Shown here: piece by piece, positions 1 through 64,000 of the stretch
Layout of the letters: the number at the start of each line of letters is the position of its first letter
Position numbering within the stretch: position 1 is the stretch's first letter
Assembly (NCBI GenBank): GCA_048563625.1
Contig: JBHNNM010000002.1
Location: 5,483 to 69,482 of the forward strand
Source: Gammaproteobacteria bacterium
GTDB lineage: Bacteria > Pseudomonadota > Gammaproteobacteria > GRL18
Direction of reading: 5' to 3'
Length of the DNA stretch: 64,000 bases
The notes under the pieces: model-generated
Database searches by the model: none
Told to the model about the DNA's origin: nothing
The model's input: only the letters and a program-made list of their open reading frames with translations
Made by a program: the position numbers and the translations under genes

Positions 1-1395
1 CAGCTTCTTTGTGGCATCTGCTACGGCCGTATCGGCTTTTTTGAGATCGGTTTCTTTCTGAATGATCTCCTGTTGTTTGGCGAGCAGGTTACCGAACTGT
101 TCTTCAACACCGGCCAGCCCGCTAATCAGCCATTCATCCCGCCCATTCTCTATGAGATACAGCTCTACAGTCTCCAGAGTTTTCTCTGCGGCAGTCCGTT
201 TTTTCTGTTCCTTGAGCCGGGCCTGCTTGTCTATCTCAATCTTTGCGGCTTCCTTGGCACAGGCATCAGTGCCTTCTGATACAGCCTTTGTCTGTTCCGC
301 AATCTTTTGATCAAGCGAACGGATTTTCTGGATCAACGGGGCAGCCGTTTTCAGCTCCTCTTTGGCTTTTAGGGTGAGCTGTTCGGCAGCTTTGAGGGTC
401 TCAAATTGTGTGTTTGCAGATGTCTCATGCTCAGGAAGTGCAGATTCATCCGTTTTTAAGGAGGTCTGATCGTCAGCCTGCTGTTTACGAAGGGATGTGA
501 GTGTTGCGTATGTTCCGTCCAGTGATGCGGCCTTGGTGGCCTGTTCAAGTTTGGCTTGTTCCGGTTTGAACGCCTCGGTTTCGACCTTCAGCTTTACGGC
601 TTCATCGGTAAGGCTGAGGATCTCCTTTTGAAGGCCCTCAATGGTAGTCAGCCATGTGATGGCTTTGCCTGTTTCAGTTGATTTACCAGCAAGTTCAGTC
701 TCTTGCTTCTGCTTGGCCGCAAGGTCGTCTTGGATTTCCTTTTCCTGTTCCGGATCCAGAATCACAATGCCGGATGTTTCTGCGTTCAGAATGTTTAGCT
801 TTTCCCGCTCATCACGCTGGCGTTCATGAACACGGCGTGAGATTTCTGAATAAATTTCGGTGCCGGTGATCTGCTCGAGTATCTTGGACTTCTGCTCAAC
901 GTCAGCTTTCAGGAAGGTATCGAACCCGCCTTGTGCCAACAGTATGGAGCGGGTGAAACGGTCGAAGTCCATCCCGGTTTTTTCTTCAATGACACCACCG
1001 ACAAGGCTCTTCTTGGTTTCGATAGGCTTGCCCGTATCAGCATCCGCAATCTGGTATTCCTGATCCTGCAGGTTCCCTTCAGCCTTTTTCCGCGCTCGGC
1101 GCTGTTCCCAGTGACAGCGGAATCGACCAGCCTGGGATTCAAACAAAACCTCGGCATAGCATTCACCGGTCAGGCGGGACATTATCTCATTCCCGCTTTT
1201 GGTAATTTTTCCAAGGCGGGGGGTAGCTCCATACAGAGCCAGACAGATGGCATCAAGAATCGTTGATTTGCCCGCACCGGTTGGACCTGTCAGTGCAAAG
1301 ATTCCGTTGGATACATATTCGGGATCGGTGAAGTCTATGACCCATTCGCCATAGAGGGAGTTGAGGTTCTTAAATCGGAGTTCAAGTATCTTCAT
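1..1395 (-). CDS. sbcC: SbcC/Rad50-family exonuclease ATPase subunit, N-terminal ~465 codons (gene continues past window start)
   Basis: Absent from ORF track because no stop lies in the window. Hand translation from ATG 1395-1393 gives MKILELRFKNLNSLYGEWVIDFTDPEYVSNGIFALTGPTGAGKSTILDAICLALYG..., the SbcC N-terminus with Walker A. An E/K/Q/L-rich coiled coil follows. Lies 11 nt downstream of sbcD, as in sbcDC operons. Confidence 0.85.
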   Translation of the reverse strand, partial: MKILELRFKNLNSLYGEWVIDFTDPEYVSNGIFALTGPTGAGKSTILDAICLALYGATPRLGKITKSGNEIMSRLTGECYAEVLFESQAGRFRCHWEQRRARKKAEGNLQDQEYQIADADTGKPIETKKSLVGGVIEEKTGMDFDRFTRSILLAQGGFDTFLKADVEQKSKILEQITGTEIYSEISRRVHERQRDEREKLNILNAETSGIVILDPEQEKEIQDDLAAKQKQETELAGKSTETGKAITWLTTIEGLQKEILSLTDEAVKLKVETEAFKPEQAKLEQATKAASLDGTYATLTSLRKQQADDQTSLKTDESALPEHETSANTQFETLKAAEQLTLKAKEELKTAAPLIQKIRSLDQKIAEQTKAVSEGTDACAKEAAKIEIDKQARLKEQKKRTAAEKTLETVELYLIENGRDEWLISGLAGVEEQFGNLLAKQQEIIQKETDLKKADTAVADATKKL

Positions 1396-1406
1396 AATCA
1401 GCCTCT

Positions 1407-2645
1407 CTATTCCGCGTTCACGTCTTCTTCATGGAGAGACTTGATTATTTCGTTGTAAGAGACCGTTAGTTCCTCACGGTCTTCATTCGGCACTTCAAAG
1501 GCATCCAGACAGCGGGTAAAAACATCCCCGGCATCCAGATCATCGAGAGTTTCATCTTCCACGACCGTACTGATCACCCGGTCCATGACACGCCGGTTTT
1601 TAATCCGTCGGATTTCCATGGCCGAGTCGGCCATAGCTTCATCGAGCATCTCGCGCAGGTTGCCGATGATGTCGCTGCCAGTGTATTCAATCTCAAGCCA
1701 TGCAGAGCTTTCTTCCTTTTTCAGGTCCTCCAGCTTGGCATGGATATCATCCAGCGATCCGACAATGCGAACCAGCTCCTGAAAACAAGGTACGGGGAGC
1801 TCTTGGATATTTGGCGTGGTGCTGTTGAACTCTATGAGCACGACCTTCTTTTCCTGAGTCGCTTCGCCATAGCCCATCGGAATAGGCGAGCCACAGTAGC
1901 GGATATATTCGGTGCTGCCGACCGCCTGAGGAACATGCAGATGCCCAAGGGCCAAATAATCGATTGACGAGGGGAACACCTCCTCACCGACATGTGCCAG
2001 TGATCCCACATAAAGCTCCCGGACACCATCACCGTCAACAGTCTTGCCGCCTGCAGTGAAGAGGTGTCCCATGGCAACGATGGGAATACCTTCATGTCCT
2101 GCGCTTTTGAATTCGGCTCGTTTCTGTTCAGCAATGGCGCAGACATCTGCGTAATGGTTTTTCAACCCTTCAACGAGCTTGGCGTTCTTATCGTCGATGG
2201 TTTCTCCCGGCTCGACCGTGCGGATATCCTTATCGCGTAAATAAGGCACAGCACAGACAATGGCCTCCGGCTTATCATCCGCTTGAAGAACAAATACCTC
2301 ATCCTCCAATTCATCGGTCATGGAGCCGACCACATACACATTCAACACACGCAGCAGCTCTTTCGGTGCATTCAAAAATGACGGCGAATCATGGTTTCCG
2401 GCAACGACCACAACATGACGGCAGCAGGATGCCGCAACCCGGCAAAGGAAGCGATAGTAGAGTTCCTGCGCCCGGTTGCTGGGTGTGCTGGTATCGAACA
2501 CATCACCGGCTACAAGCAGAGCATCAACCTTTTCATCTCCAATGGTCTGGGTCAGCCAATCCAGAAACGCTGAAAACTCCTCATAGCGTTTCCGACCGTA
2601 AAGGGAGCGTCCTAAATGCCAGTCTGATGTGTGGAGGATTTTCAT
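1407..2645 (-). CDS. sbcD: SbcD/Mre11-family nuclease subunit
   Basis: 412 aa. MKILHTSDWHLG, AGDVFD and VVAGNHD calcineurin-type phosphoesterase motifs, collinear with E. coli SbcD as I remember it. Start codon overlaps the upstream stop (ATGA 2642-2645). Confidence 0.9.
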   Translation of the reverse strand: MKILHTSDWHLGRSLYGRKRYEEFSAFLDWLTQTIGDEKVDALLVAGDVFDTSTPSNRAQELYYRFLCRVAASCCRHVVVVAGNHDSPSFLNAPKELLRVLNVYVVGSMTDELEDEVFVLQADDKPEAIVCAVPYLRDKDIRTVEPGETIDDKNAKLVEGLKNHYADVCAIAEQKRAEFKSAGHEGIPIVAMGHLFTAGGKTVDGDGVRELYVGSLAHVGEEVFPSSIDYLALGHLHVPQAVGSTEYIRYCGSPIPMGYGEATQEKKVVLIEFNSTTPNIQELPVPCFQELVRIVGSLDDIHAKLEDLKKEESSAWLEIEYTGSDIIGNLREMLDEAMADSAMEIRRIKNRRVMDRVISTVVEDETLDDLDAGDVFTRCLDAFEVPNEDREELTVSYNEIIKSLHEEDVNAE

Positions 2646-5092
2646 TGAGCCTCCACTGCTGTTTGGGGTTCTACAGCAGGTTCCTCAGTCACGCCGATAC
2701 TTTGAAGTAAGGCCGAATACTGATCAGGGTCCTTTTCCTTGATTTTCCGCAAGATGAAGCTTGCTGTGGTCTTCATCTCTGGAACATCAATAGGTAAAAC
2801 ACTTCGCTCAAATATGCCTGCTAAATGGGAGAACTCATTATTGATACGATCTGTGAGTGATGCGGCTAATGCGTCATCGCCGAAAAAACGCGCCAACTTA
2901 TCATCTTTCTCTACGGCATTGGGGTATTTGTAGTACAAGAATGCCTCAAGAAACTTCCGGGCATTGTTCCCAAAGTTGTAGTAGCAATCATGATTCTCAT
3001 CACACTCGATCTGGGCGTGGGCGCATTTATAAATTTGATGAAACAAGAAATTGAACTCTGTGACGTAGTCCTTCAGGTATCGAGGCATCAATGTAATGTC
3101 ACTGACTTGATCCGTTCGGGTGATAATGAAGTATTGAGATTTGTTTTTGTTCAAAGCACCGGGAAGCCGCTTCAGGTACTTTAAAAAGTCCAAGTTGTGA
3201 GTCGAAATAAAAAGCTGCTTAAAACGATCACGTTCTTTTAACTCTCCGCCATCTTCATATTTCTCAGGCGTTACAATCTCGGCATTGATAAGGCTGTAGA
3301 CAAAAAAGATATGGTTTGCATCCAAGCTGGAAATGGGATCATCAATCCAGATGATCGGCTGATTGCCTTTAGTCTCTATGTCTTCAAGCTTGGCCATGAA
3401 GTAACAGAAAGCTATCAGGCTGCATTCTCCCTCACTGAGGTGGAATGCTTTTTTGTCGTTTCGAGTTACCTCAAACCGGTATGCAGATGACGCATCCCCG
3501 GGGTTTTCTTCAATGGCTTTGAGTGAGAGAGACTGGTGACCGAAGAAATTATTTAGATAGTCGTTTACCCGGTCAGCACCCTTGCTTTCATCTTTTAGCT
3601 GGGCCTTCAGTTCAGCGATCTTTTCTCGTTTTACATCAACTTTTTCTTTTACGGTGTTCTTAGCCTTCTCCGCTTTGCCCATTGCCTCATTCAGCACATC
3701 AATGGCCGTACACTCGTCTCCATATTTAATGTCGTTTATGAATGTATAGACTTCATGGAGGCGGAGAGCCGCACGAGCTTCCGATTGGTCGGCGCTTAGT
3801 GAAGCTGTAAACTGATTTGATTCGTTCCTGAGTTGCTCAAACGAATTCCTAACCGCATTCAAATCTTCTTCAACCGACTCAGGTGCATCAAATTCGAGAG
3901 GTGTAAAAATGTCGTCTTTTCGTTTTTCGACCTGTTCTTTTATGGAGTCCAGGCTCTCACTGTAAGACGTTGATAGGGCTAATAACTGTTCTGCCAGCGA
4001 ATCCAAGTCAGCTGTAAAATTAGAGTAGAAATCCGAGTTCTTGATTTTCAGTAGATTAGGAACTCGGGACCGCTCATGTTCAATCGATCCAAGCAGATTT
4101 TCCAATGCTTGACGAAGCTCTTCGGACTCCTGATTAAAATGCTTGTCCAGCTTCTCCCATAAATCTTCAGGAAGGTCGCTGCCACAAAATGCGCACTTAT
4201 CTCTTTTTTCTTGATGGTGGCCCCGACCAGTCCTCACCCACGTTGCCAGAGCCGCATCATTTAGCAATTCCTGAATTGGATCAGATGCCTGAATCTTTTT
4301 TTCGATTAGCTCTTCAGCCTTTGAAGCGATCGCAGAGTATTGAAGGTTGAAGGATGATGATTCTCGGATCTCCGGTTTGGGTTCTTCTCTGAGGAGGTCA
4401 TGAAACTTACCCACCTGCTCATCAGCAAGCGGCGCATAAGTATCTTGGGTAACAGTAGAGATGTCTGTTTTTATTTTTGGAACATTGTAGTTGGCATCTC
4501 CAAACGATTTATTGTGCTTAATTCCAGAGCCTGCCTTATTGGCTTTGTCGCGTAACTTTCCCTCCAATTCTGACAATTTATCGCCATGGGCATTTCGGGC
4601 TTCTTTGAAATTTTCTTCAGCCCCGAGGAGCTCTCCCAGCAGTCCAGACTTGTCCTCTTCGTTCCCGAGTTCGGCTTCATGCTTTTCGATTTCTTGCTCA
4701 AGCTTTGTGTTGTCTTCACCCAAGATAGCGAATGAATTGATGGTCTGTTCGTCATCAACAATGAAACGCAGGTTGTCCCGGACAAAGTCCTCATTGAAAA
4801 CCCGAACGACCTGGCCATGATTGCTTAATGAATTTTGCGAGGCAGTGCTGCCGCCATCAAAAGCCAATTGAAACTCAGGTGAACTATATTTGTCTGAGAT
4901 CGAACCGGTTTCAAGAGCTCTGAAAATCCGCGAGAGCGTTGTTTTACCGGAGTAGTTCCGGCCATAAAGGATGTTGATCTTCTTAAATTCAGCGATGTTG
5001 TTGCCACCATCCCGCAGAGATGATGACCATCGGAAGTCCTGAAAAACCGCCATGTTTTTAATCGAGTCAATTTTCTTTATCTCGCCGCTCAT
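2642..5092 (-). CDS. rloC: RloC-like AAA_13 ATPase fused to a PrrC/RloC-type anticodon nuclease domain
   Basis: 816 aa. P-loop YGRNYSGKTT; long coiled-coil insert carrying a CxxC loop (CAFCGSDLPEDLW) like the RloC zinc hook. Walker B IIWIDDPISSLD and H-loop ISTHNLDF. C-terminal region has R-x3-E (ARKFLEAF) and a downstream His (EFSHLAG), as in the PrrC/RloC catalytic triad. Confidence 0.65.
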   Translation of the reverse strand: MSGEIKKIDSIKNMAVFQDFRWSSSLRDGGNNIAEFKKINILYGRNYSGKTTLSRIFRALETGSISDKYSSPEFQLAFDGGSTASQNSLSNHGQVVRVFNEDFVRDNLRFIVDDEQTINSFAILGEDNTKLEQEIEKHEAELGNEEDKSGLLGELLGAEENFKEARNAHGDKLSELEGKLRDKANKAGSGIKHNKSFGDANYNVPKIKTDISTVTQDTYAPLADEQVGKFHDLLREEPKPEIRESSSFNLQYSAIASKAEELIEKKIQASDPIQELLNDAALATWVRTGRGHHQEKRDKCAFCGSDLPEDLWEKLDKHFNQESEELRQALENLLGSIEHERSRVPNLLKIKNSDFYSNFTADLDSLAEQLLALSTSYSESLDSIKEQVEKRKDDIFTPLEFDAPESVEEDLNAVRNSFEQLRNESNQFTASLSADQSEARAALRLHEVYTFINDIKYGDECTAIDVLNEAMGKAEKAKNTVKEKVDVKREKIAELKAQLKDESKGADRVNDYLNNFFGHQSLSLKAIEENPGDASSAYRFEVTRNDKKAFHLSEGECSLIAFCYFMAKLEDIETKGNQPIIWIDDPISSLDANHIFFVYSLINAEIVTPEKYEDGGELKERDRFKQLFISTHNLDFLKYLKRLPGALNKNKSQYFIITRTDQVSDITLMPRYLKDYVTEFNFLFHQIYKCAHAQIECDENHDCYYNFGNNARKFLEAFLYYKYPNAVEKDDKLARFFGDDALAASLTDRINNEFSHLAGIFERSVLPIDVPEMKTTASFILRKIKEKDPDQYSALLQSIGVTEEPAVEPQTAVEAQ

Positions 5093-5204
5093 CCCTATTT
5101 GGCCCCCTGATATTTTTTAAAGTTTTCAGCCCGCTCGGCGATCTCTATGGCATGGAGAGGCTTTCCAGCGTCCTTCAATATCTGTATGGCTGCGTCTTGA
5201 ACGT

Positions 5205-7148
5205 TCATCCTTCGTCCTCCAGCCAGTCCATTGGAATGAGCTTAGTTTTTCCATCCCACCATTTTCCCCTGACGAGATCTTGAAACCAATCCTCTTGAAT
5301 ATCTGCATGCTCAGTAATTACAACCTGAAAATTATGTGTTTCAGCAACGACAAGCTGGAACATTTTAATCACAGACTGTCGATCTGGATTCCCTGTATCT
5401 GTTTCATTCTTCACTGTTTCAGCAGAGGCGTCCGGAGGAAAATATGCTTGAGATGGTTGATCCAAGAATAAGAATTGCGGAACAGGCCTGGATTTCTTAA
5501 CAAACCAATTATGTAAAGAAAGGTGAGTCACCAAGTGCAGGCCGACCCAAGTTTCACCACTACCCATCTTTGGCATGGGAATAGGACCATCTTCGGTATC
5601 GGCAACCACTGTTAGTTTTTTTAGGTCGAGTCGCATCGGAGAGTCGGAATGTTCAATACCGAGGCGTTGAGCCAAAGTTGTGATTTTTGATGAGATTACA
5701 GATAAAGCGGAGCTGATTCTTTCGGTAAGAGCATCGTCATCAAGCTCTTCTTCAAGTTTAAGAATTTGCTGCTTTAGCGTATCTGACTCTTTGATTTCAG
5801 AGGAAAAATCAACTTCGCCTTCGGGCATATGCTCCAGATACAAACTCAAACGACCTTTAACCATCGCGGCTCTTGCATTTTGGTCTCTGAATGCGGAAAG
5901 GCGTTCGTTTGTTTTTTGAAGTGAAATGATTGATGTTTTAACCTCAGCCATTTCAATTCTTATTTGATCACATACTTCCGAGGCAGCTTGGATTAATTTA
6001 TCAAGATGAGGGGTTTCATTTGTTACTGCTTCAAGCTGATGTTTAGTTGATGGAAGGGACGCTTTTATGGCACCGACTGCAGGTATTTCATCCTGTAGAG
6101 CCGATGAACACAACGGGCAGGTATTCCCTTCAACATCTGATGAAAATAATCCGATGGATTCCAGACGAGCGTTTTGCTCTTTAAGCTCAGCTCCGTAACC
6201 ACCCGAAGTTTTTTTGAGATTGATATACGAACTCAACTCTTCTGAAGCAGCTCTGTACTTACTCCGTAAAACGTGCTGTTTATCAAACAGTTTATTCAGT
6301 AAGGTTTCGTCTGGATCACCAGCCTGACTTTCAATTTTTTTCGAGAGAGCCTCTTTCAGAATGCTGCCAATTGCCTGCCAGGTTTCTGGGAGGGCTACGC
6401 CCTGCTGAATTAAACCAACATCCTTGGCTTCATTGATGAGGGCGTAAGCTTGCTCAAAATTGTTTCCACGAAGCCGCTCGTTTTCCGAAATCTTTCCCTC
6501 TAAAACTTTTAGCTTACGTTTTAGCTTCCTAAGCTCCTCCTTTCCCTGAATGTAGTCATCTGTGATGGCTCCAAGAAAAAAGGGCAGATAGTCTTTTATG
6601 CTTTGGGGTATGAAAGGCTCACCTTGTCGATGAAACAGAAATTTCTGATCATCCACCTCGCTCTGTTCTTGGAAGCAGTAGAAGAGCGCTTTGCCGATAT
6701 CTGCATTTCCAGTTTTTCGGGTTTGTCCGGGTTTAGGTTCATGAGAGTAATCAGCAATTCCTAAGGATTGCGAGAGCAGTATGTTAAGAGTCTCTAAGTT
6801 GGCATTCTTAACCAGTGCTTCAGCCTCAGGCAAAACAATGTCTGAACCACGTTCAAAGTAAATATCCTCGCTTGACTCTTTTCCTGCTTCCGGGTTTTTT
6901 CGTGCAATGAATATTTCCCCCGTTGATGTCTGCAATTTGATTGCATACCAAGAAACGTTCTTTCTGATGACACCTGCTGGCACATTGCATTCTTTTCTAC
7001 CAAAACAATAGTCAACGATGTGGATAAGAGCTGATTTACCGGTCTTTGACTGTCCCGTGATAACATTTACACAGTTAGGCTTCAGCTCTATTGAGCGCTT
7101 TTCGTTATTTATGCCATAAACGACAATATTTATTATTTGAAAAATCAT
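5205..7148 (-). CDS. ABC-3C system ABC ATPase (DUF3732-like, coiled-coil insert)
   Basis: Track ORF is 5205..7235. I place the start at ATG 7148 (MIFQIINIVVYGINNEKRSIELKPNCVNVITGQSKTGKSALIHIVDYCFG) because it forms an ATGA overlap with the upstream stop. P-loop, ~350-aa coiled coil, Walker B FLFLDQPSQAYF, H-loop VVITEHAD. Confidence 0.7.
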   Translation of the reverse strand: MIFQIINIVVYGINNEKRSIELKPNCVNVITGQSKTGKSALIHIVDYCFGRKECNVPAGVIRKNVSWYAIKLQTSTGEIFIARKNPEAGKESSEDIYFERGSDIVLPEAEALVKNANLETLNILLSQSLGIADYSHEPKPGQTRKTGNADIGKALFYCFQEQSEVDDQKFLFHRQGEPFIPQSIKDYLPFFLGAITDDYIQGKEELRKLKRKLKVLEGKISENERLRGNNFEQAYALINEAKDVGLIQQGVALPETWQAIGSILKEALSKKIESQAGDPDETLLNKLFDKQHVLRSKYRAASEELSSYINLKKTSGGYGAELKEQNARLESIGLFSSDVEGNTCPLCSSALQDEIPAVGAIKASLPSTKHQLEAVTNETPHLDKLIQAASEVCDQIRIEMAEVKTSIISLQKTNERLSAFRDQNARAAMVKGRLSLYLEHMPEGEVDFSSEIKESDTLKQQILKLEEELDDDALTERISSALSVISSKITTLAQRLGIEHSDSPMRLDLKKLTVVADTEDGPIPMPKMGSGETWVGLHLVTHLSLHNWFVKKSRPVPQFLFLDQPSQAYFPPDASAETVKNETDTGNPDRQSVIKMFQLVVAETHNFQVVITEHADIQEDWFQDLVRGKWWDGKTKLIPMDWLEDEG

Positions 7149-7642
7149 GGTTGAACTCCCAGTAAAGCCATTGCTGTTTTTAGATCTCCAATCGTCGAGA
7201 ACCATTTTCCACACAACTTCGCAGCCCGAACACAATCGCTGACCTCTGCTGTAGAATTTGGTACTGAAAGCTTTGTATCACTGGGGATCACTATCATTCC
7301 GTTTGGGTTAATTGATAACCGGTCGTTTTTCAGGGAAAAAAGCAAAGCATCCTTCGCGTAGGGAGCTATATTTTTAGCCCGATCAGCAAATCCTACCTTG
7401 ATTGCCGCATTCTCCTCTTTGGTAATCCATGCTGAGAAAGCAGTCCTTGAACTGCGGGGTAGCTTCATCCTTGTTTGAGGGTGCAGAATGAGTGGGAGCA
7501 ATATGAACGGTAACGCATATGGCGCTTCGCATTCATCGTCTTTTTTAAACTCCAAGAGAGCCGTACAAACAAGTAATGAGGTGAATGCAGGATTAAACAG
7601 AGCGGCAACCTCAGGTGATCGTTTTTCCCAACTTCTTAACAT
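7145..7642 (-). CDS. ABC-3C middle component (no recognisable catalytic motif)
   Basis: 165-aa ORF wedged between the effector and the ATPase, with 7-nt and 4-nt overlaps. Size and position match the middle component of ABC-three-component systems. Confidence 0.55.
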   Translation of the reverse strand: MLRSWEKRSPEVAALFNPAFTSLLVCTALLEFKKDDECEAPYALPFILLPLILHPQTRMKLPRSSRTAFSAWITKEENAAIKVGFADRAKNIAPYAKDALLFSLKNDRLSINPNGMIVIPSDTKLSVPNSTAEVSDCVRAAKLCGKWFSTIGDLKTAMALLGVQP

Positions 7643-8835
7643 TGGTCATCCTCCGCTTCGTTTGATAACCTATCTTTAAACTGAGGATGCCAGCCAACCT
7701 TAAGTTGGTTGGCCAATATTTGATAAGACCCCCTTGTAATGAATGAATCGGTACAAGATCTCCTGATTGGGATGTCCGCCTTATGCTCAACCCATTCAAA
7801 GACTTTTTTGCCTGAAGAAATCAGCTCATCTTCACACGCAGGGTCAACGATATCATCCTGTATCTGATCAAAAAGTATCGACCACTCTTCTGTTAAGGTG
7901 TCGTCGTATTTTTCCAATTCACTATTGATTAAGAGCTCCTCTCGAACCCAACGGGATCGTTGTTCAGAAGCCATATAGAAGTATTTGGCGGCTCTGGTTA
8001 ACCTTGAGCTGCTAACTGCAATCAAATGCAATTGCTTTGAAAATATCCAGTCCGTGAATGGTTCCAAATCCGGATTTGCGGCTTTGACATCGGGGTGAAT
8101 CGGAAGTGAGTCAGACTTAAACTGTTCACGAAGCAATTCTAAACGCGAATCAAATTCAGCACCGGTGATCGGTTTCGATTGCGAACAGCTTAAGCCATTA
8201 ACAACCTGCGTAATCCACCAGCCTTCAAGGTACTCAAGGAAGTTTGTCAATTGGTTGCGAGGGCAAAAGCCCCAGAGAGCATCTTCCAAGTGTTTCTGTA
8301 GATCCTCGCTTAAAGGGCAGTTGTCGAGTATATAAACAGACTCAAGGAGAGAAACACGGTCTTCAGGCGTTAGCCCCATGAATTTAGCGTAAGCCTCCTT
8401 GTTTGTATCATTTGTCGATGTCTGGGCTGTCTGAAGCAGGATTTTTTCTGCCTCAGTAATATCCCGGTTTTCACTTCTCAAGTGAATCGCAGCAGAATTC
8501 TGGGCCGCCGACTCCGTTGTCATGAGGCAAAGGATTGAGCATTCTTTTGTCACATTCTCTTTGTATAGGTCGACCCATATCCTCATTGTTTTCCATAGGT
8601 CGGTACTCGCATCAGTCAGATTGGCTTTGCGAGAAATATGGTGTTTGACCTGAATAACGTCTGTGGGCGTTCCATCTTTTTCAAAAACCACATCATCAAG
8701 GGTTTCAATGGCAACGGCGATATTAGGATCACTTTTCAGCCTCTTTAACGTTTCCAACGAGGCAAGACGACACTGGTAGATATAGCCCAGCAGCGATGCT
8801 GAAGCTGAATACTGAGTTCTATCTGTAGCTTCCAT
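7636..8835 (-). CDS. ABC-3C effector: N-terminal Cap4/DUF4297-type (restriction-endonuclease-fold) nuclease domain plus C-terminal ABC-3C-type domain
   Basis: 399 aa. SLLGYIYQCRLA ... IETLDDVVFEK ... VIQVKHH matches the D..(D/E)xK-type pattern of DUF4297/Cap4 dsDNA nucleases. First gene of the three-gene unit. Confidence 0.6.
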   Translation of the reverse strand: MEATDRTQYSASASLLGYIYQCRLASLETLKRLKSDPNIAVAIETLDDVVFEKDGTPTDVIQVKHHISRKANLTDASTDLWKTMRIWVDLYKENVTKECSILCLMTTESAAQNSAAIHLRSENRDITEAEKILLQTAQTSTNDTNKEAYAKFMGLTPEDRVSLLESVYILDNCPLSEDLQKHLEDALWGFCPRNQLTNFLEYLEGWWITQVVNGLSCSQSKPITGAEFDSRLELLREQFKSDSLPIHPDVKAANPDLEPFTDWIFSKQLHLIAVSSSRLTRAAKYFYMASEQRSRWVREELLINSELEKYDDTLTEEWSILFDQIQDDIVDPACEDELISSGKKVFEWVEHKADIPIRRSCTDSFITRGSYQILANQLKVGWHPQFKDRLSNEAEDDQC

Positions 8836-8856
8836 GTGCGGTCTCCATTATTGTGT

Positions 8857-10638
8857 TTATTGCTTTTCAAATACTTCGATCAAATTGCCATCAAGGTCAT
8901 GACACCTAAAAAAACGTCGCTTTGACTGCCCCCAGCACTCCAACGGAGTGATTACCTGAATACCGCGCTCCATGATCCAGTGATACCGGTTTTGAATATC
9001 TGTAACTTCAACATAGAGCAGGCTACGGAATCCTTGGGATTGAAATTCCTTGCCATAAGATGCCGGTGCAAGGAGGAGCCCCTGATAAAAAACAACAACA
9101 TCCTTTGACTGTTTCTTGATCGTCAGCCCTAATAGTTCTTTGTAAAACCACACCGATTTTTCAATGGACGCCACAGGTAATTTCGGCCCTAAGTTAAGCC
9201 TATCTGCCTGCACGACTCCTTGTAGTTGATTAGGCGAGGTTTGCTTGGTTGACGGTACGGTTTCTGGTGCCCTTTGCTGGCTGGCAAAGTTGCCCTTGGA
9301 AATTTTGTTGATATAGATTGTTTGTCCTTCAGAGGTGATAAACCGTCTAAATTCAACTTTATACTTTCCGCTGCGGCCTATTTGATCTTGCCCGCAATTG
9401 ACCTTTGCTATTCGACCATCCGGGAGCTTTACTTCGCTCGAGTCGGGGGCAGTTACAACATCATCGATCCAGTTCTTTAGTGCCGTTCTTTTGACGGGCT
9501 CACAACTTGACATACTCTCAGTCTGACGAGTGCTAAGCTTCAGGGCTGTTTTTTCAAGATAGCTGCAATCTTGAATTCCACTCTTCACTGATGATAGCCA
9601 GTCTGAACCATTGATACATCCCAGCAAACCACCGGCCATGGATGCGATTGTGTCAGTATCAGAACCAATTGCGAAGGCTGCCTTTATTACCCCGTTTATC
9701 GGATCTGCGGCATACCGTGAGGCAAGATAAACAGAAGCGACTGCAGCGACTGTACCGGCCCCGCTAATCTGCTTGTTAAAGCACTGGAGCTTTTCGAGTG
9801 CATCATCGTCAAAACTCAATGCGCCTTTGGAAAGCTCTGATTTGCATATATTCAGGTATTTAAGAATCTCATCCTTTGTCGATAACCATAGCTTTTCATA
9901 GCCCTTCAGATGCTTTTCGGCCTGAGACATCCATTCTGGAAAAACTTTATCATGAGATGGTATAGAGGCCCATACCGCTTCATTTGCGATTATTTCTTCG
10001 ATTAATTCACCATAGCCCAGCTTCGTTTCTTTCCGTAAGGCTGACCAGAGTGCAAACCCGTAGACTAATGCGCCTAACAGGGCTCTTGGATGTCCGTGTG
10101 TTGTTATGCCATCCATAAATATGGATGTGGCTACCTCACCGAAGTCCTTTTCGGTCAGGTAAAGAGCGTGAGGCAAAGCACGCATTGCAACGCCATTACC
10201 GCCAGCATCAAAGTATCTTCTTACGTCCTGCGGTTTTCGGTTAGGATTCCATGGCTCAATTCCATCCATCCAGGAGTCGACAGCTCTCTTTGTAGCTCCG
10301 CCTCCACCTCGTTCATAAAGGGACCAGAAAGGTAGCTCTACCTGAGTGTAGAATTCAAACCATTTTTCACCTTTAAGCAGAGATCGGCTCAGACATAGAA
10401 TAAGTTGCGTATCATCGCTGTACTCACCCGTTTCAATAATTTCTTCATGAGGGAAAAAACGACCGCCAGATCGGCGAGTCCACCTCCTAAATTCATGGAG
10501 GCGGCCTTGTGGTTGTTTTGGTGCTTTTGATTTGCCGACTCGTTCGTTAGGCCAACCCAACGCATCGCCACAAGCTGCCCCCAACATAGCACCGACAGCT
10601 TTGCCGGATTTAAACTTTGTTGGCATGTTATCGGCCAT
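8857..10638 (-). CDS. ADP-ribosylglycohydrolase (ARH/DraG family) fused to a C-terminal VOC/glyoxalase-like domain; candidate antitoxin of the upstream DarT-like gene
   Basis: 593 aa. N-terminal GAMLGAACGDALGWPNE and later GSDTDTIASMAGGLLG are ARH signatures. Last ~110 aa (SVWFYKELLGLTI ... FRCHDLDGNLIEVFEK) look like a VOC fold. Start overlaps the DarT-like stop by 11 nt. Confidence 0.7.
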   Translation of the reverse strand: MADNMPTKFKSGKAVGAMLGAACGDALGWPNERVGKSKAPKQPQGRLHEFRRWTRRSGGRFFPHEEIIETGEYSDDTQLILCLSRSLLKGEKWFEFYTQVELPFWSLYERGGGGATKRAVDSWMDGIEPWNPNRKPQDVRRYFDAGGNGVAMRALPHALYLTEKDFGEVATSIFMDGITTHGHPRALLGALVYGFALWSALRKETKLGYGELIEEIIANEAVWASIPSHDKVFPEWMSQAEKHLKGYEKLWLSTKDEILKYLNICKSELSKGALSFDDDALEKLQCFNKQISGAGTVAAVASVYLASRYAADPINGVIKAAFAIGSDTDTIASMAGGLLGCINGSDWLSSVKSGIQDCSYLEKTALKLSTRQTESMSSCEPVKRTALKNWIDDVVTAPDSSEVKLPDGRIAKVNCGQDQIGRSGKYKVEFRRFITSEGQTIYINKISKGNFASQQRAPETVPSTKQTSPNQLQGVVQADRLNLGPKLPVASIEKSVWFYKELLGLTIKKQSKDVVVFYQGLLLAPASYGKEFQSQGFRSLLYVEVTDIQNRYHWIMERGIQVITPLECWGQSKRRFFRCHDLDGNLIEVFEKQ

Positions 10639-11323
10639 GACGACCTCCGTTTCTATACAATGTTTCTGTTGCTCTAACTCCTCGTTGAATCAAGCCGGAA
10701 AGCGTTGTTCGCTTAAAAAAGTCCGGAGGAATGTAAATAGGCTTATCTATTGAAATCCCTTGCAGATTTAACCGGCAGATCTCCCGTTGTGCCTGCTCCT
10801 CCGACTGAACTGCTATGCCAATGATGGAATCCAACGGTATAGGATCTTTCAGCAAAACTTCTGCTTGAATGTCAGTCGGTGCCGATGGCAAGTGCCCCGA
10901 TGGGCGAGAAAAACTAATGCCGGGAGACGTAGTGACATAAAGAGACCTAAATCCTTGAATACCTGTCTGTATGTATCCACCACACGATCTGGCTGCATTG
11001 CAGGGGCAGAAGCATGTGTCTGGGTGCCAGAGATAACTGGGCTTAATCAGCAAAACCACCCAGTCCTTAAATAGGTGGTCATGCTCCCTGACTTTGACGA
11101 AATAATAGGTGTTCGGATATTCAATTGAACAGCAGATCAGATCATCTCTGCCGTCATAGCGATCCGGGTCTGTCGGATTATGAGGCATATCATGACTTTG
11201 AAGAGTCCTTGTTGAACAAAGTCCAAAAGGGTCGTCAAAAATGTGTGCCAAATTCCGAGACTGAGTGAAGTGGCACAACCTTGTGATGCCTCGACTATTA
11301 CATTCCTGCTGAATCTGATTCAT
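10628..11323 (-). CDS. DarT-like (DUF4433-type) ADP-ribosyltransferase toxin candidate
   Basis: 231 aa. ITRLCHFTQSRNLAHIF resembles the DarT IYHITHIDNL start. RYDGRDDLICCSIEYPNTYYF and QAEVLLKDPIPLDSIIGIAV resemble the DarT R... and catalytic-Glu (QAEFLV) segments. ATGA overlap with the upstream helicase stop. Confidence 0.55.
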   Translation of the reverse strand: MNQIQQECNSRGITRLCHFTQSRNLAHIFDDPFGLCSTRTLQSHDMPHNPTDPDRYDGRDDLICCSIEYPNTYYFVKVREHDHLFKDWVVLLIKPSYLWHPDTCFCPCNAARSCGGYIQTGIQGFRSLYVTTSPGISFSRPSGHLPSAPTDIQAEVLLKDPIPLDSIIGIAVQSEEQAQREICRLNLQGISIDKPIYIPPDFFKRTTLSGLIQRGVRATETLYRNGGRHGR

Positions 11324-11601
11324 GGACGGATCTCCTGATAAAGGTTCCCATCCACCGGCAGCAACGAGGTCAATTCATTGCTGTAAAGTAGGATCAGATT
11401 CGTTTTTGCCCGTGTTACCGCAACATAGAGCAAGCGGCCGTCATGAGTCAGGGCATCTTCCTCTCCATGGGATGCCACATGGTCTTTATCCGGTAAATTC
11501 TCAGAATCCAGAAAAGGAAGAATGACCATATCAAACTCAAGCCCTTTGGCCGAGTGATAGGTTCCATGATAGATACCTGGCCCATCATTCCATACCGTCA
11601 A
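11320..11601 (-). CDS. UvrD-like SF1 helicase, C-terminal fragment (same gene as 11730..12722, frame-disrupted)
   Basis: HSAKGLEFDMVILPF and LLYVAVTRAKTNL are helicase motifs V/VI. This frame stays open upstream to about 11800 (…TLAKCSNENQQVELALKAARN…) without a start codon. Confidence 0.75.
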   Translation of the reverse strand: MTVWNDGPGIYHGTYHSAKGLEFDMVILPFLDSENLPDKDHVASHGEEDALTHDGRLLYVAVTRAKTNLILLYSNELTSLLPVDGNLYQEIRP

Positions 11602-11729
11602 GTCACGGTGCAGACGAGTAGCACCTGCACCAAGTTGTGAACTGAATACCTTTTCCTGTTCCCTGTTTTTTACAAGGATGGCAACGCTCTGTGTCGTTGA
11701 GACATTTCTTGCAGCCTTCAGAGCGAGCT

Positions 11730-12722
11730 CTACCTGTTGATTTTCATTGCTGCATTTAGCAAGGGTGGTAGTGCTCCGTCGGCACGAGGCGATGTCGGCT
11801 CAACTAAGTCCGGGATGTCATTGAAAAAAGGCATCCGGGATATGGCCAACCCGAGCTGGGCAATCTGTTTGGTATTTCTATAATTCTCTTTGAATAGCCA
11901 CTGCTGCGGAATGTTTAGACCCGATGAACGCCAGCTCATTCTCTGGCCATAAATCTGCTGAGCTACATCACCGAAAAATGAAAGGGAACCATCCTCTGGT
12001 ATGGCAGCAGCCAAGGAACGAATCATCTCAGGGGAAAAATCCTGCCCTTCATCAATAATGATGTGCTTATACATTCGAGTTGAATCGTCATCCTCGAATT
12101 CTTTCCGCACATGCAAAGCAAGATCATCCCAGTCATACATATTGCCGGTTTGATTGCGTAGTTCGACATACTTCTCGAGGATTTCATACATCACCGGCCG
12201 CAGTTTCCGAGACAGGTTGGTTCCGATACGTCCAACACGATCAATCTTTACATACTCATCGCTCGATGTGATTCCATGACTGAAAATCCACTGGATTTCA
12301 TCCATGAAGAATTCGATGGGCCGCTTGAAGAATTTGGACGGCTCGTATCCTGACTCCACAGCCTTCACCGCTCGTGAAATATATCCCTTTCGCTCATCAG
12401 GGTCGCTGCAGATGCAGTTGAACCGCATTTTACCCCTGACATTCAAATACCCCCGGGCAAAGGTATGATAGGTTTCAATCTGGACATTCCTCAATTCAGC
12501 TGGTTTGAGATACTTCAAATAGGTTACCAGTGCTTTATTGAATGTCAGGAGCAGGGTTTTCCCAGCATGGGGCATTGATGCCTCTGACAAATACGCAGCC
12601 CGGTATAATGCGAGGGTCGTTTTACCGCTGCCAGCAGTTCCCAAAACGGCGGAATGGCCGGTAGCAGGCATGTACAATACCTCTCGCTGCTTTTTGATTG
12701 GCTTTGGTAAATTCCCAGTCAT
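11730..12722 (-). CDS. UvrD-like SF1 helicase, N-terminal fragment
   Basis: Walker A LGTAGSGKTT and motif II IIIDEGQDF. Reading frame is lost near 11765-11800 (CCACCC context). Start lies 2 nt after the hsdR stop. Confidence 0.75.
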   Translation of the reverse strand: MTGNLPKPIKKQREVLYMPATGHSAVLGTAGSGKTTLALYRAAYLSEASMPHAGKTLLLTFNKALVTYLKYLKPAELRNVQIETYHTFARGYLNVRGKMRFNCICSDPDERKGYISRAVKAVESGYEPSKFFKRPIEFFMDEIQWIFSHGITSSDEYVKIDRVGRIGTNLSRKLRPVMYEILEKYVELRNQTGNMYDWDDLALHVRKEFEDDDSTRMYKHIIIDEGQDFSPEMIRSLAAAIPEDGSLSFFGDVAQQIYGQRMSWRSSGLNIPQQWLFKENYRNTKQIAQLGLAISRMPFFNDIPDLVEPTSPRADGALPPLLNAAMKINR

Positions 12723-12724
12723 TT

Positions 12725-15694
12725 CTATCTCACCCCCGTTCCAACTTGATTCGCAGATTGATAAGTGGCTCCGAAGATAGTGTCACCCAGCCATTTCTTG
12801 AAGGAAGGGTCGTCACTGAACTGTTTGAAGAGCTCAGTATGGTCAGCAATCAATTCCACCATGACACGACCGAGGGCTTTATCGTGCTCGATACGGGCAT
12901 TCTGTTTGTCAGAATTTTTCATGGCATTCTGATAAGCTGTATCGGCGGCAACTTTATCGGGAATTTCCTCAGCAATGACTTTTCGAATTTTGTCGGCGTC
13001 TTTCCAGTCGATGTTCCCAAAAAGGTCATTGAAGGTTTTGATGATATTGCTTAGCTGATCTAATTTCGGTTCCGGCTTTCTACCGCCACCAGCGGTCGGC
13101 ACAGCACCCAGCTCCGCATCTTCATCCGCAAGGGTGATATTCATGCTTGCCTGAACTTCAACCCGGTAGCTGTCCATGTCGATCGTTTCAAGAATCCCTT
13201 TTGAGAGATCTTCTTCTTTTGGTGCGGGCAGTTTAGGAATAAGAAAATTCAGGAATATCGAGAGTTTTTCCCAGTCAGCATTGGTGTATGGCAAAATTGA
13301 CGCAAGGAAGCCATATGTCCTGACGAAAGCCTTGGACTTGCCCTTAAAGTCAACCTGTCCATCTTCATCAAGGTCGCTGTTATAGACCGCAACGCAGGCG
13401 TCCAGAATTGGGTCGAGAGTCTCCCGTTCCGCGCCATTCAAATAGAGTTCAACCAATCCATCGATCTGCTCAGGAGAATAAACCTGATAGCCATCCAGAT
13501 CGGACTTCAGGTCGTGAAGCTTGTTGGGATCAGTTTCTTCACTGAGTATGGTCGTGCGGTAATAATCAGAAAATGCCTTCTGGATCACATCAACATCATT
13601 GAAGAAATCCAGAATGAAGGTGTCATGTTTCTTGGGATGAGCCCGATTGAGACGCGACAGAGTCTGGACAGCTTTAATACCGGCAAGCGGCTTATCCACA
13701 TACATTGTGTGCATCAACGGCTCGTCATATCCGGTGAGGAACTTGTCCGCTACAATCAGAATGCGGTATGGTTCCTCGGCAATCCTGTCTTCAATCTTGT
13801 TACTGGGGAAGGCGTTTAGCGTTGCTTCAGTAACCTTTTGACCGCCGTATTCATGCTCACCCGAAAATGCGACGATGGTTTTGTACGGGAGTTTTTTATC
13901 AATCAGATACTCGTTAATGGCATGGAAGTATTCAATGGCTCTCATGATGGCACTGGTGATGACCATCACACGCGCCTGTCCACCGATTTTACGATGTCCC
14001 ATGACCTGTGCGTGGAAATGGTCCATCATGATTTCCGCTTTCTCACGGATCGCATGAGTATTGGACTCCACATATTTCCGTAATTTTTTCTGGGCTTTCT
14101 TGGTGTCGAAAAGCGGATCGCCTTCCACGGTTTTCATCAGCCGATAAAAACTTTCCACCGGTGTGTAGTTCTTCAGCACATCAAGAATAAAGCCTTCCTG
14201 AATGGCCTGCTTCATGGTGTAACTGTGGAATGGATGATGCTTTATCTTGCCGTCCGGCTGTGGATCAGGCTCACCAAAAATTTCCAGTGTTTTGTTTTTC
14301 GGAGTAGCCGTGAACGCAAAATAGCTGGCATTCGTCAGCATTTTACGGCTCTCCATCAACTCGTTGATTTTGTCTTCTGTGCTTTCTTCTTCCTCAGATT
14401 CCGAAATATCCGAAGAGAGAGCCATATTCATTTTCGAGGCAGTGCGGCCGCCCTGGCTGGAGTGTGCTTCATCAATGATGATGGCAAACTTGTTCTGCCT
14501 GTGGTCGTCGCCAATCTCCGCCAGAATGAAAGGGAACTTCTGAACGGTTGTAATGATGATCTGCTTTCCCTCGTTGATGAAGCGGCGCAGGTCACCGGAA
14601 CGCTCCGCATGGCCAACCACGTTGCCAACCTGAGCAAAGGACTTGATGGTGTCCCGGATCTGCTTATCCAAAACACGCCGGTCGGTAACGACAATAATGG
14701 AACCGAAGACCGCTTTTTTCTGCTTTTCCAACCCCACCAGCTGATGAGCCAGCCATGCAATGGAGTTGGACTTACCACTGCCAGCCGAGTGTTGAATCAG
14801 GTAGCGCTTCCCGGCACCTATTTGCTGGGCGTCTGCCAGAAGTTTACGGACCACCGTCAATTGGTGGTAGCGGGGGAATATCTGTTTGTATTTCTTCTTG
14901 CCGGTTTTCTCGTCTTTCTCTTCAACCACCTGCGCGTAGTTTTCCAGAATGTCAGTGAGACGATCCTTCGTCAGAATCTCTTTCCAGAGATAATCGGTGA
15001 CCAGCCCTGCAGGGTTTGGCGGGTTGCCAGCACCATCGTTATAGCCTTTGTTGAAAGGTAGAAAGCACGAATCCTTGCCTTTTAGGTGGGTACACATGCG
15101 TACTTCATGATCATCAACGGCAAAGTGAACAACACAACGGCCGAACTGGAACAGAAGCTCATTGGGGTCGCGGTCATTCTTGTACTGCTGAACAGCATCC
15201 TCGACGGTTTGCTTGGTAAGCTTGTTTTTCAGCTCAAATGTAGCGATGGGCAGGCCGTTAATAAAAACACCCATATCCAGTGCCAACTGAGTCTCGCTGC
15301 CGCTGTAGCGTAACTGACGCGTTACACTGAAAATATTCTGTTCGAACAGCTCCTTGGGTTTCTCATTATTTGCCGTCGGACTGCCGTAAAAGAGCGTTAC
15401 GGAATCCGGGCCGTGTTTCAGACCTTTGCGTAACACATCAACAATGCCCCGTTTGGCAATTTCACCCTGTAGTCGATGAAGGAATTGTGTTCTTTTAGGT
15501 GAATCGATTTCAAGGCTGAGACGCTCCGCAACCTCCGGCTGAGTGCTCTGTATAAACGCCGTCAGCTTGGCGAAGTCAACCGCATGGTCACGATCATAGT
15601 CCTGAGGGTTGCCAGCCTGGTAACCTGCTTCCTCAATTAACGACTTGACGATGGTTGTTTCAAGCCCTGCTTCGCTTGTATCGGTAAATTTCAT
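12725..15694 (-). CDS. hsdR: Type I restriction enzyme R subunit
   Basis: 989 aa. QHSAGSGKSNS Walker A, IIIDEAHSSQ DEAH box, SF2 motor architecture. Overlaps the hsdS stop. Confidence 0.9.
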   Translation of the reverse strand: MKFTDTSEAGLETTIVKSLIEEAGYQAGNPQDYDRDHAVDFAKLTAFIQSTQPEVAERLSLEIDSPKRTQFLHRLQGEIAKRGIVDVLRKGLKHGPDSVTLFYGSPTANNEKPKELFEQNIFSVTRQLRYSGSETQLALDMGVFINGLPIATFELKNKLTKQTVEDAVQQYKNDRDPNELLFQFGRCVVHFAVDDHEVRMCTHLKGKDSCFLPFNKGYNDGAGNPPNPAGLVTDYLWKEILTKDRLTDILENYAQVVEEKDEKTGKKKYKQIFPRYHQLTVVRKLLADAQQIGAGKRYLIQHSAGSGKSNSIAWLAHQLVGLEKQKKAVFGSIIVVTDRRVLDKQIRDTIKSFAQVGNVVGHAERSGDLRRFINEGKQIIITTVQKFPFILAEIGDDHRQNKFAIIIDEAHSSQGGRTASKMNMALSSDISESEEEESTEDKINELMESRKMLTNASYFAFTATPKNKTLEIFGEPDPQPDGKIKHHPFHSYTMKQAIQEGFILDVLKNYTPVESFYRLMKTVEGDPLFDTKKAQKKLRKYVESNTHAIREKAEIMMDHFHAQVMGHRKIGGQARVMVITSAIMRAIEYFHAINEYLIDKKLPYKTIVAFSGEHEYGGQKVTEATLNAFPSNKIEDRIAEEPYRILIVADKFLTGYDEPLMHTMYVDKPLAGIKAVQTLSRLNRAHPKKHDTFILDFFNDVDVIQKAFSDYYRTTILSEETDPNKLHDLKSDLDGYQVYSPEQIDGLVELYLNGAERETLDPILDACVAVYNSDLDEDGQVDFKGKSKAFVRTYGFLASILPYTNADWEKLSIFLNFLIPKLPAPKEEDLSKGILETIDMDSYRVEVQASMNITLADEDAELGAVPTAGGGRKPEPKLDQLSNIIKTFNDLFGNIDWKDADKIRKVIAEEIPDKVAADTAYQNAMKNSDKQNARIEHDKALGRVMVELIADHTELFKQFSDDPSFKKWLGDTIFGATYQSANQVGTGVR

Positions 15695-16998
15695 TCGTCA
15701 ATGCCCTCCGTAATCAGTTCGTCTTCAGACTCTTCATCATCCTGTACTTCCAGATCTGCCTCAACGGGCTCAAAGTCCGGAATTTCTACGGAGCGGACAT
15801 CAACTTTCCCAGTCACCACATCACCAATTATGCGAGAACGTAATTCTTGCAACAGCTTCTCTTCTCTGGCTATATCATTTCTCAAAGCTGTTTCATGGTT
15901 AACCAGCTCTATAATCCGGTTCTGAATATCTATAGGCGGGATTGGAATCTTTTCTTTCATGAGAGTTCTCGCATTTAACGGCCTATTCCGCCCTGCTGCC
16001 CCTCTGGAATGATAATTCAAAACAAGGTGACCAAGTTTTGTTCTGAAAAAAGAAAGAAGATATGCAGAATCTACTATCTCTGATTTTCCTCTAAAAATAG
16101 GGTAACGATGAGATGCAATACAGCCCTCATCATCAGAACCAGCTATGGCTACCGCTCCTTCCCAAGCAAATTGACCGCTAAAAACCAAATCACCCTTTTT
16201 TATCCAAAAGAAAGTAGAGTCGCCTAATTCTGAACCTTTTGTTGGGTTTTTATGAAAAACACCTCTGCCTCTGTTGTACAAGCCAACAGGTGTAAATATT
16301 TCGTCATTTTCTCGATTTACAGGACGTACAATTTGTGTTGCTACAACCCCAAAGCGTAAATGTTTGGTTTCAGGCAGTTTTGCCGCTTCATTTGTTATCG
16401 CATTTCTTCTCTCCGCAAACAGATCAATAAGTTTTTTCTTGTTTTTTATAAACCTATTGATCTTAGCTGTCTGCCAATCCAAATATTTTGCAATTTGATC
16501 CTGCTCAGATCTTGGAGGTAACATGCTAGGAATCTGCCCGAACTGGTCAAAGTAAAGCCTGAGCCGCATATCCATAATGCCACGAGACCAAGCTTTAAAT
16601 TGCTGCAAATATAGTTTTGTCCTAAAAAGGTAATGATAGTAGTCAGGGTTTATATTCTGTACTGCCCGCAGAATGTCGTAAGCAGGACTCGTAACACCTG
16701 AATAATGAGAAACTCCAACTGCTCCCATCCATGCCAAGAGCTTGTTAACAATCAGATCTCCTTTTTTTACAATCCAATAATTGTCAGTTGTGGAAGCTTT
16801 ATTCCCTTTTTGCTCTAAACTATTACGTGGCCTAACTCCAATATGTGTGTATATGGATAACAGCTCTAAATCATGATCTATTCCTGACTTCTCTGTTCTT
16901 AATCGAAAAATGTTTTTGGTTCTAGTGACCTCCCAATGGGAGGGAATATCACCAATCCATGGGACTTTTGAATCTTTATATCGAGGGTAAGTCATCAT
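15691..16998 (-). CDS. hsdS: Type I restriction enzyme S (specificity) subunit
   Basis: 435 aa with two TRD-like halves separated by helical conserved regions. Sandwiched between hsdM and hsdR with 4-nt overlaps. Confidence 0.85.
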   Translation of the reverse strand: MMTYPRYKDSKVPWIGDIPSHWEVTRTKNIFRLRTEKSGIDHDLELLSIYTHIGVRPRNSLEQKGNKASTTDNYWIVKKGDLIVNKLLAWMGAVGVSHYSGVTSPAYDILRAVQNINPDYYHYLFRTKLYLQQFKAWSRGIMDMRLRLYFDQFGQIPSMLPPRSEQDQIAKYLDWQTAKINRFIKNKKKLIDLFAERRNAITNEAAKLPETKHLRFGVVATQIVRPVNRENDEIFTPVGLYNRGRGVFHKNPTKGSELGDSTFFWIKKGDLVFSGQFAWEGAVAIAGSDDEGCIASHRYPIFRGKSEIVDSAYLLSFFRTKLGHLVLNYHSRGAAGRNRPLNARTLMKEKIPIPPIDIQNRIIELVNHETALRNDIAREEKLLQELRSRIIGDVVTGKVDVRSVEIPDFEPVEADLEVQDDEESEDELITEGIDE

Positions 16999-19130
16999 GC
17001 TTGATTCTCCCCAATAATTTTTTCAAGAAGACCGTCGGTTTCCCTCTCTAAAGCAAGAATATCGGCTTTAATTTCTTCTATTGACCTAGTCTGCTCAGGT
17101 TTAAAGAAATGGCGTGTGAAAGAGACTTTATAGCCAATCTGCGTTTTGGAGCCGTCAACCCAGGCATCGGGTGTATAAGGAAGCACCTCCCGTTCGATGA
17201 AGGCGGCAATGCCTCCATCTTCCAGAAGCGGTACCTGCTCCGAATCCCGCAGGTTAGTATCCGGTTCGTATTCAACGACCACCTTTTTGCCGTCTATCGT
17301 TGTGTCGTATAGACCGTAAAGCGGGTTGGGCTCCGCTTTTCCTGCCTTATAAGTTTTCTTGATGACCGGCTCTGCTGATCCATCAATTACCGTCAGATTG
17401 GCTTTCATGAAATTCTTGGATTTGGCCGGAATTTTCACCGCCATGTCTTTGGCCTTGGATTCAATAGCATCTAAGAAGCTGTTGTAATTCAGATGCGGCC
17501 CTTCACCAATTTCACCGGCCACGGCCTCAACAACTGAATAGAGAGCTGTTTCTTTGGCTTCAGTACAAAGTCGCTCGAACCGGCGTAATTTTTGTTCGGT
17601 CAGGTGAACTGATAGGCACAATGGACGCTCGACAATAACCTTTTGATATCCGAATGCCTCTTTTGGAAAAATTTTAGACTGCTCAGTTTGTGCTGGATTA
17701 ACGATGAGCTTGCAAATATCCTGAATGTGATCTTCCGTTAGTTCACAATTTTTTTTGCCCAAGCTCTTTCGAAGTGGCTTAAACCACTCTGTAGCATCAA
17801 CAAGCTGCACCTCTCCCTTGCGTTCACCTGATTTACGGTTTGTCAGAATCCAAATATATGTTGCAATACCGGTGTTGTAGAACATGTTCTCTGGTAGCGC
17901 GATGATCGCTTCAAGCCAGTCGTTTTCAATAATCCAGCGGCGGATATTGCTTTCACCTTGCCCGGCATCACCTGTGAAAAGCGAAGATCCATTGTGAACT
18001 TGGGCAATACGACTGCCAAGCTTGCTCTTTTCCTTCATCTTCATCAGCTTATTAACCAGAAACATCAACTGACCATCACTGGAACGGGTGAGCATTTTGT
18101 ATTCAGGCTCATCCCCATATTCCAGAATGAAGCGAGGGTCTTTCAGATCGCTTTTCCCTCCCATTCGTTCAAGGTCGGTTTTCCAGCTTTTTCCGTAGGG
18201 TGGATTGGAAAGCATGAAATCGAATTGATCAGACACAAAGGCATCGGCTGACAATGTTGAGCCGTATTTGATATTTTCAGCTTCAGCGCCTTCACCTTTG
18301 AGCAAAAGATCGGCTTTGGCGATTGCATAGGTTTCAGGCTGTACCTCTTGGCCGTAAAGATGAATTGAAACTTCCTTGCCTGCCTCTTTTGCAAGTTTTT
18401 GCAATCTTTCTTCAGCAACAGTCAACATCCCGCCGGTTCCGCAAGCTCCGTCATATACCAGATAAGTTCCCGACTCGATTTTGTCAGCAATGGGCAAAAA
18501 GATCAGGTCGGCCATCAGCTTTACCACATCACGAGGCGTAAAGTGCTCTCCGGCTTCTTCGTTGTTTTCTTCGTTAAAGCGGCGGATCAATTCTTCGAAA
18601 ACACTTCCCATACTGTGATTATCCAGCCCGGGAAGTTTTTCATTACCATTAGCATCCAGCACCGGCTTGGGGCTTAGATTGATACTTGGATTCAGATATT
18701 TTTCAATCAGAGCTCCAAGGATGTCAGCATCCACAAGCGTCGGGATCTGGTTGCGGAATTTGAACTTGTCCAGAATCTCCTGAACGTTGGGTGAGAAGCC
18801 ATCGAGATAGGCTTCAAAGTCAGCTTTCAACTGCTGAACTTTGGCTCTGTTTTTCAGGTCTTTGAGGGTAAATGGGGAGCTGTTGAAGAAAGCTTCGCCT
18901 GACGCCTGACACAGGGCTGCGTTCTGATTGGCAATCCCCGCCGAGTCGAGCTGCTTTTTCATATTAAGGACAGCTTCTTTGGTCGGCTCAAGAAGAGCAT
19001 CAAGACGGCGGATAACAGTCATCGGCAGAATCACGTCCCGGTATTTACCACGGACATACACATCTCTCAGGACATCATCTGCAATGTTCCAAATGAAATT
19101 TGTTATTGTATTATGGATACTGTAATTCAT
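16995..19130 (-). CDS. hsdM: Type I restriction enzyme M (N6-adenine methyltransferase) subunit
   Basis: Motif I VYDGACGTGGML and motif IV NPPYGKSW. Track ORF starts at 19187, but MNYSIHNTITNFIWN (ATG 19130) avoids overlap with the upstream HTH gene. Confidence 0.9.
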   Translation of the reverse strand: MNYSIHNTITNFIWNIADDVLRDVYVRGKYRDVILPMTVIRRLDALLEPTKEAVLNMKKQLDSAGIANQNAALCQASGEAFFNSSPFTLKDLKNRAKVQQLKADFEAYLDGFSPNVQEILDKFKFRNQIPTLVDADILGALIEKYLNPSINLSPKPVLDANGNEKLPGLDNHSMGSVFEELIRRFNEENNEEAGEHFTPRDVVKLMADLIFLPIADKIESGTYLVYDGACGTGGMLTVAEERLQKLAKEAGKEVSIHLYGQEVQPETYAIAKADLLLKGEGAEAENIKYGSTLSADAFVSDQFDFMLSNPPYGKSWKTDLERMGGKSDLKDPRFILEYGDEPEYKMLTRSSDGQLMFLVNKLMKMKEKSKLGSRIAQVHNGSSLFTGDAGQGESNIRRWIIENDWLEAIIALPENMFYNTGIATYIWILTNRKSGERKGEVQLVDATEWFKPLRKSLGKKNCELTEDHIQDICKLIVNPAQTEQSKIFPKEAFGYQKVIVERPLCLSVHLTEQKLRRFERLCTEAKETALYSVVEAVAGEIGEGPHLNYNSFLDAIESKAKDMAVKIPAKSKNFMKANLTVIDGSAEPVIKKTYKAGKAEPNPLYGLYDTTIDGKKVVVEYEPDTNLRDSEQVPLLEDGGIAAFIEREVLPYTPDAWVDGSKTQIGYKVSFTRHFFKPEQTRSIEEIKADILALERETDGLLEKIIGENQA

Positions 19131-19140
19131 GTAATTTCCC

Positions 19141-19353
19141 TTACTCTTTGTTGTCTTCCTCTTTGAAATCACTTGCGTTTCCGTCACGCACCCAAGTATC
19201 CACTTCGTCTTTTTTGAACTTCCAAAGACGGCCGATTTTGTGGGCGGGCATGTCTTTTTCGCTTATCCACTTATAGACGGTATCTCGCTTGATCCCGAGA
19301 TAGTCTCCAATTTCATCTACGGACAACCATCTGTCTTCCATTTTCGACTCCAT
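19141..19353 (-). CDS. Small excisionase/AlpA-type (HTH_17/MerR-like) DNA-binding protein heading the R-M operon
   Basis: LSVDEIGDYLGIKRDTVYKWISEKDMPAHKIGRLWKFKKDEVDTWV is a typical HTH_17 sequence. Start is uncertain (19341-19419). Confidence 0.7.
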   Translation of the reverse strand: MESKMEDRWLSVDEIGDYLGIKRDTVYKWISEKDMPAHKIGRLWKFKKDEVDTWVRDGNASDFKEEDNKE

Positions 19354-19571
19354 CATTCTTTGAGGGCCGTCCAAACGGCTCGTCAAGTTGTTTAACCGGA
19401 CGGCATCCAATAGGGGCACAACCCGGCTACATTAGGTTAAACAGGGTTTAAGATATTTAGATGAAATGAAAAAATCAAGCTTTCTTTCCGGATTTAACCG
19501 AGTTTAGCCGAATTTCTTTCCATCCCAGTACCCATCGGGAAGGCGCAAACTGCCTCGGAGAATATGGTCGA

Positions 19572-19617
19572 GGGCAAAAAGAAACGCCCCGGAAGCGTGC
19601 TGGCGTTCCGGGGCGTT
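19572..19617 (-). terminator. Rho-independent terminator (perfect 12-bp stem AACGCCCCGGAA/TTCCGGGGCGTT), T-tract on both strands
   Basis: Inverted repeat 19583-19594 / 19606-19617. On the minus strand it is followed by TCTTTTTG, on the plus strand by GGCTGTTTTT. Sits just after the last phage tail-module ORF, at the island/phage junction. Confidence 0.7.
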
Positions 19618-19643
19618 GGCTGTTTTTCACAGATGGGATTGCG

Positions 19644-19931
19644 TCAGGAATCCGGTGGCGAAGCCACAATATTGATGCCACTACGTGGCCTACCCGTGAT
19701 CAGGCTGGTATGAATCGCTGCATTTCGGGTTTCATCCTGCTTCATTTTGTCCAGAAAGGCAGTGCAGGCTTCGGCCTCATCGAGCGGCAATCCCAGTTCC
19801 TCCTCCAACCGGCTCAACCTGTGGTGTAGGTTTTCGATCAGATTAAAGGAGTGATCCCGGACCAGACCTTCCCGTTTTTCCTGTGGAGACGGGATGAATT
19901 CCGTCATCCCGCCACGGCGTTTAACGATCAT
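19644..19931 (-). CDS. Hypothetical protein, last ORF of the tail-fibre module
   Basis: 95-aa ORF directly downstream of the large tail protein and upstream of the terminator. No recognisable motif. Confidence 0.4.
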   Translation of the reverse strand: MIVKRRGGMTEFIPSPQEKREGLVRDHSFNLIENLHHRLSRLEEELGLPLDEAEACTAFLDKMKQDETRNAAIHTSLITGRPRSGINIVASPPDS

Positions 19932-19944
19932 ATCGGGGCCTCCA

Positions 19945-22900
19945 TCAGCTCAGGGTTGCACCGAGGGTGTGAATCCTCGGATAGGTCAATACGGTTCCGG
20001 TCAGCTCGGCTTTGTAGCGCACCTTGTTGCCCTGCGGATCGCTGAAGGTTCTGAGCAGCGTGTATTCGGTCCAGTCTTCATCGATAGGACGGGTGTCGTC
20101 GATGGTCATGGCTTCCCATGTTTCACCGCCGTCATTGGAGGCGAACCACTGGACACTGGTGCCGCTGGGGATATCCATCTGGGTGTAGACCTTGGTGGAT
20201 TCCACGCCCTGTGTCAGTTCGTTCTCACGGGTCAGATAGGTTCCGGTGGTATTGTTCAGATAGCCGATCAGGTTGACATCCCGGAAGTTGAGCGCCGGAG
20301 TGTCATTGCCCATATCGGTACTGAAGCGCACCCGCACCAAAACACCATTGGCCAGATTGGGCAGACGCTCTTCCTCAGCCGGAACGACGGCATCCCATGT
20401 CACTCCGCCATCGGTGGAGTATTCCCAGATCAGATGGGTGCCTTCCGGAATGGCCGAGTATTCATCGATGTTCAGATCGGAGAACTGCACACCGCTGACC
20501 GGCTGAAACTGGACCGTGCCTTCGTTCTCGAACTCATAACCATAGAGCTTCATGGTGAGGTCGGAGCCGTTGAGCGGAGTCCAGGTCTCGGCATTGGAGC
20601 TTTCCAGAAGCACACCTTCGGCATAGGTCTGACGGGTGATGATGCCCTGACGGCCGGTCTTGCCGAGGGTGGCGGTGCGCACCTTGTAATTGGTGCTGTT
20701 GGTCAGCAGGACCACCGCATAGCTGGTATTGGCTTCCGCGTAAAACGGATCATCGAAGCTGATCTTGGTTTCACCGCCAAGGTTGATTTCCGACGGCGCG
20801 ATGACCTTCTCGGCAAAGATGGTATCGTTGGGCAATCCGGTGGTGACGCCTCGAATCTGAACCGTTACCGGAATAGAGGCATCCCGCTGGGTGAACTGAA
20901 TCCCCAGCGCCGACAACACCCGGTTTTCGGTAAAGCTGAAGGTCTGGTCCAGCGGATCGCGGCGGACAAAGATGGTGCGGGTTCTCCAGACGGTACGCAC
21001 TACCGGCACACGAACGATGCGGGTAATGATGTTGGTCTGGATAAAGCGCTGAATACGGGTGATCACCAGCGGGTCATTGATCTGCAGGCTGGCACGGGCA
21101 GTGTACTGACCATCTGCCATCTCCACGATACGGTTACCGTTGCGGGCTTCCGTCGGCACCGTGAAAGAGGCGGTCACACGTCCGGCATCGTCACTGACCA
21201 GGTTGCTGGCCATGACACCTCCGTCACAACGCAGGACAATCCCGGAACGATCCGGCGTAAAGTTGATGCCTGTCACGGCAATGCCGGTCTGGCCACGGCG
21301 GCCGATATTCGGGGTGACCTGCAGCATGGCTGGCGGCTTCTCAAAGACCGCATACGGGTTGATGTTACGCTCCTCGGACCAGTCGCTCTGTTCGAGCACC
21401 ACCTGTTCCGATCCCGGCAACAGCGCCAGACTGCCGAAGAAGCTGGCATCGCTGCTTCCTGAATCCACTTCCAGCGCCGTGGAAATGGCGGAGCGATCCG
21501 TAGAGGCAAACTTGCCCAGTTCGTTTACCCGGGCATCCCACTCTGCGTGATAGATATCCGACTGCGCCGTATTGGAGAAGTCATCCGAATAGATGCCTTT
21601 CTTGGACTGAGCGTCGCGGTTCTGAAGTTCGTTGTTCATCTGATACTGGGCATCGTTGTATTTCAGGTCCTCCACATCTTTGATGATGTCATGGATCTGA
21701 TCCATAGTGATGCGGGTGAGCCCGAAATTGCGGATGGTCATATCGGTGGAGTTGGGCGGGCAGTCGATGCTGCACAGACCCAGCGTATCCTCAGGAACGA
21801 TCGGCAGCTTGGGAAAGTCAGCCGGAGCGCCTTCGAGACGTTTGATCTCCCGGGTGGTGGCGTAAATGATGTCCTTGCGGCCGAGGAAATAATCGTAATC
21901 GATACTGCAGTTGGAACCGTTGACCGGTTCATCACCCAACGCTCCGCGACCGAAGTTGACCACATTGAGATTGCCCAGCTCCATCTGGGCCGTGGACATG
22001 GAAACCGCCGCCGAGCTGGTTGCCGGAGGATTGGATGCCACGGGTTCGTCCACCCCATCATCGATATAGGAGATGGCTTCACTACCCAGCTCCTTGATGC
22101 GCTGGAAGTCGGTTCTAGAACCGTTGGTCGTGGCCCGGTAAACCCGGTAACCATTAGCACCGTTGACCGGCAGCCATGAAAGACGGTTCATCTCTCCGGC
22201 CAGTGTCATTCTCGAAAGCACACTGCCGGAGTTGAAGGGGGTTTCACCCGAGCCGTCAAAAGCGGTCACCACGTAGTGATAGGTTCCGGATACCGGATGA
22301 GCGGTAATGCCGAACCAGCCGCCGTCCACATAATCCTCGCCTTTGATCATCTGCTTGGTGTAGGTCCAGCGCACGGTATAGGTGGTGCCGATGGCCGGTT
22401 CATTACCCGAACCGATCCAGTCCACATGATTGCCTGACTGCTGCCAGTCGACCCCTTCCTGAAAAATGGTGGCACCCTGACTGACTTCCAGAATATCCAC
22501 GACCGGATTGGGATCGAGCAGATCCTCACCGCCGCCAACCGATCCACGGGTCACATTGGCGGTCATTTCCACAATGGCTTCCACCTGCGTGGTCTCTTTG
22601 AGCGGCGTGGAGTTGACCGGATAGCGGCGCTGGCTGATGTTGTAGGTCTTCTGTTCACCGCGCACCGACTTAATGGCCACCGACTTGGGAACCAGCGTTG
22701 AGGTGGGCAGATCCCGCTGATGGCGGAAGCCCTGAATGTAGGCCCGGCCCGCGTTGGTGATCACCTCGACATCGGTGTCATCCACCGAGCCGATAAAGCT
22801 GTCGAAACCACTGACCAGATAGCTGCCCGCCTGATCGAAGGTACGCTCGGCAAGGTTCTGCAACAATGAATTGAGTCCTTCAGCGGCGGCAAAGGAGAGC

Positions 22901-23268
22901 TGATCCTCGGTAATGGAGGAAACCGTGATCCGGCTGCCGGGAAGCGTGCCCAGCAGGTCGCGCAGATACAGATTGGATTTTTCCTGCACCGTTGCCGTGA
23001 CATCTCCGGTCTCCCGGTCGAATTTGTAAACCGGCACCACCTTGCGCTCGGTCACGTTGTTGGGAAGCATCAGGCTGGTGGTATCGGTGGTCTTCAAGGC
23101 CAGCACCCATTTCTCGCGTTCGGCGGTGGGTTCACCTGTGGCCGGATTGATCAGCGACGGGTCCTGCGTGTAGCCGTAATTGTATTTGAGCAACTCGGCA
23201 TAGACATAGTCCGCACCGCTGGTGGTGGCGGGATCATAGGTCAAGGTGGCTCCGGCGACCGCCTCCAC
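19945..23268 (-). CDS. Large tail/baseplate structural protein (DUF4815-like), major part; same gene as 23241..23501
   Basis: 1107 aa, beta-rich and Gly/Thr/Asn-rich. Continues the N-terminal fragment if one G is added to the G4 run at 23287-23290. Confidence 0.7.
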   Translation of the reverse strand: MEAVAGATLTYDPATTSGADYVYAELLKYNYGYTQDPSLINPATGEPTAEREKWVLALKTTDTTSLMLPNNVTERKVVPVYKFDRETGDVTATVQEKSNLYLRDLLGTLPGSRITVSSITEDQLSFAAAEGLNSLLQNLAERTFDQAGSYLVSGFDSFIGSVDDTDVEVITNAGRAYIQGFRHQRDLPTSTLVPKSVAIKSVRGEQKTYNISQRRYPVNSTPLKETTQVEAIVEMTANVTRGSVGGGEDLLDPNPVVDILEVSQGATIFQEGVDWQQSGNHVDWIGSGNEPAIGTTYTVRWTYTKQMIKGEDYVDGGWFGITAHPVSGTYHYVVTAFDGSGETPFNSGSVLSRMTLAGEMNRLSWLPVNGANGYRVYRATTNGSRTDFQRIKELGSEAISYIDDGVDEPVASNPPATSSAAVSMSTAQMELGNLNVVNFGRGALGDEPVNGSNCSIDYDYFLGRKDIIYATTREIKRLEGAPADFPKLPIVPEDTLGLCSIDCPPNSTDMTIRNFGLTRITMDQIHDIIKDVEDLKYNDAQYQMNNELQNRDAQSKKGIYSDDFSNTAQSDIYHAEWDARVNELGKFASTDRSAISTALEVDSGSSDASFFGSLALLPGSEQVVLEQSDWSEERNINPYAVFEKPPAMLQVTPNIGRRGQTGIAVTGINFTPDRSGIVLRCDGGVMASNLVSDDAGRVTASFTVPTEARNGNRIVEMADGQYTARASLQINDPLVITRIQRFIQTNIITRIVRVPVVRTVWRTRTIFVRRDPLDQTFSFTENRVLSALGIQFTQRDASIPVTVQIRGVTTGLPNDTIFAEKVIAPSEINLGGETKISFDDPFYAEANTSYAVVLLTNSTNYKVRTATLGKTGRQGIITRQTYAEGVLLESSNAETWTPLNGSDLTMKLYGYEFENEGTVQFQPVSGVQFSDLNIDEYSAIPEGTHLIWEYSTDGGVTWDAVVPAEEERLPNLANGVLVRVRFSTDMGNDTPALNFRDVNLIGYLNNTTGTYLTRENELTQGVESTKVYTQMDIPSGTSVQWFASNDGGETWEAMTIDDTRPIDEDWTEYTLLRTFSDPQGNKVRYKAELTGTVLTYPRIHTLGATLS

Positions 23269-23501
23269 ATGGCCGTCGATGTAGACCCCGGCGTCAGGGT
23301 GAGCACGTTATCCAGCACCGTGACATCGAGGCCGCTCAGAATCGACCCTTCCTTGAAAAGGATGTCGGCAATCTTGCGGCGTTCGAGGTTGATCAGTTCC
23401 TGCTGTTCGTTCAGTTCCGAATCGAGCAGATCCCGGTCCTGATGATAGCGGATGCGTTTGTAGTTTTTGGCGGGATCGAATGTATCTCTTGAAATACTCA
23501 T
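23241..23501 (-). CDS. N-terminal fragment of the DUF4815-like tail protein
   Basis: MSISRDTFDPAKNYKRIRYHQDRDLLDSELNEQQ resembles the conserved DUF4815 N-terminus. Frame changes at CCGGGG. Confidence 0.6.
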   Translation of the reverse strand: MSISRDTFDPAKNYKRIRYHQDRDLLDSELNEQQELINLERRKIADILFKEGSILSGLDVTVLDNVLTLTPGSTSTAMWRRSPEPP

Positions 23502-23516
23502 CTTGTTTACCTCCGG

Positions 23517-24050
23517 TTATATTTTGATGATCCCGACCAGCTCCACGCGGGTATCGGAAATCTTGTTGAAATCTGGAATGTTCTTCACTTCGTACAGGTA
23601 GCCCGGGCGCAGCACCTCTCCGACCGGGTTGGTGTCCTGATGGAACACACCGCCCATGGCCAGATCACCGCTCACGCTGGCCACATACTCGACGTCGCCG
23701 CCGAAAAAGCCGTATTCACGAATGGTGATGCCGTTGGCCTCGGCCTCATCAAAACGAAAGAAGATGCCGATGGTATTGGTCTCTTCTCCGGTCTCCAGAT
23801 AGCGGACACCATTGAGCACCAGCGCACCTTCGGCGTCCTCCTTGAGGAAGGTCCGTTTGTAGAACCGCTTTCTGGCCCGTTCGTTTTTGAGGGCTGTCTG
23901 CTCGATATCCGGCGCAGGCGGATTTTGCGGTTCGGTGAATGTTTCATCTCCATCCCCGATGGCGCAGTGGGTTATGCCTTCCACTGCCTGTCCCATCAGG
24001 AGCTTTGCCGTCAATACACGGCCTGATTTGACTATGAGTCCCAATGCCAT
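23517..24050 (-). CDS. Phage tail-fibre-module structural protein (hypothetical)
   Basis: 177-aa ORF with SD-type spacing in the tail-fibre block. No motif assigned. Confidence 0.5.
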   Translation of the reverse strand: MALGLIVKSGRVLTAKLLMGQAVEGITHCAIGDGDETFTEPQNPPAPDIEQTALKNERARKRFYKRTFLKEDAEGALVLNGVRYLETGEETNTIGIFFRFDEAEANGITIREYGFFGGDVEYVASVSGDLAMGGVFHQDTNPVGEVLRPGYLYEVKNIPDFNKISDTRVELVGIIKI

Positions 24051-24060
24051 GGTCTTCTCC

Positions 24061-24522
24061 TTATGTTTGAATCTCGTGTTCTTCGTTGATAATCACATTG
24101 AAAATGGTCAGCCCCGCGTCGGCGGAACGGCCAAACTGCTGCTCCAGATACTGGGCGGTATCGGCCGTCAATGCCCGGGAACCGCTGATTCTGAGCGCTG
24201 TATCCAGCATTGCCTGCCGGGGATGTGTCACCCGGACGGCGGCAAAAACCAGCTGTTCAAATGTCTGCGGGATGATCAGCCAGGTGTCGGCATCCCGTTC
24301 GATCCGGCCCGCCACAATGACCTGACTGTCGGCCACCGTTGAGCGCTGGTTCGAAGCCCTGACAGAGGCATCCGCCTGAATCACAATGGTGCGCCTTTGA
24401 TCCCGTGGTCCGAACAGGTCGAAATAGGCTCCCTGCACAGCTGGCAGGTTGACCTGAAATTCGGGTCTGCGAATGCCCCGGATAACGGCAGGTCGAATGA
24501 TGGCTCCCTTATGCACGGCCAC
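24061..24522 (-). CDS. Hypothetical phage protein
   Basis: 153 aa. GTG start preceded by GGGAGGA. Assigned by position only. Confidence 0.45.
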   Translation of the reverse strand: MAVHKGAIIRPAVIRGIRRPEFQVNLPAVQGAYFDLFGPRDQRRTIVIQADASVRASNQRSTVADSQVIVAGRIERDADTWLIIPQTFEQLVFAAVRVTHPRQAMLDTALRISGSRALTADTAQYLEQQFGRSADAGLTIFNVIINEEHEIQT

Positions 24523-24645
24523 GGCGAATCCTCCCGTTTATCTTGAAAGCCATTCCTTTGTTGAGATTGGCCAGCGGTTGAGGAACGCGCCGACCTTTCA
24601 CTTGGGTTGTGGTTTTGATTTGTCCTTTAACAACAGCCATGAGCC

Positions 24646-25632
24646 TTACTCCTTAATTGCACACCAGCCGCCGGACAGGTTGAATACCCGATAGGAATCC
24701 GAGCCGATTTCGACGGTGTCCTCGGAAGCCACGTTGGCTCCGCCGGTGGCATAGATTTCGATGAGTTCTCCACGCAGCTCCTGATAGCTGTCCGAGCCGT
24801 TCATGCTGACCAGCCATGGGAAAAGAATGGTGGTGTCGTAGCGGCGTTCCGGGTCGGTATCACTTTGCAAGTTGCCGTGGGCCGCACCGCAACGGCCGCG
24901 TTGTCCGCTGGCGGAAGTCCAGCCGTCGAACTTGTTCACGGCGTAAAAGGTGCTTGACATGTTGTAGTAACCGGTGATGACCGGTTGCGGGTCCTCGCCG
25001 ATCTTGGCTCCGGACGCATAATCACTGACGAGCGTTTCGATGGTCACGGTATTGGGAGTGGCAACCGTATCGATGGCGGTAATTTTCACCCGCTCGATAT
25101 TGGTGTTGTCTTTGATGATGTAATGCTGATCGGGTGTGAAGATCGATGCATCGTTAACCTGTGACACCACGGCACTGCCGTTGACAATCGCGGTCTGGGT
25201 GATGGCAACCGCCGAGGACCAGAACCGTTTGATGGAACCGCTGTAATGGCCGTAATAGGTGGAGACAATCTTGCTGACGACGAATACATGGTCGAGGTCG
25301 GCATACAGCCAGTAGATGAAATCGGCGGTGTCCTCCGCCCGGAGATAGGTGTATGAGCTGTAGAACGCTTCGCCTGTACCGGTTTGAGTGGTGTTGTCCC
25401 AATACTGGAAAGCGGCCACTTCAATGCGGCCGGAGCTCTGTCTGATCTGGAAGCGCAGATAGATATCTTCGGCTCCCGATTCCCCGGTTGATTTGAATAC
25501 ATAGTACGGCCGGGCATCGGCGGACTGGTCGTCATGCAATGTCCAGCCAACGGTCGTCACCAGAAAATCTTTGATCTTGTTCAGCAGGTCCAATCGGCCG
25601 CTGGCGGTTCCCTGAATACTTTGATAAGCCAT
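24646..25632 (-). CDS. Hypothetical phage structural protein
   Basis: 328-aa ORF in the tail-fibre/baseplate block. Confidence 0.5.
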   Translation of the reverse strand: MAYQSIQGTASGRLDLLNKIKDFLVTTVGWTLHDDQSADARPYYVFKSTGESGAEDIYLRFQIRQSSGRIEVAAFQYWDNTTQTGTGEAFYSSYTYLRAEDTADFIYWLYADLDHVFVVSKIVSTYYGHYSGSIKRFWSSAVAITQTAIVNGSAVVSQVNDASIFTPDQHYIIKDNTNIERVKITAIDTVATPNTVTIETLVSDYASGAKIGEDPQPVITGYYNMSSTFYAVNKFDGWTSASGQRGRCGAAHGNLQSDTDPERRYDTTILFPWLVSMNGSDSYQELRGELIEIYATGGANVASEDTVEIGSDSYRVFNLSGGWCAIKE

Positions 25633-25642
25633 GGTTCACTCC

Positions 25643-26236
25643 TTATAAAACGGGGTTCTCTGTTCCGGTGAGGCGCAGCTTGATATCGATTTTGTTCTGG
25701 ACGGGAGTGCCCGAAAGCACCGTGCAGCGACGCCAGAAAGAGATGGTTTGATTGTGGGCCTTGGCTCCAAGGTTGAGCGGAGCGCTTTGGGTGGCGGTAT
25801 CGAGTTCGGCCTGTGTGAGCGCGAGCTTGTACCAGACCGATTCGTCGGTTTCGAACTCGTCGATCGGGTCCACCACCAGCCCTGTATAGTCGTATCCGGA
25901 ATAGACCGGCGCATCCGCCAAGTGGGATGTTGCCACGGTATTGGCCACGGCGCGTCTTACAGTCAGATTTGTAGTTCCGCCGCCGGAAAGGATCTGCATC
26001 TGCTCGGTGCCGATGACGATGTATTCCGCATCGGCAAAGCGCGGTTCAGTCAGTTCTATATCGGTCTGGACGTCATCGATCGGTGTGGTGAGCGTGGTCT
26101 GTTCATTGGCCACGAAAATCTGCCGGTCTTTGATTTCTCCATCCGTGCCGTTGTAGTTGTCCGCGTCCGGATTGCTGAAATCGCCTTCCGAAATCTGCTG
26201 GGTCAACTGTTCATCAAGGTATAAGTGAATTGCCAT
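25643..26236 (-). CDS. Hypothetical phage structural protein
   Basis: 197-aa acidic ORF between the gpI-like gene and the distal tail genes. Confidence 0.5.
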   Translation of the reverse strand: MAIHLYLDEQLTQQISEGDFSNPDADNYNGTDGEIKDRQIFVANEQTTLTTPIDDVQTDIELTEPRFADAEYIVIGTEQMQILSGGGTTNLTVRRAVANTVATSHLADAPVYSGYDYTGLVVDPIDEFETDESVWYKLALTQAELDTATQSAPLNLGAKAHNQTISFWRRCTVLSGTPVQNKIDIKLRLTGTENPVL

Positions 26237-26245
26237 AATCTCTCC

Positions 26246-27820
26246 TTAAACAGGCCATTGGGTTACTTGGTATTTGTTCACGGCGCTCTCTGTCGCGGCT
26301 TCCTGTGCCTCACTGAAATCCTGCTGGCGGAACAGCCAGCGGTATGAAGGTTCGGTGAACCGGAAACCCGCCTGATTGAGCTTCATCCGGCCGATGCGGA
26401 GCGGTCGGGTCCGCTCCACGGAGAGGCGTAGAGAGGTCGTGTTGAGAGCGCGTTGGTTGAGGCTCAAAGGCACGATCCGTGAGCGTTGGAGAGAACCTGT
26501 ATCCACATGGACTTCAAGCGATGCCCGTTCACCGGTGAGGTTCGCATTGGTCAAAGTCCGGTTGTTGAGGACATTCGCATTGAGCTTGAATACAGGCCCT
26601 CTCCGACGCCAGCGGTTGATCAGATCAGATGCTTCGGTGACACCGGCTTTGCATCCGGCGGTAGCAACCAGCAGCGCACTGCTGTGTCCACCCTGAATCG
26701 CGTTGATAACCACATTGCCATTGAGTGGTGAGCGGCCCAGCTGGAAGCATTTCCGGTTTCTCGCTTCGATGTTGAAGCCGAAGGTCTGTCTGTTCTGCAG
26801 GGCTTCCGAAGCCTCTGCCTGCAGAATTGAAAAGAGGTCTTTCTGTCTGAAGCAGTAAAGGGTTTCCGCATTGGCAAATGACAGCTTGCGGCGATTGAGA
26901 TTGTCAGCTGACAGGTTGAAGCCGGATTCGACAATATCGGTGAGGTAATCCCGGCCGGTATAGATCGGGTTGCAGAAGGACAGCCTGTCCTCGCGGATGG
27001 AGGTGTTCACCAGCCGTCTTTCGTTAAGCGGCCTGTGATTGAGGCGCATCCTGTTTTGACGGCCATGAAAACGGGAGACTTTGTTGGCGGCCCGGTCGAT
27101 TTCCGGAACCATCTCCACGGTACTGGTCAATTGCAGGTAATCGTATATCCGCTGCTTGTTGGTCAGATGGCGACAGGAGCCAAGACGGCTTCTTCCCAGC
27201 ACGAAGGTTTCATCGAGAAAGGCCAGAACCACACTGCGGACATGGGCGGCGTTCTGAAATTCCAGATCCGACCCGATCTCCAGAAAGGTGGCCAGCCACT
27301 GCAGGAAAAAGGCACGAGTGCCAGCCGGGTGATGAAAAGACAATGCATCCCGTACACCCTCAGCCAGGTTGAGACTGTGAACCCGATAGACTCCGAGGCT
27401 GAACACATTGCCGGGGAGTTTTGCCGAGCTCAATCGGGAGCGGGAGTTCAGACGGAGAGCACTGCGGAAGGTTTCTTCAATCTGGCCCTCCCAACCAATC
27501 GATGTAAGACTGCGCCCGATGGCCGGAATGGTTCCTTTGCGCCGGTATATTTCGACCGCTTCACGAATCAGACGACGCTGGTTTTCCGGCGTGTCCGTGC
27601 CGTCATAGCGGTGACCCACCAGATATGGGAGTAAGGGTAGAAACCGCTCATCACAGCGCTCCACATCAAATATGTCGGGGAACCTGTCGATGGCCTCCTT
27701 GATCTCGTCGAGCGTGCCTGCCGGGAGTGAAAGCAAGGAGCGAAGATCGCCGCTTTCATCCTTGTGCTCATACAACGGCGGCAGCAGATCGATGAGGTTG
27801 TTCTGGAACCAGTCCGCCAC
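26246..27820 (-). CDS. Baseplate protein, P2 gpI-like (Tail_P2_I N-terminal domain) with a long C-terminal extension
   Basis: LLPPLYE ... RFLPLLPYLVGHRYDG ... QRRLIREAVEIYRRKGTIPAI matches the gpI family pattern. GTG start overlaps the gpJ-like stop. Confidence 0.7.
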   Translation of the reverse strand: MADWFQNNLIDLLPPLYEHKDESGDLRSLLSLPAGTLDEIKEAIDRFPDIFDVERCDERFLPLLPYLVGHRYDGTDTPENQRRLIREAVEIYRRKGTIPAIGRSLTSIGWEGQIEETFRSALRLNSRSRLSSAKLPGNVFSLGVYRVHSLNLAEGVRDALSFHHPAGTRAFFLQWLATFLEIGSDLEFQNAAHVRSVVLAFLDETFVLGRSRLGSCRHLTNKQRIYDYLQLTSTVEMVPEIDRAANKVSRFHGRQNRMRLNHRPLNERRLVNTSIREDRLSFCNPIYTGRDYLTDIVESGFNLSADNLNRRKLSFANAETLYCFRQKDLFSILQAEASEALQNRQTFGFNIEARNRKCFQLGRSPLNGNVVINAIQGGHSSALLVATAGCKAGVTEASDLINRWRRRGPVFKLNANVLNNRTLTNANLTGERASLEVHVDTGSLQRSRIVPLSLNQRALNTTSLRLSVERTRPLRIGRMKLNQAGFRFTEPSYRWLFRQQDFSEAQEAATESAVNKYQVTQWPV

Positions 27821-29133
27821 TATTCGGCCCTCCGCATATCGAGATTGACCGAGCCGAGAACCGGTATTTCACCGCGCCCGAGTTCCACGTCCAATTGGGG
27901 CGTATAGAGATGAATATGACTGACTCCCCGAACACCATCGATCAAGGCAATGAGATCGGAAGAATGGATGGTCTGGCCGAAGTTCACCTGATCGAAGGCG
28001 AAGAAGTGCGCCAGGGCCGATTCGATTCGACTGCGCACATTTTCCAGAGCCTCGCCCGGCCAAGCATAGATTTCACAATCGATATGAATAGGCCGATAGA
28101 TCGGGTCAAACAGCTTCACCTCAACGGTGATCACCTTGCGACCCTCCAGATAGTCAGCCAGATCACGTTTGGCCTTGGCGACACCGGGATAGCCCTCGGC
28201 AAGCGCCTTGTAGTCCTGAAGCGTTACCGCCTTCCAGAGACTGCGCAGTTCGGCCGGGGCCTGATTGCGGGCATGCTGAATGGTCTCGCGGGATGAGCCG
28301 CCTGTAGCAGCCACCGGATTGGAGATGGTCAGCGGGATCTGGGCACCATCGTGGTACACGGCTGAAAGAAGCTGCGTGATGCGGCCCGGTCCGATATTGC
28401 CCTTGGCTCCGATGCTTTCGAGCCAGCTCACGGAAATGGTTTTCCCGGCAGCGGGAACCGCTCCGAATTGACCGTCACCAAAGAGAATGGAGGTAATATC
28501 CAATGCATCCGTGTCGGCCATAAAGTGAAGGCTGTCGCCGTCGCTTTCCTGAAAATGGCGGACCTCACTCCAGGCATCATCATTGATAAGAACACGGATG
28601 GTTGCCTGCGCGATGGATACACCGCTCAAGTGGAAACGCTGCCAAGGTTTTCCAGTGGCTTCCAGCTCCTCGGATTTGCGGATTCCCTGACGGGCGTGGA
28701 TATCGACGGAGAGTTCACCACGGGGAATAAAGGAATCATCCACGGTTTCAAAGTCGGCCTTGCCATCTTCAAGCAGTGCTCGGCACTGAGTTCCGGCCGG
28801 AATCGGCAGATCAAAATTGAGCGGAGCGGCCAGTGAAAAACGAATGGTGGTCGTGGAAGAGACCGGCGTATCCAGCTGATAGCCGATGAGCTTGCAGAGG
28901 TTGATCACGTTCTGGCGCTGGCGGGCTGTGGGCAGAAATGCCTCGGCAGCTTGCGCATCAAGGTAATAGGCCAGCATGTCACCGACACCACAGAACAGTT
29001 CCAGCAGAACGACTTCAAGGTCGGAGTGATTGAAATCAGTCCAGCGGTTTGTCAGCTGCGGCACTTTGGCCAGCAGTTCCTGCCGGATCGACTCATAATC
29101 CTTGTTGATATATTCAATCCTTGCGCGGCCCAT
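27820..29133 (-). CDS. Baseplate J-like protein (gp47/P2 gpJ family)
   Basis: MGRARIEYINKDYESIRQELLAKVPQLTNRWTDFNHSDLEVVLLELF is a typical Baseplate_J N-terminus. ATG 29133 has a GGAGG SD; the track start 29184 is a GTG inside the promoter-like motif. Confidence 0.8.
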   Translation of the reverse strand: MGRARIEYINKDYESIRQELLAKVPQLTNRWTDFNHSDLEVVLLELFCGVGDMLAYYLDAQAAEAFLPTARQRQNVINLCKLIGYQLDTPVSSTTTIRFSLAAPLNFDLPIPAGTQCRALLEDGKADFETVDDSFIPRGELSVDIHARQGIRKSEELEATGKPWQRFHLSGVSIAQATIRVLINDDAWSEVRHFQESDGDSLHFMADTDALDITSILFGDGQFGAVPAAGKTISVSWLESIGAKGNIGPGRITQLLSAVYHDGAQIPLTISNPVAATGGSSRETIQHARNQAPAELRSLWKAVTLQDYKALAEGYPGVAKAKRDLADYLEGRKVITVEVKLFDPIYRPIHIDCEIYAWPGEALENVRSRIESALAHFFAFDQVNFGQTIHSSDLIALIDGVRGVSHIHLYTPQLDVELGRGEIPVLGSVNLDMRRAE

Positions 29134-29190
29134 TGTGCCTCCGGTTCGTTCGTCGTTTTTAAAGCGGAGCGATAAACTCCGCACACGCCG

Positions 29191-29223
29191 ATTACTTACC
29201 GGAAGCAGTCTGGAAGTGTCGGA
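29191..29223 (-). promoter_or_regulatory. Conserved 33-bp motif, copy A (minus strand TCCGACAC-N10-CTTCCGGTAAGTAAT), upstream of the baseplate J gene
   Basis: The plus strand reads ATTACTTACCGGAAGCAGTCTGGAAGTGTCGGA. Lies between the gp25 stop and the gpJ SD. Confidence 0.55.
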
Positions 29224-29226
29224 GGT

Positions 29227-29640
29227 CTAAGGAAGTTCCCGGAAGAATGGGTAAACGAGGTTTCCTTCGACCTGAGTCTGGATGACCCGATAGGAAATGA
29301 TGACAGGCAGTTGATTGAGGTCTTTGTTGCGGGCGGAATCGTCGAATGACACGTCGGTAATGACCACCCGTTTTTCCCAGCGGCGAATCGCATCGATGAC
29401 ATGATGGCGGATGAGCCCTTTGAGCACTTCATCGTTCTGTTCGAACACAAGGTCTTTCAGCTTTGAGCCGAATTCCGGATTCATGAAGCGCTCCCCGGGC
29501 CGGGTTCCGAGGATCTGAATGATGCTTTCCCGGATATGTTCATCCTCCCGTGAGGTCGATGTCGATACTTCGGCTCCGCCGGATATGGATTGAAAATTCA
29601 AAGGGAATTTCAGCCCTGTACCGAGAAAATCGTAGTTCAT
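29227..29640 (-). CDS. Baseplate wedge protein, GPW/gp25 family
   Basis: 137 aa. IRESIIQILGTRPGERFMNPEFGSKLKDLVFEQND is the gp25/GPW signature. Confidence 0.85.
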   Translation of the reverse strand: MNYDFLGTGLKFPLNFQSISGGAEVSTSTSREDEHIRESIIQILGTRPGERFMNPEFGSKLKDLVFEQNDEVLKGLIRHHVIDAIRRWEKRVVITDVSFDDSARNKDLNQLPVIISYRVIQTQVEGNLVYPFFRELP

Positions 29641-30527
29641 TTGTCACGCTCCTCGCATTCAAGGTTGCAGAGTCCCTGACAGCCTGTGGAACCATCATTT
29701 GCACCCGAGCCGTCACCCGGGAAACGAACAATCAGACTTGTTCCGCTTTTCATGGAGAGATGAATGGTGCCGCCGCTCTCGATCAGGCCGCCATGCCCGC
29801 TCTCTTCACAGGAAAATCCTTTGGCTCCATCGGCCAGAATGCGAACGGTGATGGTTTCGCCGATACCTTCAATCCGGGTAATTCCAAGGATATCGATACT
29901 GCCGGAGGAATTGATGACGGACAGCGTTTTCAACTGCTGATCGAGCAGCAACCTGTATGGGGCAAGCTCGACGCTGAATCGGTGTTCGGTCAGTTGTTCC
30001 ATTTGGGCCGAGATCGGGAGCCCCTCGATTCCAGCCTGTTCTACTGTTGTTTCGATCCATTCGGGCACCAGTTCATAGATGCGGCCGGGACTGACCTCCA
30101 CGGAGGTTGCGGGGCCGGGTGTAATGAGATGCGGTTCGCCATCGACAATGACCGAAATGGTATGATCATCGTTGGTTTTGAGAATCATGCCGTCAGACAG
30201 GGTAAACAGACGATTGCCGTCCGGCAGGTCTTTCACTTGGCACCCTTCGGGAAGCGATACAAAGGGATAGAAATCCGGCGGTGGCTCGGTCGTGATCTGA
30301 TCCATATAATCCTGTGTGTTCTGAATGTGTGCTTCCAGCACCTCCTGTGCCTGCTGTTTCAATGCTTCCGATGCATTGTGGGAGGCTTCGATAATGGCCT
30401 TCATGCCTGCGATTTCAGTTTTGATCCCCGCAAGCTGCAGCGCCATGTCTTTGAGGATGAAATGGTTTTCACCGGAATCGGTCTGTTCAACCACGGCTCC
30501 GGCCTGAGGTTCTTCTATGGACATCAT
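29637..30527 (-). CDS. Hypothetical protein inserted between PAAR and the gp25 genes
   Basis: 296 aa. N-terminal coiled-coil-like segment, Cys-rich C-terminal tail (CQGLCNLEC). No family recognised. Confidence 0.5.
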   Translation of the reverse strand: MMSIEEPQAGAVVEQTDSGENHFILKDMALQLAGIKTEIAGMKAIIEASHNASEALKQQAQEVLEAHIQNTQDYMDQITTEPPPDFYPFVSLPEGCQVKDLPDGNRLFTLSDGMILKTNDDHTISVIVDGEPHLITPGPATSVEVSPGRIYELVPEWIETTVEQAGIEGLPISAQMEQLTEHRFSVELAPYRLLLDQQLKTLSVINSSGSIDILGITRIEGIGETITVRILADGAKGFSCEESGHGGLIESGGTIHLSMKSGTSLIVRFPGDGSGANDGSTGCQGLCNLECEERDK

Positions 30528-30537
30528 GAGCGTTCTC

Positions 30538-31554
30538 CTAAATTCCTACGCTGCCCGGATTCGACTCAAATTCCATCTGGTTGAGGGCGGTGATCGTTCC
30601 GGTGGTTCCGTTGATTTCAAATACATTCCAGACGGTGCCGGGCTGGTTGGGCACATTGAAGGTGTATTCCCGGCCGTCGTAATAAAATACTTTCACGGTC
30701 GCGCCCGAGCCCGCCAACCCCGTGCTGGTGATCGAGTTCCGGTTGGTGTAATCGTGAACACTGTAGCGATAGGTCCCGGCCACCAGCCGATGCATGGTGA
30801 TGGTCTCCGGCCCGTAAGATGAGGTCTCATCCACATCCAGCTCGCCACAATCCTGCACATAATCCGTCGAGTAATAGACATGAAATGTGCCACCACCCGG
30901 GCGGGGACCGCGCAGATGAGAATCAAGATCCCGGGGATTGAGTCCCCACTGCAGAACGATGCGAGCCACCTGTCCGTTGAGTTCCGGAGAGAGCACAATG
31001 TTCTGGCCGGAGCTTCCGGATTCGAGGACGTTCAGCAGTCCATGGGCATCGATATAGTTGGGCGTGCTCGCCTCGTAGACATAGAGTCCTTCAAACAGCT
31101 CCATTTCATACTGCCCGGATGCATCGGTGATCTGCTGCGCCACGATCGGGCCTTCCTCACTGCGCCGTATGGTTACCAACACGCCAGCAAGCGGCCGGGC
31201 ATTGAGAGCATCCACTACAGAGCCGACAAGATGAACACTGGTGCCCAGATCGAGCAGAAAATCGGGATGATTGGCGAACCACGAGGGATCACGGACCTCA
31301 ACATTCAAATGGCGCAGGCTCTGCCGGGCATCTGAGTTCAAAGCCATGATCATGGCGTTGCCAATCTGCATTCCACTGACCAGAAAGCCCTCGTCATCCA
31401 CATAGGCTACGGCCGGATTGGATGAAACAAACTGCGGGTTCAAACCACTGCCGCGCACAGAGAGCGGGATGCGCTGCTCGAAATAAGATAGAGATAACCG
31501 GACGCTCTGAGGGTAAATCTCCCAATAAGCCGGAATGTCGAGTTGCTCGGTCAT
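30538..31554 (-). CDS. Multi-domain beta-sandwich protein (Big_2-like N-domain, carboxypeptidase-regulatory-like middle, DUF2135-like C-domain)
   Basis: 338 aa. N-terminal ~90 aa are paralogous to ORF 31551..31898. C-terminal WGLNPRDLDSHL ... LDVDETSSYGPETI pattern. Confidence 0.5.
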   Translation of the reverse strand: MTEQLDIPAYWEIYPQSVRLSLSYFEQRIPLSVRGSGLNPQFVSSNPAVAYVDDEGFLVSGMQIGNAMIMALNSDARQSLRHLNVEVRDPSWFANHPDFLLDLGTSVHLVGSVVDALNARPLAGVLVTIRRSEEGPIVAQQITDASGQYEMELFEGLYVYEASTPNYIDAHGLLNVLESGSSGQNIVLSPELNGQVARIVLQWGLNPRDLDSHLRGPRPGGGTFHVYYSTDYVQDCGELDVDETSSYGPETITMHRLVAGTYRYSVHDYTNRNSITSTGLAGSGATVKVFYYDGREYTFNVPNQPGTVWNVFEINGTTGTITALNQMEFESNPGSVGI

Positions 31555-31898
31555 GAGGGCATTTCTCCTTCGTCCCAGCTGTCATCCCATTCTTCATCAT
31601 CTATTTCACCACCGCCTATTGGAGTGCCGTACACTTCAACCTGAACATGTCGAACGCTGAGGCGGTCATCCGAGCGCCAGATCATGACAATGGCAGCGCC
31701 GGGCTGCATACCGCAAATAACATTTCCCGTTTCATCCACTTCGGCGACATCGCTGTTGGACGATTCAAACACCGGCGATTCAACAGAGCCCCGAATGGAC
31801 AGCGGGATAGATTGCGGCAACTCGGAGGTCGAAACGCGGACCAGCTTTGGGAAAACGTCCCAGTATGGTTGTGTTGGTATGCTTGATTCTTCCGGCAT
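31551..31898 (-). CDS. Small Big_2-like domain protein, paralogue of the N-terminus of the next gene
   Basis: 115 aa. The alignable stretch IPLSIRGS...SSN..VA.VD..G.V..GMQ.G.A..M......R.S.RH..VEV is shared with ORF 30538..31554. Confidence 0.5.
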   Translation of the reverse strand: MPEESSIPTQPYWDVFPKLVRVSTSELPQSIPLSIRGSVESPVFESSNSDVAEVDETGNVICGMQPGAAIVMIWRSDDRLSVRHVQVEVYGTPIGGGEIDDEEWDDSWDEGEMPS

Positions 31899-31908
31899 GC
31901 AAGGCTCC

Positions 31909-32175
31909 TCAGTTGTCTATGGTGTTCGGGCTGCCCGCTACAATCACCGCACCGCAGGCGGTAATGTCGCCAATTCTGGCATTGGGGCTCCCTTCGGTAA
32001 TGGTGGTCATACTTCCGGTCACAATAGGTGTAACGCCGTGCCCGGGGATGGGACAGACGTGCAGGTCTCCCATGCGGGCCACTGGAATCCCGTTCACCAT
32101 GGTTCGAACGGCTGATGTGATGATTACACCGCCGTGACTGCTTACATCTCCGAGACGTGCCTGTGGTCCGCTCAT
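31909..32175 (-). CDS. PAAR-domain spike-tip protein
   Basis: MSGPQARLGDVSSHGG...VARMGDLHVCPIPGHG...ARIGDITACGAVIV are PAAR repeats. ATG 32175 forms an ATGA overlap with the upstream stop. Confidence 0.85.
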   Translation of the reverse strand: MSGPQARLGDVSSHGGVIITSAVRTMVNGIPVARMGDLHVCPIPGHGVTPIVTGSMTTITEGSPNARIGDITACGAVIVAGSPNTIDN

Positions 32176-32540
32176 GCTTTCAGCCTCAAGGTTAAATTGA
32201 TCAGATAGCCGATCAGCCCGCCGACAGCGGTGCCGATTCCCAGTGTCAGCCCAACAATTTTCCACATGGTCTCCGTACCCACCTTGCCGCTGACCCGGGT
32301 GTGAAGCCGGTCAATCTCCTCGGCGTGGCGGTGCAGGTCTGAATTGATGCCGCGAACCAGCACCTCGACGTTCTCCTTGTCGGATTTCTTTTCTATTTCC
32401 CGTTCGATCTTCTCCAGCCGATCCTGAATTTCACGGCGGTGGTTTTCCAGAATCCCTCGAAATTCCTTACGCCATGTGTCGAAGGTTCTGGCGAGCATCG
32501 CTTCGGATGCAGTCAGCCCGGGTTGTTTTGAATCACTCAT
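32172..32540 (-). CDS. Coiled-coil protein with C-terminal transmembrane helix (XhlA-like architecture)
   Basis: 122 aa. Heptad-rich N-terminal part, then MWKIVGLTLGIGTAVGGLIGYLINL. Assigned from architecture only. Confidence 0.4.
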   Translation of the reverse strand: MSDSKQPGLTASEAMLARTFDTWRKEFRGILENHRREIQDRLEKIEREIEKKSDKENVEVLVRGINSDLHRHAEEIDRLHTRVSGKVGTETMWKIVGLTLGIGTAVGGLIGYLINLTLRLKA

Positions 32541-32551
32541 ACAACGTTCCC

Positions 32552-33133
32552 TTATGTGTTAATCAATACTTGGTTTGTAGATTTGATGATGATGTTGCCA
32601 ACGACACCATCCATGAAAATGAGGCTTCCCGCCTTGTCGGTTGCGCTGATGCTTTCCGTTCCCGGTGCCGCGTTCATTCTGACCACCTGTCCGGCTTTGT
32701 CGGTCAGGCGGATCTGTTCAGCGCCCTTGGTGGAGTCGATCAGAATTTCCTGCGTGCCGTTGAGTCCCCAGATGTGGACCTTTTCCCGGTCTTTGGTGGT
32801 ATCAATCAGAATCTTCTGCCAACGGGAACGGCCCTTGTCGCAGGAGAGGATGTGAACCTTTTCCTTGTCCTGCCACGCCTCCAGCAGCACCTGCTGACGG
32901 CAGAGGTCAGTGAGTTGTACTCGGGCTTTCGATCCTACGATCTGTGAAGCAATATCGAGCTGGTCGCCTTTTTCGGCATCTTTGGTGCCGCGTCTGAGGG
33001 CGTTGCCGCTCTGCATTTCCGGTTTGACCTTGGCCTCCATGGTGAGGATCTGACCGGCCCGGTCGATCAGGCGCATCAGTTCATCGCCGTCACGATCATC
33101 GGCCAGAATGGTGTGTCCGGTTTCCGTCTTCAT
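32552..33133 (-). CDS. Spike protein (gp5/VgrG/gpV-like) beta-helix C-terminal part; in frame with 33158..33601 across a TAG
   Basis: 193 aa of repeated GH-x-I-x-x-D / DKAG-x-x-I-x-M type beta-helix segments (TGHTILADDRDGDELMRLIDRAGQ, RLTDKAGQVVRM, SATDKAGSLIFM). Confidence 0.75.
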   Translation of the reverse strand: MKTETGHTILADDRDGDELMRLIDRAGQILTMEAKVKPEMQSGNALRRGTKDAEKGDQLDIASQIVGSKARVQLTDLCRQQVLLEAWQDKEKVHILSCDKGRSRWQKILIDTTKDREKVHIWGLNGTQEILIDSTKGAEQIRLTDKAGQVVRMNAAPGTESISATDKAGSLIFMDGVVGNIIIKSTNQVLINT

Positions 33134-33157
33134 CAGGACCCTGAAACGCGGGCAGTA

Positions 33158-33601
33158 CTATTCCGGATGGCCGTGGTATTTCTGGTGTTCGAGATTGTCG
33201 TGGGGATTACTCTGGTGCTCCAGCTTGTCCTCGCAGTCATGGCAGAAGGCATTGCTGCAGGTGCGCTTGGATTCCTCCGGCTGTTCCCCGGGATTGCTCT
33301 TGGCCAGCCAGACTCCGGTCCAGATCGGATACTGAACAATGCCGCCTTCAAACTCGGCCCAGACCGAAGCGCCTTCTTCCGGCACGAGGAACATGCCGCA
33401 ATCTTCATTGCCGCCATACGGAAAACAGGGAGAAGCCCAGTCCGACCAGTTTTCATGGCCAGTACCCAAGACTGCGGGGATTTCGAGTCGAACCCTACCG
33501 AGCCGTTCCGGGTCGTTGTTGTCCTGGACAAAGGCCCGGTACTTGCCGTACCAGCGATTGCGATAGCGTTCTTCGGTCTGCTTGTCGGAAGTCTCAAGCA
33601 T
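33158..33601 (-). CDS. Spike protein (gp5/VgrG/gpV-like) N-terminal OB-fold part, terminated by TAG 33158-33160
   Basis: YGKYRAFVQDNNDPERLGRVRLEIPAVLG ... GMFLVPEEGASVWAEFEGG is the Phage_base_V/gp5 OB-fold pattern. I place the start at MLETSDK (33601). Confidence 0.75.
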   Translation of the reverse strand: MLETSDKQTEERYRNRWYGKYRAFVQDNNDPERLGRVRLEIPAVLGTGHENWSDWASPCFPYGGNEDCGMFLVPEEGASVWAEFEGGIVQYPIWTGVWLAKSNPGEQPEESKRTCSNAFCHDCEDKLEHQSNPHDNLEHQKYHGHPE

Positions 33602-34013
33602 GGCTGTTCTCCCTCCGACGGCTGTCATTCCAAGCTTTCCAGCCACCCACGCGGACGGCCCAATACATCAGTCGGCGTTTCCATGCAGGAACACCGAGCT
33701 TGGTCATCAGTTTGAGAAAGATGCGGTCGGCTTCTGCACGGGTCACGAGTCCGGTGTGATAGAGAAAGTCATGCACAACGGCAGCCGGTGAATAGCGTCC
33801 CCATGGAGGCACAATTCGCCAGAACAGGCGCGGCACCGAGACAAAGTCCGTTTCAAATCCGGCAGGCACAGTAATGGTGCGATTGCCAGCGATCCTGACC
33901 TTGTAGTCTTTGATCAGACGGGCACTGCGGCCATTGGGCAGCAGTTCAAACTGTAAAGGCCCGTTCAGCCCGATTCCCGAGCCGACAGTGACGGTCTTCT
34001 GAAACTCAGTCAT
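33594..34013 (-). CDS. DUF1353-like protein
   Basis: 139 aa. VPAGFETDFVSVPRLFW ... AAVVHDFLY matches the DUF1353 pattern. Confidence 0.6.
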   Translation of the reverse strand: MTEFQKTVTVGSGIGLNGPLQFELLPNGRSARLIKDYKVRIAGNRTITVPAGFETDFVSVPRLFWRIVPPWGRYSPAAVVHDFLYHTGLVTRAEADRIFLKLMTKLGVPAWKRRLMYWAVRVGGWKAWNDSRRRENSHA

Positions 34014-34383
34014 TGCGCCACCTCACTTTCCCGGTGGTCCGGACATCGAGATGGACCCATGACGGATAGATCCCGATGCCGCCTTGTTGAAAGGCCGGTA
34101 TAGCTTCCGCCGCCTTAGCCAGGTCTTCGGCTGTCATTCCATCCGGGCAGGCTACATCGGCAGCCATACCCAAGGTGTGAAAACTTTGGGTTGCTCCGCC
34201 AACAGACTCATTGTGCCGGTTGCAGCGAAAGCCGCTCGTGATGCTCAAGGGCAGGTTCAATTGATCGCGCAGAGCCTGAAGCGCAAAAATCAGTTCAGGA
34301 TGCACCGGAGCCGAATGCCCGCAGCAGTTGGTTCCTTTGCAGGCAAATTCTGACCGACTGAAGTTTTTACTCAGATCTCCCAT
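34006..34383 (-). CDS. Peptidase M15A (YcbK/DUF882-type D-Ala-D-Ala peptidase), probable cell-wall hydrolase
   Basis: 125 aa. FSRSEFACKG, SGFRCNRHNESVGG, SFHTLGMAADV, VHLDV zinc-ligand pattern. Confidence 0.75.
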   Translation of the reverse strand: MGDLSKNFSRSEFACKGTNCCGHSAPVHPELIFALQALRDQLNLPLSITSGFRCNRHNESVGGATQSFHTLGMAADVACPDGMTAEDLAKAAEAIPAFQQGGIGIYPSWVHLDVRTTGKVRWRND

Positions 34384-34391
34384 GGTTCCTC

Positions 34392-35657
34392 CTAAGAAAC
34401 AGCACCGGAATCCGCATCGATGGTCACCATGGCCGGTGGCTCATTCTGCGGGGTTGTCGGTGCTTCTTTATCGTTTGGTTTTCCCTTGCTCTGGGCGGAC
34501 TTGTCTCCGGCACCTTTGCCAAGGGCATTCTTTTTGAGCTTGATCTCACAGGAATAGCCAGATGAGCCGATGCTGTGGCGAACCGAGTGGCAGTAGTAAA
34601 TGCCGGAAAACTTCCGGCCCACACCTTTCACTTCGAGGTTCTTTTTGGCCCGCAGCGACGGAATGCCGATGGTGACGGCGGTGGCCTCGACCTGTTTTAG
34701 TTCGGCCTCTCTGAATTTGCCTTCGGCTGTATCCTGAGCAGGTTCCTGTGCCGGTTCTTCATGAAAGGCTTCGGAACGCTCATAAGCAGGAACGACCTGA
34801 CCGGTTTCCTGTTCTTTGAAACTGCCTTCACCCGTATTGCCATCCACCAGATAAGTCTGCTTGCCCAGCGAGGTCCGCTCGGGAGTCGTGGCATTGTTGG
34901 CTTTATGTTCCACCACATCCTTCTTGCGGGGATCGACCCCGACTGATTTGGTTTCGACCCCGGCGCCTTTGGCTCCCTGTGATTGGGTCGATGGCCTGAA
35001 AGAGCGCAGAACGCCTTTGCGGTCGGTGAAATATTCCAGCGTCAGCAGCGGAGCCTGTTCCAGTTCTCTTGGGTGAAAATGGAGCTCATCATCCTGAATG
35101 AAAAAGGAGTAGCCACTGACACCCTGACCATCCCGGTCACGGGCCTTGGTTGCCAGTTCTTTGAGAAAGACGGCATCGGACTGGTTGCTCTGGGTTACGC
35201 GAAGATGGTGCCCCTTGGTGGCCGTCACAACCGGTTTGAGGCCATTGCCCGAAGCAATCTGCTCGGCTATTTCGGAATAGAGAATGCCCGGCGCGGGTTT
35301 CTGCCAGACCTTCTGGTTTTCCTTTCCGGCCAGCTTGAAGCCTTTGTCGTAGGCTTTGATACGGATGGTGGGGTCGCCGTTTTCTGGAAAATCGTAATCG
35401 ATATCCTTGATGACGGCCTTCTTACGTGGAGAAAGATTGCCCACATAACCGAACCGGGCAATGATCTCGTTGCCTTCCTGAAAAAGCGGATCGTCCACAA
35501 ACTGCAGGTTGCGGTTGGTGATGGACAGCTCGAGAACATCCAGTTCCTCTTCATTGTCGGTGAAGACAAACGAAGTGATTTCCTGAGTGATATCCTTGGA
35601 GAGCGATTTGCCCTCTATCTGAATCAGAAATGTCGGTTTGAATGTATCGAGTTCCAT
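34392..35657 (-). CDS. Baseplate hub / late control gene D-like protein
   Basis: Phage_GPD-like layout (FLIQIEGKSL ... LELSITN ... GIYYCHSVRHSI). ATG 35657 has a GGAGA SD. Confidence 0.7.
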   Translation of the reverse strand: MELDTFKPTFLIQIEGKSLSKDITQEITSFVFTDNEEELDVLELSITNRNLQFVDDPLFQEGNEIIARFGYVGNLSPRKKAVIKDIDYDFPENGDPTIRIKAYDKGFKLAGKENQKVWQKPAPGILYSEIAEQIASGNGLKPVVTATKGHHLRVTQSNQSDAVFLKELATKARDRDGQGVSGYSFFIQDDELHFHPRELEQAPLLTLEYFTDRKGVLRSFRPSTQSQGAKGAGVETKSVGVDPRKKDVVEHKANNATTPERTSLGKQTYLVDGNTGEGSFKEQETGQVVPAYERSEAFHEEPAQEPAQDTAEGKFREAELKQVEATAVTIGIPSLRAKKNLEVKGVGRKFSGIYYCHSVRHSIGSSGYSCEIKLKKNALGKGAGDKSAQSKGKPNDKEAPTTPQNEPPAMVTIDADSGAVS

Positions 35658-35686
35658 GCACGTCTCCGGCTGTTCGCAGTTCACTG

Positions 35687-35719
35687 CTTACATACCGGAA
35701 GAGCCGTTGGAGTGTCGGA
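35687..35719 (-). promoter_or_regulatory. Conserved 33-bp motif, copy F, upstream of the hub gpD-like gene
   Basis: CTTACATACCGGAAGAGCCGTTGGAGTGTCGGA, 29 nt before ATG 35657. Confidence 0.55.
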
Positions 35720-35721
35720 GT

Positions 35722-36012
35722 TCAGTCAAGAATGTGCATACTGACGTGGTCCATGGAAGGGATGCGAAGCACCGTGCCCGGCGTCAGTTCAAGGGGAAAG
35801 AAGATGTCGTTGTAATCACAGATGAGCCACCAGAGCTTTGACTCTCCCAGATACCTGTGGGCCAGAAGATCCAGCCGGTCACCGTCGGTCACGGTATGAA
35901 AGCGGTCATCGAATCGCGGTGATGTATCGATCGGAAAACGCATGCCAAGGGAATCTCCATCACTGTCTCGATACCGGAGACATTTTGCGTATCTGGAATC
36001 CTTGTCGATCAT
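35722..36012 (-). CDS. Tail protein X-like (LysM-like)
   Basis: 96 aa. HTVTDGDRLDLLAHRYLGESKLWWLICDYN resembles gpX/LysM. Confidence 0.65.
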   Translation of the reverse strand: MIDKDSRYAKCLRYRDSDGDSLGMRFPIDTSPRFDDRFHTVTDGDRLDLLAHRYLGESKLWWLICDYNDIFFPLELTPGTVLRIPSMDHVSMHILD

Positions 36013-36482
36013 GAGCGCACCTCCGACCAGTTGACCGATTGATCAACGTATTCTTCGAGAGATATATCCACTTCGGCCCGCTGTGGAGCGAGATTGGTCT
36101 GGTCGAAAAGACCGAAAAAACGAGCCTTCACCTGCCTGACAATGAAGGTCACGCCCGGATAGAGATCACCGAAAATAAGAATGACCCGGTGCGGCGCGTT
36201 CTTGAGCATGCTGCCAGTGTGTTCCGGGTATTGCAGAGATCGCAGCCAGTCGACCTTCTGTTTGATCGGTCCCTTGAACAGGTCGACCTTGAAGGTGATC
36301 CGGCGTGGCTCACCGGCCACATACTGATAGCGCGGATGACTCATGCCGGGAATCTTGATGGCGGCATAGCTGGTCGATTTTTCATCGCTGATATTGTTGG
36401 GATTGTATTGGAATTCCAGTCGCTCGCCGGTGTCGGCATCGACCAGATATCCCTTTATCGGTTGTCGGTCCCAACCCATCAT
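36009..36482 (-). CDS. Tube-like/tube-initiator protein (CIS_tube family)
   Basis: 157 aa. LEFQYNPNNISDEKSTSYAAIKIPGMSHPRYQYVAGEPRRITFKVDLF pattern of contractile-system tube proteins. Confidence 0.6.
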   Translation of the reverse strand: MMGWDRQPIKGYLVDADTGERLEFQYNPNNISDEKSTSYAAIKIPGMSHPRYQYVAGEPRRITFKVDLFKGPIKQKVDWLRSLQYPEHTGSMLKNAPHRVILIFGDLYPGVTFIVRQVKARFFGLFDQTNLAPQRAEVDISLEEYVDQSVNWSEVRS

Positions 36483-36805
36483 TCAACCTCGTGAATTTCA
36501 ACGATTGTCTTGCCGATCTCTTTGGCATGGGACAGCTCCTGCTGCATCCCTTTGGAAATACCGTTTCCGGTAAACGCCCAGACTTCAGAGCAGGTTTCCA
36601 TGTAAGCGAGTCCGCAGCTGATACCGGCGGAGCGTTGTTTCGGGTCGTGGTCATCGACAAAGCGCGGGTACAGCAGGTGCGGTGCGAATGGCGCGTAACC
36701 TTGGTCCATGGCCATGCGGCATAGCTTTTTGGCGACTTCAATGTTTCTTTTAATGTCCCCGGCAAAGGGGCTGCAAATAAACACTCTTTTCATCGGTTGC
36801 CTCAC
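36479..36805 (-). CDS. DUF4406 / nucleoside 2-deoxyribosyltransferase-like fold protein (moron inside the tail module)
   Basis: 108 aa. VFICSPFAGDIKRNIEVAKKLCRMAMDQGYAPFAPHLLYPRFVDD ... EVWAF ... ISKGMQQEL pattern. Confidence 0.55.
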   Translation of the reverse strand: MRQPMKRVFICSPFAGDIKRNIEVAKKLCRMAMDQGYAPFAPHLLYPRFVDDHDPKQRSAGISCGLAYMETCSEVWAFTGNGISKGMQQELSHAKEIGKTIVEIHEVE

Positions 36806-39800
36806 AGGGTTTCATAGTTTCTAATTTTTCGTTCCCGGAGATCCTTGTAGACTGCCTCGGCCACCTGACGTCCATCGATATGCGTGGCCACGGAAACCTC
36901 CATAGGTCGTTCCGAAAGAGCATCGAGCTTGTTCAACAGCGCCTCAAGAAGGCTGGCCACATCGGGACCATCCTGCTGGCCTGCAGGCGGTGACACCAAC
37001 GCACTTGTTCTTGCTGCTGCCAGCTTTTCAGGGGAATGCGATTCCGGCTGCATTAGCGGAACAGCATTGACTTCCTGCAACAAACCGGTCCCGGCCGTAT
37101 CCACCGAAGCCCTGACATCGGCCGGAATACTCAGTGCGGGAATCATCCCCATCGACGGGGCGATCTGCCCGGCAATGGTCACCGGCGGAACCGAGGGAGC
37201 CGCAATGGCGTCCGGGAACTGATAAGGCTTACTTACCGGAATTTTCGGTGTAATGTCGGCTGCTCCGGTTGGTCCTGCGTTTACGACCGGCATTGCGGAA
37301 GCCATAACCGGCGTGAGCATGAGCACGGCGGAGAACACCGTTGGGATGAGCTTTTTATCCAGACTCGGGATCAAAGCGAATCGACCGGCGCTTTGCTGAA
37401 CGGTAGAAGGTTTGGCAGAAGCCGTCTGCAATCTGGGCACTGCTTTAGCTTCCGGTGCTGGTGAAGAGGAAAACAAGGACTTGATACCGCTCCAAGCACC
37501 ACTGAGCAGTCCGGAGGCTTTCTGTTTTACCGACTGAATGACAGCGCCCACACCGGACTTGACCTGGCTCCAGAGTGCAGTTCCTTTTTCAGCTACGGCT
37601 GAAATACCGGAGCCGATGATGTTTTTCAGCCCACTGAAGGTGGACGTGAAGGTCTGTTTGACCGCCGTCGCACCGGCGGACAGCTTATTCCAGACGCCAC
37701 TCCATGAATCGGGCAAAGACAATTCGGGAATGAGATTGCTCAACGCGCCTTTGATCAGACCTCCGGCTTTGGACACCATCGCTCCGGCACCGTCAACCAG
37801 TGAACCCCAGAGATTGCCCGCCGTCCGGAAAGGAGCAGCAAGCAGTCCCATCTCAGTCTGGCCAGCTGATTTGAGCCCATTCCAGACACCAGACAGTGCA
37901 GACAGAACTCCACGAGCCGCAAAGGAGAACACTTTTGCAGGCAATGCCAGTGTGGAAAGCATTCCATCGGCCAGTGTTTTAAGCAGGGCTTGACCTGATG
38001 CAGTCAGCGTCGATAGCGGCCCCTCCTTGGCATCGGAGAACGGCAGCAGGCTTCGCAGCTTACCGAGAGCACTCTTCAACATGCGGAATGGATAGGTAAC
38101 CGCCGACCAGATGCCTTCACCCAGCGTGACGAGCATCTTTTTCCCGGCCTCGAAAAAGGTCATGTCGCCCGAGAAGAAGCTCCTCACCGTGGCGAACAGG
38201 TTCCGCAATGTGCTGACAAGCGGCAGGTTCATGAACACACTGACGATACGCTCACCGGCAGCTACAAAGAACCGAACCATCCCGTCAAAAACCGAGGTGA
38301 TGAAGTTCCAGACCCCGCTGATGACATCGCGAGCCCACCTGAACGGAGTTGCCAGAAAATCAAAGACCGCTCCGACAATCGCTTTCAACCCATCCAGCAG
38401 GGAGACATCTCCGGTCAGTATCTGCCAGACGGAATAGATAATCTTCCCGGCGGCCACAAACGCCTGAGCAATCAGCCGGACCGGGAGCAGAAATTTGTAG
38501 ATGAACTTGGTGGCATAGATCAGTGAGCCGACGATCACCTTGCCAACCCAGACGACGCTTCTCACCACAATGGCGAGTGCTTTGACAACCATCGTGATAT
38601 TCCAGACAACGATGCGAAGTGCATAGGCCAGACCCTGCAGCAGAACACCGGCAACTGTTCCAACCACGGAACCAAACTTTCGCCACGCCGATCCGTCCGC
38701 TGAATTGGCAGAGACACCAAATATTTCCACCACCGAGAAGATGGCTTTGTAAAGGGTGGCATAGGCTGAAATCATTGCCTTTACGGCTGGTTCGAGAATA
38801 GCCCGGATTCGACCGAAGGCGTGTGAAAAGGCTTCCCACAGCCCAGACAGGTATTCCCGCACCCGATAATAGACCTTGAAAACGGTCACGACAAAACCGA
38901 GAAGCCCGCCCGACTTGAGTCGGCTGGCAAGCTCAGCCGACATCTGGCCGGTGGAGCCGCTCAGAGATGAGATGAGGGTCTTCACACCTTCGAAAGCCAG
39001 TTTGATCTTGTTCCACGTCCCGAGAACGATGTCCCGGATTCCTCCGAAGTTTGTCTCCCATGCCCGTTTCAGCAGATAGACTGCCAGAACCACACCGGCA
39101 ATGGCGGCGGTAACCGGCAGAAAATATGTGGCGATGGCAGAGCCGACACCTGCGGCAGCTGCGCTGATGGCGACAAACCCGGCCTTGATTGCCGGAAGCA
39201 TGAGCCCGACCAGTCCAACAGCCGAAGTGACTGCCCCGGCAACGAGCAGCACAGCTCCAAGAGCCATGGAAAGCGTCAAGACCACCCGAGTGACTCCGGG
39301 CATGGATTTGGCCAGTTTCTGCAAAAACAGAATGAAGCGGGAAATTCCGTTCATCACCGGGGTGACGACTGGCAGCAACGTGCGGCCCAATATCTCGGTC
39401 AGGTTGGACATCTGCTGCCGGATCAATCCAAACCGGGCTCCGATATCCTGATTCATGGCACTGGCCATCTGATTGGTTACAGCCGTTCCCGTTTTCATGG
39501 CTGCACAGACCGATTTGATATTGCCCTCCAGTGACTCCATTCCGGCGGACATCTGCAGGAGAAACTTGACCGCTTCATCGGAGCCGAAGGCTTTCTTCAG
39601 TTTCACCTGAGCGGCCGCCTGCGACATATCCGGAAACTGCTGTTTGATCTCCTGCAGGATGGGAATAACACCGTTGAGACGGCCGGTTGTATCGGTAAAC
39701 GAGAGGCCAAGCTGATCACCGGCCTCGGGCGGTTTCATGATGAACGCCTTGTATAGTGTTCCGGCTTCGGAGCCCGGCATGGTGGTCTGTAACTGACCGA

Positions 39801-40461
39801 GGATCGCCAGCTGTTCCTGCAGAGGAATATTGCTGGCGGCAGCAACGGCACCGATGTTTTTGATCGCATCGGCCATCTGGGTGCCGTTGGTCTTGAACGA
39901 AGCTACGGTCTGGGCCATGGCTCCAGAAAATGCGGTCGCCCATTCCATGTCGGTCACGTCCGCCATGATGGGTTTGAAAATTCCATAAGCCGTGGTGATG
40001 GTCCCGACCATCTCCTGTGTGGTGGCTTTGGCTGTGAGACAGGCCATGTTGGTGAAGACACCGACCGCCTCATCGCTGAGGTTGGACAGAGCAGGCTTCA
40101 CGTCGTAGGTGGCCGTGATGAAAGCCGCCTTGTTGGCTCCCGACCACTGGTTGGTGAACGATTCGGCGGCGTCCTCGATGGCACCAAGGTCCTTGACACC
40201 CAAGGAGGCCAATTCCCCGAGAGCCTTTTGAGTGGCGGCGGTAGATGCGACCAAGGCTACGGGCGCGGCCATGAGCGCAAGACCGGCACCTACCATCATG
40301 GTGCCTTTCTGGATACGATCCAGATTTCTGGTCATGCGTTCACTGGCGGCCGCGACGGTAACGTCGAGGCTTGTCATCGAGCTTTCAATGCGCTGGGCGT
40401 TTTGCGTGAACGCATCCTTCATCGATACGACAATGCCCAGTCCAAGGTCGTTATTCATCAT
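36802..40461 (-). CDS. Tail tape measure protein
   Basis: 1219 aa, Ala/Gly/Leu-rich with hydrophobic stretches and GVWN repeats. Lies directly after the frameshifting chaperone. Confidence 0.85.
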   Translation of the reverse strand: MMNNDLGLGIVVSMKDAFTQNAQRIESSMTSLDVTVAAASERMTRNLDRIQKGTMMVGAGLALMAAPVALVASTAATQKALGELASLGVKDLGAIEDAAESFTNQWSGANKAAFITATYDVKPALSNLSDEAVGVFTNMACLTAKATTQEMVGTITTAYGIFKPIMADVTDMEWATAFSGAMAQTVASFKTNGTQMADAIKNIGAVAAASNIPLQEQLAILGQLQTTMPGSEAGTLYKAFIMKPPEAGDQLGLSFTDTTGRLNGVIPILQEIKQQFPDMSQAAAQVKLKKAFGSDEAVKFLLQMSAGMESLEGNIKSVCAAMKTGTAVTNQMASAMNQDIGARFGLIRQQMSNLTEILGRTLLPVVTPVMNGISRFILFLQKLAKSMPGVTRVVLTLSMALGAVLLVAGAVTSAVGLVGLMLPAIKAGFVAISAAAAGVGSAIATYFLPVTAAIAGVVLAVYLLKRAWETNFGGIRDIVLGTWNKIKLAFEGVKTLISSLSGSTGQMSAELASRLKSGGLLGFVVTVFKVYYRVREYLSGLWEAFSHAFGRIRAILEPAVKAMISAYATLYKAIFSVVEIFGVSANSADGSAWRKFGSVVGTVAGVLLQGLAYALRIVVWNITMVVKALAIVVRSVVWVGKVIVGSLIYATKFIYKFLLPVRLIAQAFVAAGKIIYSVWQILTGDVSLLDGLKAIVGAVFDFLATPFRWARDVISGVWNFITSVFDGMVRFFVAAGERIVSVFMNLPLVSTLRNLFATVRSFFSGDMTFFEAGKKMLVTLGEGIWSAVTYPFRMLKSALGKLRSLLPFSDAKEGPLSTLTASGQALLKTLADGMLSTLALPAKVFSFAARGVLSALSGVWNGLKSAGQTEMGLLAAPFRTAGNLWGSLVDGAGAMVSKAGGLIKGALSNLIPELSLPDSWSGVWNKLSAGATAVKQTFTSTFSGLKNIIGSGISAVAEKGTALWSQVKSGVGAVIQSVKQKASGLLSGAWSGIKSLFSSSPAPEAKAVPRLQTASAKPSTVQQSAGRFALIPSLDKKLIPTVFSAVLMLTPVMASAMPVVNAGPTGAADITPKIPVSKPYQFPDAIAAPSVPPVTIAGQIAPSMGMIPALSIPADVRASVDTAGTGLLQEVNAVPLMQPESHSPEKLAAARTSALVSPPAGQQDGPDVASLLEALLNKLDALSERPMEVSVATHIDGRQVAEAVYKDLRERKIRNYETL

Positions 40462-40628
40462 CGCTTATCCATTTGCTCCCGTTCAAAATCAATCTGCCGC
40501 TCCAAGGCTTCCACAAACTGCTGTCGAAGCCTGAGCGGCAGTGATCGGACTTCCTGAAAACTCCAGTGGAGCCCGCCATAGGCGAGAAAGAAGCTGTCGC
40601 TTACAAGCGAACTCCTGGAAATAAAAAA
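40458..40628 (-). CDS. -1 frame extension of the tail assembly chaperone (frameshift product C-terminus)
   Basis: The -1 frame is open from the slippery site to TGA 40458 (FFISRSSLVSDSFFLAYGGLHWSFQEV...EREQMDKR), overlapping the TMP start. Confidence 0.65.
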   Translation of the reverse strand, partial: FFISRSSLVSDSFFLAYGGLHWSFQEVRSLPLRLRQQFVEALERQIDFEREQMDKR

Positions 40629-41278
40629 GCCGGTTCGGCCTCGAGACGTGTTCTGATCCGGGTGCCGCATCCATCACAGTCGACTTCGACCGTCGTATCG
40701 ATACCGGCATCCACCCGAGCCATTTCCTGCCTAAGGGCACTGCGGTCACGCATGGACATCTCAGCAAGGGATTTCTTGCTGGGTGCCTTTCCGTCAATCT
40801 CGATAAGCCGAATCATCATGGCCGAGGAAATGTTCGGTTCACGCAATGCGGCCAGCCGCTTTTCCTTATGGCCGTCAAGCAGGCCAAAGCAGACCGCTTT
40901 CTTGGAACCGGGCAGCTTGAATTCGAACTCACGTTCCTCGGTGTAAGGAGTGACTTTAAGATCCTCCAGATTGACCGTCACATAGTTAGTCATGCGACAC
41001 GAGGCATTGGGGCACGTCAGTTCCAGCTCGACCTCCTCTCCGAGGGAAATCTGACGCAGCTTTACCAACGCGAAAAGGCGGTCGCCTGAGAGCAGATCGA
41101 GAATATCGTTCACCGCTGGCTTTTCATTCTCGCCAAGACGGACGGTACAGTTTCTGAGCACTTGATTGATCGCCTCTCCATTGCGGATCAGGCGTTGATT
41201 GGTCAGGAGCTCTTCTTCGGCACCGGTCATCTCCTTGAGTTCGATCTCGATGCCACTGGGTAATTCGTAGGTATACAT
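40601..41278 (-). CDS. Tail assembly chaperone (zero-frame product)
   Basis: 225 aa, between the tube and tape-measure genes. Ends 21 nt after a U UUU UUA slippery heptamer. Confidence 0.7.
   Translation of the reverse strand: MYTYELPSGIEIELKEMTGAEEELLTNQRLIRNGEAINQVLRNCTVRLGENEKPAVNDILDLLSGDRLFALVKLRQISLGEEVELELTCPNASCRMTNYVTVNLEDLKVTPYTEEREFEFKLPGSKKAVCFGLLDGHKEKRLAALREPNISSAMMIRLIEIDGKAPSKKSLAEMSMRDRSALRQEMARVDAGIDTTVEVDCDGCGTRIRTRLEAEPAFLFPGVRL
40622..40628 (-). promoter_or_regulatory. Programmed -1 ribosomal frameshift slippery heptamer T TTT TTA
   Basis: The zero frame reads GCT TTT TTA TTT, so X XXY YYZ = T TTT TTA. Confidence 0.65.
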
Positions 41279-41296
41279 TGCTTGACTCCTTGTTTA

Positions 41297-41743
41297 TCAG
41301 GTCCAGTACTGGTAGCAGATGGTCAGTTTCTCGATGGTGTTTTCGGTATTGCCGCCTTCGAGCTCGTCGTATTCCAAGGTCTTGATCCATGCGCCATGCA
41401 GCGTCCAGCGTCTGGTTTCATTGCCGCTGCGGTCATAGCGCACCACATCGATGTCCTTCAGATAATCAGCAGGCAGCCCGCCGGTCACGGCATTGACATC
41501 AACCTGCTTTTTCACCCATTCCCGGGCCGCCTCGTCAGAGCCGTCCTGAAGGATTCCTTTTTCGAGGGTGATGTCCTCAAACTTCACGCGTCCGGCCACC
41601 TTCTGGTCGAACATGGAACCCGCAGGTGCAAAGGCCACTTCCTCGAATTCCGTTTTCGGCTCCTGTCCCTTGTGAAACAGGGCCACGTCAAAGCCGTTCA
41701 CCTCGATGGCAAACTGCCAGTTCTGGTAAAGGCTCTTGGGCAT
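41297..41743 (-). CDS. Tail tube protein (T4 gp19-like family)
   Basis: NWQFAIEVNGFDVALFHKGQEP ... GRVKFEDITLEKGI. Start taken at MPKSLYQ. Confidence 0.75.
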   Translation of the reverse strand: MPKSLYQNWQFAIEVNGFDVALFHKGQEPKTEFEEVAFAPAGSMFDQKVAGRVKFEDITLEKGILQDGSDEAAREWVKKQVDVNAVTGGLPADYLKDIDVVRYDRSGNETRRWTLHGAWIKTLEYDELEGGNTENTIEKLTICYQYWT

Positions 41744-41773
41744 ATTTCCACTTCTCATGGTTGTATCTCCTGA

Positions 41774-43303
41774 TTAAATGATTTCACTGAAGTCCGCGCC
41801 GGTACCGGTCAGGATGAAATTCAGTTCGATGAATTCCGCTGTCTTGGTCGGCTTGACGAACACCCGGGCAATCATTTCATTGCGATCGATAACCGCCGGA
41901 GTGTTGGTTTCCTCATCACACTGGAAGGCGTAGTCATAGAGACCGCCTTTCTCCTTGATGTCCTGCAGGAAGGGATTGATCAGACGGCCGAGCGCCCGCC
42001 ATGTCTGCGGATTGTTCGGCTCGAACACCACAAAACGGGATGACTCGGAAATGGCTTCCTCCATGTACATCATCAGGCGACGGACATTGATTCGGTCCAC
42101 CGCTGAAGGCTGACTCTGGAGCGTTTTCTGGCCCCAGATATTGATGCCAGTGTCCGGGAAAACAGCAATGACATTGACCCCTTCGGGATAGAGCACATCG
42201 CGTTCGCCACGGCAGGTCTTGTAGGCGACCGATATCGCGTTGAAGATGCGGCCACGGTTTATTCCGGCCGGAGCCCACCAGACATAGGTCTTCTGGTCGC
42301 TTCGGGCACAGCACCCGGCTACAGCGCCGCAGGGAGGGATGTATTTCTTGCGGGCGGTGATGGGATCGCTGATCTCCAGCCACGGATAATAGAGAGCCGC
42401 GTAAGACGAGTTGAATGCCGCGTGAGTGTAGGTTCCCTGACCCTTTCTGAAGTCAACGACCTCCAGCGGTTCAAGCATGAACGGCGTGTCGGCGATGAAG
42501 AGCAGATCCTTGCGGTTCTCCGCATAGGTAATTCCGGCATTGATAACCGGAACGGTTGTGACACCGGGTACCATGAGAAGATTCAGTGCATCGATCTCAT
42601 CGAACGCATAGAGCCCCGTATGCTGGGACGGGTCGCCGATGTAATCCGAATCGGTCACACCGGTAAGGCCATTGTCGCCACCAATAAGCTGATAGGTGCC
42701 TGCAACTGGCCTGTCTTCAGCAGTTCCGGTACTCGGAGAAAGGTCGCTGACAGTGATGTAATCGGAAACCTCATTGATCATGAGCTCAACATGATTGGCC
42801 GACGCTTCATCCATGGAGAGGTCTTTGAACACCTCGACGATGTTGTCCTTGTATTTGACAACAAGATTGAAGGCGTTGGCAAGGTCCAGTGAACCGTCCT
42901 CGATCGTCACGGAAATGCGGTCGCCCCATGTTCCGGGGTTGGCCGCATTAATCTGAAGAGCAGGTGCCGGTGTCGCATTCTGATCGGCAATGGTCATGTT
43001 TGAGTGCAAAGCCGTCAGCGTGCACTTGTCGGTGATATCGGTATAGTGGGCAACGCGGCAGACATAGAGAATCGAACCGCCATTGTCGAAAAAGGCTCTG
43101 GCCGCATAAGCCAGGTATCCTTCGTTGATGTAGGAGCCGAATTTATTGACGAACTGCTCCCAGCTCGTTACCAGCACCGGTTTGTTGACCGGGCCTTTTT
43201 CGGTGATACCCACCATGGCAGCCGCCGAGGTGGAGATCTGTTTTACATAAAAACTGAAGTCGGTTTCCCGGGTGTAAATGCCGGGCGATAGATAGGCAGG
43301 CAT
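41774..43303 (-). CDS. Tail sheath protein
   Basis: 509 aa. MPAYLSPGIYTRETDFS start and size/position typical of contractile sheath proteins. Confidence 0.85.
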   Translation of the reverse strand: MPAYLSPGIYTRETDFSFYVKQISTSAAAMVGITEKGPVNKPVLVTSWEQFVNKFGSYINEGYLAYAARAFFDNGGSILYVCRVAHYTDITDKCTLTALHSNMTIADQNATPAPALQINAANPGTWGDRISVTIEDGSLDLANAFNLVVKYKDNIVEVFKDLSMDEASANHVELMINEVSDYITVSDLSPSTGTAEDRPVAGTYQLIGGDNGLTGVTDSDYIGDPSQHTGLYAFDEIDALNLLMVPGVTTVPVINAGITYAENRKDLLFIADTPFMLEPLEVVDFRKGQGTYTHAAFNSSYAALYYPWLEISDPITARKKYIPPCGAVAGCCARSDQKTYVWWAPAGINRGRIFNAISVAYKTCRGERDVLYPEGVNVIAVFPDTGINIWGQKTLQSQPSAVDRINVRRLMMYMEEAISESSRFVVFEPNNPQTWRALGRLINPFLQDIKEKGGLYDYAFQCDEETNTPAVIDRNEMIARVFVKPTKTAEFIELNFILTGTGADFSEII

Positions 43304-43305
43304 CG

Positions 43306-43545
43306 TTATTTCCTCCGTTTCGTGTTTTTGGGTTCGGTGGTTTCAGCCGTCTCATCTGAAACGGAGGGCTTTTTCTCTTCCGGTTTTGAAATGCCCACCA
43401 AGCCGCGTTTTTCAGCAAGCGTGATTTCTAGTGACATATCCTTTTGCGGAATTGAGGTGCGCTCACGCGGGCCGAGATGCAATGTTCTATCTCCGGCCAG
43501 ATTGAAGGTGAGCGGTTGAAATTGAAGGTTTCTGATTTCAATCAC
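43306..43545 (-). CDS. Hypothetical small phage protein
   Basis: 79-aa ORF with 4-nt overlap to the upstream gene and 2-nt spacing to the sheath gene. Confidence 0.45.
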   Translation of the reverse strand: MIEIRNLQFQPLTFNLAGDRTLHLGPRERTSIPQKDMSLEITLAEKRGLVGISKPEEKKPSVSDETAETTEPKNTKRRK

Positions 43546-44105
43546 TGTTCATCTCCTTTGGGTTCATAGGTTCGTTCTTCATTCACGCTGCCGTGAAACT
43601 GGAAAGTTCGCTCCTTGATCAGATGGCCGTTCTTGATTTCGCCATCGTAAACAGGACAGTCTTCAATGCGGATGCGTCCGGAGCTTTGCTTCAGATTGGA
43701 AAGGTTGACCCGGTTCAGGCCGCCAAGCGGAGCGATCTCCGTCAGGTTGAGTTGCCCTTGAGCCGTAATGGTCAAAACGGGATTGCGCAGGACAAAGCGG
43801 GAGACCGACTCCTGAAATTCAAGGAGCTCGACCTCACGGTCCACCGTCACAATCAGGTCAAAGTCGAGATGATAAAGACGCGGAAAAGAACACTCTTCGA
43901 ATGACAGAGTGTCCACGTCCATTTCAATCAGGTGGCTTTGGCTGCGGCGCAGTTTGTTTTCGCTGACTCGCGGCCCCTGCAGAATGACGCTGGGCGTGCG
44001 CTGAACTTCAAAAACATCATCAGGCGGGACCAGCACGGCATCGGAATGGATGTCGGCTTTAACCTGCCTGATCAGTGTTTCTGTAACGGTTCGTATTGTG
44101 CTCAC
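43542..44105 (-). CDS. Putative tail completion/terminator protein (DUF4255-like)
   Basis: 187 aa. GTG start with a GGAGG SD, immediately downstream of promoter-like motif B. Weak resemblance only. Confidence 0.4.
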   Translation of the reverse strand: MSTIRTVTETLIRQVKADIHSDAVLVPPDDVFEVQRTPSVILQGPRVSENKLRRSQSHLIEMDVDTLSFEECSFPRLYHLDFDLIVTVDREVELLEFQESVSRFVLRNPVLTITAQGQLNLTEIAPLGGLNRVNLSNLKQSSGRIRIEDCPVYDGEIKNGHLIKERTFQFHGSVNEERTYEPKGDEQ

Positions 44106-44130
44106 GGTAGCCTCCGGATGTTTCTGCCAG

Positions 44131-44163
44131 ATTACTTACCGGAAGCGCTGCGGATGTGTCGGA
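44131..44163 (-). promoter_or_regulatory. Conserved 33-bp motif, copy B, upstream of the tail-completion/sheath operon
   Basis: ATTACTTACCGGAAGCGCTGCGGATGTGTCGGA, 25 nt before GTG 44105. Confidence 0.55.
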
Positions 44164-44649
44164 TCAGAGAATGCCTTTCAGGGCTGCGCGATAATTTTGC
44201 TCAATCTCTTTGCGGTATTTCTGCATGACAGGATGAAGAAATGGTCTGGCCGGGATGATAATGGTCGCCCCGTTCGGGTGGTTGATGGTGGCTCCGTATT
44301 CCATGACAGCGCCGATATTCACCATGCTTTCACCGTCCTTGTTGACGGTTCCACGGAGCAGACCGACAAATGCCTTGTCTGCCATGATCTTCTGGGTGAT
44401 GGAATTGATCAGAAATCCGGTGTCGATAAGCGCCTTGCTGGAGCCTTTACGTTCAATGGTGCTGTCGGCCAGCTTGGCAAAAGCTTGCCCGCCGGGAGCC
44501 TGATTGCGGATGCCGCGTTGAATCTCCCGGACAAGAAACAGGGCATTGCGGATGGTTGCCTGTTGGAGGGCCATGGCGATCCGGGGACCAAGGGTGCCAT
44601 TCAGTTTGGCTTTGGCCTTGTTCCAGTCACCGGTCCGTTTAACGCCCAT
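44164..44649 (-). CDS. HK97 gp10-family head-tail joining protein
   Basis: 161 aa. The pattern ...LVREIQRGIRNQAPGG...DTGFLINSIT...GTVNKDG...YGATINHPNGA..IPARPFL is typical of the gp10 family. Confidence 0.65.
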   Translation of the reverse strand: MGVKRTGDWNKAKAKLNGTLGPRIAMALQQATIRNALFLVREIQRGIRNQAPGGQAFAKLADSTIERKGSSKALIDTGFLINSITQKIMADKAFVGLLRGTVNKDGESMVNIGAVMEYGATINHPNGATIIIPARPFLHPVMQKYRKEIEQNYRAALKGIL

Positions 44650-45004
44650 GGATCTTCACCAGCTTGATGGATTGGTGGGTAATGACTCCAAAAAAGTGTT
44701 CTTCTTCGAGTGTCTGTATTCTGTATGTGACTGTCTCTATCTGGAGCCTGTCTTCCGGGAGCACGTCGGTTTCCGGCAGAACGGAGACAGTGGCGTCGAT
44801 TTTTCCGGCGAGGTCTTCCGGAGGTGTGTGGACTATTTCAACGGGGATCGAGCCGATTGGACTGTATTCCTGATCATCGCTTCCATACAGATTTTCACCG
44901 GGAACAATGCGCAGCACTGTGGCAGTGATGCCGGAGGATACAATCAAATCTCTGACATCCTTCACGGCCTGTTCTTTTTCCTGATCTGTCAAAAGCATCA
45001 GCAA
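44639..45004 (-). CDS. Putative head closure/adaptor protein
   Basis: 121-aa ORF in the connector block. Assigned by position only. Confidence 0.4.
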   Translation of the reverse strand: MLMLLTDQEKEQAVKDVRDLIVSSGITATVLRIVPGENLYGSDDQEYSPIGSIPVEIVHTPPEDLAGKIDATVSVLPETDVLPEDRLQIETVTYRIQTLEEEHFFGVITHQSIKLVKIHGR

Positions 45005-45477
45005 TCCTCTTCAAGGCAGATTCCCTGTTCGTAAATCACCGGAGTAAGGCCGCCGGGAGTGATGATATAGCCATCCTCGTTGACCTCGGTTCCCGGTTTC
45101 AATGCGGCGAGCCTTTTGCGGTATTCATCCAGAAGATCCACTTCGAGCTTGGCCCAATGTTCAGGCTGCTTGGATTTGTCGACCCGTTTGTCGCCACTGG
45201 AAAACGAGAATGCATTGGCGGTTGCAGAGGGCATCACCTGACAGGCATGTATCTGCCCGAGCAGCAGAAGCAGCTCCCTGAGCTCACCACTGATATCCGG
45301 CAGAATCTGCTCGCCCTCGATGGTCAGAGAAATCTCCGCATCCCGGGATAGCTTAAAAACCGCTTTCCGGACGCATCTCTCCAGTGTTGAATCCACAAAG
45401 AGAGACGCATCCGGATCGGACAGGTCGATGCGCAGGTCGGCTATGAGCTCAGGAATCGTCAACGTCAACCTCCGCAA
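44998..45477 (-). CDS. Putative head-tail connector protein
   Basis: 159-aa ORF in the connector block. Assigned by position only. Confidence 0.4.
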   Translation of the reverse strand: MRRLTLTIPELIADLRIDLSDPDASLFVDSTLERCVRKAVFKLSRDAEISLTIEGEQILPDISGELRELLLLLGQIHACQVMPSATANAFSFSSGDKRVDKSKQPEHWAKLEVDLLDEYRKRLAALKPGTEVNEDGYIITPGGLTPVIYEQGICLEEDC

Positions 45478-45802
45478 GACGGTTCTTCAACGCATCGATC
45501 ACGGTTCTGCGTTTTTCGCCTTTCATAAAGCCTTTGAGTTTGGCCGGGTCGGCTTCTTCATTGACCTTGGAAATGGCATCGGTCGCGTTGAGCTTGCTCA
45601 GATCATCATCCTGATCCTGCTTGCCCTGAGAGGAAGGCTTGTCTGCTTTCTCCTTGTCGACCTGAATCACCACTCCGGTTTGCAGGCAGTGTTTGATCTG
45701 GTCGGTCTGTTCTTCAACAGGCGCAACCTCTCCTGGAAACAGCTTAAGCCCGGCATCCGGGATAATGAGAATGCCGGGACGGACATTTTTTATCGTCAAC
45801 AT
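45449..45802 (-). CDS. Hypothetical phage head-module protein
   Basis: ATG 45802 (MLTIKNVRPG) is preceded by AAAGGAGG. The C-terminal helical segment resembles HeH/Rho-N-like motifs. Confidence 0.45.
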   Translation of the reverse strand: MLTIKNVRPGILIIPDAGLKLFPGEVAPVEEQTDQIKHCLQTGVVIQVDKEKADKPSSQGKQDQDDDLSKLNATDAISKVNEEADPAKLKGFMKGEKRRTVIDALKNRLAEVDVDDS

Positions 45803-45983
45803 AATTCCTCCTTTGGCATTAAACACCAAGTTTCACTCGGGCCAGAACGTCCGGGCGGGTAATGCCCTGACCGATTTCGGACCAGACCAGCCAACCGGTT
45901 TTGAAGCGGGTCCGATGGATTCGGCTTTGAGCTTTTCACGGACCGGCATTTTGCCCACTTCTTCATCCGGAATGATCAGGATT

Positions 45984-46661
45984 TCATCGAGGGGCATGGA
46001 TGCCGTCAGCAAAATACCTCCTGACTACGCCTTTCTGACGCAGCTCCAGTTTGGTCTGAGGATCGAGATCCCAGCCGCGCAGGTCATTGAAGCGGCGACC
46101 ACGCATGACGATATACTTCACCGACAACTCGAGGTCCTCGATGATGGAGATCGCCTCGTTAAGGGCTTCCTCGGTCAGGGTGTTTCCGGTCACTTCAACG
46201 GTATTGGCAGCCGGAACTGCAGCCGACAATACAGAGATGGTTCTGCGGTCCATCTCTTTTCGAATGGCGTCCGAGGCACTGGTCTGGATATCCATCAGCG
46301 TGCCGATGTTACCGTTCTTGAGGACGGAGATGTCCACCATCGGATTGGAGTGGATGCGGTTGGTCGGAAACTCGACTTCATCCTTGCCGATCTCCTGTTC
46401 CTGCGCTTCACCGTCCTTACTGATCCAGTGGGCTTTGACGGTCGGCTTTTTCTGATAAAGCGGACGTTCACCCTTGGGCAGCGTGTGTTTGGTCAGCAGC
46501 AGCGAGGAGATTTCCTTGCGCCGGATTTCCTGTTCGATCGGAGCGGCAATTGCAGCAGCCAACGCCTGCATCCCTTCCGGAGACTCAAGAGCTTCACTCA
46601 TGAGCCTTGCCATGGTCTCCATGTATTCCTGGCTGTGAATGTTCATTGGGTTGTTCTTCAT
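45984..46661 (-). CDS. Major capsid protein (HK97-fold), first 225 codons; coding signal continues to TAA 45819 through two compensating frame changes
   Basis: Lies after the scaffold and decoration genes. Downstream, the +1 frame reads GGILLTASMPLDEILIIPDEEVGKMPVREKLKAES. The original frame then resumes with RFKTGWLVWSEIGQGITRPDVLARVKLGV*. Confidence 0.7.
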   Translation of the reverse strand: MKNNPMNIHSQEYMETMARLMSEALESPEGMQALAAAIAAPIEQEIRRKEISSLLLTKHTLPKGERPLYQKKPTVKAHWISKDGEAQEQEIGKDEVEFPTNRIHSNPMVDISVLKNGNIGTLMDIQTSASDAIRKEMDRRTISVLSAAVPAANTVEVTGNTLTEEALNEAISIIEDLELSVKYIVMRGRRFNDLRGWDLDPQTKLELRQKGVVRRYFADGIHAPR

Positions 46662-46678
46662 GTGTACAGCTCCTGTGG

Positions 46679-47044
46679 TTAAATAAGCAGTTTGAATTTC
46701 AAAACGCCGCTCTGAACGGAAATGGCTTGAGCGATGACATGCTGGCGATTGCCGATATTCCCACCTTCAAGTTTCCCTGTGGCCGATACCTTCAGTTCAT
46801 CCCCGGGATTGATCGTCCCTTCGAAGACATCCGTTTCGTACACACCGCCGTTGCAGTAGATGCCGGGCATTTCACCGCCTGCGTAATCCTTGATCAGGAT
46901 GCCGAAAGAACGGACCTCCGGATCTGTGTTGACTGAAAACAGATCGTTTCCTGCCAGACTCACCAGATGGCCAAGCTGGCCATCACCCTGCATATAGCCG
47001 TCACCGTAAGCGAGGCCCCTGTGACATGGATTGATAAAAGACAT
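46679..47044 (-). CDS. Putative head decoration protein (DUF2190-like)
   Basis: 121-aa beta-rich ORF between the scaffold and capsid genes. Confidence 0.4.
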   Translation of the reverse strand: MSFINPCHRGLAYGDGYMQGDGQLGHLVSLAGNDLFSVNTDPEVRSFGILIKDYAGGEMPGIYCNGGVYETDVFEGTINPGDELKVSATGKLEGGNIGNRQHVIAQAISVQSGVLKFKLLI

Positions 47045-47058
47045 AGCTCTTCTCCTTG

Positions 47059-48960
47059 TTACTTGATTTCCACGGTTTCGTTCGATTCGTTACCGACACG
47101 GTTGTTGTAGGCAGCCATGAAGCCGCTGCGCAGGCGATCCTCGAGGGAGAGCTTGCGGTCATCCACATCGTGCGGTCTCACCCCGGTGGAACTACGCATG
47201 GGTGTTTCGCTGGATGCTTTGGACTTCTGCTTTTCAGGCTCTTTTTCCGGTTCCGGCTGAGCCTTGGCATCTGCCTTGTGGCTTTTGGCCATCTTTTCAT
47301 AGGCAGCCTCGGTTGCGGCAAAAGCGTCGTCCGACAGTTCCGCCAGACGATTGAGTTCTGTGTCGCGGTCCTCGCCGAAATCCATGCCTTGCTTTTCGAG
47401 CTTTGAGATCAGTTTGTGAGCGCGGGCTTTCGAAGCGGCAGCCTTTTGTTCGGCCTCCAGCTCCTGAATGCGTTTCTGAAGTTCAGCCACCTGAGCTTTT
47501 AGCTGGCGGTTTTCTTTTTCCAGCTCGCCTCCGGGAGCCGGATTGTCTTCCTGCCGTTCCTGTTTTTTCTTAGCGGCGTCGGCGGACGACTCATCTGGTT
47601 TCTTGGTTTTTTCGTCCATAGTTGGATCTCCTTTGGGTTGGTGTGGGGCAGATGGTTCCTGAACCGACGCCACCTGCAGAATGCGGGCATTTTTATCTGC
47701 CCCTTTGCGGTCCAGCAGGCCCAGGCCCGTAAAAGTCACGCTGTGAAGAATCTCGAAGACGGGTTTCCCATCGAGTTCACGGCCCCTAAATTTTCTAAGG
47801 TGAGTGCAGTAATCGGCTTTGCTCTTGAAACGCTTGTGACAGACGGAGCATTCACCTTCTTCATAATCACACTCCATCGATACCTGCGTGATGATGCCTC
47901 GCTTCATGAGCTTGTAGGCCAGCTGGGCATTGGGCGTTTCTCCGGTATAGAGCTCACCCACGCACTCGACCCGACCGCCGATTTCATCTTCCAGATAATC
48001 AGCCGCCACAATCCCGCCGACGATGTCGCCAAACTCCTGCGAGTGCTGAAGATCGACTTTCTTGTTAATGGCGGTCATGTGCCTTGCGGCCAGCTCTTCA
48101 GCGGTGAAATGGTCACCATTCCGATTGGTGCAGGTTCTGCAGAGGATGAAGGTAAACTGGGGATCGCCCGGCAGACCTCCGCTCATCGCTTCGGCGTTCA
48201 GTCCCGCATTCTCATCGAGACAGAGCTCCACCGGGATGGAAGTATGGATATTGGCTGCGGCAGCCATCAGAACAGGCTTTGCCGCCTGATCGGTATCTGC
48301 ATTGGACTGGTTTCCTTTCAGACAAACGAAAAGGCGCTCCTTGGCGCTGGAAGCCTCGCCATGCTTGGAGGTGATCGAATACTTATGGTCCTTGGTCTTC
48401 ATCCGGCTCTGACGCCCCAGACCGCCGATGATCTTTTTCATCTGCTGTTCGTTCGGATAGGCGTGGTCGCGGTATGAAATAAGCCAGTGCGGGATATGGG
48501 TGGCGTTACCGAGAAACTCCTGAAAGAAGTCGGAGGCGTTGCCCTTGGTGACTGTCACATGGCTGGTTTCATAGTTTTTGACCTTGGTATCCGCCTTGAT
48601 GGTAAGGCCGTCCCAATAGGTCATCAGCCCTTCGACAAAGTGATAGGCTTTCTCGTAATTGGTGGTCGAAAACTCGGTGGCATACGGCGGATCAAAGTAA
48701 GCGAGGTCAGCCTTCACCTTGGGAAGGATCTCGTTAACATCCCCGCGATAGGCTTTGTTCTCCTTGCCGTTATCGAGTATCAGGGCGTTGATCCGCTCGA
48801 TATTCGCTTTCAGGCGTTTTTTGAATTCATCAGGTGTGTCCTGACGCTTGCCGTAATCGGTGGAAGACGAGAAGTGGCCGAAGCCGCCTTTGCCGCTCAT
48901 GCAGGTTTTGCCGAGAGCAAAAGCGCGATGTCCTTTTTGTATCCGGACAGATCGTCGCAA
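47059..48960 (-). CDS. C-terminal half of a Dam-like N6-adenine DNA methyltransferase fused in frame to an XkdF-like prohead protease domain and a coiled-coil scaffold domain
   Basis: ADLAYFDPPYATEF (motif IV). NRNGDHFTAEELAARHMTAINKKVDLQHS ... GIITQVSMEC resembles S78/XkdF proteases. ELEKENRQLKAQVAELQKRIQELEAEQKAAASKARA is the coiled coil. There is no stop between the domains. Confidence 0.6.
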   Translation of the reverse strand: MRRSVRIQKGHRAFALGKTCMSGKGGFGHFSSSTDYGKRQDTPDEFKKRLKANIERINALILDNGKENKAYRGDVNEILPKVKADLAYFDPPYATEFSTTNYEKAYHFVEGLMTYWDGLTIKADTKVKNYETSHVTVTKGNASDFFQEFLGNATHIPHWLISYRDHAYPNEQQMKKIIGGLGRQSRMKTKDHKYSITSKHGEASSAKERLFVCLKGNQSNADTDQAAKPVLMAAAANIHTSIPVELCLDENAGLNAEAMSGGLPGDPQFTFILCRTCTNRNGDHFTAEELAARHMTAINKKVDLQHSQEFGDIVGGIVAADYLEDEIGGRVECVGELYTGETPNAQLAYKLMKRGIITQVSMECDYEEGECSVCHKRFKSKADYCTHLRKFRGRELDGKPVFEILHSVTFTGLGLLDRKGADKNARILQVASVQEPSAPHQPKGDPTMDEKTKKPDESSADAAKKKQERQEDNPAPGGELEKENRQLKAQVAELQKRIQELEAEQKAAASKARAHKLISKLEKQGMDFGEDRDTELNRLAELSDDAFAATEAAYEKMAKSHKADAKAQPEPEKEPEKQKSKASSETPMRSSTGVRPHDVDDRKLSLEDRLRSGFMAAYNNRVGNESNETVEIK

Positions 48961-49445
48961 TTGGCTCTCAACGAATCGATGAGTGCGTGGACACCTTTGG
49001 CAAAGAAGATCCCTTTGAAATTGTCCTGAACAAAGGTTTTGGCTTTGGGGTTGTCCGCCAGCAGCTTTTCGATCTCCGCTTCGGACAGTCTCGTCGAGCT
49101 GTTTTCGATAATGGCTTTGACTGCGTGGTGACTGTAACGAAGACGGTCATTGGCAAAAACTCGCAGCCCTTTGGATTTGTACATGTAAGCAACAACGGCC
49201 GAGCCGGAAAAGGCATCCAGAACGGAGGAAACTCCGTCCGGGGTGTTACGCCAGATCCAGTCGACCAGTTTCTGTTTGCTGCCGATGTAATTGGTGATGT
49301 ACTTGGGGCGTTTCTCCGGGGGCTGCTCTTCAGGAGCCTTCTGTTCAGCTGCATCGGTCCCGAGCTCGTCGGGATCGATAGCGAGCGCCGCATCTGCCTC
49401 AAGGAGGAACGCCAGCCTTTCCAGGTCAGTGGCAAACATTTCCAT
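48897..49445 (-). CDS. N-terminal half of the Dam-like methyltransferase (frame-disrupted from 47059..48960)
   Basis: YIGSKQKLVDWI and LDAFSGSAVVAY (motif I). ATG 49445 has a GGAGA SD. The frame changes in the T4 run near 48925-48935. Confidence 0.65.
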   Translation of the reverse strand: MEMFATDLERLAFLLEADAALAIDPDELGTDAAEQKAPEEQPPEKRPKYITNYIGSKQKLVDWIWRNTPDGVSSVLDAFSGSAVVAYMYKSKGLRVFANDRLRYSHHAVKAIIENSSTRLSEAEIEKLLADNPKAKTFVQDNFKGIFFAKGVHALIDSLRANCDDLSGYKKDIALLLSAKPA

Positions 49446-49510
49446 CAAATTCTCCGGTTCAATCACTGTTATTTGCCCCGATCGCACCGGGCGAGCAGGA
49501 GGTTTCAGCG

Positions 49511-49543
49511 ATTACTTACCGGAAGGCTTTGAAATGTGTCGGA
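49511..49543 (-). promoter_or_regulatory. Conserved 33-bp motif, copy C, upstream of the methyltransferase-scaffold gene
   Basis: ATTACTTACCGGAAGGCTTTGAAATGTGTCGGA, between the MuF stop and ATG 49445. Confidence 0.55.
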
Positions 49544-49551
49544 AAGGCGTC

Positions 49552-50415
49552 TCAAATGTTTTTCAGTTTGATATCACTCAACACAGGAAGGTTGGTGCAT
49601 CTGCAAAATGGGTGTGCTGGTTGACCCGGAAATTTATCCATTGGAAAGGTTTTACCATTGAGAGGCCCGCATACCGGACAGGTTCGCTCGTCACCCATGG
49701 TCATCCACTCCAGCTTCTCAATTCCGACATGCTGGTGGAACTTGAGTCTCCCCATGTTGTGCGCACGCAATACCTCTGTCCGAGCGATCATTTCCATACG
49801 GTACTGCGCCTTGCTGAAGACTTTTGTTCCGGCCTGTTTGAAGGAGTCTTTGTAGATGACAACCCGTCCGAGGTCCCGGACAATTTCATCCGTACCTTTT
49901 CCTTCTATGATGCCCTGCATGATGACGCGCTTTATGCCATCGGCCAGTTCCCGGTTCACATCCCCAGTCAGAGTCAGATTGTACTGCGTCATGAAGTCGA
50001 GGGCATTGGTATCGACGATGGAGAACACTTTGGTGGCCAACTTATCAATGCTATCAAGCTTGAGGTCGGCATAGAAAGACAGTGATGCGGATGTCAGCTC
50101 GGTAATACCCTGAGCGATGCCGCCCTTGAAAGCATCCTTGGTGCTTTTGCGGAAAATAAGCGTCTGGTTCTTCTTCAACTGGCTCAGTATATCGTCCAGC
50201 TCTCCCTGTAGCTTTTCCAGACCTTTCAAAGCAGCCAGTTTGTTGTCCGGCAGCGACCCCAGACTGCGGTATTTCAAAATGGCTTGAGCCACTTCTTGTT
50301 CAGCCTTGTTGAGGGACTGAGTCAGTTGGGCGGTAATGGAATCGTTGTATCGGTTGCGGGATTTTAGGCTCTTGAGTATTGCCGCCTGAATACGTTCTTT
50401 AAGGTTGGAAGGCAT
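49552..50415 (-). CDS. Head morphogenesis protein, SPP1 gp7/MuF family
   Basis: 287 aa. RTEVLRAHNMG ... DERTCPVCGPLNGKTF ... HPFCRC is the Phage_Mu_F signature. Confidence 0.8.
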   Translation of the reverse strand: MPSNLKERIQAAILKSLKSRNRYNDSITAQLTQSLNKAEQEVAQAILKYRSLGSLPDNKLAALKGLEKLQGELDDILSQLKKNQTLIFRKSTKDAFKGGIAQGITELTSASLSFYADLKLDSIDKLATKVFSIVDTNALDFMTQYNLTLTGDVNRELADGIKRVIMQGIIEGKGTDEIVRDLGRVVIYKDSFKQAGTKVFSKAQYRMEMIARTEVLRAHNMGRLKFHQHVGIEKLEWMTMGDERTCPVCGPLNGKTFPMDKFPGQPAHPFCRCTNLPVLSDIKLKNI

Positions 50416-50417
50416 GG

Positions 50418-51923
50418 TCAGGATTCCCAGCGGTCAATGAATCTGCAGGCCGGGGAATCGAAGGTGCGCTCGGTGTTGTGTACCCGGCAGCGATTGGAAT
50501 CGGGGTTGAAATGGCTGCACTCATCACACAGGGAAGTTGCCGCCGTTGCTTCCAGCTCCTCTGTATAGTGATTGTGGGCTTCGGTATCGAGATCATTGCC
50601 GTCAGCAGGAATGCCCAGCATCTTTCTGGCGCTGGGCACACTCATGATTCCAGACACCACCATATCAACGACCGGTTTTACCTGCTTTTCATCCATCAGG
50701 TCGATGTTCTTGCGCTCGGTCTCGCGGTTGGCAGCCTCGATATCCGGGTTTAGATCCATCTTGAGCTGTAGGCTGGAACGGCTGATCAGTTTACGATCAT
50801 AAAGCTCGATGAGCAGTTTCTTGAAGTCGACGGCATCGCTTGGGTCGAGGTCGTTGAAGATGAATTGCAGGGACTTGTCGGTGTGGCCTTTCAGTTCCAT
50901 CCAGTCATCGAATACCCAGTCGAGTAGTTTGCGGGCGGCCTGTTTGATCTCCCGGATCATGACCATCATTTTCTGCATGCTCACAGAGGCCGTGGCAAAG
51001 TTGGGACCGTCACCGGTCACCAAGGAATGGGAAAGGCCCAGTGCCACCACAATGTCTTCTTTGACCTCCTTGACCTTGTCCTCGACGTTGAGCACCTGGC
51101 CATCGGTGCCGTGAGTCTCCACATTCACATAGAACGGGACCACAAGGCCGCTCTTCATATCCATCTTGTTGACCATGTCGCGGACCTGTTCCAGCATCCG
51201 CTGGTCGGGCATCACCATCTTCTGGCCAAACGCACCGCCCACTTTGAGCAAACGGAACGGCGTGGCCCAGCACTTGGCAATGGCCTGCTCGGCGCGACGG
51301 TAGTCACGCAGCAGTTCAATGGCCTGAAACGCGGGAAGAACCAGTGAGTTGCCTCGTGGTGAAAAGCCCGGGGCATCCCATTTTAAGTGGATGACCTGAT
51401 CCACCGGAAGGTTGATGGGGTCGCTTGCAGATCCTGAATCTTCTGCATATTGCTTGGCTTCGATGAGATCGCCTTGGGCATACTTCACCTTGACGGATAC
51501 CGGATTGACGCATACCACTTCCTCGATATCCTGACCGGAAGTTGCGTATCGTTTGAAGCCAACCGCGTCGCCTTTGACCAACATCTGAAGGATCATGTCC
51601 TTTATAAACTCCGAGACATTGAGTCGCCATGCAGCGTTGACCGCATCATCTTTCAGCGTCTCGTCATCGCTGGTGATTTTGATTTCATCACCGACCGCAA
51701 AGGTGCGCCATGAATTGACGCAGTTCTTTACCAGCGGCTCTTCGACATAGTATTCCCAAGCCTTTCTGGCTCGCTCTTCCCATGTGCACGGAACCGCGTC
51801 AGATGCGTTTACCTTGCTAAAGGCAGAAGCGTCGAGAGCTGCAGCTGCGGCCATGGGCACATTGGCGTATCCATTAGATTCGTTGTCAGGCTGCTCGGTA
51901 TCTGGCTGGGCGTTTGTATCCAC
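50418..51923 (-). CDS. Portal protein
   Basis: 501 aa between TerL and MuF. GTG start with SD. Has a Cys-rich C-terminal tail. Confidence 0.7.
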   Translation of the reverse strand: MDTNAQPDTEQPDNESNGYANVPMAAAAALDASAFSKVNASDAVPCTWEERARKAWEYYVEEPLVKNCVNSWRTFAVGDEIKITSDDETLKDDAVNAAWRLNVSEFIKDMILQMLVKGDAVGFKRYATSGQDIEEVVCVNPVSVKVKYAQGDLIEAKQYAEDSGSASDPINLPVDQVIHLKWDAPGFSPRGNSLVLPAFQAIELLRDYRRAEQAIAKCWATPFRLLKVGGAFGQKMVMPDQRMLEQVRDMVNKMDMKSGLVVPFYVNVETHGTDGQVLNVEDKVKEVKEDIVVALGLSHSLVTGDGPNFATASVSMQKMMVMIREIKQAARKLLDWVFDDWMELKGHTDKSLQFIFNDLDPSDAVDFKKLLIELYDRKLISRSSLQLKMDLNPDIEAANRETERKNIDLMDEKQVKPVVDMVVSGIMSVPSARKMLGIPADGNDLDTEAHNHYTEELEATAATSLCDECSHFNPDSNRCRVHNTERTFDSPACRFIDRWES

Positions 51924-51997
51924 GTAATCCTCTCGGGTTGTTTCCGGTTTAACGGCCGCACATCTCCCCGCTGTGGGGCGATGGCGGCAACACTGGG

Positions 51998-52030
51998 GTT
52001 GCTTACCGGAGGGAGAGGAAAAACGTCGGA
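51998..52030 (-). promoter_or_regulatory. Conserved 33-bp motif, copy D (more divergent), upstream of the portal gene
   Basis: GTTGCTTACCGGAGGGAGAGGAAAAACGTCGGA, between the TerL stop and the portal start. Confidence 0.45.
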
Positions 52031-52038
52031 ACGGCGGG

Positions 52039-53565
52039 TTAAATAAAGACCGGCTCTGTCAGAACAGGTTTGAGCCAAACGGTCTCTTCACTGGCAAGGT
52101 CGAGGTTGCCTTGCTCCCGAATGAGCATGGCGCAGCGGACCGCGTCGATGATGTGGTCGTTACCTTTGGAATAGATAATCTTGCCGTCCCGCAGGGTGTA
52201 GGTCTGGGTGGTGAACTGGTCTTCAATCTCCAGATCGTCTGAGGGAAAGATGATCTGTTTGCGCTGGAGGGCACCGTTGATCAGGCTGGTCATCAGTTCC
52301 TTTGTCCGCTTTTTGATTTCTTTGCCGTCGCGGATTGTGAGCCGGGTCATGCCGCCGAAGTCAAAACCTTTGAGTCGGCCTTCAAGCTCCAGTTCTTTGT
52401 ATTTGTCGAGAGTCAGCAGTTCCTGCACGACGGCCAGACCATTCCCGCCATTGTCCACGCCGATTCCCGCCGGAGTGAAATAGCGTTCGAGCAGTGCGAT
52501 GGTCTGGGCGATGTGCGGATACGATACATGCTCCATGTGAATGCGCAGCACCAGTTTCAGGATGCTTCGATCACCCACCTCGGCTTCCTGAAAGATAACC
52601 AGCTCGGTCGGGTCATTGGTATATCCAAGGTCTCCGCCAATCCAGAACAGTCCGGTTCGGGGCGTGAGGTTGAGCAACAGTTCAAGCCGATCATAGGCGG
52701 CTTCTTCCGTTTCACAATCACGCAGCTCGGCATCGGCAATGGTGACCTTCTGATACTCCAGCAATTCCTGTCGGCAGAGATTGAACTGCTCCACGTTGAA
52801 TGTTCCATAGGATGGTTTCCCGTGTTCCCCGGCGACCTCATGCTGCCAGCCTGATGTGTCTTTGCCGCCATAGAACTCCAGCAATTCCAATTCACGTTCG
52901 GCGCTCCAGAATGGATTGAGCCAAGAGGCCCAGCGGAACACCTTGAACTGTTCGGACATGGTCAGTCGATAATAAGTCGTGTTTCGCAGGCCGTTGGGCG
53001 TGGAATAGATTTTCAGACGGCCGCCTGTTTTCAGGCATTGCCTGAGCGCCTTCCATGCACGTTCGGAAAGCCATGCGCCTTCATCCACCCAGATCCGGCC
53101 CACATGAAGCGAGCGGAACGCATCGCCATAGGCACCGGCCGGTCGGAAATAAAGAACCGATCCGTTGGTAAACTCCAAACGGAAATACGGCTTCCGGTGA
53201 ATCTTCGGCTTGCCGTATTTCGAGAGTGCGATGCTGTTCATCAAGTCTTCATTATGATCCAGCTGGTACTCGATTTCTTCGATGACCGTGTCGAGATGTC
53301 CCTGATGAGGAGCGGCAATCAATCCCTGTCCGCCGCGAGTCGTGAAGGCATAGTGCAGTGCATCCGTCGCAAGCACGATCGACTTGCCAACGTCACGGCC
53401 ATCGAGGTGGATGATGTTTTTGTGGGAACAGCGGAGGTCTTCCTTCTGATGGTCCCAATACGAGCGTGCCGAACCGTCCCGGTTGTAGAGATATGCTTGT
53501 CCCCACAAGACCGGGTCACGGAGTGTTTCGGCCAGCCTGCGCTCCTTATCAGAGACACCCATCAA
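52039..53565 (-). CDS. Terminase large subunit
   Basis: 508 aa. ATPase motif HLDGRDVGKS, Walker B-like RIWVDEGAW, C-terminal nuclease-like region DHIIDAVRCA. Confidence 0.8.
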   Translation of the reverse strand: MMGVSDKERRLAETLRDPVLWGQAYLYNRDGSARSYWDHQKEDLRCSHKNIIHLDGRDVGKSIVLATDALHYAFTTRGGQGLIAAPHQGHLDTVIEEIEYQLDHNEDLMNSIALSKYGKPKIHRKPYFRLEFTNGSVLYFRPAGAYGDAFRSLHVGRIWVDEGAWLSERAWKALRQCLKTGGRLKIYSTPNGLRNTTYYRLTMSEQFKVFRWASWLNPFWSAERELELLEFYGGKDTSGWQHEVAGEHGKPSYGTFNVEQFNLCRQELLEYQKVTIADAELRDCETEEAAYDRLELLLNLTPRTGLFWIGGDLGYTNDPTELVIFQEAEVGDRSILKLVLRIHMEHVSYPHIAQTIALLERYFTPAGIGVDNGGNGLAVVQELLTLDKYKELELEGRLKGFDFGGMTRLTIRDGKEIKKRTKELMTSLINGALQRKQIIFPSDDLEIEDQFTTQTYTLRDGKIIYSKGNDHIIDAVRCAMLIREQGNLDLASEETVWLKPVLTEPVFI

Positions 53566-53840
53566 TTCATTCCTTTGCGGATGGCAATTCCAAGAACCGA
53601 TGAGATCAGCTCTGTGAGGATCTGCTGAACCGCCAATGTGTTCGTCCTGTTACTGACAGCTTCCTCGATATCCAGAATGGCCTGATCGAGTTCCTGCCAT
53701 TCCACGTATTTCTGCCGGGCGGCTTCCATACGTTCGAATGCGTCGTCTATGCGCCCGGCCGCCAGCTCGGAGCCGATATCCACCAGCGCCTGACCGGCCT
53801 CCCGGATCGCATCGCTGTTTTGTTCGAGTATTTGTTTCAT
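53562..53840 (-). CDS. Hypothetical helical protein upstream of TerL
   Basis: 92 aa. ATGA overlaps on both sides. Confidence 0.45.
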   Translation of the reverse strand: MKQILEQNSDAIREAGQALVDIGSELAAGRIDDAFERMEAARQKYVEWQELDQAILDIEEAVSNRTNTLAVQQILTELISSVLGIAIRKGMN

Positions 53841-54109
53841 TGTTCACTGTCCTCCGGGTTTGTGTTCGCCCAGCTATCCAGTGAATCAATGGCTGTCTGC
53901 AGACGCAGGCCGATTCCGACCAGACGTTCCGCATCGGGGTGGTTGGATTCAACCAACGCCTTGTTTGCCTCCCGGACATATTCCGGCGTGTAGCGGTTCA
54001 GGGTGGATGTTGCCGACTGAATCTGCTCAGGCGGCCTGTACGTGGCGCAGCCAGCAACCATACCGGCCAGCGTCAATGGGATTACCCATTCGAGTGCTTT
54101 CTTTAACAT
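53837..54109 (-). CDS. Small lipoprotein
   Basis: Signal peptide plus lipobox LTLAGMVAGC. Strong AAGGAG SD. Confidence 0.65.
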   Translation of the reverse strand: MLKKALEWVIPLTLAGMVAGCATYRPPEQIQSATSTLNRYTPEYVREANKALVESNHPDAERLVGIGLRLQTAIDSLDSWANTNPEDSEQ

Positions 54110-54365
54110 CTTGCGCTCCTTTGTTTTAGGGTTGTTGAATTAATGCAGAAACAACAGCGACGACGCCAGAACGGCCTACAAAAAGCGCCAGGACAACATT
54201 GCCGAGTACATCCAGCGGATTCAGAAGAAGCTGACCGCAGATGCCGGGCAATCGAATATCAACTGGGCTCACGTCGGGTCGCTCGGTCATGTCGAAGAGC
54301 TGCTCCAGCAGATCGATGAGTTTCTGGGTTAAGCCACCGGCTTCACAAACAAAGGAGTCAATGCC

Positions 54366-54737
54366 ATGACAGAGATGACCATTCATGAAACCACAGCCGC
54401 CTTCATCAACCATCTTCGGGAGAACGGCAAAAAAGAGCGGACGCTCTACACCTATCGGAAGGACCTCGATCTCATCGAGGGCTACTTCGGCAAAGACAAA
54501 AAACTTCAGGAGCTGCGTATCACGCAGGTTGGAAAGTTCCTCAAAAGCGATGCGCTGCTGAAGCTCGGAAACGGCAATGCCCGGGCCGAAAGGACCGTTG
54601 CCAAGACTATCCGCGTGTTCCGGATGATGCTGGTCTGGGCCAAGGGTTCTGGATTTATCGATGAGCTGCCGCTGCCCAAGAGCACCCCAATGGGACACAG
54701 CAAGCAGACGGAGGTGACCGATGCCGAACAGCAGTGA
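54366..54737 (+). CDS. Stand-alone phage-integrase N-terminal SAM-like (core-binding) domain protein
   Basis: 123 aa. FINHLRENGKKERTLYTYRKDLDLIEGYFG pattern, AAAGGAG SD. No catalytic domain. Confidence 0.6.
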   Translation: MTEMTIHETTAAFINHLRENGKKERTLYTYRKDLDLIEGYFGKDKKLQELRITQVGKFLKSDALLKLGNGNARAERTVAKTIRVFRMMLVWAKGSGFIDELPLPKSTPMGHSKQTEVTDAEQQ

Positions 54738-55629
54738 TCGACTGGAAGCGGCCATAGAGCGGTTCTGTGCCCACCTGTCGGCCGAAAACAAAGCGGCCGG
54801 GACCGTGACCGCATACCGTCGTGATCTGCGACTGGTGGCCTGTGTGGCCGAATCCTTCCAGCCCGGGCTCTTCTGCCAAGACGTTACACCCGGCCTGCTT
54901 GACCGGGCTTTATCTTCGCCAGAGCTTTTAACCACAGACTCGGGACCAAGGTCACCGGCATCGGTGCATCGGTTGAAAGCGGCGGTTCGTTCCTTCTTCA
55001 CATGGACAAGCGATTCGGGGCTTACATCTGAAAACCCGGCCCGGGCGGTTCGCATGAAAAGGCTGGCGCAGAAGCCGCCGGTGTTTCTTACGACTTCAGA
55101 AAAGAAGGCGCTGCTGAAAGAGGTGAAAGGCCGAACGGGTTTTGCCGGAATGCGGGATCGGGTCATGATCGAAGTCCTGCTCGGCACCGGCATCCGTATC
55201 GGTGAGCTCGAGGCGCTGGACACGGACGATATCGATCTCGATGCAAAGCACCTGAGAGTCAGAGCCAAAGGGAATGTGGTGCAGGTCAAGTTCATAAAAA
55301 CCGACCTCCGCATCCTGCTGAAAAGATATTTGAAAGAACGATCCCGGCAAAGCACAGCGCCATGTAGCGCACTGTTTCTGTCCAATAGAGGAACACGTCT
55401 TTGCCAGAGGCAGATAGCCAACCGGATAGCCTTGTGGCTAAGGAAGGCCGGAATTGAAAAGAACCTGACTCCGCATGGGCTAAGGCATACGTTTGCAACC
55501 CACCTTTACGGAGCCACCGGTGACCTGCTTGTCGTGCAGAGGGCGCTGGGGCACCGGGACATTTCAACGACCCAGATTTACACCCACCTTGTCGATGGTC
55601 AGCTCGAGGATGCGCTCGAACGACTTTGA
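54721..55629 (+). CDS. Tyrosine recombinase (XerC/XerD-like)
   Basis: 302 aa. TGIRIGEL (Arg), HGLRHTFATHL (H-x-x-R), LGHRDISTTQIYTH (His, Tyr). Confidence 0.85.
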   Translation: MPNSSDRLEAAIERFCAHLSAENKAAGTVTAYRRDLRLVACVAESFQPGLFCQDVTPGLLDRALSSPELLTTDSGPRSPASVHRLKAAVRSFFTWTSDSGLTSENPARAVRMKRLAQKPPVFLTTSEKKALLKEVKGRTGFAGMRDRVMIEVLLGTGIRIGELEALDTDDIDLDAKHLRVRAKGNVVQVKFIKTDLRILLKRYLKERSRQSTAPCSALFLSNRGTRLCQRQIANRIALWLRKAGIEKNLTPHGLRHTFATHLYGATGDLLVVQRALGHRDISTTQIYTHLVDGQLEDALERL

Positions 55630-55709
55630 TCGCATCCTTGATCTGAACATTCGGAGCGGCTCCTGCTGCTCCTTTCTCGTTCCCGGGCCGCATATTCAAA
55701 TTGCAGCAT

Positions 55710-55816
55710 ATGCCGTTATGCGCGAACAAGGCCATACAGGCCACTTTGGGATTTATGGTGTTATGTGCGCATAAGCCAATAAAGTTGATTTTCTTGTGTA
55801 TGGTCTTATGCGCACA
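55710..55816 (+). repeat. Three direct repeats ATGSYSTTATGYGCGMA with an exact 45-bp period; candidate recombinase binding sites
   Basis: Copies at 55710-55726, 55755-55771 and 55800-55816. The middle copy contains the palindrome TTATGTGCGCATAA, whose TGTGCGCATAA resembles the XerC arm of dif. Confidence 0.6.
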
Positions 55817-55940
55817 GGATTGGAGGGAACCGATGCTGAAGCGATGGTTCGCATCTTCGATTCGAGAAATTTTATTTAACTGAAATTTCCGGGAACACGT
55901 CTTATCTGAAATTCCTGTCATCGTGAGCCTCCATAACTGC

Positions 55941-56579
55941 CTAATCCTTCGCGCTCTTTCTTTTCGATGCTCTGGTGTTATCTGAACTTTTTTTCGGCTT
56001 TTTGCGCTCCGCATCCTGCTCTGCGCCCTTCGGGCTCCCTTTGGTCGCTCTCTCCGCACGTCCTGTGCTCCGAGTCACGGAAGCGGTCTTCTGGGCGGCG
56101 GCTTCACTCACTTTTTCAAGAAGAGCGGAGGCCCATTCGGCCGGAGAGGTCTGCGGACCTTTCGGTTCCTCACCCTCGCGGGCAATCTTGGTGGTCTTGA
56201 GATCCTTCATGTGGCAGCGGATCATCCGGTCGAGACTCTCGGCTGCCTGTGTGTTTCCCTCGATCTGAGCGCGGACCAGCTTCACCGAGTAGATGCCCAC
56301 CAGCTCGACCTGCAGGAAGTCGCTGGATTTGTTGAACTGAAAATCCTCGTGGAGCTTTTCTATGATGCTGTCGAACATGACCTTTTCTTCCGGAGTCAGG
56401 CAGCGGTCGGCAAAGATGCCATGCTTGAGCGTCCGAAGGTTTCCTTCTTTATCTCCAGCCTTGCTCTTTGCTTCTTCATGATCTGTTGGCCCCTGATTAC
56501 GGTGCCAACGATCCAGATTCTGTTCTTCTTTTTTTGTCACGCCCAAGGCTTGTCTCCGGTTTATCAATTTTGTTTCCAA
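55941..56579 (-). CDS. Putative terminase small subunit / DNA-packaging protein
   Basis: 212 aa. GNLRTLKHGIFADRCLTPEE resembles small-terminase N-termini; basic C-terminal tail. TTG start, poorly supported. Confidence 0.4.
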   Translation of the reverse strand: METKLINRRQALGVTKKEEQNLDRWHRNQGPTDHEEAKSKAGDKEGNLRTLKHGIFADRCLTPEEKVMFDSIIEKLHEDFQFNKSSDFLQVELVGIYSVKLVRAQIEGNTQAAESLDRMIRCHMKDLKTTKIAREGEEPKGPQTSPAEWASALLEKVSEAAAQKTASVTRSTGRAERATKGSPKGAEQDAERKKPKKSSDNTRASKRKSAKD

Positions 56580-56633
56580 AAGTCGGGGTTCGGGGCGGAA
56601 GGCAGATTTAGCCCGTTTTCCCGCACCTCAAGC

Positions 56634-56666
56634 CTTACATACCGGAAGAGTCCTCAACCTGTCGGG
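56634..56666 (-). promoter_or_regulatory. Conserved 33-bp motif, copy G, upstream of the TerS-like gene (overlaps the Mor-like stop)
   Basis: CTTACATACCGGAAGAGTCCTCAACCTGTCGGG. Confidence 0.45.
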
Positions 56667-56910
56667 CATCGGTTTCTTTTCTGTGGTCCGCAAGGATCTG
56701 ATTGACCCGGCGACGTGTGATACCGGCGAGGCTGGCAATTTCATCAGTTTCGATTCCCTGACTTTTCAGGGCGATAACCAGCTGTCTGCGCTCCTTGTAA
56801 AAACTGCCCGGCGCTGGAATCCAAAGAATGCCGGAATGATACTTCTGTACCTCCTTGAGCAGCTCTCTCGGGAGGATGTGTTCGGCATTGGCGTATTTTT
56901 TAATGCTCAT
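56635..56910 (-). CDS. Mor/C-family-like transcriptional activator (CD3324-like)
   Basis: 91 aa. AEHILPRELLKEVQKYHSGILWIPAP ... EIASLAGITRRRVNQIL. Confidence 0.6.
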   Translation of the reverse strand: MSIKKYANAEHILPRELLKEVQKYHSGILWIPAPGSFYKERRQLVIALKSQGIETDEIASLAGITRRRVNQILADHRKETDARQVEDSSGM

Positions 56911-57688
56911 GGTTACTCTCCACTTTCTTCAACCAAGGCTGCGGAACATCCGGGTTGTGAAACCTGAGCGTGCTGGGACGCGGCGTATCCGGGCTGTGGA
57001 TGATTTCGATATATCTTTCCGTCACGGCACCGATCTTCCGGTCACCGCCGACAAAGCAGACCAACCCGTAATCCTGACCGCAGGGGAAGCGGTATCGTCC
57101 CTGATTCTGGTATAACCTGGCCTCAGACCATTTCCGGGACATGGCTTCCTCCTTGATGGCATCAACCTTGGCCAATGCGTCGGAGCTGACTTGCTCTATA
57201 CAATTCCAAGCTTCGTTTGGCGGATAAATCCAGTTGTTCTTGGGAGGTTCTGCAGGTTTCTCAGGTTTTGCCGGGATATGGCGGGGAGCTTGGTAATTTT
57301 GTGGGCTGAGCTGGCGGGATGCCTCCTGTAGAGAGTCCTTGCCGAATTTCTGGACCGCGTATTCCTGAAGCGGGTTGAACCTGCTTTTCAGGCTTTCCCA
57401 TGTCGTTTCAGGAAGCTTACCGGCTTTGAAAGCGGACTGGGCTGCCAGCATGCGGGACCGGAGCCATGCGAAATACTCCGGTTCGAGACGTCGATAGATT
57501 TTGCCGTTGTATTCAGCATCGCTGGCGGACGTAACTGCCCACTCGAATTGTGCGGTGTCCAGATCGGTGGATACAAAAAGCTCGGGCTCCGGTGTGCAGG
57601 TGTCGTTTTCAGTTGGCTGCGGAGCTTGTTCGGAAGGCTCACACTCAGGGGAATCGAGATGCGTGAGCATGGTTTGTAAAAGGCTCAT
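56900..57688 (-). CDS. Hypothetical phage early/middle protein
   Basis: 262 aa. ATG with a GGAGG SD, downstream of motif copy E. Confidence 0.5.
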   Translation of the reverse strand: MSLLQTMLTHLDSPECEPSEQAPQPTENDTCTPEPELFVSTDLDTAQFEWAVTSASDAEYNGKIYRRLEPEYFAWLRSRMLAAQSAFKAGKLPETTWESLKSRFNPLQEYAVQKFGKDSLQEASRQLSPQNYQAPRHIPAKPEKPAEPPKNNWIYPPNEAWNCIEQVSSDALAKVDAIKEEAMSRKWSEARLYQNQGRYRFPCGQDYGLVCFVGGDRKIGAVTERYIEIIHSPDTPRPSTLRFHNPDVPQPWLKKVESNHEH

Positions 57689-57725
57689 GGGTGACCTCCG
57701 GAAGTTCGGGTTTATTTTTCTTCCC

Positions 57726-57758
57726 GTTACTTACCGGAGCCGGAGCCTGAGTGTCGGA
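57726..57758 (-). promoter_or_regulatory. Conserved 33-bp motif, copy E, upstream of the 262-aa gene / Mor-like operon
   Basis: GTTACTTACCGGAGCCGGAGCCTGAGTGTCGGA, immediately next to the GTAGAAAGG repeat cluster. Confidence 0.5.
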
Positions 57759-57760
57759 TG

Positions 57761-58081
57761 GTAGAAAACGTAGAAAGGGGTTTCTACGCCCAGAGACCTT
57801 TCTACACCCCCTTTCTACATCTCTTAACAGTTGTAATAGCAGTTAGTTATAGATATTTTTGTGGAAAGTGTAGAAAGGTATAGAAATATTACTCACGCAT
57901 AGCCCGTTTTTTTCACACATGCCTTCATCCCATGATTTAAAAAAATTGAATAGTAAGGGGGAGTAACCTCTGAAATCTTTCTACACTTTCTACGCTTGCC
58001 GCGTAACGCCATAAATAACAGTAACTTGCGCTGTAGAAAGGTGCTCTCTGGACATTCTACATTGTAGAAAGGTCTTTCTAC
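57761..58081. repeat. Cluster of about 12 copies of GTAGAAAGG/CCTTTCTAC in both orientations (iterons or operators), flanking an AT-rich stretch
   Basis: Forward copies at 57761, 57770, 57870, 58033 and 58064. Reverse copies at 57781, 57797, 57810, 57976, 57985, 58054 and 58073. Inverted pairs at 57770-57787 and 58064-58081. The AT-rich tract is around 57905-57955. Confidence 0.75.
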
Positions 58082-58100
58082 ACCGGCTGCCTTTGTAATG

Positions 58101-58210
58101 ATTTTTGCAGACAGATGCCGGTTTCTAATCTTTTTTGCAGCGTGATAACTGTTTTACCAGCCAACCCTCGATTTATAATCGTTTTACCAGCGGAATAACA
58201 GTTTTGCCAA
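58101..58210. repeat. Five helically phased copies of TTTTRC(C)AG, three embedded in a 16-bp direct repeat ATAAYNGTTTTRCCAR
   Basis: TTTTTGCAG at 58102-58110 and 58132-58140. ATAACTGTTTTACCAG at 58145-58160, ATAATCGTTTTACCAG at 58175-58190, ATAACAGTTTTGCCAA at 58195-58210. Spacings are 30/20/30/20 bp. Confidence 0.6.
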
Positions 58211-58226
58211 AATCGGCCGGGCATAT

Positions 58227-58261
58227 AAACAAAAAGCCCGCAGATGTGAATCCACGGGCTT
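58227..58261 (-). terminator. Rho-independent terminator after the AbiL-like cassette
   Basis: Stem AAGCCCG (58234-58240) / CGGGCTT (58255-58261). On the minus strand it is followed by TTTTGTTTAT. Confidence 0.65.
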
Positions 58262-58285
58262 CAATGAGATATGATTGTTTGAAAA

Positions 58286-58534
58286 TCAGCGTTTTTTGTT
58301 GGACTGAGACAAAATGGAGCCTGCCAGTGATTTTGTCGTATCGTTGTATTTTGAGCTCTGCAGAACTTTTGATGCGACATCTTCCATCTCCGCACCCGTC
58401 TGATGCTTGGACTTTGATTGTGACAGTGCAGATCCAGCCAAGGACTTTTGGATCTGGGAGGCATTCTGGTCTTTGAGAATATCAGAAGCCATTGAAGCGA
58501 TTTGTTTTGATGTTTGTTTCTTGTTATTTGCCAT
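58286..58534 (-). CDS. Small hydrophilic protein with an internal tandem repeat (…KSLAGSxLSQS… twice)
   Basis: 82 aa, GAGGAG SD. Last gene before the terminator. Confidence 0.5.
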   Translation of the reverse strand: MANNKKQTSKQIASMASDILKDQNASQIQKSLAGSALSQSKSKHQTGAEMEDVASKVLQSSKYNDTTKSLAGSILSQSNKKR

Positions 58535-58755
58535 TTGAATATCTCCTCATGTTATTGATCACTTTGAGATTCCAGTATGTTTTCAACCAGTTTATAGACG
58601 GTCGTTCCTGTAATTCGCGGCCAGTCACCGTAAGGCGGGTTGTCCCGTTGTCTGGCCCTCCTGATGGCATCTGCAATCATCGTGTCCGATATTTTCCTGA
58701 CATCGATACCTTTGTCGTAACCGGGAAGATGGCGCTCCAGTTTTTGTGAACATAT

Positions 58756-59157
58756 CTAGGAACTGTTGACGCCGCCGCCATCCTCGAAATGCAGAAGAAG
58801 CCAGAATTCAAACTTCGGATTACTGAGTGCAAACCCATAGTTATCCGCTTGCTGGGACCATTGATGCAGCTGGGACAGTTGTTCGTCAGTCCATTGGTCT
58901 TTGTCGACCACCAGCCATGCTTCATCCGACTTTTTCAATCCTTCCTTTTTCAGGTGCTTTTCCATTCTGGCAAGCACCTGAGGCGGCGAACTGTCGTGTT
59001 TACCCTTTAGACAATTCACCCGAATGACGGAATTTTGATCGTTGAATACAGCAAAGTACTGCGGCTCTGTTTTAATGCCTTCAACAGCCAGTATGAACAT
59101 CTTCCGATAACGGCGTTCACCCAGCGGACGACTGAATTTTCTTCTTTTGGGAGGCAT
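58756..59157 (-). CDS. RloB-like (AbiLii-like) protein, ending at an in-frame TAG; homology continues to TAA 58552
   Basis: [15 protein letters not shown] ... WLVVDKDQW ... [19 protein letters not shown] is the RloB pattern. After the TAG the same frame reads ICSQKLERHLPGYDKGIDVRKISDTMIADAIRRAR... ATGA overlap with the ATPase stop. Confidence 0.7.
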
Positions 59158-60485
59158 CAGTCATCCTCCTTTCGATTCATCAGAGCATTACTTAAAAGAA
59201 TTCTGGGCACGCCTCCCAACCTTCCTTGGAGATAGCTTTTACGGATATCCTTGTCATACCGGACATCTTTATAGTCGCTGAATGAAAGAAGCTCGGAGCT
59301 GCCTTTTCGGTTCCTTTCAGCCACCCACATTTCATCCCGCCGGAAAAGCCCTTGATCCATCAGAAGAACATCGTGGGTGGTTATTAGCAGCTGCGCCCGG
59401 CTGTCAGTGCTGCAGTTTGCCAGATATGCTTCGATGAGTTGCCGTGTCAGCAGGGAATGAAGGCTTCGGTCAACCTCATCGATGACATACACTTTTTTGG
59501 AACTGGTGGCCGAGACTTCAAGAAAAGCCGGTAGCAGATCAATTACTCTTTGCGAGCCGTCCGATTCCTGGCGGATGTCAAATTTGGCTTCGGTTCCGTC
59601 GTTTCTTGTATGAAATGTAACCAACTTTTTGGCAACCAGCTCACCAGCTTTCCTTGTAATGATAAACCGCTCGTTTGTCGGTGAAGCAAGAAAGCGGATG
59701 GTCATGCCTTCCTTGACGTCTTCCTGTAGCTTGCTTTTGAAGCTTTCCGGAAATGGAATGTTTTCGAAGGGAATTTCCTCTCCGCCGAGATGGGAAATAC
59801 CGGTGTCCAGCTGTGGCAGCATCTCATTCATGGTGCTGTACAGAGGATGGCCTTCATCAAGAAAATGTTCAAAAGGTTCAAATCTAGAGTCTGGCGCGAT
59901 CAGCTCCAGCGTGTCCTTGAACCAGTCATAAACAGGTCGGAAAATATCAACCTTCTGAGACACCGAATTTGTCAGAAACAACTGATTGTCACGCGTTCCT
60001 TTAAACGCAAAATGCAGGAACTGATCCTTGTCGAGGCTTGGGTCGAAATTCGGTGCGTCTCCCTGCCGGTCATATAAAACCTTTTCGCTGGTGCTTGTGA
60101 TTTGAACCAGTTTTTCCTCTACAACCGCCTTTATGGTGACAGCAAAACTGAATTCATAGATGATTTCATCGATCAGCAATTCCAGCCTGAAGCGGGAAGG
60201 CTTCTCGATACTGGCGCTGTCCAGTCGGTATGGTTCAACGGGGATAAGGCTATCAGGACCGCTGCCTCTTAAAACCAGCCCTTTGACAAAGCTCAACGCC
60301 TTGAAAAAATTGGTCTTCCCGGATGCGTTACCTCCGTAGATCGCAGCAACCGGCAAAATTCTTGTCTGATATTTGGCAACCTTGGGAACTCGGTCTCCAT
60401 GCTGCCTTTCTCTGCTGGCAACCATGGAAAAGGAGACCGAGTCACGAAAGGACATCCAGTTTTCAATTGAAAAACTTATTATCAT
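59157..60485 (-). CDS. AAA_15/AAA_21-type ABC-like ATPase (AbiLi-like)
   Basis: 442 aa. Walker [16 protein letters not shown], Walker [14 protein letters not shown]-loop [11 protein letters not shown]. Confidence 0.7.
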
Positions 60486-60528
60486 CTTACAGTCTCCTTG
60501 TGAGAAATTAGCTCATTAAACACTATTC

Positions 60529-60557
60529 AATATACTGGTGTGATCTGTAATTGTCAA
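60529..60557 (-). promoter_or_regulatory. Sigma70-type promoter for the AbiL-like cassette (TTGACA-17 nt-TATATT)
   Basis: The minus strand reads TTGACAattacagatcacaccagTATATT, about 40 nt upstream of AAGGAG-N8-ATG of the ATPase. The intergenic region is AT-rich. Confidence 0.65.
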
Positions 60558-60582
60558 ACCTAATGAGATATTTTCTCGTTAT

Positions 60583-61020
60583 TCAAGGCTTTACTGATTG
60601 GATGCTGTAGAGTTTGGTTCCGTAACGTTTCTGGCTGATGACAACATCGAATCCTGCCTCGCGGATGGTTTCAAGGTCGTTGGCAAAGCGCTGGGCAAAC
60701 TGCCTCGGCGAATCCATTTCAAAGCGCAGGCCGAAATCTCTGGCCACGCGTTTGAGTGCCACAAACAGTTCCCGGGACAATACCTCCTTGAGACAGCCAT
60801 CTTCTTCAGGCTGCACCTGATAGCGGGCTGCAAACTCCTGAATGTGGTCAACCCTGCGATCGTTGTACATGTCTTTCCGGTCGGCCTCCACGGCGGTTCG
60901 CCATGCCTTGAACAAGGTAGCAAGCGCGGTCGCCGTATGATTCGATTCCCGGGCGGTTTCACGACTGGTCTGGTTGATGGTCTGGATCTGCTGCTTGAAC
61001 GCCGGTGCCAGAGTCGACAT
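60583..61020 (-). CDS. Hypothetical protein, in frame with the primase-helicase across TAG plus 4 codons
   Basis: 145 aa with a weak SD. Could be an independent gene or the C-terminal domain of the replication protein. Confidence 0.45.
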   Translation of the reverse strand: MSTLAPAFKQQIQTINQTSRETARESNHTATALATLFKAWRTAVEADRKDMYNDRRVDHIQEFAARYQVQPEEDGCLKEVLSRELFVALKRVARDFGLRFEMDSPRQFAQRFANDLETIREAGFDVVISQKRYGTKLYSIQSVKP

Positions 61021-61032
61021 TCCCTGTTCGAT

Positions 61033-63903
61033 CTAATCCTGAGACGATCCGGCCAGCAGCATCAGATACATCAGGCTGAGATATTCATTGCAGCGCCGTT
61101 TGTCATGGTTGCCAAGGGCCTCGTGCAGCAGCTTCATTGCCTGTGTCCGCATCCCGTCTTTCATCATGGCCAGCACCTCGCTGGTCCGTTTCATCAGGGC
61201 GGAAATGATCAGGTCCCGGTTGCGCTGCAGGGCGGAAATCACCTCCGACTCAATGAAACAGTCGTTCCCCTGATTGCCGATATCGAAATTGATTACAAAG
61301 CTGCGGGACTGGATTTCGGACAGCTCCCCGCACAACGGCTCAATGCCGGTGGTGTTCAGCAGGCATTTGGTCCGTTCGGTCACCGTCTCACTGTCGGTGC
61401 CGCTCTTGCGTTTCTCTTTGGCAATACCGGTGATACTGGTCAGCATGAAAGTAGTCAGATCCTCGGTCATCTGTTTGACCTCGATATTGTCGAGGACGAT
61501 AAGCGGATTCTGGGAACCGTCGGTGTAGTTGGCCGCATCAGTGGCTTTCTTGTGTTGGGGCTCACCGTAAAGCAGTGCCGAAATCAGCTTGCTGGCCGTG
61601 GTCTTAGCCGAACCGGCCGATCCTTCAAAACGGGTCATGGGCCGGGTTCCGGAAAAATCGATCAGCAGAAAACAGGTCAGCCAGGACAGAATCAGAAAAC
61701 GGTCTCCTTGCGAGCAGGTCATATTGTTGATCAAAAGGTCTACCAGCAGCTTGTCGGCTTCCTCCGGAGAGGCATCCTTCAGAAACTTCAACGGGTTCAT
61801 CTTGCGGGAGCCGTCGAGAATGATTCCGTCGGCGTTTCCACCGTTCTTCAGAATCTCGATGCCATCGGGTGTGATCCGGGCTATCTCATGATCCTGATTG
61901 TTCAGGTTGAAATAGACCGTGAAATTGGAATTGTCCGAATGGAGCCACGAGAAATGATCGCGCACCTGACCTCGAATCATCGCGAGACTGGGCAATACAT
62001 CGAAAAAGGTACGACCGCCGTTGGATGTCGGAACCATACCGGTGTGTTTGTAGAGCATGGCCGCGTACTGTCTCTTGCGCCCACGGTCGGGCGAATCCAT
62101 CCAGTAGATGGAGTTGTCGAAATACATAAACGGCTCACCGGTCTGGGTGTGAAAGAACTGGGCTCCGTTGGCGGTAAACCAGTCATAGGCCGCTTCGGCT
62201 GCTGCAGTGTAATCCGGAGCACCGTTTTCCAGCTCCGTATCGATCAGCACCTCATCGACCCGGGCGCGACAGGAACCGGGCGGTGATCCGCTCAGGCGTT
62301 TGGCTTTCTTCTTTTCTTTCTTGGCATTGTCCCGTCGGTTCTGCTGAACAGAGCGTACCTCTTCCTTGAGGGTCGCCATTGGAACCGCTTTACCCAGCCG
62401 TTCCTGAACCAGTTTCAGCAGACGGCTTTGCTCCAGCGGTGAATGAGCCGAAATTTCGGCCAGAACCGACTCGAGCTGGCGGTTTCTCTCTTCCTCCGGG
62501 GCATCCTCGGGCAGACTTTGAATGCCGAACTCCACCGGCGTACAGGCCGCAGAAAGCAGCCCCTCAAATTCAGCCTTACCATTGCCGGATGCAAAGAAAT
62601 CGTTCACATCGATCTTGGCGTTGGCCAGCAAGGTTTCAGCCTCCCGGATATCCTCGGCAGAATGGCCTTCGAGTAATTTGGCCAATTCCCGGGGACCGAC
62701 GGCTGCCGTCAGGTTGTACCGCTCCTGCAGTTCCTGACGCGCCTGCTGCTGGGGCTTATTCAGAGGGATGGTAACCAGCTTCGTATCAATCTTGTGTTCG
62801 GCCAGCGTGCGAGCAGTCTGCAAGGCTCCCTTGAGCCCGGCCTCCGATATTTCATTGTCCTGACAGATATAGACGGTCTTGAGCCCGCGCATCTTCGGGA
62901 CCAGACGTTCCCAGTCTGCGGCTCTGATTCTTATCGTCACAGGAGAGAGCGCGGGAAATCCCTGCTGCATCAGAGCGATGCAATCTGTCACGCCTTCGGT
63001 AATGATGATGTGATCGGGCTTGCCCAGCAGGCAGTCCTCATTGAACAGCACCGCATTGTTGATGAAGCGGGCAACATAAGGACGCTGGTGTTCGTCGTGA
63101 ACCGGAAGCTTCTTGTACTTTCCCTGTTCCCAGTTCACGTCCGGTGTCCACGGTGTCTTGCGGCCGATCATGAACACGACACGGCCACGGCTCCAGTATG
63201 GAAAGATGATGCGTTTCTCAAAAAACGGATTCAATCCATCCTGACTGGTCGGGCGAAAGGCACCTGTAGCGGAAAGTTCCCGTTTGCTGAAGCCATGTTC
63301 GTCTGAACGCAGAGCTGAAATGACACCTGATTCATTGTCGGCAAAGCCGATCAGCAGGTCGTCGATGGTCTCATCACTGATGGCGTACTTTTCCTTCAGC
63401 CAGGTCAGCGCTTCCTGATTTTCCTTGAGCCGCTGGTGATAGTAGCGGGCCAGTTCGGTCAGGGCATCTTTTACCCGGATCTCGAACGATCGATCATTTT
63501 CCGTCTGCTCCAAGCGTTCCTGCGTGAGCCCATAACGCGACAACGGCGGCATCCCGGCTTTTCCAGCAAGGAAATCACGGGCCTGCCGATGGCTATCGGG
63601 CATGGGACCGGATTGACCGGCCGTAACCGTTCCCGATTGAATAAACTCGACGAGCTGGAGGATATCTCCGCCCACACCGCAACCGAAACAATACCAGCCC
63701 TGTTTGTCGAGCATCACATGAAGCGAGCGACGGGACTGGCTCTGATGGTGCGGACAATCGCACTGGAGACGCTGCCGGGATTCCTGTGTGATCCTTCCTG
63801 CCAGAAGATCCCTTGCCACATCTCCGATATCGAGCTCGGTTATCAGACGGTAGTATTCTCTGACATTATCTGAACCGCCCATGCTCATAATGCCCCCGCA
63901 CAA
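61033..63903 (-). CDS. Phage/plasmid primase-helicase (CHC2 zinc finger + Toprim + P-loop NTPase)
   Basis: CDCPHHQSQSRRSLHV...WYCFGCGVGGD (CHC2 finger). HIIITEGVTDCIAL and YICQDNE (Toprim). GSAGSAKTT (P-loop). Start is at one of the ATGs at 63882-63903. Confidence 0.8.
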   Translation of the reverse strand: MCGGIMSMGGSDNVREYYRLITELDIGDVARDLLAGRITQESRQRLQCDCPHHQSQSRRSLHVMLDKQGWYCFGCGVGGDILQLVEFIQSGTVTAGQSGPMPDSHRQARDFLAGKAGMPPLSRYGLTQERLEQTENDRSFEIRVKDALTELARYYHQRLKENQEALTWLKEKYAISDETIDDLLIGFADNESGVISALRSDEHGFSKRELSATGAFRPTSQDGLNPFFEKRIIFPYWSRGRVVFMIGRKTPWTPDVNWEQGKYKKLPVHDEHQRPYVARFINNAVLFNEDCLLGKPDHIIITEGVTDCIALMQQGFPALSPVTIRIRAADWERLVPKMRGLKTVYICQDNEISEAGLKGALQTARTLAEHKIDTKLVTIPLNKPQQQARQELQERYNLTAAVGPRELAKLLEGHSAEDIREAETLLANAKIDVNDFFASGNGKAEFEGLLSAACTPVEFGIQSLPEDAPEEERNRQLESVLAEISAHSPLEQSRLLKLVQERLGKAVPMATLKEEVRSVQQNRRDNAKKEKKKAKRLSGSPPGSCRARVDEVLIDTELENGAPDYTAAAEAAYDWFTANGAQFFHTQTGEPFMYFDNSIYWMDSPDRGRKRQYAAMLYKHTGMVPTSNGGRTFFDVLPSLAMIRGQVRDHFSWLHSDNSNFTVYFNLNNQDHEIARITPDGIEILKNGGNADGIILDGSRKMNPLKFLKDASPEEADKLLVDLLINNMTCSQGDRFLILSWLTCFLLIDFSGTRPMTRFEGSAGSAKTTASKLISALLYGEPQHKKATDAANYTDGSQNPLIVLDNIEVKQMTEDLTTFMLTSITGIAKEKRKSGTDSETVTERTKCLLNTTGIEPLCGELSEIQSRSFVINFDIGNQGNDCFIESEVISALQRNRDLIISALMKRTSEVLAMMKDGMRTQAMKLLHEALGNHDKRRCNEYLSLMYLMLLAGSSQD

Positions 63904-64000
63904 GCTGACTGCTCTTCAGAGCAATTCACATTGTTCAACAGAATGGATAGAAAGGTCTTACGGTCATCCACCTGACATTTCTTTGCGCAATTGCGGATGC

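Follow-up and report, generated by a model that had tools for sequence, protein, structure and literature searches.

[quoted passage not shown] This grading applies to the explanation as a whole, namely DarHTG membership together with the proposed mechanism and the frameshifted DarH; the putative membership is judged from the architecture, the fold and the phyletic distribution. DarHTG, also designated Liu-DS3 and with its helicase alternatively named TgaH, was reported on bioRxiv in December 2025 (10.64898/2025.12.08.692795) and in NAR in April 2026 (PMC13069673). [quoted passage not shown] The locus is not a two-gene toxin-antitoxin pair of a novel type, and the earlier note's description of it as an undescribed DarT-type variant is superseded, since DarHTG with its ARH-like DarG3 is already in print (PMC13069673).

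The operon order in the window is helicase, DarT and ARH, matching DarHTG. The DarH start codon is located 2 nt past the hsdR stop, the DarH stop and the DarT start overlap by 4 nt (ATGA) and the DarT and DarG3 genes overlap by 11 nt; the toxin-first order and the latter overlap fit a toxin/antitoxin pair, and both ORFs were found on the minus strand exactly where the earlier note had placed them. Further features shared with the published system are the DarT toxin, an ARH-fold antitoxin resembling archaeal and eukaryotic ARHs, a UvrD-like helicase that appears to lack the larger part of 2B, and a phyletic distribution biased in the same way to Thermodesulfobacteriota and Bacteroidota, whereas the frameshift in DarH distinguishes the window copy.

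Features of the probable DarHTG locus and its surroundings, with positions in the window.
Feature	Position	Strand	Basis or description
hsdM	16995..19187	-	Type I R-M; ORF and translation
hsdS	15691..16998	-	Type I R-M; ORF and translation
hsdR	12725..15694	-	Type I R-M; directly upstream of DarH
DarH (whole, split)	11320..12722	-	UvrD-like SF1 helicase
DarH N-terminal frame, 330 aa	11730..12722	-	Pfam UvrD-helicase and AAA_19; collinear with intact orthologues
1-nt deletion site breaking DarH into two frames	11768..11770	-	Alignment of orthologous helicase genes
DarH C-terminal part (2A domain, motifs V and VI)	11320..11769	-	Three-frame translation; shifted to the -1 frame with respect to the N-terminal frame
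DarT toxin, 231 aa, DarT1-related clade	10628..11323	-	Pfam DarT, PDB 8baq match, AF2/Foldseek
DarG3 antitoxin, 593 aa, ARH + beta + VOC	8857..10638	-	Pfam, AF2, Foldseek
DarG3 ARH domain, aa 8-370	9529..10617	-	Pfam, AF2, Foldseek, motif conservation
DarG3 middle module, aa 384-448 (one helix and a small four-stranded beta domain)	9295..9489	-	AF2 secondary structure, pLDDT
DarG3 VOC/glyoxalase-fold domain, aa 484-593	8860..9189	-	Pfam, PDB sequence match, Foldseek
LmuA (Cap4 nuclease + CTD7)	7636..8835	-	Pfam, PADLOC
LmuC/MC3	7145..7642	-	Pfam, PADLOC
LmuB/DUF3732	5205..7235	-	Pfam, PADLOC

The profile search proposed in the earlier note returned all three expected families (DarT, ADP_ribosyl_GH and Glyoxalase), and the motifs quoted there (CHFTQSRNL, RYDG..SIEYPNTYYF and QAEVLL in the toxin, GDALGWPNE and GSDTDT in the antitoxin) are all present in the translations. 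The DarT-like nature of the 231-aa protein is borne out by a full-length match to Pfam DarT (PF14487) with 76.2 bits at a cut-off of 22.5, in which residues 17–203 cover profile positions 1–200 of 201. Its closest characterized counterpart is the toxin of DarTG1, the E. coli C7 DarT1 (PDB code 8baq), which is matched by sequence (E=2e-23) as well as by the AF2 model (pLDDT 83) in Foldseek (E=1e-13, TM 0.71/0.78, 34% identity), the comparison of a modeled protein with DarT structures being one that the earlier note had proposed. The DarT2 structures are matched with E-values of 4e-7 to 4e-5, a TM score of about 0.5 and 13–16% identity only, and the NCBIfam equivalog toxin_DarT reaches 20 bits, its cut-off being 150. 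DarTG2 systems (DarT2 and a macrodomain DarG, as in Thermus, M. tuberculosis and EPEC) have in common with the window locus the ART fold family, the toxin-first operon and a frequent location within Type I R-M operons, but differ in the low similarity of the toxin, in the macrodomain, which is missing in the window, and in the base-contacting residue, which is His119 in DarT2 and Asn in the window DarT. On the criteria of sequence and predicted structure, DarT is closest to the guanine-specific DarT1 and not to the thymine-specific DarT2. The nearest relatives outside DarHTG are DarT1 genes accompanied by an antitoxin gene of the NADAR family PF22397, this family being found only beside more distant DarT1 genes (loci L017 and L018), and in a neighbor-joining tree the DarHTG DarT clade is separate from DarT1.

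The functional residues of DarT1 are R52, D54, N104 and E152, of which N104 coordinates the guanine (PMC11543638). They correspond to R55, D57, N109 and E155 in 12/12 DarHTG-type DarTs compared, where R55 and D57 take the places of the Arg/Asp proton-relay residues, and these four residues and Y74 are invariant in 28 homologues. E155 is the candidate catalytic glutamate that had been placed in the QAEVLL segment; it aligns with the residue mutated (E152A) in the crystallized E. coli C7 DarT1 and has its counterpart in DarT2 at E160. Asparagine at the base-coordinating position is invariant across all DarHTG-type and DarT1 sequences compared. Since this guanine-coordinating residue is retained (N109), as are R55, D57 and E155, the target of DarT would most likely be guanine N2. 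A deviation from DarT1 is found at position 74, which is a tyrosine in 12/12 DarHTG-type DarTs and a methionine in DarT1 sequences. The corresponding M71 of DarT1 has been proposed to stabilize the oxocarbenium ion and is needed for activity (PMC11543638), so the chemistry or specificity of the DarHTG toxins may differ from that of DarT1. Apart from Tyr74 and the separate clade, the window locus differs from DarTG1 in its antitoxin, which is composed of ARH, beta and VOC modules instead of NADAR, and in the additional helicase gene, while the R, D, guanine-binding N and catalytic E as well as an enzymatic antitoxin encoded downstream are shared.

In the first step of the proposed mechanism DarT would use NAD+ to ADP-ribosylate a base of single-stranded DNA, most likely at guanine N2. 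In the second, the ARH domain of DarG3 would remove the adduct in uninfected cells, so that DarG3 would qualify as an antitoxin of the enzymatic, type IV-like kind. The downstream partner of the toxin is indeed an ARH and not a macrodomain protein, as had been claimed: ADP_ribosyl_GH (PF03747) matches residues 16–348 with 141.5 bits, and Pfam searches gave zero macrodomain and zero NADAR (PF22397) matches. The part of the earlier claim that does not stand is the identity of the replaced eraser. Because the toxin groups with DarT1 rather than DarT2, the ARH stands in for a NADAR antitoxin and not for a macrodomain. The di-metal and catalytic motif set of the domain is complete (GD25...E32, S74-D75-D76-T77, T180-H181-G182-H183 and D327-T328-D329-T330), and these motifs including the acidic di-metal site residues are invariant in 38 homologues. 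The AF2 model of the domain superposes in Foldseek on ARH3 (TMt 0.72), Tri1 (6dre) and MJ1187. The only published support for adduct removal by DarG3 derives from the observation that a DarG3 mutant of DarHTG could not be cloned (PMC13069673).

An unlikely alternative is that the DarT-like enzyme modifies protein (or RNA) and that the ARH domain reverses Arg- or Ser-ADP-ribosylation as in DraT/DraG or Tre1/Tri1, with the helicase as a regulated target or an unrelated effector. To our knowledge the substrates of all characterized members of the ARH family are ADP-ribose linked to protein (Arg/Ser-ADP-ribose) or to a small molecule (O-acetyl-ADP-ribose), and never nucleobases; moreover, the closest sequence and fold matches of DarG3 include DraG, ARH1, ARH3 and the Tri1 immunity protein, and the biochemistry of DarHTG is not reported in the main texts of the preprint and the NAR paper. 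In the DraT/DraG and Tre1/Tri1 systems, too, the product of an ADP-ribosyltransferase is removed again by a partner hydrolase of ARH fold, Tri1 being among the top fold matches, but their targets are protein arginines and their transferases lie outside the DarT family; as NCBIfam equivalogs, DraG and Tri1 score 45 (cut-off 337) and 27 (cut-off 490) against DarG3. A DNA target is favored by the toxin, which retains every DNA-ADP-ribosylation residue defined in DarT1, the base-coordinating Asn included, and is most closely related to DarT1 enzymes, which are bona fide modifiers of DNA, and by the obligatory SF1 DNA helicase partner. In addition, guanine N2 is the exocyclic amine of a guanidine-like group, and its ADP-ribosyl linkage would be akin to the N-glycosidic bond of ADP-ribosylated arginine that is cut by ARH1 and DraG.

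C-terminal to the ARH domain, DarG3 carries two further modules. The middle beta module has zero Pfam matches and is conserved in DarG3 orthologues, variants with a RhuM domain included. A disordered linker (aa 455–483) precedes the C-terminal domain, which the earlier note had recognized as VOC/glyoxalase-like. This assignment is confirmed by Glyoxalase (PF00903, 29.2 bits, cut-off 20.6) and Glyoxalase_2 (PF12681, 31.2 bits, cut-off 30.1), both matching within residues 487–591, by the secondary structure of the AF2 model, which agrees with the beta-alpha-beta-beta-beta fold of the superfamily, and by a Foldseek match to a viral VOC protein. The beta+VOC module is almost confined to proteins of DarG3 length. 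A RhuM domain takes the place of VOC in loci L011 and L012 and in 4 of the 120 closest homologues, and the VOC domain was undetected in a Streptomyces locus and in two viral-contig loci. Neither a VOC, glyoxalase or C-terminal domain nor the RhuM alternative is mentioned in the DarHTG main text of either version (preprint and NAR).

It appears improbable that the VOC domain provides a second enzymatic activity, e.g. that of a metalloenzyme of the glyoxalase or FosB kind which would detoxify a by-product formed when ADP-ribose is released. The Pfam scores above threshold, the sequence similarity to the metallothiol transferase FosB and the nearly invariant E588 in the final strand of the domain would be compatible with such a function. 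However, G484, Y542 and E588 occupy the positions of the FosB metal ligands H7, H66 and E115, respectively, so that two of the three carry Gly and Tyr instead of His, and the best PDB sequence match of the domain, Atu1872, is an uncharacterized protein. A canonical metalloenzyme was rejected on the grounds of these non-conserved ligand positions. That some orthologues have the unrelated RhuM domain in its place and that VOC was undetected in the three loci named above fits an accessory module better than an obligatory chemistry. The loss of the metal ligands and the RhuM replacement in relatives rather lead us to conjecture that the beta+VOC tail, as the fourth element of the mechanism, would serve as a non-catalytic binding, dimerization or regulatory module.

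Combining both parts of the protein, we tentatively propose that DarG3 may be the first ARH-family nucleobase de-ADP-ribosylase, acting on guanine N2 in single-stranded DNA, and that its RhuM-interchangeable beta+VOC tail may gate the antitoxin as a regulatory module rather than being a vestigial enzyme. Such gating could proceed via binding of DarT or DarH or via sensing of a phage cue. Neither nucleobase erasure by an ARH nor gating by the tail is treated in the main texts of the DarHTG preprint and NAR paper.

The helicase ATPase, which constitutes the third step, is needed for defense in the published E. coli system. DarH probably couples DarT to phage DNA, and it would do so either by making single-stranded DNA or by sensing phage replication intermediates. 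In the window, Walker A (GTAGSGKTT) and Walker B (DEGQD) are kept in the N-terminal frame, which ends prematurely after the frameshift, and a 93-aa ORF (11320..11601) encoded further downstream matches Pfam UvrD_C and UvrD_C_2. Intact DarH orthologues comprise 466–467 aa and are collinear with the window gene. When seven orthologous helicase genes are aligned over 1.4 kb, the deletion, with CC in the window at a CCC run of the orthologues, is the sole internal indel, and one inserted base restores a DarH of 467 aa. A programmed frameshift or a naturally split helicase was rejected, given that all orthologues are single ORFs without an indel at this site. In a 467-aa DarH orthologue the UvrD_C match spans only profile positions 291–349 of 350, which is compatible with the loss of 2B. 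The 1-nt deletion may also stem from an error in sequencing or assembly. If it is real, the window copy is probably defense-dead, with DarT and DarG3 persisting as an addictive toxin-antitoxin pair.

Related loci were drawn from a genome-contig scan with DarT (yielding five close loci), from contigs encoding homologues, from a plasmid tblastn search and from viral contigs. Upstream DNA is available for 18 related loci, and in every one a helicase gene of the short UvrD-like type directly precedes DarT, usually with the 4-nt overlap, and the ARH gene follows downstream in each of them. The helicase is full length in 15 of these, truncated beside an IS110-family transposase gene in two (L003 and L004) and cut by a contig end in one. 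The set reaches down to 34% DarT identity and at least seven phyla, and it includes loci from Thermodesulfobacteriota, Chloroflexota, Bacteroidota, Victivallales, Opitutaceae, Ralstonia, Shinella, Streptomyces and Rhodococcus as well as from viral contigs. Comparison of the loci delimits a cassette of 3.87 kb, the homology of which begins exactly at the helicase ATG. In searches of 5,426 complete E. coli genomes with the 3.9-kb cassette (megablast and blastn) zero matches were obtained.

These neighborhoods bear on the notion of a self-contained toxin-antitoxin pair, which had been put forward for a region ending at the DarT start codon. A two-gene system of undescribed type (DarT and ARH-VOC), to which the upstream helicase is an unrelated neighbor, would account for the toxin-first order with the 11-nt overlap and for intact DarT and DarG3 genes where the helicase is broken (window) or truncated (L003/L004), so that an intact helicase is evidently dispensable for the persistence of the pair, but it retains very little probability and is largely refuted by gene-neighborhood conservation, considering the helicase adjacency throughout the 18 loci, the overlap with the DarT start, the cassette boundary at the helicase ATG and the published loss of defense in helicase ATP-binding mutants of an architecture already described (PMC13069673). 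Two names encountered in the literature were also discarded as relatives of the DarHTG locus: 'DarG3/DarT3' in a Vibrio cholerae preprint is spurious and arises from superscript reference numbers, and DefensePredictor DS-32 is an unrelated NADAR and PRTase system.

The Type I R-M setting described in the earlier note is likewise present, with hsdM, hsdS and hsdR directly upstream on the same strand; the orthologous block in locus L005 carries Pfam HSDR_N, ResIII and Methylase_S. Directly downstream of DarG3, after a gap of 21 nt, follows a Lamassu-type ABC-3C system (5205..8835, minus strand), and the order of Lamassu after the DarHTG cassette is also found in L005 and L006. The cassette travels inside a Type I R-M/Lamassu defense island. 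Promoters or terminators above the shuffled background were not found in 4900..19900, nor was a tRNA or tmRNA that might mark an integration site found in the window.

The case illustrates how a plausible new toxin-antitoxin variant was overtaken by very recent literature and how an essential third gene was missed. The DarHTG family is large, and its 3.87-kb cassette moves between phyla. Guanine specificity is predicted for its toxin, and with an ARH antitoxin acting on this adduct the known chemistry of ARHs would be widened to include DNA bases. The window locus and L003/L004, as natural copies in which the helicase is broken, suggest that DarT and DarG3 can outlast defense as an addiction module.

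Translation of the window recovers, on the minus strand, both reading frames described in the earlier note, of 231 and 593 residues, with their coordinates, their 11-nt overlap and every motif cited. The 231-residue protein gives a full-length match to the DarT profile (PF14487, 76.2 bits versus a cut-off of 22.5), and the 593-residue protein combines an ADP_ribosyl_GH match (141.5 bits, residues 16-348) with the proposed extra C-terminal VOC domain (residues 487-591; Glyoxalase 29.2 bits, Glyoxalase_2 31.2 bits). The observation is thus confirmed, while its interpretation is supported in part: the pair is real, but the two-gene module overlooked a third gene, encoding a UvrD-like helicase, which lies upstream in all 18 related loci.

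In the window this helicase is split into two reading frames directly upstream of DarT on the same strand, the shorter of which overlaps the DarT start codon (ATGA). Three-frame translation shows the C-terminal helicase sequence to extend further upstream in a different frame. In a 1.4 kb alignment of the window with six orthologous genes the sole internal indel is one C missing from the window at about position 11768 (CTA-CCACC, versus CTACCCACC in the orthologues). Adding back the missing base restores a collinear helicase of 467 residues, and the gene in the window is therefore frameshifted, which may reflect either a genuine pseudogene or an assembly error.

Coordinates of the features discussed (window positions unless a contig or protein is named)
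Feature	Position	Strand	Basis
UvrD-helicase N-terminal ORF, 330 aa	11730..12722	minus	Pfam
UvrD-helicase C-terminal ORF, 93 aa	11320..11601	minus	Pfam
DarT ORF, 231 aa	10628..11323	minus	ORF, Pfam PF14487
DarG3 (ARH-VOC) ORF, 593 aa	8857..10638	minus	ORF, Pfam
All-helical ARH domain	aa 8-370 of DarG3		AF2 model
Helix and small beta domain	aa 384-448 of DarG3		AF2 model
Disordered linker	aa 455-483 of DarG3		AF2 model
VOC domain	aa 486-591 of DarG3		AF2 model
DarG3 RhuM variants, 804-812 aa	L011 6686..9124; L012 6716..9130		PF13310, 366 bits
Complete Lamassu-type ABC-3C system, directly downstream of DarG3	5205..8835	minus	Pfam, PADLOC
LmuA (Cap4-like nuclease + CTD7)	7636..8835	minus	
LmuC/MC3	7145..7642	minus	
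LmuB/DUF3732	5205..7235	minus	
AAA_13 ATPase, 816 aa, followed by SbcD-like phosphoesterase	1407..5092	minus	PADLOC candidate PDC-S06, 1104 bits
SbcD-like phosphoesterase	1407..2645	minus	
AAA_21 ATPase, second low-GC cassette	59157..60485		
RloB-like protein, short, second low-GC cassette	58756..59157		

DarT has more than 600 close homologues (60-92% identity) and the ARH-VOC protein more than 2,500 matches, many of them on common contigs. The neighbourhood sample comprised 18 distinct related loci having upstream DNA, from Dehalogenimonas, Bacteroidota, Victivallales, Thermodesulfobacteriota, Desulfobacterales, Opitutaceae, Ralstonia, Shinella, Streptomyces, Rhodococcus and IMG/VR viral contigs. 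In every locus a helicase gene (449-498 aa) adjoins DarT upstream, usually with a 4-nt overlap, and an ARH gene follows directly 3′; the triad is retained down to 34% DarT identity. Triads of 35-43% identity are present on two IMG/VR contigs classed as viral (L025, L026). The helicase is full length in 15 loci, cut by the contig end in one (L008) and truncated in two of Bacteroidota lineage (L003 5129..6004, L004 2..931). In these two, DarH lacks its 5′ end, begins at about residue 174 and adjoins an IS110-family transposase gene. DarT and DarG3 themselves are intact there, and the loss of the helicase, independent of that in the window, follows the same pattern.

This architecture is not the undescribed variant that had been proposed, as it has been published as DarHTG (Liu-DS3; NAR, April 2026, PMC13069673; preprint December 2025). 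Its helicase DarH (TgaH in the preprint) is UvrD-like without a 2B domain, and its antitoxin DarG3, similar to ADP-ribosylglycohydrolases of eukaryotes and archaea, forms a new DarG subfamily. [quoted passage not shown] On the intact orthologue, the UvrD_C match is confined to the last 60 profile positions, which would fit a missing 2B region. DarHTG is commonest in Thermodesulfobacteriota and Bacteroidota (PMC13069673), which also dominate the homologue lists of both window proteins. No nucleotide match to the window cassette was found in complete E. coli genomes, and the locus is assigned to DarHTG by architecture, fold and distribution rather than by alignment to the E. coli proteins. It differs in its frameshifted helicase and is probably a degenerate copy.

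The toxin is nearest to DarT1. Among solved structures, sequence comparison retrieves E. coli C7 DarT1 alone (8baq, E=2e-23), and the AF2 model of the window DarT (pLDDT 83) fits it with TM 0.71/0.78 at 34% identity, as against TM ~0.54 and 13-16% for DarT2 structures; against the NCBIfam DarT2 equivalog the window protein reaches 20 bits, the cut-off being 150. The essential DarT1 residues R52, M71, N104 and E152, together with D54 of the proposed proton relay (PMC11543638), correspond to R55, Y74, N109, E155 and D57, all invariant across the DarHTG-type family. Position 74 is Tyr in 12 of 12 DarHTG-type DarTs, and Met in the DarT1 sequences. Since N104 coordinates guanine and is His in DarT2 (PMC11543638), guanine specificity may reasonably be inferred for the window DarT. 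The closest non-DarHTG relatives, plasmid-borne in Klebsiella and Vibrio, have PF22397 NADAR antitoxins as partners, and the DarHTG and DarT1 clades separate in a neighbour-joining tree. Given the DarT1 affinity, the right comparison is a NADAR replaced by an ARH, plus a helicase, rather than the replaced macrodomain of the earlier note. A different DarT-ARH architecture adjoins the BREX gene pglZ on Nostoc sp. C052 plasmid NZ_CP040275.1 (L023, 1..5526), and encodes a large protein with an AAA domain, a DarT-family protein of 531 aa in which K/E occupy the positions of R55/D57, and an ARH-family protein of 505 aa.

In the DarG3 model (pLDDT 84.5) the ARH domain matches the folds of ARH3, the Tri1 immunity protein, MJ1187 and Thermus ARH, and is an NCBIfam equivalog of neither DraG nor Tri1. 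Across 38 homologues its acidic and Thr/His motifs do not vary, so that the domain is very probably active. For the VOC domain the best match is the uncharacterised Atu1872; it also matches FosB, in which the metal-binding residues H7, H66 and E115 fall opposite G484, Y542 and E588 of DarG3, and the domain therefore lacks a canonical metal site. When 1.84 billion cluster representatives were scanned in full, the beta+VOC module occurred in only 121 clusters, mostly proteins of ~560-680 aa aligned at about residues 380-600, and shorter matches may be gene fragments; the module is specific to the DarG3 family. Distant relatives in Ralstonia, Rhodococcus and Shinella retain VOC; no VOC was detected at the Streptomyces locus and at two viral-contig loci (none by BLAST in L025 and L026). 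L011, L012 and four of the 120 closest homologues carry a RhuM domain in its place, and L011 and L012 keep the ARH and middle beta domains. As the module is swappable among relatives, a binding, regulatory or oligomerisation role fits better than an obligatory second chemistry. The main text of neither DarHTG paper version (PMC13069673; preprint) mentions the beta+VOC tail.

Compared with L024 and L007, which have unrelated contexts, only the 3,867-bp DarHTG cassette is shared, from the helicase ATG to the DarG3 stop (12722 to 8857); homology stops exactly at the gene borders and so delimits a 3.87-kb mobile cassette. It lies in a low-GC island (~45%, versus 55% elsewhere in the window) with the order HTH_17, hsdM, hsdS, hsdR, DarH, DarT, DarG3, LmuA, LmuC, LmuB, PDC-S06 AAA_13 ATPase and SbcD-like nuclease on one strand, in agreement with the Type I R-M setting noted earlier. 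The AAA_13 ATPase also has a weak PrrC-like match. The hsdR-DarHTG-Lamassu block (5131..15823, 10.7 kb) is 92.8% identical to L006 1499..12193, a Victivallales MAG, and 88% to a second MAG (L005); both show the same Lamassu gene order. The region ~19900..64000 (GC ~55%) encodes myovirus-like structural and replication proteins (tail sheath, tape-measure/minor tail, P2-I-like baseplate, DUF4815, D12 adenine methyltransferase, DnaG-like primase) and looks like a myovirus-type prophage, which the island abuts beside the excisionase-like HTH_17 gene (19141..19419); a tRNA scan of the window found none. Inside the phage-like region a second low-GC cassette (57937..60887) shares 87-88% identity with a stretch of L007, a Thermodesulfobacteriota chromosome, that begins ~700 bp beyond its DarG3 gene on the downstream side, and the two cassettes therefore co-travel elsewhere.

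DarT would ADP-ribosylate ssDNA, probably at guanine N2, and in uninfected cells the DarG3 ARH domain would remove the adduct, the one support for this removal being that cloning of a DarG3 mutant did not succeed (PMC13069673). DarH, whose ATPase is required for defence (PMC13069673), would presumably supply or recognise the phage ssDNA. If its frameshift is real, the window copy would be defence-dead, with DarT and DarG3 persisting as an addictive pair. The novelty left lies in the beta+VOC/RhuM tail of DarG3 and in the predicted ARH-catalysed reversal of DNA-base ADP-ribosylation.

Follow-up and report, generated by a model that had tools for sequence, protein, structure and literature searches.

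A probable lineage-specific nonsense mutation in the central spike gene of a decaying myovirus-type prophage

We analyzed a 64-kb stretch of contig JBHNNM010000002.1 (hereafter, the window), in which an in-frame amber codon separates the two halves of a phage tail-spike gene. The TAG is most probably a lineage-specific nonsense mutation, Tyr148 TAC to TAG, in the central spike gene of a myovirus-type prophage, a reading to which we give a probability of about 0.88. An initial annotation of the window had listed a nonsense mutation in an essential virion gene among several explanations. The comparison with relatives supports the nonsense mutation, as the mapped DNA relatives carry TAC at this position and the protein homologues Tyr (rarely Phe), and the capsid gene and another head gene of the window prophage are frameshifted. 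The gene is indeed of the spike family. Whether a live virion depends on it is doubtful, given that other lesions already disable the prophage. The best reading is that the spike gene of the window lineage is a pseudogene of a decaying prophage.

According to this reading, a single C-to-G change converted the conserved Tyr148 codon TAC into TAG. Translation would most likely stop there and yield a 147-residue OB-fold fragment without the putative beta-helix needle, and re-initiation at ATG 33133 would provide at most traces of a C-terminal fragment. The prophage would already be non-functional, its capsid gene and a large head-module gene having been frameshifted by deletions. The spike would then not be made in full length, and the element probably no longer produces particles, because a broken capsid gene would allow no virions whatever the state of the spike gene.

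Layout and family of the interrupted spike gene

On the minus strand of the window, the N-terminal open reading frame (ORF) starts at ATG 33601, which has a strong Shine-Dalgarno (SD) sequence (GGAGGGAG) on its 5' side, and extends over 147 codons (33161..33601) to CAT CCG GAA. The TAG at 33160..33158 follows as codon 148 and differs from the Tyr codon TAC of the relatives by C to G at the third position. Downstream of it lie TAC TGC CCG CGT TTC AGG GTC CTG, eight sense codons (YCPRFRVL; 33134..33157, minus strand) that include residues conserved in the alignments, and then ATG 33133, from which 193 codons lead to the TAA at 32552 (32552..33133, minus strand). This C-terminal frame contains no further stops or indels. 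Both ORFs lie in one frame, the spacer consists of the single TAG and the eight codons, and the lower bounds of the ORFs are 606 nt apart (33158-32552). The frame, the YCPRFRVL spacer, and the offset given in the initial annotation were thereby all reproduced.

The 147-codon ORF, which comprises the OB fold and most of a Cys/His-rich linker and corresponds to residues 1-147 of 349-aa homologues, matched Pfam PF04717 (Phage_base_V) at residues 21-98 with an E value of 2.7e-18 (66.5 bits; cut-off, 23.8). The 193-codon ORF, which consists of short beta-strand repeats and corresponds to residues 157-349 of the homologues, gave no Pfam or PHROG match of its own in profile searches. In a protein homology search, the read-through fusion of the two ORFs matched approximately 100 single proteins of 327-368 aa with coverages of 95-100%. 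The best homologue was exactly 349 aa long and 92% identical, and the full-length 349-aa homologues were matched over 100% of the length with an E value of 2.4e-224. Because the fusion matches full-length homologues end to end, the adjacent OB-fold and beta-repeat ORFs are not a chance juxtaposition. In distant cultured-phage relatives as well, both sides of the site lie within one annotated gene; the "baseplate hub and tail lysozyme" of Bacillus phage HSE3, for instance, spans residues 14-260 of the fusion query. The window sequence and the fusion homology together bear out that TAG 33158-33160 interrupts a spike gene in frame, and the PF04717 match and the homologue alignment agree with the earlier placement of the split between the OB fold and the beta-strand-repeat half. 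The possibility that related phages encode two separate proteins, which the annotation had named as a refuting case, was also tested. The approximately 100 homologues were all single proteins, and the split is not a natural two-gene arrangement.

By domain and gene context, the split gene belongs to the gpV/gp45/gp5 spike family. With P2 gpV, Mu gp45, T4 gp5, and the gp5-like C-terminal part of the type VI secretion (T6SS) protein VgrG, it shares an N-terminal OB fold (PF04717), after which come beta-strand repeats that would form the needle. As with other contractile-tail spikes, the gene is located between a gpD/gp27-like hub gene (phrog_52; 34392..35684) and a PAAR gene (PF05488; 31909..32175), past which gp25-, J-, and I-like baseplate genes (gp25, Baseplate_J, and Tail_P2_I) follow in the same order as in the relative L002. 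Unlike those spikes, the window gene is interrupted by an amber codon, in one lineage only, and its family is distinguished by a conserved Cys/His-rich linker and has no solved close relative. A search by sequence gave no informative PDB relative of the family, the best match being 9gtr with an E value of 0.15. In an AF2 monomer model of the intact homologue P0001, regular short beta strands occupied residues 153-340, and the pLDDT was mostly >88 beyond residue 210; the N-terminal half was modeled poorly (pLDDT <50). Foldseek searches with this model returned weak matches to the phiKZ central spike 6orj (E value, 6.7e-3) and to VgrG chains. The predicted fold is compatible with a beta-helix needle in the C-terminal half.

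In the protein alignment with intact homologues, the TAG falls in a column of conserved Tyr, rarely Phe, within the motif H-x-H-P-x-Y-Y-C-P-R. C150, P151, R152, V155, and L156 are at least 90% conserved in alignments A1 and A2. The C150-P151-R152 stretch is nearly invariant, and neither fragment would contain it if the spike were expressed in two pieces. The TAG also cuts in two a conserved Cys/His cluster composed of C115, C120, C123, H139, H143, H145, and C150. These residues belong to the Cys/His-rich linker between the OB fold and the beta-strand repeats (spike residues ~115-150; window 33134..33260, minus strand), which has no solved homologue and was modeled at low confidence; in this spike family, the linker may bind a metal.

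Two observations concern the neighboring genes. Between hub and spike, the region 33594..34383 (minus strand) encodes an M15 peptidase and a DUF1353 protein (phrog_1158, "tail assembly chaperone"), an arrangement conserved in the relatives L002 and L003; the pair may represent a tail-associated lysin that replaces the lysozyme domain of T4 gp5. Downstream of the PAAR gene, a small gene at 31551..31898 (minus strand) carries a 42-nt in-frame insertion at 31570 relative to nine relatives, and the genes after it encode proteins of 338 and 296 aa, compared with 249 and 315 aa in L002.

Origin of the TAG and its function as a stop codon

To collect DNA relatives, IMG/VR, JGI metagenomes, and GTDB genomes were scanned for an exact pattern that allowed any base (N) at the third codon position, and the contigs of the closest protein homologues were added (13 mapped relatives in total). 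All 13 had TAC at spike codon 148 with otherwise almost identical flanks, and they were 84-95% identical to the window across the 1050-nt spike gene without a gap. Those from genomes include a contig of Desulfatitalea alkaliphila strain M08but, the chromosome of a Geopsychrobacteraceae MAG, and a Phycisphaerae MAG. TAG at codon 148 occurred only in the window's own lineage, and the change from TAC is, by this comparison, a lineage-specific C-to-G transversion that is apparently fixed.

In an assembly of metagenomic origin, a difference of one base might in principle reflect an error. However, the exact 147-aa product is encoded on 11 contigs, namely six long contigs of NCBI assemblies, of which the longest reaches 98 kb, and five Logan contigs. 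The six from NCBI share the TAG and its flanks exactly with Logan assemblies from several separate runs. The contigs retrieved from the same lineage, those of GCA_048563725.1 (JBHNNR010000001.1, 65,835 nt) and of the Logan runs SRR30622049, -075, -095, and -096, all read TAG, and one Logan contig with the truncated spike was common to nine samples. Read in reverse complement, positions 187..64186 of JBHNNR010000001.1 give the window. Because the identical truncated product recurs across separate assemblies, the TAG is real and not a read error. The probability of a sequencing or assembly artifact is next to negligible; to the extent that independent assemblies can decide the matter, this explanation is already refuted.

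Several 193-aa protein calls from other samples, which begin with MKTETG (e.g., P0110 and P0130), had the appearance of a recurrent split. This candidate was rejected on the DNA of the four contigs checked, which either had TAC at the codon or ended just upstream of it, so that these calls are artifacts of contig ends or gene calling. Further calls of this kind are P0131, P0132, P0136, P0139, and P0141.

We then considered how TAG is read in the window. In the greedy gene set, nine minus-strand ORFs terminate in TAG. This codon ends the hub, gp25, baseplate-J, and orf338 genes, and relatives keep a stop at the same positions; at the end of gp25, TAG and TAA interchange among relatives. Genome-wide reassignment of TAG was ruled out by this stop-codon usage and by the conserved TAG terminators. 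ARAGORN detected no tRNA gene across the 64 kb of the window. A search of the window for long stop-free segments in the same frame separated by TAG revealed no second gene interrupted by this codon. It returned two further pairs of such segments, gp25/baseplate-J and primase/orf145. The former was rejected as one split gene, the two being separate genes in L002, and inspection of the latter boundary revealed nothing that links both ORFs into one gene.

Some full-length spike would nevertheless be made if the host had an amber-suppressor tRNA or pyrrolysine machinery that decodes UAG, or if near-cognate tRNAs read through it at a low level. The reading frame past the TAG is intact, and relatives of the prophage occur in Desulfobacterota-type anaerobes. 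Pyrrolysine machinery is known in some sulfate-reducing Deltaproteobacteria, and pyl genes are present in some members of the group. In addition, one report describes in-frame stop codons that are read through as widespread in bacteria (PMC7918605). Against this stand the conserved true TAG terminators in the same operon, the lack of a tRNA gene over 64 kb, the interruption of a single gene, and the conservation of the TAG in none of the relatives. The base directly 3' of the spike TAG is T, and UAG followed by T is an efficient termination context in E. coli. The likeness to code 15, in which TAG is read as Gln, or to pyrrolysine decoding is an in-frame TAG in a late structural gene and is superficial only, as the window has one unconserved TAG, neighboring genes terminated by TAG, and no suppressor tRNA. 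In known phage recoding under code 15, in-frame TAGs are numerous and the phage usually supplies suppressor tRNAs (10.1101/2021.08.26.457843; PMC9523058), and neither feature was seen in the window. We thus give the decoding of UAG in the spike gene hardly any weight. Programmed amber readthrough, which the initial annotation had proposed as a source of short and long spike forms, gained no support from a TAG that occurs in no relative and is followed by T, and the proposed decoding of UAG as an amino acid gained none within the window, where TAG is a true terminator nearby.

Lesions and surroundings of the prophage

The gene set of the window is that of a myovirus-type phage, with primase, terminase, portal, Mu-F-like protein, major head protein, sheath, tube, tape measure, hub, M15 peptidase, DUF1353, spike, PAAR, gp25-, J-, and I-like baseplate proteins, and fiber proteins. 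The contig of the window ends inside SbcC, and other assemblies of the same lineage continue through SbcC into DUF6880, PRiA4, and RhuM genes. Because the contig runs into these non-phage genes (up to 98 kb in the longest contig with the allele), the element is an integrated prophage; a free complete phage genome was ruled out by the non-phage genes that flank the element in other assemblies.

The prophage carries further lesions, and they lie in the head region. The major capsid gene (45984..46661, minus strand; phrog_2522) is truncated and encodes 225 aa, compared with 287 aa in 80 relatives from IMG/VR. Its ORF matched the phrog_2522 major head protein profile with an E value of 3e-70 at profile positions 29-248 of 318 only. 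Through a 14-nt deletion at ~46018, the frame runs into a TGA; another 7 nt are missing further downstream, at ~45912. The truncated capsid product is present on the same six long contigs as the truncated spike. A large gene of the head module that encodes a DNA-methyltransferase fusion is also frameshifted, by a 1-nt deletion at ~48921 (48915..48927, minus strand) where 13 relatives have an extra G. No stop interrupts this gene over 817-862 codons in L028, L037, and L039; in the window, the stop-free reading is divided between two overlapping segments of 204 and 695 codons. The corresponding ORFs are at 48968..49435 and 47059..48960 (minus strand), and the 633-aa ORF matched phrog_27806 from profile position 176 only. 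In the relative L036, the gene is split at a different place. In total, a comparison of indels with 15-18 close relatives revealed three frame-breaking deletions in the head region of ~7 kb. In the tail module (~23-43 kb), no frame-breaking indel was found where relatives cover it, few or none of them reaching 19.9-25.5 kb and 39.5-43 kb, and the lengths of the tail genes are those of the intact relative L002.

These lesions resemble those of cryptic-prophage pseudogenes, with which the window shares lineage-specific lesions (one nonsense mutation and three deletions) in essential virion genes whose orthologues are intact in relatives. The difference is that decay in the window is early, as most genes retain their full length and, the spike aside, the tail module is intact.

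We also examined substitutions unique to the window. In the spike gene, nine were synonymous and six non-synonymous, a ratio similar to that of intact relatives, with numbers too small to discriminate. They include R26Q, which places Q at a position occupied by R in all 44 homologues of alignment A2. The ratio of non-synonymous to synonymous window-unique substitutions was 82:225 in tail genes and 31:37 in head genes, a comparison confounded by the far larger number of relatives that cover the head. No relaxation of selection on the spike was measurable from the window-unique substitutions, which means that the mutation arose recently or else that the gene still has a role. The lack of frame-breaking indels in the covered parts of the tail module and the clean C-terminal spike frame fit a recent mutation.

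Several observations on the surroundings of the prophage stand apart from the spike gene. A dense defense island adjoins the tail-fiber end of the prophage (1..19200, minus strand). It comprises SbcCD, AAA_13, DUF3732/LmuB_C, ABC-3C (MC3 and CTD7/Cap4-nuclease), a type I restriction-modification system (HsdM/S/R), and DarT together with a DarG-like ADP-ribosylglycohydrolase fused to a glyoxalase domain. Within this island, an apparent remnant of a UvrD-like helicase gene (11320..12722, minus strand) lacks the middle of the gene: a 330-aa ORF retains the N-terminal helicase domain, and a 93-aa ORF matched only the last ~60 positions of UvrD_C. Inside the early region of the phage, an AAA_21 ATPase and RloB form a pair at 58756..60485 (minus strand). 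Furthermore, the carriers of very similar prophages are assigned to different phyla (L017, L018, and L019; P0160, P0161, P0166, and P0137): Desulfatitalea alkaliphila, Geopsychrobacteraceae and Syntrophotaleaceae MAGs, a Phycisphaerae MAG, and Pontiella/Verrucomicrobia bacterium S94. The spike DNA of three genome loci is 92-95% identical to that of the window, and the capsid proteins, the latter four of these entries, fall within the window's 90%-identity cluster. Such likeness across phyla suggests that the host range is unusually broad, that transfer was recent, or that MAGs were binned wrongly.

A two-piece spike, a retained tail, and the meaning of the mutation

The broken head genes, together with a tail module that has no frame-breaking indel and whose gene lengths match L002, raise the question of whether the split of the spike is tolerated. 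In that case, an OB-fold fragment and a beta-helix fragment re-initiated at ATG 33133, 24 nt past the stop, would assemble non-covalently. Such a spike would resemble T4 gp5*/gp5C, and the tail module would perhaps have been kept as a tailocin after loss of the head. The C-terminal ORF is intact, and its ATG is close to the stop. The lower ratio of non-synonymous to synonymous window-unique substitutions in the tail than in the head points the same way, although the contrast is confounded by the deeper sampling of relatives in the head region. There is also a precedent: T4 gp5 is cleaved during maturation into gp5* and gp5C and functions as these two chains, so that an OB-fold-containing piece and a separate beta-helix piece would be common to both. 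However, the T4 split is post-translational and takes place after folding of the trimer with no loss of residues, whereas the split in the window would drop conserved residues, and its second piece would need inefficient re-initiation. In particular, C150-P151-R152 and the rest of the Cys/His cluster would be lost or separated. ATG 33133 has no dedicated SD sequence; it is preceded only by a weak SD-like cAGGGtcctgATG, which is unchanged coding sequence (cAGGGtcctg) shared with intact relatives, whereas genuine genes of the operon have a GGAGG-type SD. Moreover, no relative has two genes, the split is unique to one lineage, and the 193-aa calls checked elsewhere proved to be contig-end artifacts. 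A tolerated split is accordingly very unlikely. We regard as highly improbable the related scenario in which the tail module has been kept as a tailocin-like particle after loss of the head, with the spike either in two pieces or supplied through low-level amber suppression in the host. If true, the window would hold a naturally split central spike that resembles T4 gp5*/gp5C but is encoded as such.

The preferred reading thus remains a nonsense mutation in a decaying prophage, and nonsense decay of a prophage gene is an already known kind of event. The result is mainly a clean negative: a TAG in a phage structural gene invites ideas of recoding, pyrrolysine, or readthrough, and comparison with relatives shows a plain nonsense mutation. 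It has no bearing on open questions of decoding or spike assembly. For annotation, it means that the two ORFs belong in a single entry, a spike pseudogene, and that the element should be labeled a defective prophage.
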